Of a stretch of DNA of 42,761 nucleotides, positions 1 to 42,761 are shown in pieces. Source of the stretch: an uncultured Thermococci archaeon. Its GTDB lineage: Archaea; CAYQAE01; CAYVLA01. The notes beneath the pieces were generated by a model. It ran no database searches. It was not told the DNA's origin and saw nothing but the letters and a program-made list of their open reading frames with translations. Position 1 is the first letter of the stretch. Every line of letters begins with the position of its first letter. The position numbers and the translations under genes are program-made. The DNA lies in NCBI GenBank assembly GCA_964549615.1, contig CAZJVP010000054.1:1-42761 (forward strand), written 5' to 3'.

Positions 1-78
1 TTCACCCACAACATCCAGCGCTGCTGGGCCCACATACTGACAGAGATCGACCAGATCGCCCAACACCTCCTGGAAGTT

Positions 79-120
79 GCACAGTCTGCACAGTCTGCAC
101 AGTCTGCACAGTCTGCACAG
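79..120 (+). repeat. 9-bp tandem repeat (GCACAGTCT) x4.7, encoding AQS repeats
   Basis: Read directly: four full units at 79-114 plus GCACAG. Confidence 0.97.
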
Positions 121-138
121 CCGGCTGGGAAGAACAGA

Positions 139-210
139 AAGGCTGGCAAGGCCGGGAAGGCCGGGAAGGATCAGAGGGATCAGAGGGATCAGAGGGATCA
201 GAGGGATCAG
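139..210 (+). repeat. Adjacent 9-bp tandem repeats: AAGGCYGGS x3 (KAG), then GATCAGAGG x4.7 (DQR)
   Basis: Read directly: 139-165 and 169-210. Confidence 0.95.
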
Positions 211-740
211 AAGGATGATGGATGGAGGTGGAAGGACAGAGACGGGGAGAGGTACAGGCGGTACAGGGAGGCCGAAGCTCTAAGCAAGGGTCTGCACAGG
301 ATCTACGACAGGCTCAAAGAAGCCCTGGAGACCGATCCTCCTCCACAAGCACAAAAGAGGGATAGGCTTGCAAGGTATGGTAGGTATGGTAGGAGGGCTC
401 TGCAGCACTGGCTCGGCAGGGAGTACAGGTCTGCCAAGGTTAGGCAGTTTGTCAAGAAGCTCAGCGCTGCTTTTCCCTACCTGTTTACCGCTGTCAGGCA
501 TCCTGGTGTAGAGTTGACCAACAATCGCTCGGAGCGGGCTTTGAGGACGCTTGTCGTGCAGAGAAAGATCATAGGGACTCTCAGGAATGGGAAGGGTGTA
601 AGGATGTATGAGAGGATTCCAAGCCTTCTTGCCACATGGGAGCAGAGAGGCCTGGAGCCTGGACCCATCCCAGGCATTATCCGAAGCCCTAACCCAGAGC
701 TGGAAGGAGACCTCACACGACCAGACCAACCAAGGCGCGA

Positions 741-753
741 GCTAAATACGTAC
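741..753. repeat. Candidate right terminal inverted repeat of the IS66 element (GCTAAATACGTAC)
   Basis: The reverse complement starts GTA, as IS66 ends do, and it lies at the transposase 3' end. The left end is not in the window, so it cannot be matched. Confidence 0.5.
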
Positions 754-780
754 CCGCGTCTCTCTTCTCTAGGCTGAGTG

Positions 781-823
781 ATTTAAAGACTGAACATTTA
801 TCACTAGTTCAATATTTTTTGGA
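781..823 (+). promoter_or_regulatory. AT-rich promoter region with inverted repeat TGAAC-N11-GTTCA (791-811); candidate ArsR/SmtB operator
   Basis: TATA-like ATTTAAAG and ATTTAT plus a palindrome upstream of the DGC-mtrA operon. The half-sites resemble ArsR/SmtB TGAAC boxes but the spacing is non-canonical. Confidence 0.35.
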
Positions 824-888
824 GCATTCAAGAACCCTCCATAGGGACCGAGTATCACATACGCAGACATCTGGTTGGAGGTAACAGA

Positions 889-1329
889 TTGAAGGAAAAG
901 CCACCAGAATTGGAGGCCGGCAGAAACACGCACGAAAACGTCATCTACGCTTGCTTCGGCGGATTCTCAAACACCGGGATAACCGCTGCGCTGGCGAGCA
1001 TCGAAGCCGTAAAGGAGCTCGGATTGAGGAAGGCTGCCATCGGCTGCCTCGCGGGCCTGCCAACCGACGTCGCGCCGGTCTTCGCCAAGACCAAGGCGGC
1101 CAAACGGATTGTGTCCGTGGACGGTTGCCCCTTTGAGTGCAGCAGGAAGACGCTCGAAAAGGCAGGGTTCACGGTTACGAAGAGCATCGTGCTCGTCAGG
1201 GACATCGGGATGAAGAAGAAAGCCCTCCACGAGGAGGTCGAGAAAGGCTCAAAGCCGTTGATGGACTACGTATCGGAAGACGATGTCAGGCGTGCCAAGG
1301 AACTCATAATCGGGGCTGTGTGCAGCTAG
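889..1329 (+). CDS. DGC-domain putative zinc-binding protein
   Basis: Cys pattern IYACFGGFSNTG...IGCLAG...VDGCPFECSRKTLEKAGF. TTG start preceded by GGAGG. Confidence 0.9.
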   Translation: MKEKPPELEAGRNTHENVIYACFGGFSNTGITAALASIEAVKELGLRKAAIGCLAGLPTDVAPVFAKTKAAKRIVSVDGCPFECSRKTLEKAGFTVTKSIVLVRDIGMKKKALHEEVEKGSKPLMDYVSEDDVRRAKELIIGAVCS

Positions 1330-1375
1330 GGCGAACGCGCAAGAGATCCGGACACGCCTATCAGAGTTGGACGTC

Positions 1376-2077
1376 ATGGCGGGAACGGGACCATTGAAGG
1401 TCGAACCCCCCGAGGGCTATCCGCCCGAAACGGGCCGGTACCTTAGAGGCAATGACTACTCCCCGGTGGCTGTGGTGGCAATCCTTGACACCTTCGACTT
1501 CAAGATTCCTCCCGAGCTTGTGAGGCTCATCGAGGTAGCCATTGAAGCTGGAGCCGCGCTTGCAGGAACGCTTCAAACGGAGAACATCGGCATTGAGAAG
1601 TTGATCGCAAATGTGGTGGCCAATCCGAACATCAGATACTTGGTCATCTGCTGGCGAGAATCGCCTGGACACCTTCCGGCGGATGCGTTGTGTAAGCTCA
1701 TCGACAACGGGGTTGCACAGGACAAGAAGCGGACCATAGTCGGGGCCAGAGCTCCGTCGCCCTATCTCCCAAACATATCTCTGGAGGCAATCCAAAGGTT
1801 CAGAAAACAGGTGAGCATAGTCAACCTCATCTCGGAAGAGGATCCCAAGAGGGCGATGGACCCGGAGATGATAAGGAAGGCCGTCCATTGCTGCATCCAG
1901 GAGAAGCCCACCGAGTTTCTAGGCTACACCCTCCACGATCCCGGAGCATGGCCCGAGCCTGCCATCTGCAGGAAGATATCGCTGAGAATAGAGGAGCCTT
2001 GGAAAAGGGAGTTGAGCCGGAGGGAGCAGGAGATCCTAGACCGGATCAGGAAGTCCGCGAAAAGAGGCGATGGATGA
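1376..2077 (+). CDS. mtrA: Stand-alone soluble MtrA-like corrinoid protein (tetrahydromethanopterin S-methyltransferase subunit A family)
   Basis: YPPETGRYLRGNDYSPVAV, GTLQTENIGIEKLIANVVANPNIRYLVIC, ESPGHLP (candidate Co-ligand His), IVGARAPSPYLPNI and DPGAW. No C-terminal TM helix. ATG 1376 chosen; TTG 1367 is possible. Confidence 0.88.
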   Translation: MAGTGPLKVEPPEGYPPETGRYLRGNDYSPVAVVAILDTFDFKIPPELVRLIEVAIEAGAALAGTLQTENIGIEKLIANVVANPNIRYLVICWRESPGHLPADALCKLIDNGVAQDKKRTIVGARAPSPYLPNISLEAIQRFRKQVSIVNLISEEDPKRAMDPEMIRKAVHCCIQEKPTEFLGYTLHDPGAWPEPAICRKISLRIEEPWKRELSRREQEILDRIRKSAKRGDG

Positions 2078-2499
2078 CGAGTCGCGATCCTGGGGGCTCC
2101 ATCATATCCGGTTCCAAGATTCGCAAGAACGGAGAGGTTCTCAAGAGGCAAGTGCTTGTCGAGATCTTCGAAGGGGATCCCTTCGAGGGGTGCTGTGCGC
2201 CCGTGTCGGTTTCCGACAGTGCGGTTAGAGAGCTTCGCAGCCTCTTGGCCCGCCGGCAGGCGATCATCAACTCTTTGAACAATCACTTCGCCGACCGCAT
2301 TCGGATCGAGAGGATGGTTCTAAGCCGCAGAAGGCCTGCGACTTCCTATCCTGATTACCTGAAGCCCCACCTTGGCAAGGTGGACCCGCCGGTCATCTTC
2401 GTGAACGGCCGCCTCGTTTGGCACGGCAGCTTCCCGGCCGAGGGGCACTTCAAGGAAATCGTTGAAAAAGCTCTGGCGAAGGGTCTGAACGAAGAATAG
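2074..2499 (+). CDS. ArsD-like / thioredoxin-fold protein with a vicinal Cys-Cys pair
   Basis: VEIFEGDPFEGCCAP resembles ArsD IFDPAMCC, and PPVIFVNGRLVWHGSFP resembles the ArsD/thioredoxin C-terminus. ATG 2074 overlaps the mtrA stop (ATGA). Confidence 0.62.
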   Translation: MTSRDPGGSIISGSKIRKNGEVLKRQVLVEIFEGDPFEGCCAPVSVSDSAVRELRSLLARRQAIINSLNNHFADRIRIERMVLSRRRPATSYPDYLKPHLGKVDPPVIFVNGRLVWHGSFPAEGHFKEIVEKALAKGLNEE

Positions 2500-2686
2500 G
2501 GGATCTCTCAACCGCGCGATGGAGAACCGCGTCGGGTGTCTGCAGTTTCGATCGATCGGAACGGGGAATGATCCACCCTCTGTGTCTGTAAGCGCAAACT
2601 CGCTGGGGGAGTAACGACGCACCCGAACCGTCTCCGGCCCCGCCGTGGGCGCGGGCCGGCGCGCGATAACCCACGCCAATCCCTAG

Positions 2687-3518
2687 TCAAGGCCAAGACG
2701 GCAACCGGACCGAATATCGTGAAGATCTCCGGTCCGGTCCCTGAGGGGGACGGAGCGCATCGAGGAGCCTACGCATATTCCGGCCCAGAATCAGCCTCTT
2801 TGCGGATCTGGCTATCTCGGCGCAGGCAAGTGGTGCTATCCCAAGAGCGGGGTCCAGATCCGTAAGGTCGGAGCCGAACACGATCTTCTTGGGATCGACC
2901 CGATCGACGAGATCCTCCACCGGGCGGTAGCCAAGAGGCACGCACGTACACTGATACACGTTTTCCAACTCGTTCACAACGTCCGCGTAGGCCAGGCTGT
3001 GGTGCCCCATCACGAAACGAGCACTGGGATACGCACCTCCAACCTGCCCAAGATACCCCGCAACTCCCCAATCGTGCTTCAGGATCAGCATCTCCTTCTC
3101 CTCAGCGTAGGCGAAGACGGCCTGAAGCTTCGCCTCGGAGGTTCGCCTGAACTGGTACTCGCCAATGATCTTAACCCCTACAAATCGTGGCTTCCTGCAT
3201 CTCTCCAGCTCGCGGACCTAGCTCTCCCGGGCAGTTGAGGTTCAAGGTTACAAGCCCGTGGAGGCGCTCCGGATGCTTGGAGGTGCTGGCGGCGATGAGA
3301 TCGTTCCCCAGGCGCAAGTCGGGATTGACGCCGGCGAACGAGAATACACAGGCCTCGTCGATTCCAAGAGCATCCACCAGGCCTATGACCTGATCATCCC
3401 GACCGTAGGGGATGTGGTAGTAGTTGAAGAAAGCGCCCGGATGGGCATGTGCACCCACCACTAGGCAGTTCAAGGGGGCGCCCGAAAGCACGGCCTCTTT
3501 GATGGGTCCAGCCCTCAT
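2687..3518 (-). pseudogene. Frameshifted amidohydrolase_2 gene, paralog of 27445-28221
   Basis: Split across frames. FFNYYHIPYG...GIDEACVFSFAGVN and NVYQCTCVPLGYR...KIVFGSDLTDLDP are nearly identical to the intact copy. Confidence 0.88.
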
Positions 3519-4080
3519 ATCCTTGCCTCTTTCATCAGGCTCTCAAGGTTGCCCCTGCGACCATCGCCTTCTCCTCCTCCGATATCTGCGAGTAGGCAAC
3601 CATGGCCACGGCCGAGGAAGGGTCTCGATACGGGACCCTGGTGCCAAACAGCAATCGGTCAGGCCCAGACTCCCTACAAACCGAGTCGACTCCCCTCTAG
3701 AGCCAAAGCCCCGACAGATCCAACATCAGGTTCTCGCAGCGCGACATAGCCTGGTATGTTCGACGATTGGACCGGTAACGGAATTCAGAGGCTACGACGG
3801 GAAGGTCCGGATGCGCGAGGCACCTCGTAGGTGTCGCCCATGCACCACTCCGCCACATCGAAGAAGAAGCCTTTCCGGTCAAGGTTAGGATCAGCGCCCC
3901 CTGGCCCTGACTTAATCCGACTCCATGAAAGCCGGAGTCTCCCAACCGCCCAGAACTCGGTAAAGGTACGGAAGATCCGCAAAGGCGAGAGAGGTACTCT
4001 TGGAGAACAGCCTGTTCGGCTGCAGCCCATTCGAGGTGCCCACTGAAATCGAGAGAAACCGGTTGCCCAGACCCATGCCG
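3515..4080 (-). pseudogene. Degraded amidohydrolase-like gene, paralog of 28218-28985
   Basis: Fragments FFDVAEWCMGDTY, LAHPDLPVVASEFRYRSNRR..LMLDLSGLWL* (premature TAG at 3697-3699) and LLFGTRVPYRDPSSA, with frameshifts and internal deletions. Confidence 0.85.
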
Positions 4081-4298
4081 CTCGGAGTCTGGACCAGGTA
4101 GCTACCTTGCGCTTTCACGATGCCCGGACGAGCACGGGCGACTGATAAACGCAACGACATAGCATGCCTTCAGCTGACAGCGATGACCAGCAGCTCATCT
4201 CCTGCATGCTGGGAGTTTCTTGCGACCGACGGCCCCCGGCGAGACCTGCTTCCCGGGCTTAATGCACCAAAGACTGATCAGTCTGCGGTGATGCGACA

Positions 4299-4607
4299 AT
4301 GCCATCGAGGAAGACACTGCTGGACGAGGAAGACATACCAAAGCAGTGGTACAGCATACTGCCGGATCTGCATAAGCCCCTGCCTCCGACCATCGACCCG
4401 AAGACCAAGGCCCCCGGCGCCGGCATAGTGCCCAAGATATTCCCCAAAACAGATCTTAGCCCAGGAGTTCGGCCCAGAAAGATGGGTCAACATCCCGGAT
4501 GAAGTCAGAAAAGCCTACAGGCTCTGGAGGCCACTCCTCTCTTCAGGGCGGTTGGCCTGGAGAAGACCCCCAAGACGCCAGCCGAGATATACCTACAAGT
4601 ATGAGGG
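4299..4607 (+). pseudogene. trpB: 5' fragment of a TrpB2-type tryptophan synthase beta-like PLP enzyme
   Basis: LDEEDIPKQWYSILPDL..PLPP, then across frameshifts IPDEVRKAYRLWRP/TPLFRA.GLEK...AEIY/YKYEG. Truncated before the PLP lysine. Confidence 0.87.
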
Positions 4608-4691
4608 GGTCCGAGCGATCTGATGGAATATGTCTCAAAGGACGATGTCGATCGTGCGAAGAAGATCATAATAGAAGCCATCACGGAGTGA
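4608..4691 (+). pseudogene. 3' remnant of a second DGC-domain gene
   Basis: 4623-4691 encodes MEYVSKDDVDRAKKIIIEAITE*, against MDYVSEDDVRRAKELIIGAVCS* at the end of 889-1329. Confidence 0.75.
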
Positions 4692-4857
4692 CCGAAGGGT
4701 TGAGCCCCGGCGCACGTCCTTCGCGCATCTTGCGTCCTGCGGACCGGCATAAGCGCATGTCCGGCTCGACCGCCCAAGAGCGAGCCGTGATGATCTCTCA
4801 GGCAAGGGTCGCGAACCCAGCCTTTGAAACATTTTTGAGAGAGATTTCGTATCGAAG

Positions 4858-5964
4858 ATGATGAATATGAAACCCTCGGCCCCCAAGCGCGAGCTCAGCG
4901 TCTTCGAGAAGTACCTCACGATCTGGGTCGGTCTCTGCATACTGGCTGGCATCGGCCTAGGCAAGGTCGCGCCCGGCCTATCAACCGCGCTGGATAGGCT
5001 GTCGGTTGCCCAGGTCTCCATACCCATCGCGGTATGCCTGTTCTTCATGATGTACCCCATAATGGTCAAGATCGACTTCAGCGAGGTCGTCAAGGCGGGG
5101 AAGACCCCGAAGCCGGTGGCACTCACGCTGTTCGCCAACTGGGCGGTGAAGCCCTTCACCATGTTCCTGATCGCAACCTTCTTCCTTTCCGTCTTGTTCA
5201 AAGACCTTCTGCCTGGAACCGAGATCGTCAAAACCGGTGCCGAAGTCTACCTTTACCGCTCCTACATATCGGGGGCCATACTCCTCGGCATCGCGCCGTG
5301 TACGGCCATGGTTCTGATGTGGAGCTATCTCGCCAGGGGGAACGACGGCCACACGCTCGTCATGGTCGCCATCAACTCGTTGAGCATGCTCTTCCTCTAC
5401 GCTCCCCTGGGTGGATTCCTCCTGGGAGTTAACCGCATGCCCATACCGTGGGAGACGATAGTTCTGTCCGTCACAATCTACGTTGCCCTTCCCCTGATCG
5501 CCGGCTACTACTCCCGGCGCGAGCTCATCAAGAGAAAGGGAATCGAGTGGTTCAGGGAGAGATTCGTGGGCAGGCTGACGACGGTGGCGATCGTAGCGCT
5601 CCTAGCCACGCTCGTCATACTCTTCTCGCTGAAGGGCAAGATGATCGTCGAACGTCCGCAGACGATACTTCTGATTGCCGTGCCGCTCTTCATCCAGACA
5701 TGGCTGATCTTCCTATTGACATACGGTGCCGCAAGGCTCTTGAAACTCACGTACGAGGACGCCGCTCCTTCGGCGATGATCGGCGCGAGCAACCATTTCG
5801 AGGTCGCCATTGCCACGGCGACCACCCTTTACGGGCTCAGCTCGGGGGCGGCATTGGCGACGGTGGTTGGGGTCCTCATCGAAGTGCCGCTGATGCTGAC
5901 GCTCGTGAAGTTCTGCCTGCGAACGCGCGGATGGTTCCGCAGCAGCCGGGCACTGCAACCATAG
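4858..5964 (+). CDS. acr3: Acr3-family arsenite efflux permease
   Basis: [41 protein letters not shown] and [10 protein letters not shown] motifs; about 10 hydrophobic segments. Confidence 0.96.
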
Positions 5965-6047
5965 GATTCCTAACCGTTCCAGCGCGGTTCTTTGGCGATT
6001 CCCCAGCCAGCTGTCGCGAGGCTGTAGGTTGGCTCATCGGAGCCGCC

Positions 6048-6473
6048 CTAGCAACGAGGGGCGGCCACCTGAGCCAGCGATCGAACGGCGTCAAGGACGG
6101 AGGTATCGACGAGCGAGTAGAAAACCCACTTCCCCCGCCTAGACTCCTTGATCAGACCTGCCTCCCTGAGGATGCCAAGATGGTGGGAGGCTGAGGGCTG
6201 GGATCGGTTGATCAGAACCATGACCTCGCACACGCAAAGCTCCCCTTCGGACCCGATCGCCTTCAGTATCGCGACCCTCATCGGATCTGCCATGGCCCTA
6301 GCGATCATCGCGACCTTCGAGGCGTTCTGGTCGGGTGCCATAGACCTGAGCTTGCGTCGAATCTTCTCAACATCGGCCGCCGAGGCCCGTCTTCTCCCCG
6401 TCCGTGCCTCCACGCAGCGGGCGAGCCTCTCGTCAGCCTTCGATGCCACGAATCCTGATAGCGTTTCCAGCAC
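6048..6473 (-). CDS. arsR: ArsR/SmtB metalloregulator
   Basis: AMADPMRVAIL...ELCVCE...SQPSASHHLGILREAGLI...RGKWVFYSL; ELCVC As(III)-binding box. Start uncertain. Confidence 0.93.
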   Translation of the reverse strand: MLETLSGFVASKADERLARCVEARTGRRRASAADVEKIRRKLRSMAPDQNASKVAMIARAMADPMRVAILKAIGSEGELCVCEVMVLINRSQPSASHHLGILREAGLIKESRRGKWVFYSLVDTSVLDAVRSLAQVAAPRC

Positions 6474-6535
6474 AAATAGGTTTCACACCAGAGAGCCTGG
6501 GTGCCGCCAGAGACCGGGGATTCATCTGTGCATCC

Positions 6536-7624
6536 CTAGAGCCGACGCTCGATGTCCCGGTAGCCCTCCTCGCTGTACTCAAAGAACCTCCTATAGGAAG
6601 CGCAGAAATCGGTTCGGCTTGGATGAAGCCGATCTGGCCTGTGATACCGACACCCACCATAGCAGAGGTCCAGCCATGGGCAGTCCTTGCACTCACGCGG
6701 GAGCCCCAGCTTTGCCCGTCCGAACTCCTCAAACGGGGTGCTCTCGGATATCCTGCCGAGCGAGCTTTCCATGAGGTTCCCCATGAGCATGCCCCGATCC
6801 ACGAAGAAGTCGCAAGGGTAGACGTCCCCGTTGTATTCCACGACCAAGTACTCGCCGCACCTGGGACCCAGCGTGCAGAGTCCACCCGCAGCGCCCATCC
6901 TCGCGGCCAGAACCGAGTTGAAGAGCCGGATGTAGACGTTTGGGAAGTCTTCTCTCCACAGATCGAACATGCGGCAGAGGAACTCACCGTACTGGTCGGC
7001 GGTGACGTTGAACGGTGCCGGGTTGCCGGCTGCATCGAGTTCACGGCAGGGGACGAACTGGAGGTACCGCACGCCCCGATCGACGAAGAACCGGTATATG
7101 TCCTCCCATCGGCAAGCACTGAGATTGGTTACGACCGAGAGAACATTGAACTCCACGCGGTCCTCCTTCAACAGCTCCAGACCCGCCATCGCCCTGTCGA
7201 AGGTTGGCCGCCCCCGCCGCGTTCGCCTGTAGGCGTTATGGATGTCGGGTGGGCCGTCCACGCTTATGCCCACGAGGAACTTGTACCTTTTGAAGAACCT
7301 GGTCCAACTTTCCGACAGCAGGGTGCCATTGGTCTGGAAAGCATTCGAAACCGTATGCCCCCTTCCGTGGGCCTCCTGCAGCTTGACCGCCCGGAGATAG
7401 AAATCAAGGCCGGCCAGCAACGGCTCCCCGCCCTGCCAGCTGAACGATGCGTGCTCGGTCGATATCGCAAGGTACTGCGAGATCATGGCTTCCAGGACCT
7501 TCTCGCTCATGCACGTCCGGGGGCCCGGATGGTATAGCTCCGATCTCCTGGCATAGAAGCAGTACTCGCAGGCAAGATTACATCGGGCTGAAACGGGTTT
7601 CACCAAGAGGCTGGAGGGAAGCAT
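6536..7624 (-). CDS. Anaerobic sulfatase maturase-type radical SAM/SPASM protein
   Basis: LLVKPVSARCNLACEYCFY, WQGGEPLL, QTNGTLL, VEYNGDVYPCDFFV and CKDCPWLDLCYGGC. Start placed at ATG 7624 rather than 7729. Confidence 0.9.
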   Translation of the reverse strand: MLPSSLLVKPVSARCNLACEYCFYARRSELYHPGPRTCMSEKVLEAMISQYLAISTEHASFSWQGGEPLLAGLDFYLRAVKLQEAHGRGHTVSNAFQTNGTLLSESWTRFFKRYKFLVGISVDGPPDIHNAYRRTRRGRPTFDRAMAGLELLKEDRVEFNVLSVVTNLSACRWEDIYRFFVDRGVRYLQFVPCRELDAAGNPAPFNVTADQYGEFLCRMFDLWREDFPNVYIRLFNSVLAARMGAAGGLCTLGPRCGEYLVVEYNGDVYPCDFFVDRGMLMGNLMESSLGRISESTPFEEFGRAKLGLPRECKDCPWLDLCYGGCRYHRPDRLHPSRTDFCASYRRFFEYSEEGYRDIERRL

Positions 7625-7752
7625 CACGTAGTGCTCTGGCAGCTGCCTAAAATTGTTACACGGATAGCCGCATGCGGGCCGTCCGCGTTCCGCGTTCCCC
7701 GAGCCAAAGTTTTCAAGCGATGAGCGCATATTACCTGGAGGAGGCAGGATGA

Positions 7753-8274
7753 GTGGACGAGCTTAAGGGGAAGAGGATTGCCATCTTGGTTGCCGAGGGC
7801 TTCGAGGATCTCGAGTTCTTCTATCCGCTGATCAGGTTCACCGAGGCCGGGGCGGATGTGGTCGTGGCGGGGTTGACCAAGGACGAGGTCAAGGGCAAGC
7901 ATGGAATCGGGTTCACGCCGACGAGGACCGTGAAGGAGATTGCGAACGAGGACTTCGACTGCGTCATCATACCTGGGGGGAGCGCTCCCAAGAAGCTGAG
8001 GGAGAGCCGTGAGGTCCTAGACTTCGTCAGGAAGTCGCACGAGAGGGGCAGGATACTTGCTGCGATCTGCCACGGCCCCCAGGTGCTGGTCTCAGCCGGG
8101 CTTGCGAAGGGAAGGAAGCTCACCGCCTACAGGGCGGTCAAGGATGAGATCGTGAACGCCGGAGGGGACTTCGATTACGTTGAAGTGAGGAGGGACGATA
8201 ACATCATAACCTCAAGGTTCCCCGAGGACCTTCCCGCCTTCTCCAAAGCCATCATATCGGCCCTCACCGCCTGA
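7753..8274 (+). CDS. pfpI: PfpI/DJ-1 family intracellular protease/deglycase
   Basis: GFEDLE, IIPGG, AAICHGPQVLVSAG and ITSRFPEDLPAF. GGAGG upstream of the GTG start. Confidence 0.94.
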   Translation: MDELKGKRIAILVAEGFEDLEFFYPLIRFTEAGADVVVAGLTKDEVKGKHGIGFTPTRTVKEIANEDFDCVIIPGGSAPKKLRESREVLDFVRKSHERGRILAAICHGPQVLVSAGLAKGRKLTAYRAVKDEIVNAGGDFDYVEVRRDDNIITSRFPEDLPAFSKAIISALTA

Positions 8275-8293
8275 GGTGCGGAGGCTGGGTGCG

Positions 8294-9079
8294 ATGAGCG
8301 GAAAACGCGTGTATGCGGTTCTCCTCCTTTTGGCCTTCATCCCCGGCATCCTCCTGTCCGGCTGCATAGGGCCGAAGGACTCTGACCATGATGGACACCC
8401 GGACGAGGAGGACCGTTTCCCCGACGACCCGAACGAGTGGGTCGACAGCGATAACGACGGGGTGGGCGACAACTCGGACGCCTTCCCGCACAACTCGGAG
8501 GAATGGGCCGATACCGACGGCGACGGCCACGGCGACAACTCCGATGATTTCCCCAACGACCCCAAGGAATGGATCGACGCCGACGGCGACGGAGTGGGCG
8601 ACAACTCGGACGCCTTCCCCAATGACTGGGAAGAGTGGGCGGATACAGACAAGGACGGTCACGGCGACAACTCGGATGCTTTCCCCAACGATCCCAACTA
8701 CCACTTGGTCTGCCCGGAGTGCAACGGAACCGGCGTCATCCCCGAAACCGTGGAGTTCAACCACACCGCTCGGGGCTGGCTTTCGGATCGGGGCACCATC
8801 TCATCTGACTGGCACGTGTACATCGAGGTCACCAACCTTGACAACGAGGATGGGATCTTCAAAGTTGAGGCTTGGGTGATAGAGAAGGGAGAGGAGGCAT
8901 GGAGGGGCGCCGACCAGCACGTCATTGCCCCTGGCCAGACCTACACCTTCGATTTGAAGGCCAGCGGGTTCAGCCAGAGCGTCAACCAAGGCAACCTGCG
9001 ATACAGGGTGAGACCGCCCGCCAGGGAAGTAGGCCCCGCCGTTACATGTCCCACCTGCGGGGGGACCGGGAAGATCTAG
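8294..9079 (+). CDS. Lipoprotein with thrombospondin type-3 Ca-binding repeats and a split CxxCxGxG zinc finger
   Basis: Signal peptide ending LLSGC; five DxDxDGxGDNSDxFP repeats; CPECNGTG and CPTCGGTG. Confidence 0.85.
   Translation: MSGKRVYAVLLLLAFIPGILLSGCIGPKDSDHDGHPDEEDRFPDDPNEWVDSDNDGVGDNSDAFPHNSEEWADTDGDGHGDNSDDFPNDPKEWIDADGDGVGDNSDAFPNDWEEWADTDKDGHGDNSDAFPNDPNYHLVCPECNGTGVIPETVEFNHTARGWLSDRGTISSDWHVYIEVTNLDNEDGIFKVEAWVIEKGEEAWRGADQHVIAPGQTYTFDLKASGFSQSVNQGNLRYRVRPPAREVGPAVTCPTCGGTGKI
8378..8700 (+). repeat. Coding tandem repeat, 66-bp (22-aa) unit, about 5 copies
   Basis: GGCGACAACTCGGAC-like cores recur at 66-bp spacing. Confidence 0.88.
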
Positions 9080-10052
9080 CCGGCAGGCGAACCTTCCGGC
9101 CCGCCCGAGCGGATTCGTAGCATGCCTGGGCGATCTCAACGGACTTGAGGCCATCCATCCCTGTGACCGGAGGCTCTCTATCCTCGGAGATGCATCTGAC
9201 GAAGTCCTTGAGGACCAGCCCCACGGTGAAGTCGGGCTCGGTTATCCTCTCCTCCCTCCGGTCGCCTGCCTGCGCCACAGTTATCAGGCGACCGTATCTG
9301 TCGGCAAGAAGTTGGCCCCCGTCGGTGGCCACCTCTATCAGGTCCATCCTGCTCCCGGAGCACATCGAGGCATCGCAACAGACCAGACAGCCTGGAAACT
9401 CCAGCACCGCTGCGAAGGAGTCCTCGACGGACGTGCCCAGCACCCTCGCGGTCGAGCAGAACACGCCCAGCGCCTCGCGTTCCAGCAGAAACCTTGCCTG
9501 GTCGAAGAGATGGACTCCCAGATCCATGAGTGCCCCGCCGCCTGACGCCTCGGGGTTCTCCCGCCACCCGGGCGCCCGCTGTTGCCTCTTGCACATCGAG
9601 ATCAAGTATGGCGTGCCCATCGAAGGAATCAAGGCCTTCACCCGCCTCACTAGTGGATGGTATCGGAAGTTGTGGCTAACCATGAGCTTGACGCCGTGCT
9701 TGCGAGCCGCCTCTATCATTTTCCTTGCCTCCTCGACGTTTCGTGCGATCGGCTTCTCCACGAGGATGTGCTTGCCGCCCTCTGCTGCCGCAACGGCGAT
9801 CGGCATGTGAAGGTCGTTGGGCGTTACGATGAGAACCGCGTCGACCTGGGGATCCTTCACCAGATCCCGGTAATCGGTGTAAAGCCGATCGATCTTGAAA
9901 CGCTGGCCGAATTCCGCAAGCTTCTCCTTGTCCCTTCTACACACAGCCACGAGGGCCGAGTCTTTCACCTCGGTCTGGATGTGCTCAGCATACCTAGTTC
10001 CGTGTCTTCCCGTACCGACAAGCCCAAGCCCGACGGTCAACCTACCACGCAA
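9042..10052 (-). CDS. Gfo/Idh/MocA NAD(P)-dependent oxidoreductase
   Basis: GLVGTGRHG, VTPNDLH, HILVEKPIA and GGGALMDLGVHLFD. Start placed at TTG 10052; the upstream extension overlaps rlmH. Confidence 0.92.
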   Translation of the reverse strand: MRGRLTVGLGLVGTGRHGTRYAEHIQTEVKDSALVAVCRRDKEKLAEFGQRFKIDRLYTDYRDLVKDPQVDAVLIVTPNDLHMPIAVAAAEGGKHILVEKPIARNVEEARKMIEAARKHGVKLMVSHNFRYHPLVRRVKALIPSMGTPYLISMCKRQQRAPGWRENPEASGGGALMDLGVHLFDQARFLLEREALGVFCSTARVLGTSVEDSFAAVLEFPGCLVCCDASMCSGSRMDLIEVATDGGQLLADRYGRLITVAQAGDRREERITEPDFTVGLVLKDFVRCISEDREPPVTGMDGLKSVEIAQACYESARAGRKVRLPARSSRSPRRWDM

Positions 10053-10134
10053 CCCCCTCGGACGAGAACCTGAACTATCTTTCGGGCTGAGAGCAAGGGC
10101 AAAGCCGGGCGAACATATTTCTCCAAGATGCTGG

Positions 10135-10602
10135 GTGGGATCTTGGGTAGGGACGCTGCTTCGCATCAGGGTGGTGTCGGCCGGGAAGGTCAAGAACCGC
10201 TTCGTCGCGGACGGGATCGAGGAGTACAAGAAGAGAATATCGCCCTTCGCGAGACTTGAGCTCGTCGACCTCAAGAAGGGCTTCTCAAGAGATTCCCGCA
10301 GGGGCGAGGCATCGCGGAACAAGGTGCCGAACTCAAAGGCAAGAGGCGGCCTGACGGTGGCCCTGCATCCCGCAGGCAGACAGGTATCGTCTGAGGAGTT
10401 TGCCGAGTTCCTGCGAGGCAGGGAGGCCGTCGACTTCCTGATCGGCGGCCCCGAGGGGCTTCCCGATCATATCGTGGAATCGAGCGACATCTCGCTTTCC
10501 CTGTCGAAACTGACCTTCACGGGCGAGTTGTCGAAGCTGATCCTGATCGAGCAGATCTACCGGGCGCTGACCATACTGAACAATCGGCCCTACCATAGAT
10601 AG
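10135..10602 (+). CDS. rlmH: 23S rRNA pseudouridine-1915 N3-methyltransferase (SPOUT)
   Basis: IRVVSAGKVK..EEYKKRI, G.QVSSEEFA, FLIGGPEGL, LSLSKLTF and EQIYRALTILNNRPYHR. Start uncertain. Confidence 0.88.
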   Translation: MGSWVGTLLRIRVVSAGKVKNRFVADGIEEYKKRISPFARLELVDLKKGFSRDSRRGEASRNKVPNSKARGGLTVALHPAGRQVSSEEFAEFLRGREAVDFLIGGPEGLPDHIVESSDISLSLSKLTFTGELSKLILIEQIYRALTILNNRPYHR

Positions 10603-10613
10603 GTGGACTGGGA

Positions 10614-13600
10614 ATGTCTTCTAGCCTTGGCTGGCTCATCGTGAGTGCGGCCGTCCTGCTGGCCCTGATCGGGGCCCAGGGAGTCTGCGCCTACCTGAGC
10701 TACGTGCCGATGAACGGTGCCTTCGAAAGATACGATGACGCAGGGAGGCCGCTCAACTGGACCCTTCTCAGTGCCCCATCGTCAGACGGCATGAAGACGA
10801 CCGCGGCTCTGGTGAATGACTCGTACAAGGGGCTGAAGGCACTCTACCTTGGTAGCCTTGGGACGGGCCGCGCCTCGGCGAGGATCGAGATGCCCATCGA
10901 GTACAATGCTCTCCGAATGCTCCATTCCGGGACCGCCGAGTTCTACTACAAGGTCCTGTCGTCGGGGGCCTCCGGGAGGAACATCGACTTCAGGCTCGAC
11001 CTCTTTGACCAGCACGGCAAGGTCGTGGCCGGCGTCCAGTTCTCGCCTCCCAGCTCCCACGTTGCGGATGGCATGTGGCACAGGCACACCTTCAGGCTGG
11101 ACATCAGGGACTCGAGGACCGCGAAGTACATGGCCCTGTCCTTCAGCGTGAACGGGGCAGAAGAGAAGGCGCCCGGGTCCTGGATCGTGGACGAGCTCCA
11201 GATATTCGAGGCGCCGGCAGCGGTCAGGATAGGGTTGATCACGTGCACTCGGGCTCTCGTTGAGGTCGGCAAGCCCTTCGCCATCAGCTTCAACCTGACC
11301 AACGAGGGAGGTGCCTTCTTCCACGACCTTCACTCCCGGATCATCCTTCCCCGAGGCCTTCGGGTTGTTGGTGAAGAGCCAGAGAGGATCTTGGGCGTTG
11401 TGGAGCCGGGATTGGCCTACGAGGTCAGCTGGAACCTGGTCGCCGACCGGCCCGGGACATACCCCATAGAGATCAACATCTTCAGCCCCAGTGACGAGGC
11501 ATTCAATCCCGGTCCTCTGGCCACCGTGGTGGGGGCTGGTGGTTTCTCCCATCCGGCGTCAAGGCCGAATCGAGCAGTGTGCTCCGTCACCCAAGAGGAG
11601 ATAGTTCTCGAGAACCCGTTCCTGCGCCTGGTCTTCCCGGTCGCCGAGGAGGGCTTTGGGCTGTTCGGCCTCCAGTGCTGGGACGGGTTCTGGAGGGACA
11701 TGGCGGTTTCAATGCCTCTGGGACATGCACTCTTCGTTGCCCATCCTGGCAAGAAGAGTTTGCTTCTGCTGACCGCCCAGGCGTACGACTATGGACTCGC
11801 ATCAGCGGGCGCCTGGCTTTCGCTCCAAGGATGGATTGCGGATGATGACGGGGTGACCTGGGCAGTCTCCTATCGGTTTGACCTTGCAAACGATGCTGCG
11901 CACGTCGACATCAGCTTCTCGGTCCGGACCAGTGCGAACAGGAAGATCCTACGCCTATCGGGTCCGCAGATTCTCGCTGGAGAGGGGAGCTTTGGCACGG
12001 CGAGGGGTGAAGGCCTCTTCTGCGGCCTTGAGTACCTGCTTCCGGGAGAAAGTTCGTCGGGAACGGACTTCGTCTACCCGCCCCGGAACCTCAGGGCCGT
12101 GCCACATCCGCTGAAGGTAACGATTCCCTTAATGGCGGTGGAACAGGGCAACTGCAGCATTGCGCTATCCTGGGATCCGCTCGAAAGATGGGACGGGACA
12201 AACGCCCTGATCTCGGCCAAGTATCTCTCGCCGAACTGGCCGCGGAACCAATCCAACCACGTCATGGCCCTCTTCGTCCCCACGATCCCCCGCTGGGTGA
12301 ACGAGAACGAAGATGAGGCGACAACCCCTTATGATCTGGACGGGCCCGTGACGATCCACTGCCAGGTGTTCTGCAAGGCGAATACGGATGTGCTCGGGAC
12401 GCTCCTCTGGTGGCTTCGCGAACACGGGGTGCCATCCCCGCCCGACAAGCCTCGAAGCTTCGAGGAGACCATTGACCTCTGCGTAGCTTGCTTCAAGGAT
12501 ATCTGCTGGGTCGAGTCGGCCAAGGCTTGGAGACATACCCACCTCTCCGACCCGGCTTGGATCTTCTGGGACCCACTTGTGGCGCTTCCCCTGTGGCACC
12601 AATCGGCCCTGACCGACGATGCGGGCTTGCGAAGCGAGATCCGGGCCCAGGTGATGGAGGCTCTGGCAGCGACGGGTGGATGGGGGGTGGACATGGACCT
12701 GGCGCTCCACCTCGGCGAGGTTGAAAAGGCCCTGGCCAGCGGGTACAACTATGCCCAAGCCCTCATCGACTCTCAGAACGACGACGGATCCTGGCCCTAC
12801 ACGCCCAGCGACAAGAGACATGAACTGCTTGGGCGTCCCGGAGATACGTCGTCCGGCTGGACCGCCAGCAAGGCGAGGTTTCTCCTCAAATTCGGCAGGA
12901 TCACGGGCGATCCCAGCTCGATCAATGCAGGCCTGAAAGCACTCGAGTACCTGGACACCCAGAGAAGACCAGAAGGCGCGCAGACCTGGGAACTTCAGCT
13001 CCACGTGCCCGATGTGCTGGCTTCTTCGTACGTCCTAGAATGCTACCTAGAGGCGTACCGGATAACGCGAAACCAGGACTACCTGGAGAGGGCGAGGTTC
13101 TGGGCTCTCAGCGGGTTGCCCTTCATCTATCTCTGGAACCCACCCGACAGGCCGATCATGAGATACGGATCCATACCCGTCTTCGGCGCCACATGGTTCG
13201 AGAGCCCGTGGTTCGGCGTCATCGTCCAGTGGAACGGCTTGGACTACGCCTACAAGCTTCTGGACCTGTCCAGATACGATGATTCCCTGCCGTGGAGGAC
13301 GATCGCGGAGGGCATCACTGTCTGCGGGATGCAGATGCAGCGCTACCCGGGCGGCCCGCACGCCGAGGTTTCCGGCATGTACCCCGATGCCTACAGCGCT
13401 GTCAAGGGGGACGATGCATACTATTTCGACATCAACCCTCGCTTCATCGCCCTTTGCGCCTTCGGGCTTATGGGATACGACGAGACGACCCAGACCGAGA
13501 TCCTCCCCGTTGGCGAGGGGAGGATTCACATCAGCACGGTGGGAAGGATCGGGAACTCGAGCTTGCAGGGTGGTCTGCTCACCTTCGACGTCCAGTATCC

Positions 13601-14294
13601 AGTGAGCGATTCATCGTATGCCGTCATCGGCGGCGTCTCCAGGCCCTCCGCGGTCACGGTCAACGGCGAAAGCATAGCTGAGAGCCAGGACCTTTCCAAT
13701 ATCGTCCAAGGCTGGACATACAGGAGCGACGGCATCCTAGTCATCAAGATGGTCCACGCGGTGGTCGACCGCATCGTGGTGGCGGGAGTCCGGTACCAGC
13801 CGAGCATGCGCTTTGCGCCGGAGCCCATCTGGGAGTTCGAGTCGTACGATTCCGAAGGCTGGATGAACACCAACATGTTGACGCCCTTCCTGGTCCAGAA
13901 CGGAACCCTTGCCACGAGATCGACCGGCCCCGACCCGTACATGGTCGGGCCGAACATCCAAGTCCAGGCGAGAACGGATGACATCGTGACGATCAGGATG
14001 AAGCTCTCTGCAGGACAATATGCGCAGATTTTCTGGATCCGTAGGGGCGCCGGCCAGTACAGCGAATCGAAGAGCATGGTCTTCCCGGTGAACCCCGATG
14101 GGCAGTTCCACACCTACGAGGTGTGCGTCGGGCGGAGCCCAGAATGGAACGGGACGATCACCCAGATCAGGCTCGATCCGACGAACGTCGCCGACGCCTT
14201 AGTCGAGATCGACTACATCAGGATACCCGAGCCACTATTCGGATTGCTCGCGCTCCTCGTCATTGGACTAGCTGGGAGGAAAAGTTGTGGTTAG
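10614..14294 (+). CDS. Large secreted multidomain protein (CBM-like, Ig/CARDB-like, alpha/alpha-toroid, CBM-like) with a PEP-CTERM-like anchor; putative glycan-active enzyme
   Basis: Signal peptide; NLTNEGG Ig-like segment; helical core YLEAYRITRNQDYLERA; C-terminal DGQFHTY..WNGTITQIRLDP; tail IPEPLFGLLALLVIGLAGRK. Confidence 0.7.
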   Translation: MSSSLGWLIVSAAVLLALIGAQGVCAYLSYVPMNGAFERYDDAGRPLNWTLLSAPSSDGMKTTAALVNDSYKGLKALYLGSLGTGRASARIEMPIEYNALRMLHSGTAEFYYKVLSSGASGRNIDFRLDLFDQHGKVVAGVQFSPPSSHVADGMWHRHTFRLDIRDSRTAKYMALSFSVNGAEEKAPGSWIVDELQIFEAPAAVRIGLITCTRALVEVGKPFAISFNLTNEGGAFFHDLHSRIILPRGLRVVGEEPERILGVVEPGLAYEVSWNLVADRPGTYPIEINIFSPSDEAFNPGPLATVVGAGGFSHPASRPNRAVCSVTQEEIVLENPFLRLVFPVAEEGFGLFGLQCWDGFWRDMAVSMPLGHALFVAHPGKKSLLLLTAQAYDYGLASAGAWLSLQGWIADDDGVTWAVSYRFDLANDAAHVDISFSVRTSANRKILRLSGPQILAGEGSFGTARGEGLFCGLEYLLPGESSSGTDFVYPPRNLRAVPHPLKVTIPLMAVEQGNCSIALSWDPLERWDGTNALISAKYLSPNWPRNQSNHVMALFVPTIPRWVNENEDEATTPYDLDGPVTIHCQVFCKANTDVLGTLLWWLREHGVPSPPDKPRSFEETIDLCVACFKDICWVESAKAWRHTHLSDPAWIFWDPLVALPLWHQSALTDDAGLRSEIRAQVMEALAATGGWGVDMDLALHLGEVEKALASGYNYAQALIDSQNDDGSWPYTPSDKRHELLGRPGDTSSGWTASKARFLLKFGRITGDPSSINAGLKALEYLDTQRRPEGAQTWELQLHVPDVLASSYVLECYLEAYRITRNQDYLERARFWALSGLPFIYLWNPPDRPIMRYGSIPVFGATWFESPWFGVIVQWNGLDYAYKLLDLSRYDDSLPWRTIAEGITVCGMQMQRYPGGPHAEVSGMYPDAYSAVKGDDAYYFDINPRFIALCAFGLMGYDETTQTEILPVGEGRIHISTVGRIGNSSLQGGLLTFDVQYPVSDSSYAVIGGVSRPSAVTVNGESIAESQDLSNIVQGWTYRSDGILVIKMVHAVVDRIVVAGVRYQPSMRFAPEPIWEFESYDSEGWMNTNMLTPFLVQNGTLATRSTGPDPYMVGPNIQVQARTDDIVTIRMKLSAGQYAQIFWIRRGAGQYSESKSMVFPVNPDGQFHTYEVCVGRSPEWNGTITQIRLDPTNVADALVEIDYIRIPEPLFGLLALLVIGLAGRKSCG

Positions 14295-15891
14295 CCCTGC
14301 ACAGATACTGGTGAACCAGGTCGGCTACGACTTGGAGAAGGAGAAGCGCTTCGTCGTCCAAGCGAGCGGGCAGAGAATGCCCGCTAGGTTCTCGGTGATC
14401 GACGCTCAAGGCAAGTGCGTTTACAGAGGGACCCTGAGGAAGGCGGGCAGGATCCAGCAGTGGGGAGCCCTCTACTGGACCGGCGATTTCTCCCCTTTGA
14501 GGATCGAAGACACCCTGCGAATCCTCATCAAGACCCGCAACGGCCCGATCCTTTCCCACCCCTTCAGGGTTGGGCGGGGCTTGGTCTTTGGGGAGACCGG
14601 CGAGCTTGCGCAGAGGTTCTTTTACTACCAGCGGTGCGGCACCGAGGTGGAAGGGTGGCATCCGCCCTGTCATCTTGACGACGGGGTCTTGCCCGACGGG
14701 TCTCACCTAGACGTCTCGGGCGGATGGCACGATGCGGGGGACTACAACAAGTACAACGGCGGCACCCCGCTGTCCGTCTTCGCCCTCACCTACGCCTACG
14801 AGAGACATAGGGACTACTATGATCGGTTCAAGACCCGGGCGGGAGTGCCGACGATCGTGGACGAGGCTCTCTGGGGTGCCCGGTGGCTGCTGAAGATGCA
14901 GCCTGTGCCGGGCAAGCTGCTGGAGAGGGTCTTCTCCGGGTACTCGTACTGGGGCCCGCCGGAGAAGGAGACGGACAACATCCCCGGCAATGGCGATGAC
15001 CGCCCCATCCAAGGAGAGGCGGGGCCATGGGCATCAGCCCTTGCATCCGCGGCCTTCGCCAAGCTCTCGCCGTGGGGTGAAGGTCGCTTCTACCTTGAGG
15101 TGGCAGTAGCGCTTTGGGAGAAGGCCCGGGAAGGCAGTCCACACCTTGAGTCCGACGCCGCGCTTCTCCTTAGCGACCAAGCCCTCTACGCCAAGACCGG
15201 ACAGAAGGCCTACTTGGACGACGCGTCACGCAGAATTGCCAACATCACGTCCGCCCAGACCGAGGAGGGATGGTTCGCCCTGCCCGACGGCACGCCACAC
15301 TACTCGATAACCCACCTAGGTTTCCCAGCTGCATGCCTGGCAGAATTTGGACTATCTGGAGACGGCGGTGCCGATCCCGAGGTGACCGACGCAGTCACGC
15401 GCTATCTGGACTTCTCGATCAAGATCGCGAGAAACCCGTTCCAGCTCTCGACGATCTACTCCAAGGACGGATCCATCAGCTTCTTCTACAGATACCCTGA
15501 GCCGACCAGCTGGTACGTTGGGCAGAACAGCCAGTACCTCTCCCAGGCATGGGCGGCCCTCGTCGGCTTCGCGCTGACCGGCCGAAGAATGTTCAGACGG
15601 TATGCGCTTGCCCAGATCAACTGGGTGCTGGGAACCAACCCCTTCGGCATATGCATGTTCGAGGGCAAGGGATCGGTCAACCCCGCCGTCTACCATCACC
15701 GGTACAGCGCCATTCCGGGCAGGGAACGCGGGGCCGTGCCGGGGTGCGTGCCGAACGGGATAGTTAGGATGTCGGTGGATGAGGATGCGCCAAGGTTCGA
15801 CATGAGAGCATCGGGGCGGCCAGCCTACCAGAGCAACGAGCCTTGGCTTCCCCACAACGCCTTCTACCTTCTGGCCTCGTCCTGCCTATAG
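14287..15891 (+). CDS. Glycoside hydrolase family 9 with an N-terminal Ig-like domain; no signal peptide
   Basis: ILVNQVGY, FFYYQRCG, DVSGGWHDAGDYNKY, WVLGTNPFG and C-terminal NEPWLPHNA. Confidence 0.9.
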   Translation: MVSPAQILVNQVGYDLEKEKRFVVQASGQRMPARFSVIDAQGKCVYRGTLRKAGRIQQWGALYWTGDFSPLRIEDTLRILIKTRNGPILSHPFRVGRGLVFGETGELAQRFFYYQRCGTEVEGWHPPCHLDDGVLPDGSHLDVSGGWHDAGDYNKYNGGTPLSVFALTYAYERHRDYYDRFKTRAGVPTIVDEALWGARWLLKMQPVPGKLLERVFSGYSYWGPPEKETDNIPGNGDDRPIQGEAGPWASALASAAFAKLSPWGEGRFYLEVAVALWEKAREGSPHLESDAALLLSDQALYAKTGQKAYLDDASRRIANITSAQTEEGWFALPDGTPHYSITHLGFPAACLAEFGLSGDGGADPEVTDAVTRYLDFSIKIARNPFQLSTIYSKDGSISFFYRYPEPTSWYVGQNSQYLSQAWAALVGFALTGRRMFRRYALAQINWVLGTNPFGICMFEGKGSVNPAVYHHRYSAIPGRERGAVPGCVPNGIVRMSVDEDAPRFDMRASGRPAYQSNEPWLPHNAFYLLASSCL

Positions 15892-16872
15892 GGGCAGAGC
15901 GATCGGGCGGCCCCTCTCGCTGGATGCGATGGCACCGAGGCTCAGCTCCAAGGACCTGAGGCCTTCCTCCAAGTCCACGGAGGTGGGCTTGCCCGCTTTG
16001 ACGCAGGAAATGAATGCCTCCTCCTCGGCGAGATAAGGGCTCCTCTTGCCGGTGAACTCGGCCTGGGAGTCCCTCCACTTTATGACCACGCGGCTCGCGT
16101 AATCCTCGTACTTCAGATGCTGCGCGATGACCTTCAAGCCCGTCTCGCCCTCGACGGCCGCGTTGGTTGAGGTTACGACGCCGATCGCGCCGCTCCTGAA
16201 GCTCAAGAGCACCGCCGAGACATCTTCGATGTTGTAGTTCTCAAGGCCAACGTTTATCCGGGTTGCCAGGAGCGCTTGAACCCTGCCAACCTCACCGGCC
16301 AGCCATCTGCACTGGTCGAATATGTGCGTCGTCTGCTCGGTGATCTGTCCCCCGCTCAACTCTCTCCTGACCCACCAAGGGACGTTGTATATGCCGCCCC
16401 ACCATTTCCCTTCGACCATCCCAATGGTGCCCCCCTTCTCCAGAAGGATGTTCCGCGCCTCGACCCTCCCGTCGTTGAAGCGCCAGTGGTATCCCATCTG
16501 ATTAACGATCCCAGCGGCCTTGCAGACCCTCACTGCCTTCTTCGCGTCCTGCAGTTTAACGGCCAGCGGCTTCTCGAGGAACACAGCGATCCCCCTTTCA
16601 GCGGCGGCCTTCACCGGGTCTAGGTGCGCGGATGGCGGCGTGCAGATGAAGACCGCCTCCGGCTTCTCCTTGTCCATCATCTCTCGATAATCGCCATAAG
16701 CCTTGGGCACCCCGTAGTCGACCTGAACCCTGTTGGCCCGAGCCTCGTCCAGGTCTGCCACTGCTACGACCTCGGCGTCCTTGGCACGGGCGAGATTCTC
16801 GACGTGGACCCTGCCGATTCCACCTATACCGATAACGGCCACGCGCATTTTCTCACGGTCACGGCCGTCCAC
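15886..16872 (-). CDS. Gfo/Idh/MocA oxidoreductase
   Basis: VIGIGGIG, CTPPSAH, FLEKPLA and SGGQITEQTTHIFD. Confidence 0.93.
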   Translation of the reverse strand: MDGRDREKMRVAVIGIGGIGRVHVENLARAKDAEVVAVADLDEARANRVQVDYGVPKAYGDYREMMDKEKPEAVFICTPPSAHLDPVKAAAERGIAVFLEKPLAVKLQDAKKAVRVCKAAGIVNQMGYHWRFNDGRVEARNILLEKGGTIGMVEGKWWGGIYNVPWWVRRELSGGQITEQTTHIFDQCRWLAGEVGRVQALLATRINVGLENYNIEDVSAVLLSFRSGAIGVVTSTNAAVEGETGLKVIAQHLKYEDYASRVVIKWRDSQAEFTGKRSPYLAEEEAFISCVKAGKPTSVDLEEGLRSLELSLGAIASSERGRPIALPL

Positions 16873-16896
16873 GCAGACCTGAAAAATGAACTCGTA

Positions 16897-17220
16897 CTAC
16901 CGTTTCGTCCGTAACTCCTGGGACCTCCTTCCAAGTCTAAGGCAAAGATAGAGGCCCCAAATGAGTAGCACAGCTCCGAGGCCCATGAGGCTGGCCTGCT
17001 GGTAGAACTCCCTGTGCACCCTGTTGATCTCCTGCTCGAGTACCGCCCGCATCTCAGGGGGAACCCAGAACGGTATATCCTTCGTGCTGTTCGTATTCTT
17101 GAATGCAGTCCATGCGCTTACAAAACCCGGGTACGCCCAGACGATCAGGACAGCCCCGAGAACCAGTACGGAGGCCCTGATCAAGATGTGCCGTCGGGAC
17201 CTTGTCAGCCGAATTTTCAC
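16897..17220 (-). CDS. Small two-TM membrane protein, unknown function
   Basis: Two hydrophobic segments (ASVLVLGAVLIVWAY; LMGLGAVLLIWGLYLCL). Start placed at GTG 17220. Confidence 0.6.
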   Translation of the reverse strand: MKIRLTRSRRHILIRASVLVLGAVLIVWAYPGFVSAWTAFKNTNSTKDIPFWVPPEMRAVLEQEINRVHREFYQQASLMGLGAVLLIWGLYLCLRLGRRSQELRTKR

Positions 17221-17354
17221 CGTCAAGGAAAGACCGACGTGTAGGGCAGGCTCAAATATCTTTATCGCGTGATCCGACGCTCCCGCGGGCCGCCCGAAGC
17301 CCAAAGTCAGGATCAACTTTTCAAGGGCCGGCGAAACGATGCACAGGGATCGCG

Positions 17355-17618
17355 TTGGAAACCGAAAGGCCAGAACCAAATGACCAAGGTCCGGAAACGC
17401 CCCGACCCGAGCCCGCCCAGCCGGGCGGCGAGCCGGACTGGGCCCAGCATCCGGACGCGGCATACCTAGCCTACATCCTCAAAGAGGTGGAGCTCATAGG
17501 CGTCAGAACGGACAGGGTTGCCAGGAACACCATGATCATCACGGCACTCCTGGCGGTCGGCATCATAGTCGTGATAATAGTCTGGCTAGACCTGATCGGG
17601 GCTCTGCCCTTCTTCTGA
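17355..17618 (+). CDS. Small protein with a C-terminal TM helix, unknown function
   Basis: Pro-rich N-terminus, amphipathic helix, then MIITALLAVGIIVVIIVWL. Start uncertain. Confidence 0.55.
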   Translation: METERPEPNDQGPETPRPEPAQPGGEPDWAQHPDAAYLAYILKEVELIGVRTDRVARNTMIITALLAVGIIVVIIVWLDLIGALPFF

Positions 17619-17696
17619 GAGCCGAAGTAAGCTTTAAGTAGAACGCCCGTCCCGTGCACCCAGCACCGGAAACAAAAGATTCGCGGAAGTGGTACG

Positions 17697-18716
17697 TTGA
17701 AGAAGCAAGTCGGTTGCGGCGTCATCGGCCTCGGCTTCATCGGGAGCCGGGTGCATGTTCCAAGCCTGAAGGGGATAAAGGCGGCGAGGCTGGTAGCTGT
17801 CGCGGACATAGACGAGAAGCTGGTCAAGCGGGTGGCCGAGCCCCCGATCAAAGGCTTCCTTGACTACAAGAAGATGCTCGACGACCCCGAGGTCGAGGCC
17901 GTCTGGGTCTGCCTTCCCAACTTCCTGCATGCGAAGGTCACCTTGGACGCCCTCAGAGCGGGCAAACACGTTTTCTGCGAAATGCCTCTCTCAAACAGGT
18001 TGGACGATTGCGCGGAGATCGTGGCGCTCTCAGAGAAGGTGGGCAAGTTCGTGGTTCCCGGGGCAACCTTCCGGTGGACCCCGAACTTCCTCAAGGCGAA
18101 GGAGATCATGGATTCGGGGCAGGTGGGAAAGCCGACCATGTACTACTGTCGGGAGTACATAGCCCCCTCGGTTCTCGCTGAGCAGTGGCCCGCGGGAAGC
18201 TGGGCATGGGACAGGTCCAAGAGCGGGGGGACCAGCTTCACCCTGTCGGTGTGGGCAATCGATCTGATGCGTTGGTTGGTCGGAAGCGAGATGGTCCGGG
18301 TCTATGCCTCGATATCCCGGGTGTCCCAGCCCAAGTACGGCGGCATCACCCCCGAGAACTGTCAGTTCCACGTCACGCACGCAAACGGCGTCACTGGGGT
18401 CTTCGAGCGCAGCGAGAACAGCCCACGCTCCATGGAGGGAGCAGAGCTCCGGATCCTTTTCGACGACAACAAGGGGATATACGCCCTCGACAACAACGTC
18501 GTCGAGCTCCACCAGGAGGAGTACGACAAGAGGGTGTGGAAGTTCTTCGCCACCGGCACTAGGGTCTGGGGCCATCAGCAATTGGACAGGCACTTCGTCA
18601 CCTCCATTCTGGAGGGGAAGCCGCCGTCGGTGACGGCGATCGATGGGATGAAGGCGGTTGAGGTCGCAACGGCCATGGCAACGTCGGCGCAGACCGGCGA
18701 AGCCGTCAGACTGTAA
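17697..18716 (+). CDS. Gfo/Idh/MocA-family protein with altered active-site motifs
   Basis: VIGLGFIG, CLPNFLH and KHVFCEMPL (EKP becomes EMP); LSVWAID in place of the usual HxxD. Confidence 0.88.
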   Translation: MKKQVGCGVIGLGFIGSRVHVPSLKGIKAARLVAVADIDEKLVKRVAEPPIKGFLDYKKMLDDPEVEAVWVCLPNFLHAKVTLDALRAGKHVFCEMPLSNRLDDCAEIVALSEKVGKFVVPGATFRWTPNFLKAKEIMDSGQVGKPTMYYCREYIAPSVLAEQWPAGSWAWDRSKSGGTSFTLSVWAIDLMRWLVGSEMVRVYASISRVSQPKYGGITPENCQFHVTHANGVTGVFERSENSPRSMEGAELRILFDDNKGIYALDNNVVELHQEEYDKRVWKFFATGTRVWGHQQLDRHFVTSILEGKPPSVTAIDGMKAVEVATAMATSAQTGEAVRL

Positions 18717-18789
18717 CCCTGGGCAGTGGGCCTTGATTCCGCACAGCGCAATGCCTAGGGTGCATCGTTGAAAAGATCTACGCGAAGCG

Positions 18790-19605
18790 CTATAGCAGCG
18801 GTTCCAGCAGATCCTTTGCCCGTAGAATGTCGATCTTCTGCTGCGGGCCGTGAATCTCCCTCTCGATGGTGACCGGCCCCTTGAATCCCTTGGCCTTTAA
18901 CCGCGGGATCAGGAGGTCGAACCTGACCCTCCCCTGGCCCAAGGGGGTCTCGTGGCCCAGGACCTCATCCCTGTTCGGCCAAACCCCATCCTTCGCGTGC
19001 ATGCCTTTGACGTACTCTCCCAGGATTTCCGCCGCATCAAGGGGGTTCGCCATTCCATACAATATCAGATTGGCCGGATCGAGATTAACTCCGAGGTTGT
19101 CCGTTCCCACGTCAACGATCGTCCTCTTGAGCGTCGAAGGAAGCTCCTGGCCGGTCTCGAAACAAAAGATCTGACCATTGTCCTCGCAGTAGCGGGCCAG
19201 ATCTCTCATCACCTTGACGAAACCCCCATACACCGGGTCGCGCTCATCGTCCGGGATGAATCCGATGTGAGAGGTGATGCTGCCGATTTCCATTTCCGCG
19301 ACCAGGTCCGAGAACCTCTTGGCAAGCGCCAGCCTCCTCTTCCTGTGCTGCGGGGGGACAAGGCCCATCGTCGCCGGGCCGTCCCTGAGGTTGAAAACCT
19401 GGCCCTCGAAAAGGAGGAAGAACGAGCTTATCTCTATGCCCGTCTGATCCGCCGCCTCTCTGAGCGCCTTGGGGTCAATCCTGTCCACCATCCTTTCGGC
19501 CGTGCAGGCCAGCTGGCACGTTGGTATCCCGACTTCAATCACCCTTTCGAAGCTCTCGACCGGATTATCCGACACGCCCACGATCAGTCCCAGCTTCATC
19601 TTTGG
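18790..19605 (-). CDS. Sugar phosphate isomerase/epimerase (xylose isomerase-like TIM barrel)
   Basis: HIGFIP, FETGQE, VNLDPANL, MHAKDG and VTIERE metal-ligand pattern. Confidence 0.9.
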   Translation of the reverse strand, partial: PKMKLGLIVGVSDNPVESFERVIEVGIPTCQLACTAERMVDRIDPKALREAADQTGIEISSFFLLFEGQVFNLRDGPATMGLVPPQHRKRRLALAKRFSDLVAEMEIGSITSHIGFIPDDERDPVYGGFVKVMRDLARYCEDNGQIFCFETGQELPSTLKRTIVDVGTDNLGVNLDPANLILYGMANPLDAAEILGEYVKGMHAKDGVWPNRDEVLGHETPLGQGRVRFDLLIPRLKAKGFKGPVTIEREIHGPQQKIDILRAKDLLEPLL

Positions 19606-19702
19606 CATTGCCTCACCGCCGCACACCAAGCCTGACCGGAAGATTAACCTTTCGGGCTCCTTGGTAGGCTTGCGACGGACCGAACATCCGGGCAGGAAGG
19701 GT

Positions 19703-19717
19703 AAGAAAGTTATAAGG
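19703..19717 (+). promoter_or_regulatory. Archaeal BRE-TATA promoter (AAGAAAG-TTATAAGG)
   Basis: Purine-rich BRE directly followed by a TATA box about 40 nt upstream of ATG 19755. Confidence 0.6.
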
Positions 19718-19754
19718 TGGGCTGGTCAACGCGACGGATAGTGCTGGGGATGAG

Positions 19755-21134
19755 ATGATCGATTCTGCCGTGATCCTTGCCGCGGGACGGGGCACGAGGA
19801 TTTGGCCCTACGGAGAAACGAAGCCGAAGGCCGCCCTGCCGGTTGGGAACGTGCCCATAATGACACGCCAGATGAGGTGTCTAAAGAGTGTGGGCGTCAA
19901 GATGTTCACCATAGTCACGGGCCATCTGGAACAACAGGTGAAGAGCATCGCGCTCCGCGAGGGCGCTGACGTCACGTTCGTCCACCAGCCGGATCTAAGC
20001 GGGCCTGCTCAGGGACTGATGCTCGCCCTAGAGAGGTGCGATGCAGATCCCATCTACGTGGTGTACGGCGACGTGGTCGCAACCGTGGAAAGCTACAAGG
20101 CACTGAGGGATTGTTGGAGAAAGGACTGCGACGCAGCCGTGCTCGTCCATAAGCTTGAGGGTGAGGACCCGGCCGAGTGGTTCTGCGCAAGCGTGGCAGA
20201 CGGCCAGCTTCAGTCGGTCTCAGCCCACTCCCGCGGGGAACACTCCCACAGGCTCTGCGGGATCGCCGTCCTAAGCGAGAAGGCTGCTGGATACGTCGAA
20301 CGACACCCAGGCATCTCGACCAAGCTGGATGTCGGCGCAATGCCCGCGATGGAGGCCGATCTCTCCCAGACGTTTCAGGACATGGTTGACGGCGGCGAGA
20401 AGGTTGCGGCAGTGGAGACCAGGGATTTCTTCGTGGACGTGGACAAGCCGTGGCACCTCCTCGAGGCGAACGGCCGCATGGCCGAGTATTTCAACCGCAG
20501 GCTGAAGAAGGACGAGATTTCTGACGGGGCTAAGATCTCCGAGGACGCGGACATACAGGGGCCGATACGCGTTGGTCCCAACTCGGAGATCGGCAAGCGG
20601 GTGGTCATACAGGGGCATGTCAGCATAGGCGCGAACACGACGATCACCAACGGCGCCATGCTCGGACGGCACATCATCATCGGGGACTCATGCAAGATCC
20701 GGGACTATTGCCAGCTCGGAACCTACTCGGTCGTCGGCAACAACTGCGTGATCGGCCACTGCGCCGAGTTCACGGGTGTCTTGATGAACAAGGTCTACCT
20801 CTACCACTACTGCGAGCTTTCGGGGGTCATCGGCACGGCAACAGACATAGGCGCAGCAACCGTTTGCGGCACCTTGAGGTTCGATGATGGCAGGACGATC
20901 CACAACGTCAAGGGCAGAAAGGAGATGCCCAGAATCGGGAGCAACGAGACCTACATCGGCGAATACTGCAGGACGGGCGTGAACGCGATCATCATGCCGG
21001 GCGTCAAGATGGGTCCCTACAGCATACTGGGGCCGGGAACCATCGCGTACCATGATGTCCCGGCAAGAACCCTGGTCCTCGCCAAGCAGGAACAGGTCAC
21101 CAAGGAGTGGGGCCCTGAGAAGTACGGTTGGTAG
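19755..21134 (+). CDS. GlmU-like sugar-1-phosphate nucleotidyltransferase with a hexapeptide-repeat domain
   Basis: AVILAAGRGTRIWP..KPKAALPV, VYGD, DVDKPWHLLEAN and a C-terminal left-handed beta-helix repeat pattern. Confidence 0.9.
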   Translation: MIDSAVILAAGRGTRIWPYGETKPKAALPVGNVPIMTRQMRCLKSVGVKMFTIVTGHLEQQVKSIALREGADVTFVHQPDLSGPAQGLMLALERCDADPIYVVYGDVVATVESYKALRDCWRKDCDAAVLVHKLEGEDPAEWFCASVADGQLQSVSAHSRGEHSHRLCGIAVLSEKAAGYVERHPGISTKLDVGAMPAMEADLSQTFQDMVDGGEKVAAVETRDFFVDVDKPWHLLEANGRMAEYFNRRLKKDEISDGAKISEDADIQGPIRVGPNSEIGKRVVIQGHVSIGANTTITNGAMLGRHIIIGDSCKIRDYCQLGTYSVVGNNCVIGHCAEFTGVLMNKVYLYHYCELSGVIGTATDIGAATVCGTLRFDDGRTIHNVKGRKEMPRIGSNETYIGEYCRTGVNAIIMPGVKMGPYSILGPGTIAYHDVPARTLVLAKQEQVTKEWGPEKYGW

Positions 21135-21220
21135 CTGGCAGGCCAGGGTTGCAGTTTGGGGCCGGCCGGCCATTTTCCCCAAACAAGATTAAAGAGATCC
21201 GGCCGGGGCGTGCCTAGGTC

Positions 21221-22183
21221 ATGCCCGGGATCAGGGTCGCCATAGTTGGCTTCGGCGGCATGGGGCAGGGCCACGCTCGAACCCTCTCCGGACTGGAGGG
21301 AATGACGTTGGTGGCGGTGGCGGACCCAGCTGCCGAGGCGCGGAAGGTAGCCCAGGACCGAGGAATACCCGCGTTTCCCTCCCACCTGCAAATGATGGAC
21401 AAGGTCAAGCCGGAAGCCGTCATAGTCTCGTCACCATCCAACACCCACGCGAAGGTCGTGAGGGACTGCTGCTCAAGGGGGATACACGTGTTCTGCGAGA
21501 AGCCGCTCACCACGAAGTTCTCCGACGCAGTCAGGGTCAGGGACGCCGTAAAGTCATCCGGGATCGTCTTCTCGATCGGCCTCGTATTGCGCCACAGCGA
21601 CGTCTACCGGAAAGCTAAGGAGGTTGTGGAGCGCGGCGACATCGGCGATGTCGGAATGGCGGATTGCCGATACTGCGGCTACATGCTCGGCCGATACGAA
21701 TACGTCTTCTCGCGCAGGCTCGGGCGAGGGCTGATCAACGAGCACACCATACATATGATCGACGCCATGGAATACGTGCTGGGGCCGGTCGCCTCAGTCT
21801 TCGCCCAAACCGATGCGACGGCGGAACACACCGAATACAACGCCGCCATCCTGATGAAGCACGAAACCGGGCCCTTCACGGCGATCTCCGGAAGCGGCAT
21901 CTCAAGGCTTCCGGTTTACGCCCGGATCACAGGCCTGAAGGCCGAACTCCTCATCGAATCCAACCAGCGGCTTGTATTGAAGGATTCATCGGGGGAACGC
22001 GAGATCCTGGCCGCCGAGCTCGGGTATCGCAGGGAGTTGGAGGATTTCAGGGACGCCGTCCTCGGCCGCCTTTCCCCGCACACGGGGATCGACGTCGCAT
22101 TCTCCTGCGCCCGACTCATCGAAGCCATCTACAGGTCGGCCAAGTCGGGCAGGGTGGTCGGGCCAAGAAGCCTACTTGATTAG
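21221..22183 (+). CDS. Gfo/Idh/MocA oxidoreductase
   Basis: IVGFGGMG, HVFCEKPL and GLINEHTIHMID. Confidence 0.93.
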   Translation: MPGIRVAIVGFGGMGQGHARTLSGLEGMTLVAVADPAAEARKVAQDRGIPAFPSHLQMMDKVKPEAVIVSSPSNTHAKVVRDCCSRGIHVFCEKPLTTKFSDAVRVRDAVKSSGIVFSIGLVLRHSDVYRKAKEVVERGDIGDVGMADCRYCGYMLGRYEYVFSRRLGRGLINEHTIHMIDAMEYVLGPVASVFAQTDATAEHTEYNAAILMKHETGPFTAISGSGISRLPVYARITGLKAELLIESNQRLVLKDSSGEREILAAELGYRRELEDFRDAVLGRLSPHTGIDVAFSCARLIEAIYRSAKSGRVVGPRSLLD

Positions 22184-23014
22184 GAAGGCTCGCGTCTCGA
22201 CTAGCTTGCCGTCGGCGAGGATCTCGACCGCGCACATCTGCGGCCTCCAGGATCTAAGCGCCCTGCCGTCGATGCAGATGAGGAGGCCAACCTGAACCCC
22301 CTCCTTTACCCCAGTTCGCAGTCGGAGGACCCCCAAGGGCGGAATATCCCTCAGGCGCGGCAGGGACGAGACCGGCTCGCGGTCCCGGTATGTGATCTTT
22401 TCCTCACCGACATCCACCTCCAGGGACTTGACCGTGTGCTCGACATCGTAGAAGAAGGCAGGATATCCCTGGTAAAGCCCCACGAGATGCCCCGAGCGGT
22501 TCATGAGCACTGCGAAATCGCCAAGTACAACGGGCCTTTCCCCCTCGCCGCCTCCTATCCTCTCGGGAAGGAAGATCTCCTGGGCAGGCTCAATGCTTAA
22601 CAGTATCAGCCGATGCGTCTGGCCGTCGATCGAGACCCGAAGATCCTGGGGTTCACACCGAACGCAGAGTTCCGATGCGAGCTGCACGATGTCGCGCCAA
22701 ACCGGTATGCTTAGCAGTGCCTCGCATGCGTCGGTTGAGTATTCCTTAACCCCGAAGAGTGCCCTCGCCTCCGCCAGCCGATCTTCCGAGACCGACCTGA
22801 GCCAGTGCAACTTGAGAGCAACGTCCTCAAGATCGCTCCTTGCCACGAGGCTTGCGGCGAAGTAGTACTCCGTCTCGGAGTAGAACATCGTCTCGGGCAC
22901 GCCGATCTCTATCACGGAGAGCTTCAGTTGGGCGGATCCCTTCAGGAGAAAGAAGGCGATCGAGGACGCCGTCAGGGCCACCAAAAGTACCCCGGCTAGG
23001 CTCCTGTCCCTCAT
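22172..23014 (-). CDS. N-terminally anchored hypothetical protein (family A, divergent copy)
   Basis: DRSLAGVLLVAL TM; LVAR, YQGYPAFF, PPLGVLRL and VEILADGKL align by eye with 23086, 25287 and 40389. Confidence 0.75.
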   Translation of the reverse strand: MRDRSLAGVLLVALTASSIAFFLLKGSAQLKLSVIEIGVPETMFYSETEYYFAASLVARSDLEDVALKLHWLRSVSEDRLAEARALFGVKEYSTDACEALLSIPVWRDIVQLASELCVRCEPQDLRVSIDGQTHRLILLSIEPAQEIFLPERIGGGEGERPVVLGDFAVLMNRSGHLVGLYQGYPAFFYDVEHTVKSLEVDVGEEKITYRDREPVSSLPRLRDIPPLGVLRLRTGVKEGVQVGLLICIDGRALRSWRPQMCAVEILADGKLVETRAFLIK

Positions 23015-23085
23015 TTGGTTGCCTCTCGCGACCTTCGGCTAGGTGCTGAGCACGGGATCCGCATCGAAAGATGGGACCCAGGCGT

Positions 23086-23931
23086 CTACGGCGTCATATA
23101 GTTGGCTTCGAGCGTCTCAAGCTCGCCGTTTCTATAGACCCTGATCACCTGGAGCATTCCCCTGGGGTTGGAGACCGTCGTCCCCTTCAGGGAGAAGATG
23201 ATGAAGAGACGGTCGTCCTTCTTGACGTCCTCGAAGGTGACCCTCCCGAACAGTGGGGCGAGCATGATCTGCTCGTACTTCCCCTCAACCTCGATCTCGC
23301 TTACGGCCCTGTAGTACTTGGACTCCTCGTTGTGGGTTATGGTCAGGTCAACGATCGTCCTGTTCCTTGAGTAGTAGTAGTCCGAAACCCCTTCGAAGTA
23401 GAAGAATATGGACCCGTTGGTCTGGTTGAGCCAAACGACGTAGGTGGTCGTCGTATCTAAAACCGTGTAGTTGGGCGCCGTTGCCCTCACCACGTCGGTG
23501 AAGTCGTACATGTACATGTCGAACTCGTAGGTCTTGGTCGCGTTCTTCCACTTGACCGTGCCATTCCACATGTCGACCTTCCCCCCGATCCTGGCCGCCT
23601 CATCCAATAGGCTCTTGATCTTGGCGATGTTTGTGATCGTCTCGAAGGCGGTGGAGCCAGTGGTCTTGTTGGGGTTTATGAAGCCGATGCTCTCCTTGGC
23701 CACGCGGCTCAGCGTGTTATACTTGACCGTCACATCCACGAGCGGCTTTCTCGCAATCATGCTCAGCACGAAGGCGTACTTCTGCTCCATCGACGAGAGC
23801 TTGGCTGGGAACTCGTTCCTGAGTATCGTCACGTCTTCCTTTGCCCGTTCGCCTATGATGAAGAGCGTGATGAGGGTCGAGAGAACAATCGCTATCCCTA
23901 TCACGCCAACAAGGCTCCTGTCGACTCTCAT
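23086..23931 (-). CDS. N-terminally anchored hypothetical protein (family A)
   Basis: Single N-terminal TM; ILRNEFP, IARKP, EGVSDYY, APLFGRV.F..VKKDD and QVIRVYRNGEL; several NxT/S sequons. Confidence 0.85.
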   Translation of the reverse strand: MRVDRSLVGVIGIAIVLSTLITLFIIGERAKEDVTILRNEFPAKLSSMEQKYAFVLSMIARKPLVDVTVKYNTLSRVAKESIGFINPNKTTGSTAFETITNIAKIKSLLDEAARIGGKVDMWNGTVKWKNATKTYEFDMYMYDFTDVVRATAPNYTVLDTTTTYVVWLNQTNGSIFFYFEGVSDYYYSRNRTIVDLTITHNEESKYYRAVSEIEVEGKYEQIMLAPLFGRVTFEDVKKDDRLFIIFSLKGTTVSNPRGMLQVIRVYRNGELETLEANYMTP

Positions 23932-23964
23932 TTTACCAACCCTGGCTTCGTTCCGTCATTCACC

Positions 23965-25119
23965 CTACGGCTGTTTCTGGGTCGGCGTCTCAGGCGGTGC
24001 CTGCTCCGCGGCTGCCCTCCTCTGCCTCGCCGGGATAACGAAGCAGAAGTAGGAGATTATCACGATCAGGACAACCCCAACCACGATCAGCAGGACAGAG
24101 CGCATCAGCTTCGAGCTCTTCTCCTTCTTCAGGCTCTCCTCGACCCTTGCCTTCAGGTCCTCCTCCTCCTGCTTCATCCTGGCGAACTCCTCTTTGGCCC
24201 TCTCCATCGCTGCGGTGTACTTCTTCTCCTTGTTCCAGGCGAAGTAGACCGCGTTCTGGAAAAGCTTCTTGAAGTTGGGGTCGCCGAGGAACGCCCTCTC
24301 GAAGTACGAGTCGTCCGTCGGTTTCACTGAGATCTTGTCCGTCCCCGCGAAGGTCACCGAAGTCCCGTTCTCCTCGTATACCACCACCAGGGGTGCGCCC
24401 AGCTGCGAGTCGGAGAAGACCTGCGTGTACGTGCCTTTTGCGGGTTCGAGGTGCTGGTAGGTGGGCGTCCCAGTCGTGTTCATGTGGATGACGAACCTTG
24501 AGTCGTTGAGCATAAACTGGTCCGCCACGCCCTCCGCGATCGGGTGATCCGTCGTCTTGACGTAGACCAACTGCCTCATCGAAATCCTGGTCTCCCCGGG
24601 CTTACACACGGGCGTGGGCACCGGCCTAAGCGCGCCGGTCGTGGTGTTCTTGCAGAACCATGAGGGATCGGGCATGCGGTACTGGTTGCCAAAGAGTGGG
24701 AAGATGGAGCCGTTGAGGGCCTTGGTGACCGCCCCGTTCCCAGCATTCCCCATCCCCACGATGGCCCCGCCTTGGTTGAAGTACCATAGGAGGGAGGGAA
24801 CGATCCTGTCGGCCTTAAGCTCCCAGGTCGTGAGGGCCACCACGACGCACTTCACCTGCGGGAAGTAAAGCAGCGTGTTCATGAGGTCCTGGTCGCCCAC
24901 GAGCACGATCTCGGCCTTGTCCTTCATCCTGGGATCCTCATTGATGACCCGGGCAAGAGCCTCACCGTAGATGCGAAGATCCTGCTCCCCGGTCTTCGGC
25001 CCGTGGTAAAGAAGTATGACGGGCTTCGCCTCCTCCTGTGCCGAAAGGAGCGCCGGACAAACCATTAGCGACGCCATGATCCCAACGATAACCGCTCTCG
25101 TTTTACGCAATCGGATCAC
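23965..25119 (-). CDS. Secreted type-I membrane protein with a class I GATase/ThuA-like domain, coiled-coil stalk and C-terminal TM (family B)
   Basis: Signal peptide, YFNQGGAIVG, FKKLFQNAVYFA, an E/K-rich helix and TM VLLIVVGVVLIVIISYFCFVI. Confidence 0.8.
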   Translation of the reverse strand: MIRLRKTRAVIVGIMASLMVCPALLSAQEEAKPVILLYHGPKTGEQDLRIYGEALARVINEDPRMKDKAEIVLVGDQDLMNTLLYFPQVKCVVVALTTWELKADRIVPSLLWYFNQGGAIVGMGNAGNGAVTKALNGSIFPLFGNQYRMPDPSWFCKNTTTGALRPVPTPVCKPGETRISMRQLVYVKTTDHPIAEGVADQFMLNDSRFVIHMNTTGTPTYQHLEPAKGTYTQVFSDSQLGAPLVVVYEENGTSVTFAGTDKISVKPTDDSYFERAFLGDPNFKKLFQNAVYFAWNKEKKYTAAMERAKEEFARMKQEEEDLKARVEESLKKEKSSKLMRSVLLIVVGVVLIVIISYFCFVIPARQRRAAAEQAPPETPTQKQP

Positions 25120-25161
25120 CCATCAGATCGCAATATCCACCTGCAATTGCGGCCCACCCTC

Positions 25162-25177
25162 TATTTAAACTTTTTTG
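25162..25177 (-). promoter_or_regulatory. Archaeal BRE-TATA promoter for 23965-25119
   Basis: The minus strand reads CAAAAAAG-TTTAAATA about 45 nt upstream of the start. Confidence 0.65.
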
Positions 25178-25286
25178 TCGATCGATCCCCCGACTTCACT
25201 CCCGGCTGACGGCGGCAGCGGCCGATAACAATTAATAGCAAATTCCTCAGTTCAAAAGCGCCGGCGTCCCGAGCACCCCTAGGAAG

Positions 25287-26168
25287 ATGACCTTGAAAGT
25301 CGACAAGAGGATTCTCGGTCTGGCAGCAGTATCGGTCATACTATCGACTTTGATAATGCTCACGATCGCGAGGGAGCGGATCGAGCGGCCCATAGAGATC
25401 CTGAAGAACGACTACCCGTCCGTCCTGGAGGAAGGCCGGAAATCGACCTTCAGCTTCGCCATGGTTGCCAGGCAGAAGTTCCAGAACCTTCAGATCAGGT
25501 TCTCCATCCTGAACGCGATGAGCCCCAAGTACGCCCAGATGGTCGACCCCAAGAGATCCTTCAACTCAAGCAACCAGCCACAGGACGTTCTCGACAACCT
25601 CGTCAAGCTCGGCTGGCTGTTCAACGAGACCAAGCTCATGGGGCTGGAGCCAGAGAGGTTCAACCACACCTTCCAGTTCCAGGGCACGGAGTGCCGCATG
25701 GCGGTGTACGACTTCGGGAACGTCCTCGAGTCCGTCACGGGCAGGGATGTTGCGCTGGCTGCGCCCATGATATACGGGGCAATAATCGATGCCAATGACA
25801 AGGCATACTACCTGAGCGGGGAGTCGGATTTCTTCTTCACCCCGAAGGAAAACGTCTTGTCCCTCAGCATATCGCACAACGCGGACGAACAGAACTACAT
25901 CCCGGACGACCAGATATGGGAGGGCGCAAAAAGGATGCCGATTTCCAAGGCGCCGGTCGGGGGTGTCCTGGACTACGGACCGGTTGCGAAGGACGATACC
26001 TTCACCGTAATCTTCACCGTCGAGCCAGACTCAAGATATATGCCCGAGGGCTTCGGCCAGACCGGGGGGGACAAACCCATATCATTCATCCAGATGATTA
26101 GAATCTACCTTGACGGCAAACTCTACGGTGAACCGATAATCAACGTCATGCAGGGAAAGAAGAGGTGA
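25287..26168 (+). CDS. N-terminally anchored hypothetical protein (family A)
   Basis: IEILKNDYP, MVARQK, SGESDFF, APVGGVL..GPVAKDD and QMIRIYLDGKL. Confidence 0.85.
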   Translation: MTLKVDKRILGLAAVSVILSTLIMLTIARERIERPIEILKNDYPSVLEEGRKSTFSFAMVARQKFQNLQIRFSILNAMSPKYAQMVDPKRSFNSSNQPQDVLDNLVKLGWLFNETKLMGLEPERFNHTFQFQGTECRMAVYDFGNVLESVTGRDVALAAPMIYGAIIDANDKAYYLSGESDFFFTPKENVLSLSISHNADEQNYIPDDQIWEGAKRMPISKAPVGGVLDYGPVAKDDTFTVIFTVEPDSRYMPEGFGQTGGDKPISFIQMIRIYLDGKLYGEPIINVMQGKKR

Positions 26169-26172
26169 GGCC

Positions 26173-27147
26173 TTGAGGCAGGATCCGGGACTTTCGGCGT
26201 TTGTTGCGTTGCTTCTCCTCATACCAGTGCCCGTTTACTGCCTGGATCTTAAGCCCACCATAGTGATCTACACAGGAGCCGACACGGGCTTTGCGACGAT
26301 GCTTGCCGAGCTCATCAAGCAGGACCCCAGGATAGACAGCGATGCAAGGGTCGTCAACAGCCCCGACCTGGTCGCCCTTGCGGCGGCACTGCCAAGCACG
26401 GAGTGCATCGTGGTCTACGCGTCCAACAAGAACGAGCTGGAGGGCCTGTCCTCGGCGCTGACGAGGTTCTTCGAAGGCGGTGGAGCCGTGATCGGGCTCA
26501 GGGAGATCTGCTACCAGCCATCGGCAGGGGATCTCGCCACCCTCGTCTTCCCGACGTACGCGAACGCATCCCGCCAACAATACGCATCCGGCCAGAGGCG
26601 GGCCCGCAACTACACGAAGGCGCAATCCACAGAGATCAACTCCGAACTTCCGGACCGATTCTCCCTGCCGAGCGCGGGCTTCTACTTTTGCGCATACGGG
26701 AACGGGACGTATGCAGAGGTGGCGGGGAACTACACCGTCCTGTATAGGGACGGCGAGACGGGCGCCCCGATAGTTCTGACCCATGAGAGCCCGAAGGGCG
26801 GCAGATCCATCGCCTTCCCAGGCATATGGGTAATCTCCAGCACCAGGGTCGACGTGTATTACGGACGTCTGCTGGAGGATGGAAACTTCACCCGCATGTT
26901 CTCCAACTGCCTCCTCTGGGCGGCAAAGGGTAGCACGCACTACAAGCGGGTGAGCCAGGACCTGGACGCCAAGCTTGAGGTAGCAAGAAGCAAACAGCAA
27001 AGGCTGGCCGAACAAGCCGAACAAGCTAGAAGGAGAGAAAGCACGAGACGAACCCTCTTCCTCCTAGTTGTCTGGGCAGCCGGCCTCCTCGCGTGCGCGG
27101 TCATAGTGAAGAAGGTCATCCTCGCGCCCTTCGAGATCGCCTCGTGA
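26173..27147 (+). CDS. Secreted type-I membrane protein, paralog of 23965-25119 (family B)
   Basis: FFEGGGAVIG, YTVLYRD..TGAPIV and DGNFTRMFSNCLLWA, followed by a coiled coil and C-terminal TM. Confidence 0.8.
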   Translation: MRQDPGLSAFVALLLLIPVPVYCLDLKPTIVIYTGADTGFATMLAELIKQDPRIDSDARVVNSPDLVALAAALPSTECIVVYASNKNELEGLSSALTRFFEGGGAVIGLREICYQPSAGDLATLVFPTYANASRQQYASGQRRARNYTKAQSTEINSELPDRFSLPSAGFYFCAYGNGTYAEVAGNYTVLYRDGETGAPIVLTHESPKGGRSIAFPGIWVISSTRVDVYYGRLLEDGNFTRMFSNCLLWAAKGSTHYKRVSQDLDAKLEVARSKQQRLAEQAEQARRRESTRRTLFLLVVWAAGLLACAVIVKKVILAPFEIAS

Positions 27148-27444
27148 TTCCGTAGAAAGCCGGTGCCGAAGCGGAACGCTGGCCCCTCCACGACGGCCGA
27201 ATCGTCGCGCCCACTACCTCGGTCTCATCGGTACCGTTGGGGGCGGCTGACCCGCCGGTGTCCCAGCGGACCTCAGGATCCGAGGACGAGCACGGGCCAG
27301 AGCGGCGCGGATGTACCGGCTCGGTCTCTCTTCCATTGGACTTCCACGTTGACGTCCAGCTTTTCCGGAGTCAAGAACTGCGATCCAGGATGTGTGGGTC
27401 CACGGTAAACGGCCGAGATGAGCCTATGCGGTGCGACAAGGCCT

Positions 27445-28221
27445 TCAAGCCCGCTTTGCCCTGTCGAGAACCCTGCGCATGTTCTTTCCCAAAATGAGCC
27501 TCTTCTTGGATTCCGGTATCTCCGCGTAGGCTATCGGGGCTAATCCCAGCCCTGGATCAAGATCGGTGAGGTCGGAGCCGAAGACTATCTTCCTGGGATC
27601 GATGCGCTCGACCATCTCCTCCACCTGGCGATACCCGAGCGGAACGCAGGTACACTGGTAGACGTTTTCAACACCGTTTGCGACCTCTTCGTACGCCAGC
27701 GAGTAGTGCCCGATCACGAAGCATGCCTCCGGGTTTCTCAAAGCGATCCCTTTCAGGTAGCCGGGCTCTCCCCAGTGGTGGTTGAGCATGACCATCCCGT
27801 GCTCGGATGCATACTCATAGACCGGGTCAAGCGCCGTCTGTTCCGTCTTCCTGAACTGGTACTCCCCTATGAGCTTGATCCCCACAAAACCCATCCCTCT
27901 GCACCTCTCCAGCTCCGGAATCCAGGTCTCAGGATAGTTGAGGTTCAACGTGACAAACCCGTGGAGGCGCTTCGGGAACTTTGAGATAGCGGCGGCGATG
28001 AGATCGTTGCCCAGGCGGAAATCTGAGTTGACCCCCGCGAAGGAGAACACGCAGGCCTCGTCGATGCCGAAAGCGTCCATGTGGCGGACCACATCATGTG
28101 CCTGCCCATACGGGATGTGGTAGTAGTTGAAGAAGCCCCCAAGATGGGCATGGGCGTCTATCACGAGGCAGTCCAAGGGAGTCCCCTTCATTGCGGCGGC
28201 CTTGATCGACGACCTACTCAT
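27445..28221 (-). CDS. Amidohydrolase_2 family metal-dependent hydrolase
   Basis: VIDAHAHLG, GIKL, LNHHW, VIGH and IVFGSD. Confidence 0.9.
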   Translation of the reverse strand: MSRSSIKAAAMKGTPLDCLVIDAHAHLGGFFNYYHIPYGQAHDVVRHMDAFGIDEACVFSFAGVNSDFRLGNDLIAAAISKFPKRLHGFVTLNLNYPETWIPELERCRGMGFVGIKLIGEYQFRKTEQTALDPVYEYASEHGMVMLNHHWGEPGYLKGIALRNPEACFVIGHYSLAYEEVANGVENVYQCTCVPLGYRQVEEMVERIDPRKIVFGSDLTDLDPGLGLAPIAYAEIPESKKRLILGKNMRRVLDRAKRA

Positions 28222-28985
28222 TCCCTGACGCCCCTGATCAGCCGCTCCAAGTTGCCACCCGCAACCATTGCTTTCTCCTCATCGGAGACCTTCGAGTAGT
28301 TCACCATCCCGAGCGCCGACGACGGGTCTCGGTAAGGAGTCCGGGTGCCGAAAAACAGCCGATCGGCTCCGAACTCCTCGCAGACGGAATCGACGGCCCT
28401 GTACAGCCAGAGCCCGGACAGATCCAGCATCAGGTTGTCGCACCGAGCCATCGCTTGGTACATCCGGCGGTTTGACCTGTAGCGGTACTCGGACACGATC
28501 ACCGGCAAATCCGGGTGCGCAAGGCAGACCTCGACAACGTCCCCCCACCTCACGAGGTCCGAGCCAAGGGAGGGGGAGAAGAAATCGAGCACCACGGGGA
28601 TTCTATGCTCCTCCAACACGCCGTAGATGTCGCCCACGCACCACTCCCCGACGTCGAAGAAGTAGTACTCGGGCAACAACTTCGCCACCCGGCTTCCAGA
28701 CGAAAGCATCCTTGCCACGCCCCGTTCCGGGTCGCCTCCCACCGTGGACGGCAGGAACACCCAGCAGGGGGCAAGGGCTCCAGTACCCCTGGCCGCCCTT
28801 GCAGTCATCGGGTTGCCTAGCTCGGGGCTGTGCTCCATCGCGACGGCATGACAGATAAGGGCCTTCTCTATGCCGTATCTCCTCATCTCGCCCAAGAGCC
28901 CCTCCGCGGTCCGGAGCGCCTCGGGAACCCGCCTGTTGTGAATCCCGAAGCTGCAGGTCAGATCGAAGAAGCTTGGACCTGCCAT
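28218..28985 (-). CDS. Amidohydrolase-fold protein lacking the HxH motif
   Basis: FFDLTCSFG, HPDLPVIV, FGADRLFFGT.TPY and VAGGNLERL. Stop overlaps the next start (ATGA). Confidence 0.85.
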   Translation of the reverse strand: MAGPSFFDLTCSFGIHNRRVPEALRTAEGLLGEMRRYGIEKALICHAVAMEHSPELGNPMTARAARGTGALAPCWVFLPSTVGGDPERGVARMLSSGSRVAKLLPEYYFFDVGEWCVGDIYGVLEEHRIPVVLDFFSPSLGSDLVRWGDVVEVCLAHPDLPVIVSEYRYRSNRRMYQAMARCDNLMLDLSGLWLYRAVDSVCEEFGADRLFFGTRTPYRDPSSALGMVNYSKVSDEEKAMVAGGNLERLIRGVRE

Positions 28986-29007
28986 GGGAACCGACCCGCT
29001 GGACCCT

Positions 29008-30306
29008 TCACCGCAGCTCGTCCGCGTGTTCGACGACCTTTCGGAAGGCCTCGAGGTACATGTCGATGAGATCCCGGAACTGGGGCCCGTACCACCCAGT
29101 CGAGCCGATGTTCAGCTCGGTCTTCTCGCACCTCTCCTCGGCCACTGGGCAGTCGCCCTTGCGGTACACGACCTTTCTCCTAGCAAATGGGCAGTCCCAT
29201 GGGCATCCCTTGCCGTAGTAAAACCTGTCCTGGTGCCGGGGCCGGAGGTAGATCGGCATCCTGACGTACGCGCCCGCGGAGACCCCTTCCGCCCGCAGGG
29301 CGTCCAGGAACCTGTCCCTCGGAAGGCCCCCCAGTTCCTCGGTTCTGTAGGTCGGGGAGTACATGTGATAAACGTGCTCACATCCTCGGGCAACGAAAAC
29401 AGGGTCAACGCCCGGCAGGTCCTTAAGCCCTCGGGAAAGCCTGTTTGCGTGTCTGCGCCTCCACAGGTTCCATTCGTCCAGATGCTTCAGCTGGACCTTG
29501 GCTATGGCGGCCGCTAGGGGATGGATCCTGTAGGTGGGAATCAGGCTGTCGATGTACTTCCTCAGCTCAGGCTTCTTAACAACCCCCTCGGACCGAGCGG
29601 GGTGCATTCCGACGAACATGGCGCGTTCATATAGCTCCTCGTCGTCGGTGAGGATCATGCCGCCCTCCCCGCCGACCATGTTCTTTCCGTCGCCTATGCT
29701 GAAAGAGGCCATGTGCCCGAGGCTTCCCACCCTGCGTCCGTGGTAGACGGCGCCGTTGGCCTGGGCGCAGTCCTCAACAACCTTGAGGTCGTGCTCCTCC
29801 GCGACCTCCATCAGTGGGTCCATGTCGGCCGGGTGCCCATATATGTGGACCACGACGATCGCCTTGGTGCTCTCCGTGATCCTGCGGGCAACGGATTCCG
29901 GGTCCAGATTGTACGTCTTGGGATCTATGTCCGCGTATACCGGTATCGCGTTCTGGTGGATGATCGGGGCCACGGTTTGCCCCCAGGTGTAGGGCGAGAC
30001 GATTACCTCGTCCCCGGGCCCGACGCCGAAGGCCCCCAGCGCGATATGCGTGGCCGAGCAGCAGGAGTTGGTTGTGATGCAGTACTTCACTCCCACGTAC
30101 TTCGCAAAGGCCTCCTCGAACTCCGCCACCACCCCGCCGCCGGCGGGCGCGGTAATGTCGACCCGGCGCATCGCCTTGACGACCTCCTCTATCTCCTCAT
30201 CCCCCACGATGGGCCAGTTGGGGCGAAGCGCCAGCTTCTCCGACGTCTCGATCGAGACCGCCTTCTCTCCGCCATGGATGGCCAACTTTCCGACCATGTA
30301 CGGCAC
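29008..30306 (-). CDS. DegT/DnrJ/EryC1/StrS PLP-dependent sugar aminotransferase
   Basis: VGPGDEVIV, VHIYGHPADM, VVEDCAQA and SFSIGDGKNMVGGEGG (Schiff-base Lys). Confidence 0.94.
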   Translation of the reverse strand: MPYMVGKLAIHGGEKAVSIETSEKLALRPNWPIVGDEEIEEVVKAMRRVDITAPAGGGVVAEFEEAFAKYVGVKYCITTNSCCSATHIALGAFGVGPGDEVIVSPYTWGQTVAPIIHQNAIPVYADIDPKTYNLDPESVARRITESTKAIVVVHIYGHPADMDPLMEVAEEHDLKVVEDCAQANGAVYHGRRVGSLGHMASFSIGDGKNMVGGEGGMILTDDEELYERAMFVGMHPARSEGVVKKPELRKYIDSLIPTYRIHPLAAAIAKVQLKHLDEWNLWRRRHANRLSRGLKDLPGVDPVFVARGCEHVYHMYSPTYRTEELGGLPRDRFLDALRAEGVSAGAYVRMPIYLRPRHQDRFYYGKGCPWDCPFARRKVVYRKGDCPVAEERCEKTELNIGSTGWYGPQFRDLIDMYLEAFRKVVEHADELR

Positions 30307-30308
30307 CT

Positions 30309-31199
30309 TCAGTGTACCAGGTTCTCCGCCAACAGACGATCTATGCTTACGACGCGGACGCTGCTTGGGACTGTGTCCGTCCCTATGACCTCAAGCGCGC
30401 CCGACTGGTGTATCAGACTGAGGGCCCCACCGATTAGAAGGGGATGGGTGCACGCGGCTATGACGTTCTTGGCGCCCGCCTGCTTGGCCAACGAGATCGC
30501 CGTCGCCATCGTTCCGCCCGTGCTGATGATGTCGTCCGCGATCACGACGTCCCTGCCCTTGACGTCTAGGTCCTCGGCCGAAATCTCAACCTCCTCCGGG
30601 CCCTTCCTTACCTTGGCCATCACGGCGAAGTCCGCGTCAAGCTCCTTGGCCATGTCCCGCGCCCACTGTTCGGCCTCCTCGTCGGGGGCGATCACCTTGG
30701 GGTCGTCCAGGGAATAGTTGTTGCGGATGAACTCCCCTATCAAGGGCATGGCGGTCAGGTTATGGCAGGGGATCTTGAAGATGTCGCTCGTGTCAACCAC
30801 ACGATGAAGGTGCAGATCCACCGTGTAAAGCTCATCGGAGCCGGAAAACTCAAGAAGCTTGCTGACGACCCTGAAGCTCACCACCTCTCCCCTCTTGAAG
30901 CTGGTGTCCTGCCTGCTGTAGGCAAAATACGGCACGACCGTCCTGATCCTGGACGCGCCGAGCTGGGATAGCGTTTCCGTGAGGAAGAGCAGCTCCATGA
31001 GCAGCCGATCGGGCATAAAGCCCATCGTCTGAATGAGTATGACTTCCTTGCCCTTCACCGGCGTGTGTATCCGCAGATACTTCTCACCATCCGGAAACTC
31101 CCTTATCTCCACGTTTCCGAAGGTGGCGTTCATCTTGTGAGCGACCCTGGCTGCCAGGCCCTGCGACCCCGAGCCGCCCATCACTATCTGGTCGGACAT
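30309..31199 (-). CDS. prs: Ribose-phosphate pyrophosphokinase
   Basis: FPDGE, PYFAYSRQD, VDLH, DDIISTGGT and ACTH. Confidence 0.95.
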   Translation of the reverse strand: MSDQIVMGGSGSQGLAARVAHKMNATFGNVEIREFPDGEKYLRIHTPVKGKEVILIQTMGFMPDRLLMELLFLTETLSQLGASRIRTVVPYFAYSRQDTSFKRGEVVSFRVVSKLLEFSGSDELYTVDLHLHRVVDTSDIFKIPCHNLTAMPLIGEFIRNNYSLDDPKVIAPDEEAEQWARDMAKELDADFAVMAKVRKGPEEVEISAEDLDVKGRDVVIADDIISTGGTMATAISLAKQAGAKNVIAACTHPLLIGGALSLIHQSGALEVIGTDTVPSSVRVVSIDRLLAENLVH

Positions 31200-31311
31200 A
31201 ATTCGCGGAATTTCCGCTTGCAGCAATAAAAAGGTGACTATTCGTCGCTCGGCGCAAGGACAGCGATGCCGGCTTGGCTAGGCGGACGGTCCGGCGACCG
31301 ACGCAGCCCCT

Positions 31312-32682
31312 TCAGGCCATCACGGTATGCGCCCTCAGGGATATTGCCCCGCCGATTGCTATCAGTCCGACGGACGCATAGTAGCCGGCGAAGACGATCT
31401 GCCTCGTCAGGCCGATGAACGGCAAAGCGAAGAGTAGCAGGGCAAGCATCATGGTGCCGCCATAGGAGCCTCCCGGATCGAGGTATGTGAGGAGGCCTCC
31501 GATGATCCCGCACAGCGCGAAGATAAGGCTCACCGAGAGCAGCGTCCCGCTGAAGAAGGAGACCTCGGTGGGGATCGGGAGGTGCTTGGCGTTCAACACG
31601 ATGAGCACGTACGAGGCTAGGGCAAGCCCGCCGCCCACAAGGCCCAACGCTAGGGCCGCCTTATGATCCACCGTGGGAAGAACCTTCGGTTTCAGGTAAA
31701 CCGGGCGAGCAACCTCGGCGGGCCTTAGGCCCAGCATCTTGTCGATGTAGGGCAGCCGCCCGAATATGCTCAGCCCATCGCGCTCCGAATAGTGCATGGT
31801 GTACGGCTTGCCGTAGTATGTCAGCCGCATGAGCTTGTCCGACAGCTTCAAGGGCCTGCCGCAGTAAGCGCACAGCTCGGCTCCCTCCTCCCCCCTCTCC
31901 CTCAAGCCCCCCACGTAACGCGAGATCGAAAGGAGGTTTTCACCCTTGGGCGTGATGTTGATCATGCCATCCTTCAGTGTCAGAAGCCCCTGGTCCCTCA
32001 GGCTGATGAGGACCTCGCCCATCAACTGCCTATCCCCGGTCGTCCCGGGTGCCCCCACGTAGCTAGATCGGGCCTGTTCGGGCAGGATGCTTTGAAGCTG
32101 CTCCACGGTGAACGCCCGGCCAAACCTGTGCATCGCCTCGGTCAACGGCTGCAGCGATGAGGCAACCTGCCGGACCTCTGCCGCCTTCTCGCGGCTCAGG
32201 GGCCTGAGCATGGTGAACTGTTGCAAGTAGATATCATGCCCGAGAGCGATTCCAAAGAGCGCGAGCACCACGGATCCGGCCGTCGTCATCCAGCTCCCCG
32301 AACCCAATACGGACCGCGCTATGCTCCCGAATGCGCTGCTCAACCTACCTCCCCCGATGGCCCTTGCAAGCATGCCCCCTGCAAAGATGCCGGCGATCAG
32401 GGCTATCGCACAAACGAACCACAAGATTATGCCGTCGCGGGGCTGGAACCCGATCTTCCTCCTGTCGAGATCCTGCGAGAAGTAGTAACCCGCTGCCGTC
32501 CCGCCCAGAAGGTAACCCAAAAGTTGGAAATACGAGCTCAGCGCCCTCGCAGGCGGGAAGGCGTCGGCCGCAAACACGATGGCGGCCATGATCGCGAACG
32601 CATAGACGCCGTTCCTGATCCAGCTCCGCTTGAGAAATGTGGACGCTTCGTGTGAGGCTTGGTCGCTTTGCCCAGAATCCAT
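31312..32682 (-). CDS. Multi-pass membrane protein with a central soluble winged-helix-like and CxxC segment
   Basis: About 4 TM, then LISLRDQGLL...ITPKG and CAYCG, then about 4 TM. Start placed at ATG 32682. Confidence 0.65.
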   Translation of the reverse strand: MDSGQSDQASHEASTFLKRSWIRNGVYAFAIMAAIVFAADAFPPARALSSYFQLLGYLLGGTAAGYYFSQDLDRRKIGFQPRDGIILWFVCAIALIAGIFAGGMLARAIGGGRLSSAFGSIARSVLGSGSWMTTAGSVVLALFGIALGHDIYLQQFTMLRPLSREKAAEVRQVASSLQPLTEAMHRFGRAFTVEQLQSILPEQARSSYVGAPGTTGDRQLMGEVLISLRDQGLLTLKDGMINITPKGENLLSISRYVGGLRERGEEGAELCAYCGRPLKLSDKLMRLTYYGKPYTMHYSERDGLSIFGRLPYIDKMLGLRPAEVARPVYLKPKVLPTVDHKAALALGLVGGGLALASYVLIVLNAKHLPIPTEVSFFSGTLLSVSLIFALCGIIGGLLTYLDPGGSYGGTMMLALLLFALPFIGLTRQIVFAGYYASVGLIAIGGAISLRAHTVMA

Positions 32683-32860
32683 CGCTGGAGGCAGCCAAAA
32701 AAATTGTCTTAAATGTATTCTAGGGCGGCCCCCGATCGCAAAATCGAACCGAAGCTGGGAGCCGCGCAAGGCTCCGAGGCTCCCCTTCAGGCTTCAGGAT
32801 GAGGATGAACGGGAATAGATTTAACAAATTGGCATCGCCAGCCAGCTCAAGGGAGAGGCT

Positions 32861-33733
32861 TTGAACGGGCGGGTCAAGCTGGCGATTCCGACGGGCAGCC
32901 TTCAGGAGGCAGTCCTCTCCACCTTCAGGGACGCCGGATATGAGATGAACCTCCAGCCCAGGTCCTACAGGCCTCAGACCAACGATGAGGAGCTTTGGGT
33001 CAAGATGCTGCGCCCGCAGGAGATACCCCTCTTGGTTGAGGAGGGAGTATACGACGTTGGGGTAAGCGGCATGGACTGGGTGGTTGAAAGCGGCGCGAAA
33101 GTTGAGAGGATTCTTGACTTGCAGGTCGGAAGATTCAGCATAGTGCTGGCGGTGAACGAGGATTCTCCGGTGAGAGCGCTGGCCGACCTCCAGAACATCG
33201 AAAACCTACGCATATCTACGGAATATGTGCAACTCACCAAGTCGTTCCTGAGGAAGCTTCGAATCCGCAAGGCGAGCGTGCACTTCTCCTGGGGAGCAAC
33301 CGAGGCCAAGCCGCCCGAAGAGGCCGATGCGATCGTGGACGGGTTCGAAACCGGCGCCACGCTGGCTCAGAACAGGCTGAGGGTTGTGGGCAGCGTGATG
33401 GACTCGAGTGCATGGTTTCTCGCCAACCGGTCGGCCCTCCGAGATCCCTGGAAGAAACGCAAGATCGACGGTATGAGGATAATGCTCTCCGGCGCCATAG
33501 CCGCGAGGGACAAGGTCCTTCTCAAGATGAACGTGCCGGCGAGGAAACTTGACGAAATCGCCCGCATGGTGCCCGCGATGGAAAAGCCGACCATCTCCAG
33601 GCTCTACGGCGAGGACTGGTACGCATTGGAGACGGTTGCAGGAAAGCGGGAACTTGTCCAGCTGATCCCGAGGCTCAAGGAAGCCGGCGCCAAGGACATC
33701 ATCGAGTACGATCTCAGAAAGGTCATCCCCTAG
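32861..33733 (+). CDS. hisG: ATP phosphoribosyltransferase, long form
   Basis: KLAIPTGSL, LRPQEIP, DVGVSGMD, SWGATEAK, ETGATL and the C-terminal regulatory domain PTISRL...LKEAGAKDI. Confidence 0.96.
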   Translation: MNGRVKLAIPTGSLQEAVLSTFRDAGYEMNLQPRSYRPQTNDEELWVKMLRPQEIPLLVEEGVYDVGVSGMDWVVESGAKVERILDLQVGRFSIVLAVNEDSPVRALADLQNIENLRISTEYVQLTKSFLRKLRIRKASVHFSWGATEAKPPEEADAIVDGFETGATLAQNRLRVVGSVMDSSAWFLANRSALRDPWKKRKIDGMRIMLSGAIAARDKVLLKMNVPARKLDEIARMVPAMEKPTISRLYGEDWYALETVAGKRELVQLIPRLKEAGAKDIIEYDLRKVIP

Positions 33734-33743
33734 CGGTGGTCTC

Positions 33744-35006
33744 TTGTCAGAGAAGATGCACGTCGACAAGGAGAAGGTCTTGGACTGGTTGGAGTTCAAG
33801 TTCGACAGGCGGATAGGCACCTACATCAACAAGAACACGAACCTCCCTCTGACGCTCTTCTACGACGACGAGAAGGATGAGCTCTGTCTGCTGGACCAGA
33901 ACAAGCTGCCCTATGAGGTGTCCGTCTGGAGGACAGATGACTGGAAGAAGGGCGCCGCCATCGGGATAGGGAGCATGGTCACCCGGGGTTCCCAGGCGAT
34001 CGGCGTGACGGGCGCATATTGTGTGCTTCTCGCCGCGGCCAAGTCGAAAAAGTCGACCAAGAAGAGGACCGTCGAGCAGATACTGGCGGCGGCCGAGAAG
34101 ATAAAGAGCGCCAGGCCAACCGCCGTGAACCTTTCTTGGGCGGTCGACAGGATGTGCGATGCGGCGAGGAACGCCCTGAAGAGGGCCGGGGACGTCTACG
34201 AACGTCTGAAACAGGAGGCCGACGACATCTTCGTTGAGGACATCTTCATCAGCAGAGCGCTCGCGGAGAACGGGAGCCGTCTCATCGCAAGCGGGGACGT
34301 CATACTGACCCACTGCAACGCAGGATCCCTCGCAACCACCTACGGCGGGAGCGCGCTGGGGGCGGTTGAGTACGCGGTCAGCCAAGGCAAGGATGTGAAG
34401 GTGATCTCCAAGGAGACGAGGCCTAGGAGCCAGGGCTTCAAGCTGACGCTCTGGGAGCTCATGACCGCGGGAGTGCCGGTGGCCGGCATAACCGACAACA
34501 TGGTCGCATCGAGCTTCGAGAAGTTCGGCATCAACCGGGTCCTGGTCGGGGCGGACAGGATAACCAAGGACGGATGCGTGGCAAACAAGGTCGGCACGAA
34601 CGACATCGCAAGGATGGTGGCCTTCTACAGCGTCCCCTTCGTGGTTGCCGCCAGCTACTCGACCCTGGACATGCAGCACACGGGCAAGGAGATCCCCATC
34701 GAGCAGAGGAGCTACGAAGAGATCTCCATGCCCTATCACTACGAGGCGCTCGAGAAGAAGAAGCAGGGGCTGATAGGGCCGGATGCGCTGAGCTTCTGGC
34801 CGCCGCCCGACAGAATCTCCGACGAAATGGGAAAGGGGAAGATCGTCCTCTACAACCCGGCCTTCGATGTGACCGACTCGAGGCTGATCAGCAACATCGT
34901 GTTGGATCTGGGAATCTATAGGCCCGAGCGGATCTGCACCATAGACGAGAAGACCATATCGGAACGCATTTCGGCCATAGTGGCCAGGTACTCCAAGGCG
35001 CTCTAG
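33744..35006 (+). CDS. mtnA: Methylthioribose-1-phosphate isomerase / eIF2B-related family
   Basis: LLDQNKLP, MVTRGSQAIG, RPTAVNL.WA, LTHCNAGSLAT, ETRP, VGADRI..G.VANKVGT and NPAFDVT. Confidence 0.85.
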   Translation: MSEKMHVDKEKVLDWLEFKFDRRIGTYINKNTNLPLTLFYDDEKDELCLLDQNKLPYEVSVWRTDDWKKGAAIGIGSMVTRGSQAIGVTGAYCVLLAAAKSKKSTKKRTVEQILAAAEKIKSARPTAVNLSWAVDRMCDAARNALKRAGDVYERLKQEADDIFVEDIFISRALAENGSRLIASGDVILTHCNAGSLATTYGGSALGAVEYAVSQGKDVKVISKETRPRSQGFKLTLWELMTAGVPVAGITDNMVASSFEKFGINRVLVGADRITKDGCVANKVGTNDIARMVAFYSVPFVVAASYSTLDMQHTGKEIPIEQRSYEEISMPYHYEALEKKKQGLIGPDALSFWPPPDRISDEMGKGKIVLYNPAFDVTDSRLISNIVLDLGIYRPERICTIDEKTISERISAIVARYSKAL

Positions 35007-36250
35007 GCCCTGTACCGCACGTAGCCGGGGCTTGATGTCTCCTCCCTGATGATCTCCTCCAGCTTCTGGGATAGTATCTCCACGGGAATGTCCTGTATGC
35101 TGATCCGCGTGGACATTCCGCCAGTATCCTTCAAGCCCACCTCGGTCTTCGCTTCGATGAAGCCCAAGTTGCCCAGATCCTTAAGGTAGGAGGCAAAGGA
35201 GGTGTATGACCTGGGCGGCTCGTTGTGCTGCTCGCACAACCTTTCGTATTCGGAGAACACCTCCCCCGATAGGATGCTCGGAGAGTCCCTGAGGAGGCTC
35301 GCCGCGGCCAGGTAGGTGAGCTTCTGGTGCAGGTTGAGCTCGCGAAGTTCGGTCTCTGAGACGACGGGCAACACCTCGGCCTTCGCGGCCCTCACATCCT
35401 CGAAGGTGACCGCCGACCGACCGTCCTTGTCGGCCCGCTTGCCCGCATAGTAGATCATCTCGAGGGCGAATCTGCAGTCGCCGGTCTGCTCCGCGATGTC
35501 GGCGGTGAACTTCACCACGTCATCCGATACCGTTCCCTCGATGAAGGCCTCGCTCGTCCTGTATCGCAGGATGTCGAAGAGCTGGGAAGCGTTGTACTTC
35601 TCCAGTTTCACCACGTTCTTCTTCAGCGAGCTGCGCGTCGGCTCGTCGAGCTTGTAGTAGAACGAGAAGTCGCGGCTGATGAGTATCATGCTGTAGCGGG
35701 CCACGTTGTCAAGGCGATGGTTCTCGAGCGGCCGGGAGAGGAAGTAGACTATGTCCTTCCCGTCCTTGCTCATGTAGTAGTCTATCTCGTCGAGGCAGAC
35801 GATGAGGATCGTGTTGGAGTGGACGAGGAGTTCGTCGACCGCCTTCTGGACGTACTCGGCCGGATAGCCCCTCAGCTCGAGCTCGGGCTGCAGTTCCTTA
35901 GCCATTGATGCCCAGATCATGTAGTCTGTCCTTTCCTTCCTGCAGTTGATGTGGATGTAGCGGAGGTTGATGCCCCGCCTTGCGGCAGCCCTCTCTATGC
36001 TGATCCCGAATCTCTTGGCCAGCATCGTCTTGCCGGTACCGATCCCGCCTAGGAGCGTCACGGTCTGAGCTACCGGCGCCGGAGAGAGCGCGCCTTTGAA
36101 GTACTCGGCCAGCTGCTTGAGTTCGTTCTCCCTGTGGGGCAGGTACTGGGGCACGTACGCGGCGTCGAGCTTGGATTCGTCCCGAAAAATGGTCGACTTG
36201 CCCAGGATCCCCTCAACCATCTTGTCGACTTCGCCCATCCTCCCGCTCAT
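35003..36250 (-). CDS. cdc6: Orc1/Cdc6 replication initiator AAA+ ATPase
   Basis: YVPQYLPHRE, Walker A GGIGTGKT, HINC, Walker B LDEID, GDCRFAL and a C-terminal winged helix. Confidence 0.95.
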   Translation of the reverse strand: MSGRMGEVDKMVEGILGKSTIFRDESKLDAAYVPQYLPHRENELKQLAEYFKGALSPAPVAQTVTLLGGIGTGKTMLAKRFGISIERAAARRGINLRYIHINCRKERTDYMIWASMAKELQPELELRGYPAEYVQKAVDELLVHSNTILIVCLDEIDYYMSKDGKDIVYFLSRPLENHRLDNVARYSMILISRDFSFYYKLDEPTRSSLKKNVVKLEKYNASQLFDILRYRTSEAFIEGTVSDDVVKFTADIAEQTGDCRFALEMIYYAGKRADKDGRSAVTFEDVRAAKAEVLPVVSETELRELNLHQKLTYLAAASLLRDSPSILSGEVFSEYERLCEQHNEPPRSYTSFASYLKDLGNLGFIEAKTEVGLKDTGGMSTRISIQDIPVEILSQKLEEIIREETSSPGYVRYRA

Positions 36251-36273
36251 GGCCTTGGCTGTGCTGAACTCCG

Positions 36274-36406
36274 ATATAAATGTAAGTATGACCCTTACCC
36301 CGCGTTGTTACTTATCTGCCGGAGTTCCCTTGCCTGCGTGGAAGAGGTCCTCGGCAGACGGGGAAAACAAGTCCCAACAAGGGGGGGCCCGAAGAGTGCT
36401 TTTAAG
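36274..36406. promoter_or_regulatory. Divergent TATA boxes for cdc6 (TTTATAT, minus strand, 36274-36280) and radA (TTTTAAG, plus strand, 36400-36406)
   Basis: Each lies about 25-35 nt from its start codon, consistent with leaderless or short-leader archaeal transcripts. Confidence 0.55.
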
Positions 36407-36438
36407 CACGAGACACGACCTCCGTCCGAAGTGAGTGC

Positions 36439-37395
36439 ATGTCCACGGAAATACAAGACCTTCCTGGAGTGGGGCCGAGGACGGCCGAGGGGTTGGAGAA
36501 GGCTGGCTATTACTCGATCGAAAGCCTAGCGGTGGCCTCTCCCAGCGAGATATGCGAGATTTCGGGCATATCCGACGCAATCGCCTCAAAGATCATAAGC
36601 GCAGCCAAGGAACGGGCCAGCCACCTCGTCAGATGGTACAGGGGGTTGGAGATAATGGAACGTCGGCAGGCCTTGGCCAGACTGACCACCGGGTGCAAGG
36701 AGCTTGATGACATGCTCGGGGGCGGGTTGGAACCCGGATCGATAACCGAGTTCTACGGTGAGTACGGCTCGGGCAAGTCCCAGATCTGCCACCAACTTGC
36801 AGTAAACGTGCAACTGCCGCCGGAAAGCGGGGGCTTGGGCGGCAAAGTCCTCTGGATAGATACGGAGGCGACCTTCCGTCCAGAGCGGGTGCACGAGATG
36901 GCCACTCATCTGGGCATCGACCCTGAAAAAGCCCTGGATAACATCCTCACCGCGCGAGCTTACAACGCCGCCCACCAGATGCTTCTCCTGGAGAACGCCG
37001 AGAAGATGATAAAGGAAGAGAACGTCAAGCTCCTCATAATCGACAGCCTTATGGTCCACTTCCGATCCGAGTTCATAGGGCGCGGGAAGCTGGCCGAAAG
37101 GCAGCAGAAGCTTGCCCAGCACCTTTCCAAGCTTCACAGGCTCACCGACATATATCAGCTAGTCACCGTCGTGACCAACCAGGTCATGTCGCGACCGGAC
37201 GTGCTGTTTGGAGATCCCATCGCGCCCATAGGAGGGCACGTCCTTGGCCATTCGACGACCACGCGGGTATACCTCAGGAAGTCCAAAGGTGACATCCGCG
37301 TTGGGAGGGTCGTCGACTCCCCATGCCTCCCGCTGGGAGAGGCGAGGTTCACCATCACCAAGGAAGGTCTGCAGGACGTGGAGGCAACGTCCTGA
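36439..37395 (+). CDS. radA: DNA repair and recombination protein RadA
   Basis: Hh[63 protein letters not shown] and PIGGHVLGH. No intein. Confidence 0.98.
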
Positions 37396-37405
37396 GAGAG
37401 GGGCC

Positions 37406-37429
37406 GGCCCCTGGCGAGCGCCAGGGGCC
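37406..37429. terminator. Perfect 10-bp GC hairpin just after the radA stop
   Basis: GGCCCCTGGC-GAGC-GCCAGGGGCC followed by TTATTCT, between convergent genes. Confidence 0.45.
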
Positions 37430-37569
37430 TTATTCTCCAGCCGCCCCGCACAGGGCGAAACGCCTTGGACGTGGTTTCATCCCGTCACCAAGCCTATCAG
37501 AAGGCGCAGCACGTCGATACGGGGTTAGCTGCGCGAACGGGACCTGAACGCCCAAGGAAGACGGTCCTA

Positions 37570-38565
37570 CTAGATCAGCCTCGCTATGGCCTTGGCCATC
37601 TCCATCGTGCCCGACGCGCCGCCGAGGTCGTATGTGACCTCCCTGCCCTCCTTGATCACGCGCGCAACGGCCGACACCACCTTCTGGGCCGCATCCTTTT
37701 CTCCGATGTGATCCAGCATCATGGCTGCCGAAAGGATCATCGCAGTGGGATTGGCCTTGTTCTGACCCGCATACTTCGGTGCTGAGCCGTGCACCGGTTC
37801 GAAGACCGCGCACTCCTCCCCTATGTTGCCAGACGGCGCCAAGCCGAGGCCGCCGACCAGGCCGGCGCAGAGGTCCGACAGTATGTCCCCGAAGAGGTTG
37901 GTGGTGACGATCACGTCGTAGAGGTTGGGTTTCACGACAAGCTGCATCGCCATGTTGTCCACGATTCTCTCCTCGTACTCGATGGCAGTGAAATCCTGGG
38001 CAACCCTCCTGACGCACTCAAGGAAGAGTCCGTCTGAAAGCTTCAGTATGTTGGCCTTGTGAACCGCCGTGACCTTTCTACGCCGGTTCGAGATCGCGTA
38101 GCTGAAGGCGAACCTGGCTATCCTTTCCGAGGCGCGGCGTGTGATTATCCTCACGCTCTCGGCACGATCCTCCCCTGCCATCCTCTCGAGGCCCGAGTAA
38201 AGGTCCTCGGTGTTCTCCCTGATCACGACAAGGTCCACGTCCTCGTACCTTGCGCCCGTTCCGGCAAAGGACTTGGCAGGACGCACGTTGGCGTACAGGT
38301 CCAGCCTCTGCCGCAGCTCGACGTTGACCGAGCGGAACCCGGACGCCACGGGCGTGGTGATGGGCCCCTTGAGCGCGACCCTGTTCCTCCTTATCGACTC
38401 GATCACGCGATCGGGGAGCGGGGTGCCTTCGCGCTGCATCGTCTCCATGCCGGCCTCCACCCTGTCGTACTCGAGGCGAACGCCGGTCTCATCCAGCACC
38501 AGAAGGCATGCATCCACGACCTCGGGCCCTATGCCGTCGCCTGGAATCAGGGTCACGCGGGTCAT
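37570..38565 (-). CDS. Isocitrate/homoisocitrate/isopropylmalate dehydrogenase family
   Basis: [49 protein letters not shown] and EPVHGSAP. Confidence 0.93.
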
Positions 38566-39065
38566 CTGCCCCCCTCCATGGGAAGGTCGCCGTGCTTTCT
38601 GACGTAGTTGGCCAAGCCACCCTCCTCCAGTATCCTAGCCATTATGGGGGGCAACGGCTTGAATTCGATGATAGCGCCCGTCGTCAGGTTCCTGACCCTG
38701 CCCCTCTCCAGTTCCAGTTCGATGGTGTCTCCATCTTGGATCAAGCTGGTGTCGCACGTGACGGCGGGAAGTCCGACGTTGATAGCGTTGCGGTAAAATA
38801 TCCTGGCAAACGACTTGGCAAGGACGCAGGAGATGCCCGCCTCCTTCAGCACGAGCGGAGCTTGCTCGCGCGAGGATCCGTGCCCGAAATTCTCTCCCGC
38901 GACCACCACATCGCCGGGCTTCACCCGCTCCGCGAAGCCGGGAGCCAGGTCCTCGAAGATGTGCTTCGAGAGCTCCTTCATGTCGAGGGTCTTGAACTTG
39001 TATTTTCCCGAGATGATGTAGTCGGTGTTGATCTCGTCACCGAGCTTGTGTGCCCTTCCCCTCAT
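38562..39065 (-). CDS. leuD: 3-isopropylmalate dehydratase/homoaconitase small subunit
   Basis: [24 protein letters not shown] and [14 protein letters not shown]. Confidence 0.9.
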
Positions 39066-40306
39066 ATGTACTCCCTCGGATCCGTTATTCTGCCTTCGAG
39101 TGCCGACGCGGCCACGGTCGCGGGGGAAGCGAGGTATATCGAGGCGAGCCCGTTTCCCATCCTCCCCTTGAAGTTGCGGTTCGCGGTCGAGATGACCACG
39201 TCTCCGTCGCCGGGGATGCCGTCATGGGTGCCCACGCACGGGCCGCAGCCCGGAGTCACTGGCACCGCCCCCGCATCGAGCAGGACCTGGAAGATCCCCC
39301 TGTCGATTGCCTGCCTCAGTACCTGGCGGGAGGCGGGCGCGACTATCAGACGGACCCCCTTGTGTACCCTCCCTCCTCGAAGGATCCTGGCGGCGATCTC
39401 CAGATCTTCCAACCTGCCGTTGGTGCACGTCCCGATGAAGGCTTGGTTGATGGGGGTCCCTGCGACCTCGCCGACGGACACCACATCGTCTACCCGGTGT
39501 GGCCTAGACACCCTCGGCTCAAGCGAACTCACCTCGACCGTCTCGGTCCATTCGTAGTGGGCATCCGGATCGGGCGCAACCGGCGAAAACTCCCCACCGC
39601 CGAGGTAGTGGGCCGTCTTGGCATCGAACCTCATCAGGGCCGTCTTGGCGCCCACCTCGACCCCCATGTTGCAGATCGTCATCCTGGCGTCAACGCTGAT
39701 GCCCTCTATGGCATCCCCCTCGAACTCAACGGACATGTAGTTCGCCCCCGATGCGCCGAGCCTCCCGACGACCTCTAAGGCTAGATCCTTGGCGTACACG
39801 CCCTCGGGAAAGGAGCCGTTGGCCTCCACCCTGCCCGACCTAGGAACCCTGAACCATAGCCGCCCCGTGCGCATGACTGCCGCGGCATCCGTACTGCCCA
39901 CCCCGGTTGCGAGCGCGTTTAGCGCCCCGTAGGTGCATGTGTGCGAGTCGGCACCCACCACCAGGTCGCCCGGACGCACATGGCCCTGCTCGGGCATGAG
40001 CTGGTGGCACACGCCGCACCCAACGTCGTACAGATGCACGCCCTGTTCGGCGGCAAACTCCCTTATCGAGGCGTGCAGCCTTGACACCCCCTCGCTCGGG
40101 CTCGGGGCATTGTGGTCCAGAACCAGCGCCACCTTGCTCGGATCCCAGACCCTCTGCCCGCCCATCTCCCTGAACGCCCGGATCGAGAGGGGTGCCGTCC
40201 CGTCCTGGGCCATCAGAAGGTCAACGTCCGCAATGACGATGTCCCCGGCTGTCGCGTCGCGATGGCCCTTCTTGGAAAATATCTTTTCGGCGATGGTCTT
40301 ACCCAA
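39062..40306 (-). CDS. leuC: 3-isopropylmalate dehydratase/homoaconitase large subunit
   Basis: GKTIAEKI, QDGTAP, GADSHTCTYGA, IGTCTNGR, CGPCVG and STANRNFKGRMG. Start placed at TTG 40306. Confidence 0.92.
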   Translation of the reverse strand: MGKTIAEKIFSKKGHRDATAGDIVIADVDLLMAQDGTAPLSIRAFREMGGQRVWDPSKVALVLDHNAPSPSEGVSRLHASIREFAAEQGVHLYDVGCGVCHQLMPEQGHVRPGDLVVGADSHTCTYGALNALATGVGSTDAAAVMRTGRLWFRVPRSGRVEANGSFPEGVYAKDLALEVVGRLGASGANYMSVEFEGDAIEGISVDARMTICNMGVEVGAKTALMRFDAKTAHYLGGGEFSPVAPDPDAHYEWTETVEVSSLEPRVSRPHRVDDVVSVGEVAGTPINQAFIGTCTNGRLEDLEIAARILRGGRVHKGVRLIVAPASRQVLRQAIDRGIFQVLLDAGAVPVTPGCGPCVGTHDGIPGDGDVVISTANRNFKGRMGNGLASIYLASPATVAASALEGRITDPREYI

Positions 40307-40388
40307 TTCGATCGCCCCCGGGCCTGAGTCCAAACAGGTAAATCTTTCCCGGGCGGGCGCCGGCCGCCCGTCCCCGGCCACCGTCGCC

Positions 40389-41219
40389 TCAAGGAGCGAT
40401 CATGTTCAGCCGGTACGCGACGAGCTCGCCGTCGGCGTAGACCCTGACTACCTGCATCATCCCCGTATGGGCGGGCACGGAAAGGCTGTTGATCGCGAAC
40501 ATGACGTACATCCTGTCGTCCTTCTTTACGTGCTGAAACCTCACGATTCCCAGCCGCGGGGCCTGGGCCACGGTCGGTATGTCTGGGGAGGCGACGGCCT
40601 CCTTGGAAGATCTGTAGGTGGTCTCGTTGTCGTTGTAGCTGATGACCAAGCTCTCGATCGACTGGTTTCGATTCACGAAGAAGTCCGAGGCTCCCTGATA
40701 GTACGTGAGGTTGCCCTGCTTGTCCCTCCAAAGGAGGTAGGCGGTCGGAGCGAAAGAGAGATCGCTCACCGGCTGCCCAGCAGCAATCACCTCCCCGAAG
40801 TCCAGCAATAGGGCCTCGTACGTGGTGCCGTTTATCTCGACCTCCACCATCCGTTCCTCGTAGCCCACCGGCGACGTCTTGCCGGCCGCGAGGCACGTCT
40901 TTATGGGCGTGATCTCGGCAGCGATCTCCTTCAGGGTCACGCCGGGCTTGTTCGTGATGTTGCGGTCGGCCAGAACGGGCTTCGCTTTGCTGAGGCAGGA
41001 GAACTTGAGCTTGACCTCCTCGTAGGGCTTCCTAGCGATTATGTTGATGACGAATGTGTGCCGTTCCTGCTGCGAGGTCTTGATGGCCAACGGGTACTTG
41101 TTCTTCAGGATCTCGATGCCGACTTTGACCTTCTCGACGGTGACGAAGCCCATGATCATCGTCGAGATCACGACTGCTACTAGCAGGACGCCCACGAACC
41201 CTCTATCTATCCTAACCAT
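40389..41219 (-). CDS. N-terminally anchored hypothetical protein (family A)
   Basis: RIDRGFVGV TM; IEILKNKYP, IIARKP, QGASDFF, APRLGIVRF..VKKDD and QVVRVYADGEL. Confidence 0.85.
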   Translation of the reverse strand: MVRIDRGFVGVLLVAVVISTMIMGFVTVEKVKVGIEILKNKYPLAIKTSQQERHTFVINIIARKPYEEVKLKFSCLSKAKPVLADRNITNKPGVTLKEIAAEITPIKTCLAAGKTSPVGYEERMVEVEINGTTYEALLLDFGEVIAAGQPVSDLSFAPTAYLLWRDKQGNLTYYQGASDFFVNRNQSIESLVISYNDNETTYRSSKEAVASPDIPTVAQAPRLGIVRFQHVKKDDRMYVMFAINSLSVPAHTGMMQVVRVYADGELVAYRLNMIAP

Positions 41220-41231
41220 CTTAACAACCCT

Positions 41232-42443
41232 CTAGTAGTGAGCCCTCGTTACGGACACCTCTCTGTATAGGCGCCTCCTGACCATGAGGGTCCACACCAA
41301 AGATCCGGCGAGGATGCTTGTCCCCGTGACGGCGAGATATTCCGTGATGTAGACCCAAAGCAGCGCCCTTTCTCGAATCTTGACAGCCTCCTCGGATATC
41401 CTCCTGAAGCCATCAAGCACACCTTCCATGGCATCCGACGCCCTCTCGTATTCGTCCCGCAAATATAGATATTCCGCCTCCTTCTTCTCCTTCTCAAGGC
41501 CAAGGAGCATGGTCTCCACGGGCCGCGTGTTCGCCCCGAACTTGTCGACGAACTCCAGAAGCGAATCGGCCATCGCCCTCTCGTCGTAGTACCTCACGAA
41601 GGATTCCCTCAAACGGTGGATCATCTGTAGGTCCTCCGGAATTCTGACCTGGGCTACGAAATAGGCGTGGTTCAGCACGAAGTCGACGAAGTAGAACCAG
41701 TTGACCCTGGTTGCCGAGGGCACGTTGTCCCATCCCATGGGGATCATGAGGGTCGCACCGAGCCCATAGGTCCCGGAGACTATGGCATCCTCCTTACCCG
41801 TCCTCCAGACCGTGTGCACCACGGAGCCCGGCCTGGCAATCTGGATGCCGTGATGGGCGACGGTCGTCATAGACGTCTTCTCGAAATCCGGAAGGTCCAC
41901 GAGAGGCGTCCTCTGCTTGATGTCCATGTAAACCGAGTCCACGTTTTGTTTCCCTATTACCAGGTCACAGGGGTAGGCCTCGTAGATGACGCTGGCCATC
42001 CAGGCCGCGGCGTCGTTGCCCGTCCAGTCCGTCACGCCATACCAACCCATCTCCACCAGCGCCAGACCCACTCCGTTTTGCATGACCGCGTCCCGCATCC
42101 AATGAATGTGCTGGGTCTCGAGGACGTAGGGCACGAAGTCGAACAGCTCGATTACATCGTACTGCTCGGTGAGCTGATCCTTCGTCCTTGGCATGTATAT
42201 TCTAACGAACTTCTTGCTGGTCTTGACATCCGCGACATCCCCCGCCGGAATCAGCGTGAGATCGATCTTGGGGTCAGCGATCATTATGGCGGTCGCCGTC
42301 TGGTGTTCGGCCTTCGTCTCCCCGATCATCATGCACCGGACCCTGTTCGTGGCAGGGTCAGTCCGCCCATGGACTTCTCCGGCCGCCGCCGAGAGTATGG
42401 TGAGGCAGAAGAGCGTAATGAGAATATCCCCCGATGTCTTCAT
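41232..42443 (-). CDS. Secreted type-I membrane protein with a GATase-like domain, helical stalk and C-terminal membrane segment (family B-like architecture)
   Basis: Signal peptide, WMRDAVMQNGVGLAL, an E/K-rich helical stalk and tail ALLWVYITEYLAVTGTSILAGSLVWTLMVRRR. Confidence 0.75.
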   Translation of the reverse strand: MKTSGDILITLFCLTILSAAAGEVHGRTDPATNRVRCMMIGETKAEHQTATAIMIADPKIDLTLIPAGDVADVKTSKKFVRIYMPRTKDQLTEQYDVIELFDFVPYVLETQHIHWMRDAVMQNGVGLALVEMGWYGVTDWTGNDAAAWMASVIYEAYPCDLVIGKQNVDSVYMDIKQRTPLVDLPDFEKTSMTTVAHHGIQIARPGSVVHTVWRTGKEDAIVSGTYGLGATLMIPMGWDNVPSATRVNWFYFVDFVLNHAYFVAQVRIPEDLQMIHRLRESFVRYYDERAMADSLLEFVDKFGANTRPVETMLLGLEKEKKEAEYLYLRDEYERASDAMEGVLDGFRRISEEAVKIRERALLWVYITEYLAVTGTSILAGSLVWTLMVRRRLYREVSVTRAHY

Positions 42444-42573
42444 CCAAGACCGGCCAATCGCCGCTGCCTCTTAAATTTAGCGCAATGCGCGCCCAGCCCA
42501 ATCGTCAAGGAACCAAGTCATAAGACCGTGCAACGGGAGATACCCACCGTCCCACTAAAGGTCTGAACCCGGA

Positions 42574-42759
42574 TCAAAGGCTGTGCTTTTTCCTGTTCAC
42601 CAGATACAGCGACGCGGCACCGACAGCGGCGACGATCGCCAACAGGACCACGAAGTGCGTCCAGACCTCTGCCCATCCGGCCCCCATCATGCTGATCTGC
42701 ATTATCGGGTAGATTATGTAGTACGTCGGGAAGAACTTGGCTACCCACTGGGGAATGCC
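42574..42759 (-). CDS. 3' end of a probable ABC-2 type permease (5' part outside window)
   Basis: Not in the ORF track. Translates GIPQWVAKFFPTYYIIYPIMQISMMGAGWAEVWTHFVVLLAIVAAVGAASLYLVNRKKHSL*, with the P.W....P.YY pattern plus a final TM. Confidence 0.65.
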   Translation of the reverse strand, partial: GIPQWVAKFFPTYYIIYPIMQISMMGAGWAEVWTHFVVLLAIVAAVGAASLYLVNRKKHSL

Positions 42760-42761
42760 TG

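Follow-up and report, generated by a model that had tools for sequence, protein, structure and literature searches.

The window, by which we mean the whole 42,761-nucleotide stretch of DNA analysed here, carries an intact, co-oriented operon (positions 889-2499) that encodes, in order, a DGC-domain protein (PF08859), a soluble MtrA-like protein (PF04208) and an ArsD-like protein, all three belonging to uncharacterised families that recur inside the arsenic-resistance (ars) gene clusters of anaerobes. We see an even chance that this locus is an arsenic-resistance island, now partly decayed, of an archaeon that lives anaerobically and makes no methane, and that the MtrA-like protein of the operon performs corrinoid-dependent methyl transfer at thiol-bound arsenic. 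Relatives of the soluble MtrA-like, DGC and ArsD-like proteins are found in the ars clusters of many anaerobes, which points to an unstudied B12-dependent arsenic step.

The MtrA-like protein (236 aa; 1367-2077, forward strand) matches PF04208 at 138.6 bits and scores above the cut-off of NF002126 (166.9 versus 161) and below that of the equivalog model TIGR01111 (129 versus 249). It matches PDB entry 5LAA at E 2.4e-34, with about 40% identity as read from the alignment, and falls in the same Rossmann-type fold family as MtrA and the cytoplasmic MtrA homologues of methanogens (5LAA, 5L8X, 8Q3V). The proposal of the initial annotation that it keeps the candidate cobalt-ligand histidine and has no transmembrane anchor is borne out. 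In the alignment with 5LAA, His102 and Glu72 fall on the cobalt-ligand His and its Glu partner, and both are 100% conserved across the archaeal, bacterial-ars, long and canonical groups; no 19-residue Kyte-Doolittle window has a mean above 1.6, indicating that the protein has no membrane helix. Besides the ligand pair, it shares the TENxGIEK block with MtrA, and it is soluble like the cytoplasmic homologues of methanogens, as these are described in the available text of Wagner et al. 2016 (PMC4915002). Several features set the window protein apart from MtrA: 11 residues are inserted after strand 1, the C-terminus is extended by a conserved stretch of about 50, the Glu of the conserved 'meander' motif is replaced, CWRES stands in the archaeal clade where MtrA has CGSEV, and the gene has ars genes instead of mtrB-H as its neighbours. 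In our tree (clade supports 100/99, 98/80, 99/93 and 100/98) the window protein is placed in an archaeal clade (98/80) separate from canonical MtrA (100/98). Our literature searches found no paper tying the soluble MtrA-like family to arsenic.

The link to arsenic comes from gene neighbourhoods. We sampled 80 public MtrA loci (66 of the soluble clade and 14 canonical or intermediate) with up to 7 kb of flank, counting acr3, a PF03773 permease, thioredoxin-type arsC or arsM as core ars genes. At least one core gene was present in 39 of the 66 soluble-clade loci, the other 27 having none, versus none of the 14 canonical or intermediate loci with the same flank. The positive control, mtrH, was found in 8 of the 14 and in none of the 66. 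Across the soluble clade acr3 occurs in 28, arsR in 31, DGC in 8 and ArsD-like in 3 of the 66 loci. Nearly all bacterial-clade loci have a core gene (27 of 28), as do half of the archaeal-clade loci other than the window (6 of 12, or 8 of 12 when arsR, DGC and ArsD-like are counted). These rows are not independent, since Planctomycetota account for 21 of the 36 ars-linked loci that only tblastn recovered. Close MtrA homologues are thus enriched beside ars and DGC genes and never occur with mtrH, so that the ars link of the soluble clade is real and broad; on this point the idea of a corrinoid-dependent metalloid module put forward in the initial annotation is not refuted. The commonest immediate neighbour (within 500 nt) of bacterial MtrA-like genes is arsM (12 loci); neighbouring genes reach 292-307 bits with the NCBIfam arsenite methyltransferase model (cut-off 263). 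Thioredoxin-type arsC lies within 60 nt of the MtrA-like gene, or is fused to it, in 5 loci, and MtrA-arsC (LMWP) fusions in a single ORF are seen in loci L030 and L022. In a genome of the same phylum (G004) the order is DUF169-MtrA-ArsR-ArsM, the MtrA gene being a pseudogene. Four Thorarchaeota-type loci of the archaeal clade have a glyoxalase as sole neighbour; we rejected it as ArsI (NCBIfam score 19 bits versus 116).

We infer methyl transfer at arsenic from these sequence comparisons. The MtrA-like protein would bind a cobamide His-on and shuttle, like MtrA, between the Co(I) and methyl-Co(III) states, with thiol-bound As(III) replacing coenzyme M as the soft-nucleophile partner; alternatively, it might work in the other direction and demethylate a methylarsenical. 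Within the island, As(III) would be held or handed on by the Cys-rich DGC and ArsD-like proteins, and Acr3 would export the inorganic product. The initial annotation had proposed a module in which MtrA carries the methyl group, the DGC and ArsD-like proteins deliver the metalloid and Acr3 exports it. As stated this is unsupported, because DGC and ArsD-like genes occur without MtrA, and its interpretation as a whole is partly supported. Since the MtrA-like gene adjoins or is fused to arsM or arsC in bacteria, it accompanies the known methylase rather than replacing it. That known enzyme for the proposed reaction, the SAM-dependent arsenite methyltransferase ArsM (NF008823), is unrelated to the MtrA-like protein in fold and cofactor. 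The window contains no arsM, and the best candidate in the host genome, on contig C3, matches only about 140 residues of a generic methyltransferase core.

Several observations go against methyl transfer at arsenic. Neither MtrH nor any other methyl-donor or methyl-acceptor methyltransferase lies beside the soluble-clade gene (0 of 66 loci), and because the bacterial gene accompanies arsM, there is no evident need for a second methylase. The ArsD-like protein is not a specific partner, and only the 6 of 12 own-clade loci mentioned above have core ars genes; the replaced meander Glu, the lack of a ferredoxin domain, the missing CobS, the broken island and the G004 pseudogene also count against it.

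The main competitor, possible but in our view unlikely, is that the protein uses Co(I) reductively and not for methyl transfer, with electrons from ferredoxin or flavin reducing As(V), a pentavalent methylarsenical, or As(III) to arsine. B12 together with two [4Fe-4S] clusters carries out reductive chemistry in reductive dehalogenases and QueG, and an N-terminal 2x[4Fe-4S] domain is present in 89 (about three-quarters) among the 120 closest homologues listed and in most archaeal relatives. Ferredoxins encoded by genes of their own, and a small Cys-rich protein resembling HdrA, occur in the operons of L007 and L013, FMN-reductase genes neighbour the MtrA-like gene in 8 loci, and the partner in the L030 and L022 fusions is a thioredoxin-type arsenate reductase. 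However, the protein has the His-on ligand pair of a methyl carrier, no immediate neighbour is commoner than arsM, and reactivation of an oxidised methyl carrier would equally call for a ferredoxin domain. The window copy, moreover, has no such domain, so reductive activation in this lineage would need a separate donor.

A corrinoid carrier fused to or paired with a two-cluster ferredoxin in the ArsR-type metal(loid) islands of anaerobes resembles HgcA/HgcB, a corrinoid protein and a 2x[4Fe-4S] ferredoxin that methylate Hg(II) and, according to the available text of one study, share their location with ars genes and are regulated by an ArsR-like protein (bioRxiv 10.1101/2022.10.17.512643). The likeness is a parallel on paper. 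HgcA consists of a CFeSP-type domain and a membrane part, as described there, whereas the MtrA-like protein is soluble, of MtrA type and His-on by alignment; as far as tested the two are not homologous, and the window copy comes without a ferredoxin.

It is considerably less probable that the gene is a leftover of C1 metabolism or methylotrophy, a methyl carrier between H4MPT and a thiol with only incidental proximity to ars genes. Asgard MtrA-like genes are read as MtrA or MtrAH methyl-transfer enzymes in the available parts of two publications (PMC11291895; PMC9723677). The host genome (99.5% complete), in which the window gene is the sole PF04208 match, contains two mtrH genes along with several small B12-binding proteins; the initial annotation had noted that no other mtr gene lies in the window. 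However, the two mtrH genes sit on other contigs (C30 and C100), and the absence of mtrH from soluble-clade loci, the core ars genes in 39 of them and the arsC fusions all argue against an incidental association. Even the published Atabeyarchaeia tandem pair (L016) has arsR and acr3 at a distance of 3.5-4.2 kb. With 7 B12-binding matches above cut-off, the genome is predicted to use corrinoids; CobS was not found in it.

We also strongly doubt that the protein is an electron or thiol-redox helper of thioredoxin-dependent ars enzymes (ArsC, ArsM, a CcdA/DsbD relay) that does not itself act on arsenic: its immediate neighbours include arsC (5 loci), arsM and, 40-85 nt upstream in 6 loci, a DsbD_TM gene, and thioredoxin-like and ArsF-family genes share its islands, but beyond the Cys pairs also present in canonical MtrA none is conserved across the ars-linked clades, corrinoid proteins are not known to act as disulfide reductases, and apparent DsbD-MtrA fusions were rejected as an artefact of ORF calling.

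The two flanking genes of the operon have arsenic links of their own. The DGC protein (146 aa; 889-1329, forward strand; PF08859, 63.4 bits, cut-off 27) has four invariant cysteines (C22, C53, C80 and C84; alignment A4), and its predicted structure (pLDDT 90.3) is an alpha/beta/alpha sandwich with generic fold matches only. The third ORF (141 aa; 2074-2499, forward strand) taken alone matches no Pfam family (0.12 to Thioredoxin_3 only). Its family (17 representatives) shares the motif EIxEGDPFxGxCC with a Cys-Cys pair, 15 of 18 aligned members match PF06953 at E<=1, and the best PDB matches of the family profile are ArsD (E 0.025). The predicted structure (pLDDT 87.2) matches ArsD best (3kgk/3mwh, Z 9.2), not exclusively, as thioredoxins come within about 1 Z. 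The label 'ArsD-like', which we keep from the initial annotation in spite of the Pfam result, is taken solely from family and fold, on which it appears to hold. ArsD carries a Cys triad. This As(III) metallochaperone of the ArsA ATPase (PF06953; 3KGK, 3MWH, 3KTB) and the ArsD-like protein have in common a thioredoxin fold without CxxC, vicinal Cys-Cys after strand 1 and a C-terminal block LPxxxxDGxxVxxGxFP, whereas the window protein falls short of PF06953 and lacks the third Cys of the triad. Neither ArsA nor canonical ArsD was found in the host genome. No MtrA-like gene occurs in any of 80 ArsD-like loci, which argues that the three genes are independent modules rather than parts of an obligate complex. 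DGC is found in ars operons without MtrA in L086 and in Pseudodesulfovibrio mercurii ND132, whose operon C (ArsR-ArsP-ArsE-DGC) is up-regulated by arsenic (bioRxiv 10.1101/2022.10.17.512643). As presented in the available text, this ArsR-headed operon combines a PF08859 protein with a PF03773 permease and a thioredoxin-like protein, and has neither an MtrA-like nor an ArsD-like gene; its gene order recurs in L086 and L026. Both families, DGC and ArsD-like, are linked to ars genes in their own right.

All five genes named in the initial annotation (DGC, mtrA, ArsD-like, acr3 and arsR) are present where it placed them, and the pseudogene scar that it placed before acr3 and arsR is real. Between the operon and acr3 lie about 2.3 kb of debris composed of remnant copies of an amidohydrolase pair, a TrpB2 5' region and a DGC gene. 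An amidohydrolase pseudogene (2687-3518, reverse strand; ORF pieces 2687-3091 and 3171-3518) is 59-62% identical to the intact gene at 27445-28221, a match upheld by tblastx, and scores 20.6 bits with Amidohydro_2, below cut-off. The other amidohydrolase, also a remnant (3544-3890, reverse strand), is 77% identical to 28248-28526 (tblastx); together the two form a decayed copy of the pair at 27.4-28.7 kb. There follow, on the forward strand, a copy of the 5' end of a TrpB2-like gene with upstream DNA (3898-4607; tblastx to C49:2612-3330), in which the TrpB-like model NF009057 reaches 32.9 bits at 4299-4502 (cut-off 366), and what is left of the 3' part of a second DGC gene, interrupted by one in-frame stop (4539-4688; tblastn E 1e-5), about 170 nt upstream of acr3. 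The latter is matched by the window DGC and by those of L026 and L007, and the intact order DGC then Acr3 is visible in L026. The acr3 gene itself (4858-5964, forward strand) is intact and single-copy in the genome (tblastn), covering the full TIGR00832 model (399.7 bits, cut-off 282.8). The CVC-type arsR (6048-6473, reverse strand; HTH_5 4.5e-12; NF033788 86, cut-off 55), with ELCVCE in the DNA-binding region, turns out to be convergent with acr3 and co-directional with a radical SAM gene (6536-7729).

Directly upstream of the operon, at the contig end, lies an IS66-family transposase fragment (1-777, forward strand; PF03050, 3.8e-09) with a 90% identical copy at C20:269520-270134. Further IS66 pieces adjoin ArsC on C84, other ars genes are dispersed on C20 and C84 beside such pieces, and the element is a likely cause of the rearrangement. 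This dispersal, the debris, the destroyed second DGC gene and the pseudogene in G004 would fit an operon that has lost its function in this genome and survives only as a relic of a shattered island, irrespective of the family's role elsewhere. We hold this to be quite improbable, as all three ORFs are intact and the operon appears to be under purifying selection, with dN/dS of 0.13 (DGC), 0.27 and 0.29 for the three genes against a sister copy. The operon also retains a GGAGG site, a promoter-like AT-rich element and, as first annotated, the ATGA at 2074-2077 in which the MtrA-like stop overlaps the start of the third ORF, an overlap likewise retained in the sister copy.

The MtrA-like gene is the second of three co-directional genes near the left end of the contig, where an IS66 transposase fragment (1-777) lies at the contig end and encodes, near its start, the short tandem peptide repeats SAQ, KAG and DQR. 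The three genes encode a DGC-domain protein (889-1329, forward strand; PF08859, 63.4 bits versus a cut-off of 27), the MtrA-like protein (1367-2077, forward; PF04208, 138.6 versus 25) and a 141-amino-acid ArsD-like ORF (2074-2499, forward), whose ATG overlaps the MtrA-like stop codon as ATGA. Downstream, acr3 (4858-5964, forward; TIGR00832, 399.7 versus 282.8 bits, model positions 1-327 of 327) converges with an ArsR/SmtB repressor gene (6048-6473, reverse; NF033788, 86 versus 55), whose product, having an HTH_5 domain and a CVC site (motif ELCVCE) in the helix-turn-helix region, is a predicted repressor of the As(III) type. These domain and profile matches bear out the gene list of the initial annotation (DGC, mtrA, ArsD-like, acr3 and arsR), and the encoded Orc1/Cdc6 and RadA proteins mark the window as archaeal.

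The window protein exceeds the cut-off of NF002126, the short soluble MtrA subfamily (166.9 versus 161 bits), and stays below that of TIGR01111, the canonical MtrA equivalog (129 versus 249.15). Its matches to PF04208 and to 5LAA, the structure of an MtrA-type protein (E 2.4e-34), identify it as MtrA-type. Canonical MtrA of the MtrA-H complex, however, has a C-terminal membrane helix and partners encoded by mtrB-H, and the window protein is without both. A hydropathy scan revealed no hydrophobic helix (no 19-residue stretch with mean hydropathy above 1.6), and no further mtr gene was found in the window, both in agreement with the initial annotation; the two mtrH genes of the host genome are on other contigs (C30 and C100).

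A protein search returned 3201 relatives among 3827 candidates, and the nearest among the matches listed, 60-78% identical, belong to Bathyarchaeia, Hadarchaeales and Asgard archaea. By our own count, about three quarters (89) of the 120 relatives listed carry a 2x[4Fe-4S] ferredoxin domain at the N-terminus that is absent from the window copy. In species-representative genomes, 596 stretches gave a match; 411 of them encode relatives, and the best 80 of these 411 loci were kept. The IQ-TREE phylogeny was built from 75 rows (the window and 74 domain rows), each requiring a match of 120 or more aligned residues inside a called ORF; L011, L032, L039, L040, L054, L064 and L075 are among the loci left out, and L016 contributes two rows. 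It separates canonical methanogen MtrA (11 rows, support 100/98), a bacterial clade (28 rows, 100/99), a 'long' clade whose members are extended at the C-terminus and often carry TusA (15 rows, 99/93) and an archaeal clade that includes the window (12 rows, 98/80). Long-clade proteins (relatives P0139, P0143, P0159 and P0180; loci L037, L046, L049, L052 and L053) have 414-534 residues, TusA often being N-terminal, and their extension ends in the Cys-rich motif CQKTAGNCxIGxGCF.

Conservation is 100% across the four groups for two residues of the cofactor site: His102 and Glu72 of the window protein, which align with the cobalt-ligand His84 and the hydrogen-bonded Glu54 of 5LAA, a pair described in the accessible text of Wagner et al. 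2016 (PMC4915002). The candidate cobalt ligand pointed out in the initial annotation is thus kept. The meander is altered, the window sequence reading APSPYLPN instead of the consensus GAIPF-Y/F-XEN; its Glu is replaced by Pro in the archaeal clade (50%) and by Phe in the bacterial clade (78%), and its Pro, aromatic residue and Asn are retained. Judged from these sequences, the family quite probably binds a corrinoid.

To score the neighbourhoods of the best 80 of the 411 loci we used tblastn and clustering of called ORFs, in fetched flanks of up to 7 kb, and counted acr3, the PF03773 permease, thioredoxin-type arsC and arsM as core ars genes. A core ars gene was present at 39 of the 66 loci that belong to neither the canonical nor the intermediate rows, and at 0 of the 14 canonical and intermediate loci, a contrast for which Fisher tests overstate the evidence, the locus rows being kin. 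As a control of the method, mtrH was found at 8 of the 14 canonical loci versus 0 of the 66 others. The enrichment beside ars genes that the initial annotation had set as its test is therefore present. By group, the count is 27/28 in the bacterial clade, 1/14 in the long clade, 6/12 in the archaeal clade (without the window and with L011 added by identity; 8/12 once arsR, DGC and ArsD-like genes are counted) and 5/12 in the remaining loci; many of the 27 loci with no core ars gene are on short contigs. Among the 66 loci we counted acr3 at 28, the PF03773 permease at 27, arsC at 10, arsM at 15 and arsR at 31, and by our own arithmetic the chance of finding acr3 in a 15-kb window is below 1%, given one acr3 per 3.2 Mb. 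The commonest immediate neighbour is arsM (within 500 nt at 12 loci), and the arsM neighbours score 292-307 bits versus the NCBIfam arsenite methyltransferase cut-off of 263. At two loci, L030 and L022, a single ORF encodes both an MtrA-like protein and a thioredoxin-type ArsC. Of the 36 ars-linked loci identified by tblastn alone, 21 are from Planctomycetota, and across the survey the family occurs in ars operons under at least ten phylum-level labels. The MtrA-like family is therefore very probably a true component of ars islands. The almost complete lack of ars linkage in the long clade suggests that this clade probably has a different function.

The phylum of the window is small, and the five genomes covered by the phylum-level search (with DGC) are too few for a phyletic test; one of them, G004, has the order DUF169-MtrA (pseudogene)-ArsR-ArsM. 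At four archaeal-clade loci, three labelled Thorarchaeota, a glyoxalase is the only tallied neighbour, and its assignment as ArsI beside the Thorarchaeota-type copies was rejected (NCBIfam, 19.4 bits versus 116). Also rejected were P0199, a class-I SAM methyltransferase joined to an MtrA-like domain, as an ArsM fusion (ArsM model, 46 bits versus 263); the 447-amino-acid '(DsbD)-MtrA fusions' of L061 and L065, an ORF-calling artefact in which an upstream DsbD gene is read through in another frame; and conserved synteny of a radical SAM gene, for which the matches in L007 and L005 are weak (about 32-33% over 120-129 residues) and lie in different proteins.

To our knowledge, the ars enzymes characterised so far depend on SAM, thiols, flavin or oxygen, and none of them on a corrinoid. 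The natural acceptor of MtrA is a thiolate; As(III) is a soft nucleophile too, and ArsM methylates it in the same formal way. Since the His-on site is conserved, the MtrA-like protein would cycle between Co(I) and methyl-Co(III), as MtrA does. Methyl chemistry also fits the position of arsM as the commonest immediate neighbour and the leaning of the islands towards organoarsenicals (ArsP-type permease, ArsE/ArsF-like genes, FMN reductase). From this genomic evidence we suggest, tentatively, that the family may transfer a methyl group to or from arsenic. Reductive chemistry of Co(I) on arsenic fits equally well, given the ferredoxin fusions, separate ferredoxins and ArsC fusions, although the same features would be expected just as much of reductive activation of a methyl carrier. 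Methyl transfer in its broadest form is conceivable but doubtful: soluble MtrA-like proteins of ars islands would be cobamide proteins that supply the enzymes still lacking for arsenic methyl cycling independent of oxygen, putting methyl onto As(III) or taking it off methylarsenicals, and DGC, ArsD-like, DUF169 and small Fe-S proteins would surround them as a toolkit, specific to anaerobes, for handling As(III). If so, the MtrA-like proteins would correspond, in anaerobes, to ArsM or ArsI and be the arsenic analogue of HgcAB. The latter is a working analogy only, because HgcA/HgcB has a CFeSP-type corrinoid domain, a Cys ligand and a membrane domain, whereas the window protein is MtrA-type.

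The ArsD-like ORF itself has no Pfam family and no match to PF06953 (ArsD) at E<=1, yet 15 of 18 aligned members of its family, of which an exhaustive HMMER search found 17 representatives, match PF06953 at that threshold (best 4.3e-06); its relationship to ArsD is therefore distant, and it falls outside PF06953. The family motif is EIYEGDPFxGxCCGP ... LPFIFxDGxLVxxGxFPS, and the top PDB matches of the family profile are ArsD (E 0.025). The predicted model (pLDDT 87.2) matches ArsD best (3kgk_B/3mwh_B, Z 9.2, rmsd 3.2-3.3 over 86 residues), thioredoxins following about 1 Z below, at 7-8. The As(III) site of ArsD is Cys12-Cys13-Cys18; at least 90% of the ArsD-like rows keep the pair C40-C41 with no third conserved Cys after it. 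The host genome yielded no ArsA ATPase, the matches being P-loop stubs (model positions 2-47 of 305). The earlier reading as a Cys-Cys ArsD-like gene, then, stands through family and fold only. In the DGC protein, four Cys (C22, C53, C80 and C84) are shared by all 10 aligned rows. Its predicted model (pLDDT 90.3) has a generic alpha/beta/alpha fold, for which Foldseek returned nothing at E<=0.001 and a wide VIA structure search only generic alpha/beta/alpha matches (best Z 8.2), so no function can be read from the fold. According to the accessible text of a preprint (bioRxiv 10.1101/2022.10.17.512643), P. mercurii ND132 has an ArsR-ArsP-ArsE operon that is induced by arsenic and ends with a DGC gene, and the permease-DGC order of that operon recurs in L086 and L026.

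The initial annotation had read DGC, MtrA and ArsD-like proteins as one joint module. The data do not support this reading: in metagenome contigs scanned with the ArsD-like family, an MtrA-like gene was present at 0 of the 80 best loci (of 228 relatives), and at L142-type loci DUF169 lies between DGC and ArsD-like genes, the slot of the MtrA-like gene in the window. Each of the three is therefore a module of its own within an ars toolkit of anaerobes, and together they are not an obligate trio. Among the 47 ArsD-like loci of at least 4 kb (33 shorter loci being left out), neighbours were arsR (39), a small Cys-rich protein, 'c29' (30), the PF03773 permease (21), acr3 (17), DUF169 (11), arsC (10), DGC (9) and arsM (3). 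DUF169 (PF02596) recurs beside MtrA-like or ArsD-like genes in L017, L019, L025, G004:C3 (L104) and L142. A protein of about 127 residues with the motif FCTGECPG (L013:4585-4968, L007:3981-4358 and 30/47 metagenome loci, L109-L188) is the most frequent ArsD-like neighbour after arsR, often alongside small ferredoxins. No Pfam family matches it, and among NCBIfam models it weakly resembles the N-terminus of HdrA; it represents a putative, unnamed ars-island family of Fe-S type.

Between the operon and acr3 lies pseudogene debris: decayed copies of two amidohydrolase genes (2687-3518 and 3544-3890) with their source pair at 27.4-28.7 kb, a copy of the TrpB2 5′ region (3898-4607) with its source on contig C49, and a remnant of a second DGC gene (4539-4688; E 1e-5), which has a single in-frame stop and lies about 170 nt upstream of acr3. 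The order DGC then Acr3 is intact in L026 (Dehalococcoidia). The Amidohydro_2 pair is thus duplicated in the window, intact at 27445-28985 and decayed at 2687-3890. The nearest public relative, sister locus L004, with an MtrA 96% identical to that of the window, keeps the DGC-MtrA-ArsD-like operon with the ATGA overlap, about 5 kb from genes for an ArsE-like thioredoxin and a PF03773 permease. The counterparts of these two genes in the host genome are on contig C20, beside arsR genes, and fragments of one IS66-family element (window 1-777; C20:269520-270134; C84:34851-35055; also C21:5507-5656) adjoin all three host ars loci, namely the window operon, the C20 ArsP/ArsR island and the C84 ArsC gene. 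It looks, therefore, as if IS66-type rearrangement had scattered the ars island of the host. All three operon genes are intact, with dN/dS of 0.13, 0.27 and 0.29 against the sister copy. Divergence from that copy (window 889-2499 versus L004:6523-8115) is uneven, with dS of 0.07 for the MtrA-like gene, 0.40 for DGC and 0.65 for ArsD-like, and nucleotide identities of 97%, 89% and 77%, which points to recent recombination or to unusual constraint on the middle gene. In a search for ArsR operators, the regions preceding DGC, arsR and the radical SAM gene showed no inverted repeat, and no k-mer of at least 8 is common to the four upstream regions compared; the upstream element common to the window and the sister locus is AT-rich and promoter-like only.

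A literature search, with subscription journals and supplements outside its scope, found no paper linking the MtrA-like family to ars genes. The accessible parts of PMC11291895 and PMC9723677 interpret such genes as C1 methyltransferases; the Atabeyarchaeia pair of the former corresponds to L016, where arsR and acr3 lie at a distance of 3.5-4.2 kb. The ars linkage corrects the published view of such genes, in Asgard and Bathyarchaeia genomes, as left over from methanogenic C1 metabolism. Anaerobic demethylation of methylarsenicals in paddy soil is well documented and tied to methylotrophic methanogens, the enzymes being unresolved in the accessible text of PMC10579292 and bioRxiv 10.64898/2026.08.27.747368; in that of the latter, generic corrinoid methyltransferase genes serve as proxies and Mtr is not mentioned. 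For this question the MtrA-like family is a concrete, clonable candidate. Three more unnamed ars-island families are flagged: DGC, the ArsD-like Cys-Cys proteins and the small Cys-rich protein. New from the window are an archaeal MtrA-like form without Fer4, its operon with DGC and the newly delineated ArsD-like family, evidence that the latter two are independent ars modules, and what looks like IS66-driven break-up of an island.

The host genome (3.2 Mb, 99.5% complete) has this gene as its one PF04208 gene. Neither mcrA nor CobS was found in it, and seven B12-binding matches were above cut-off, so the organism is probably a non-methanogen that uses corrinoids and methyl groups and salvages cobamides. 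Elsewhere in the window, Orc1/Cdc6 (35003-36250, reverse) and RadA (36439-37395, forward) are divergent, and the 188-nt spacer between them could be a replication origin. A 1226-amino-acid ORF (10614-14294), with no Pfam match at E<=1e-5, directly precedes a GH9 cellulase-type gene amid GFO/IDH/MocA oxidoreductase genes.
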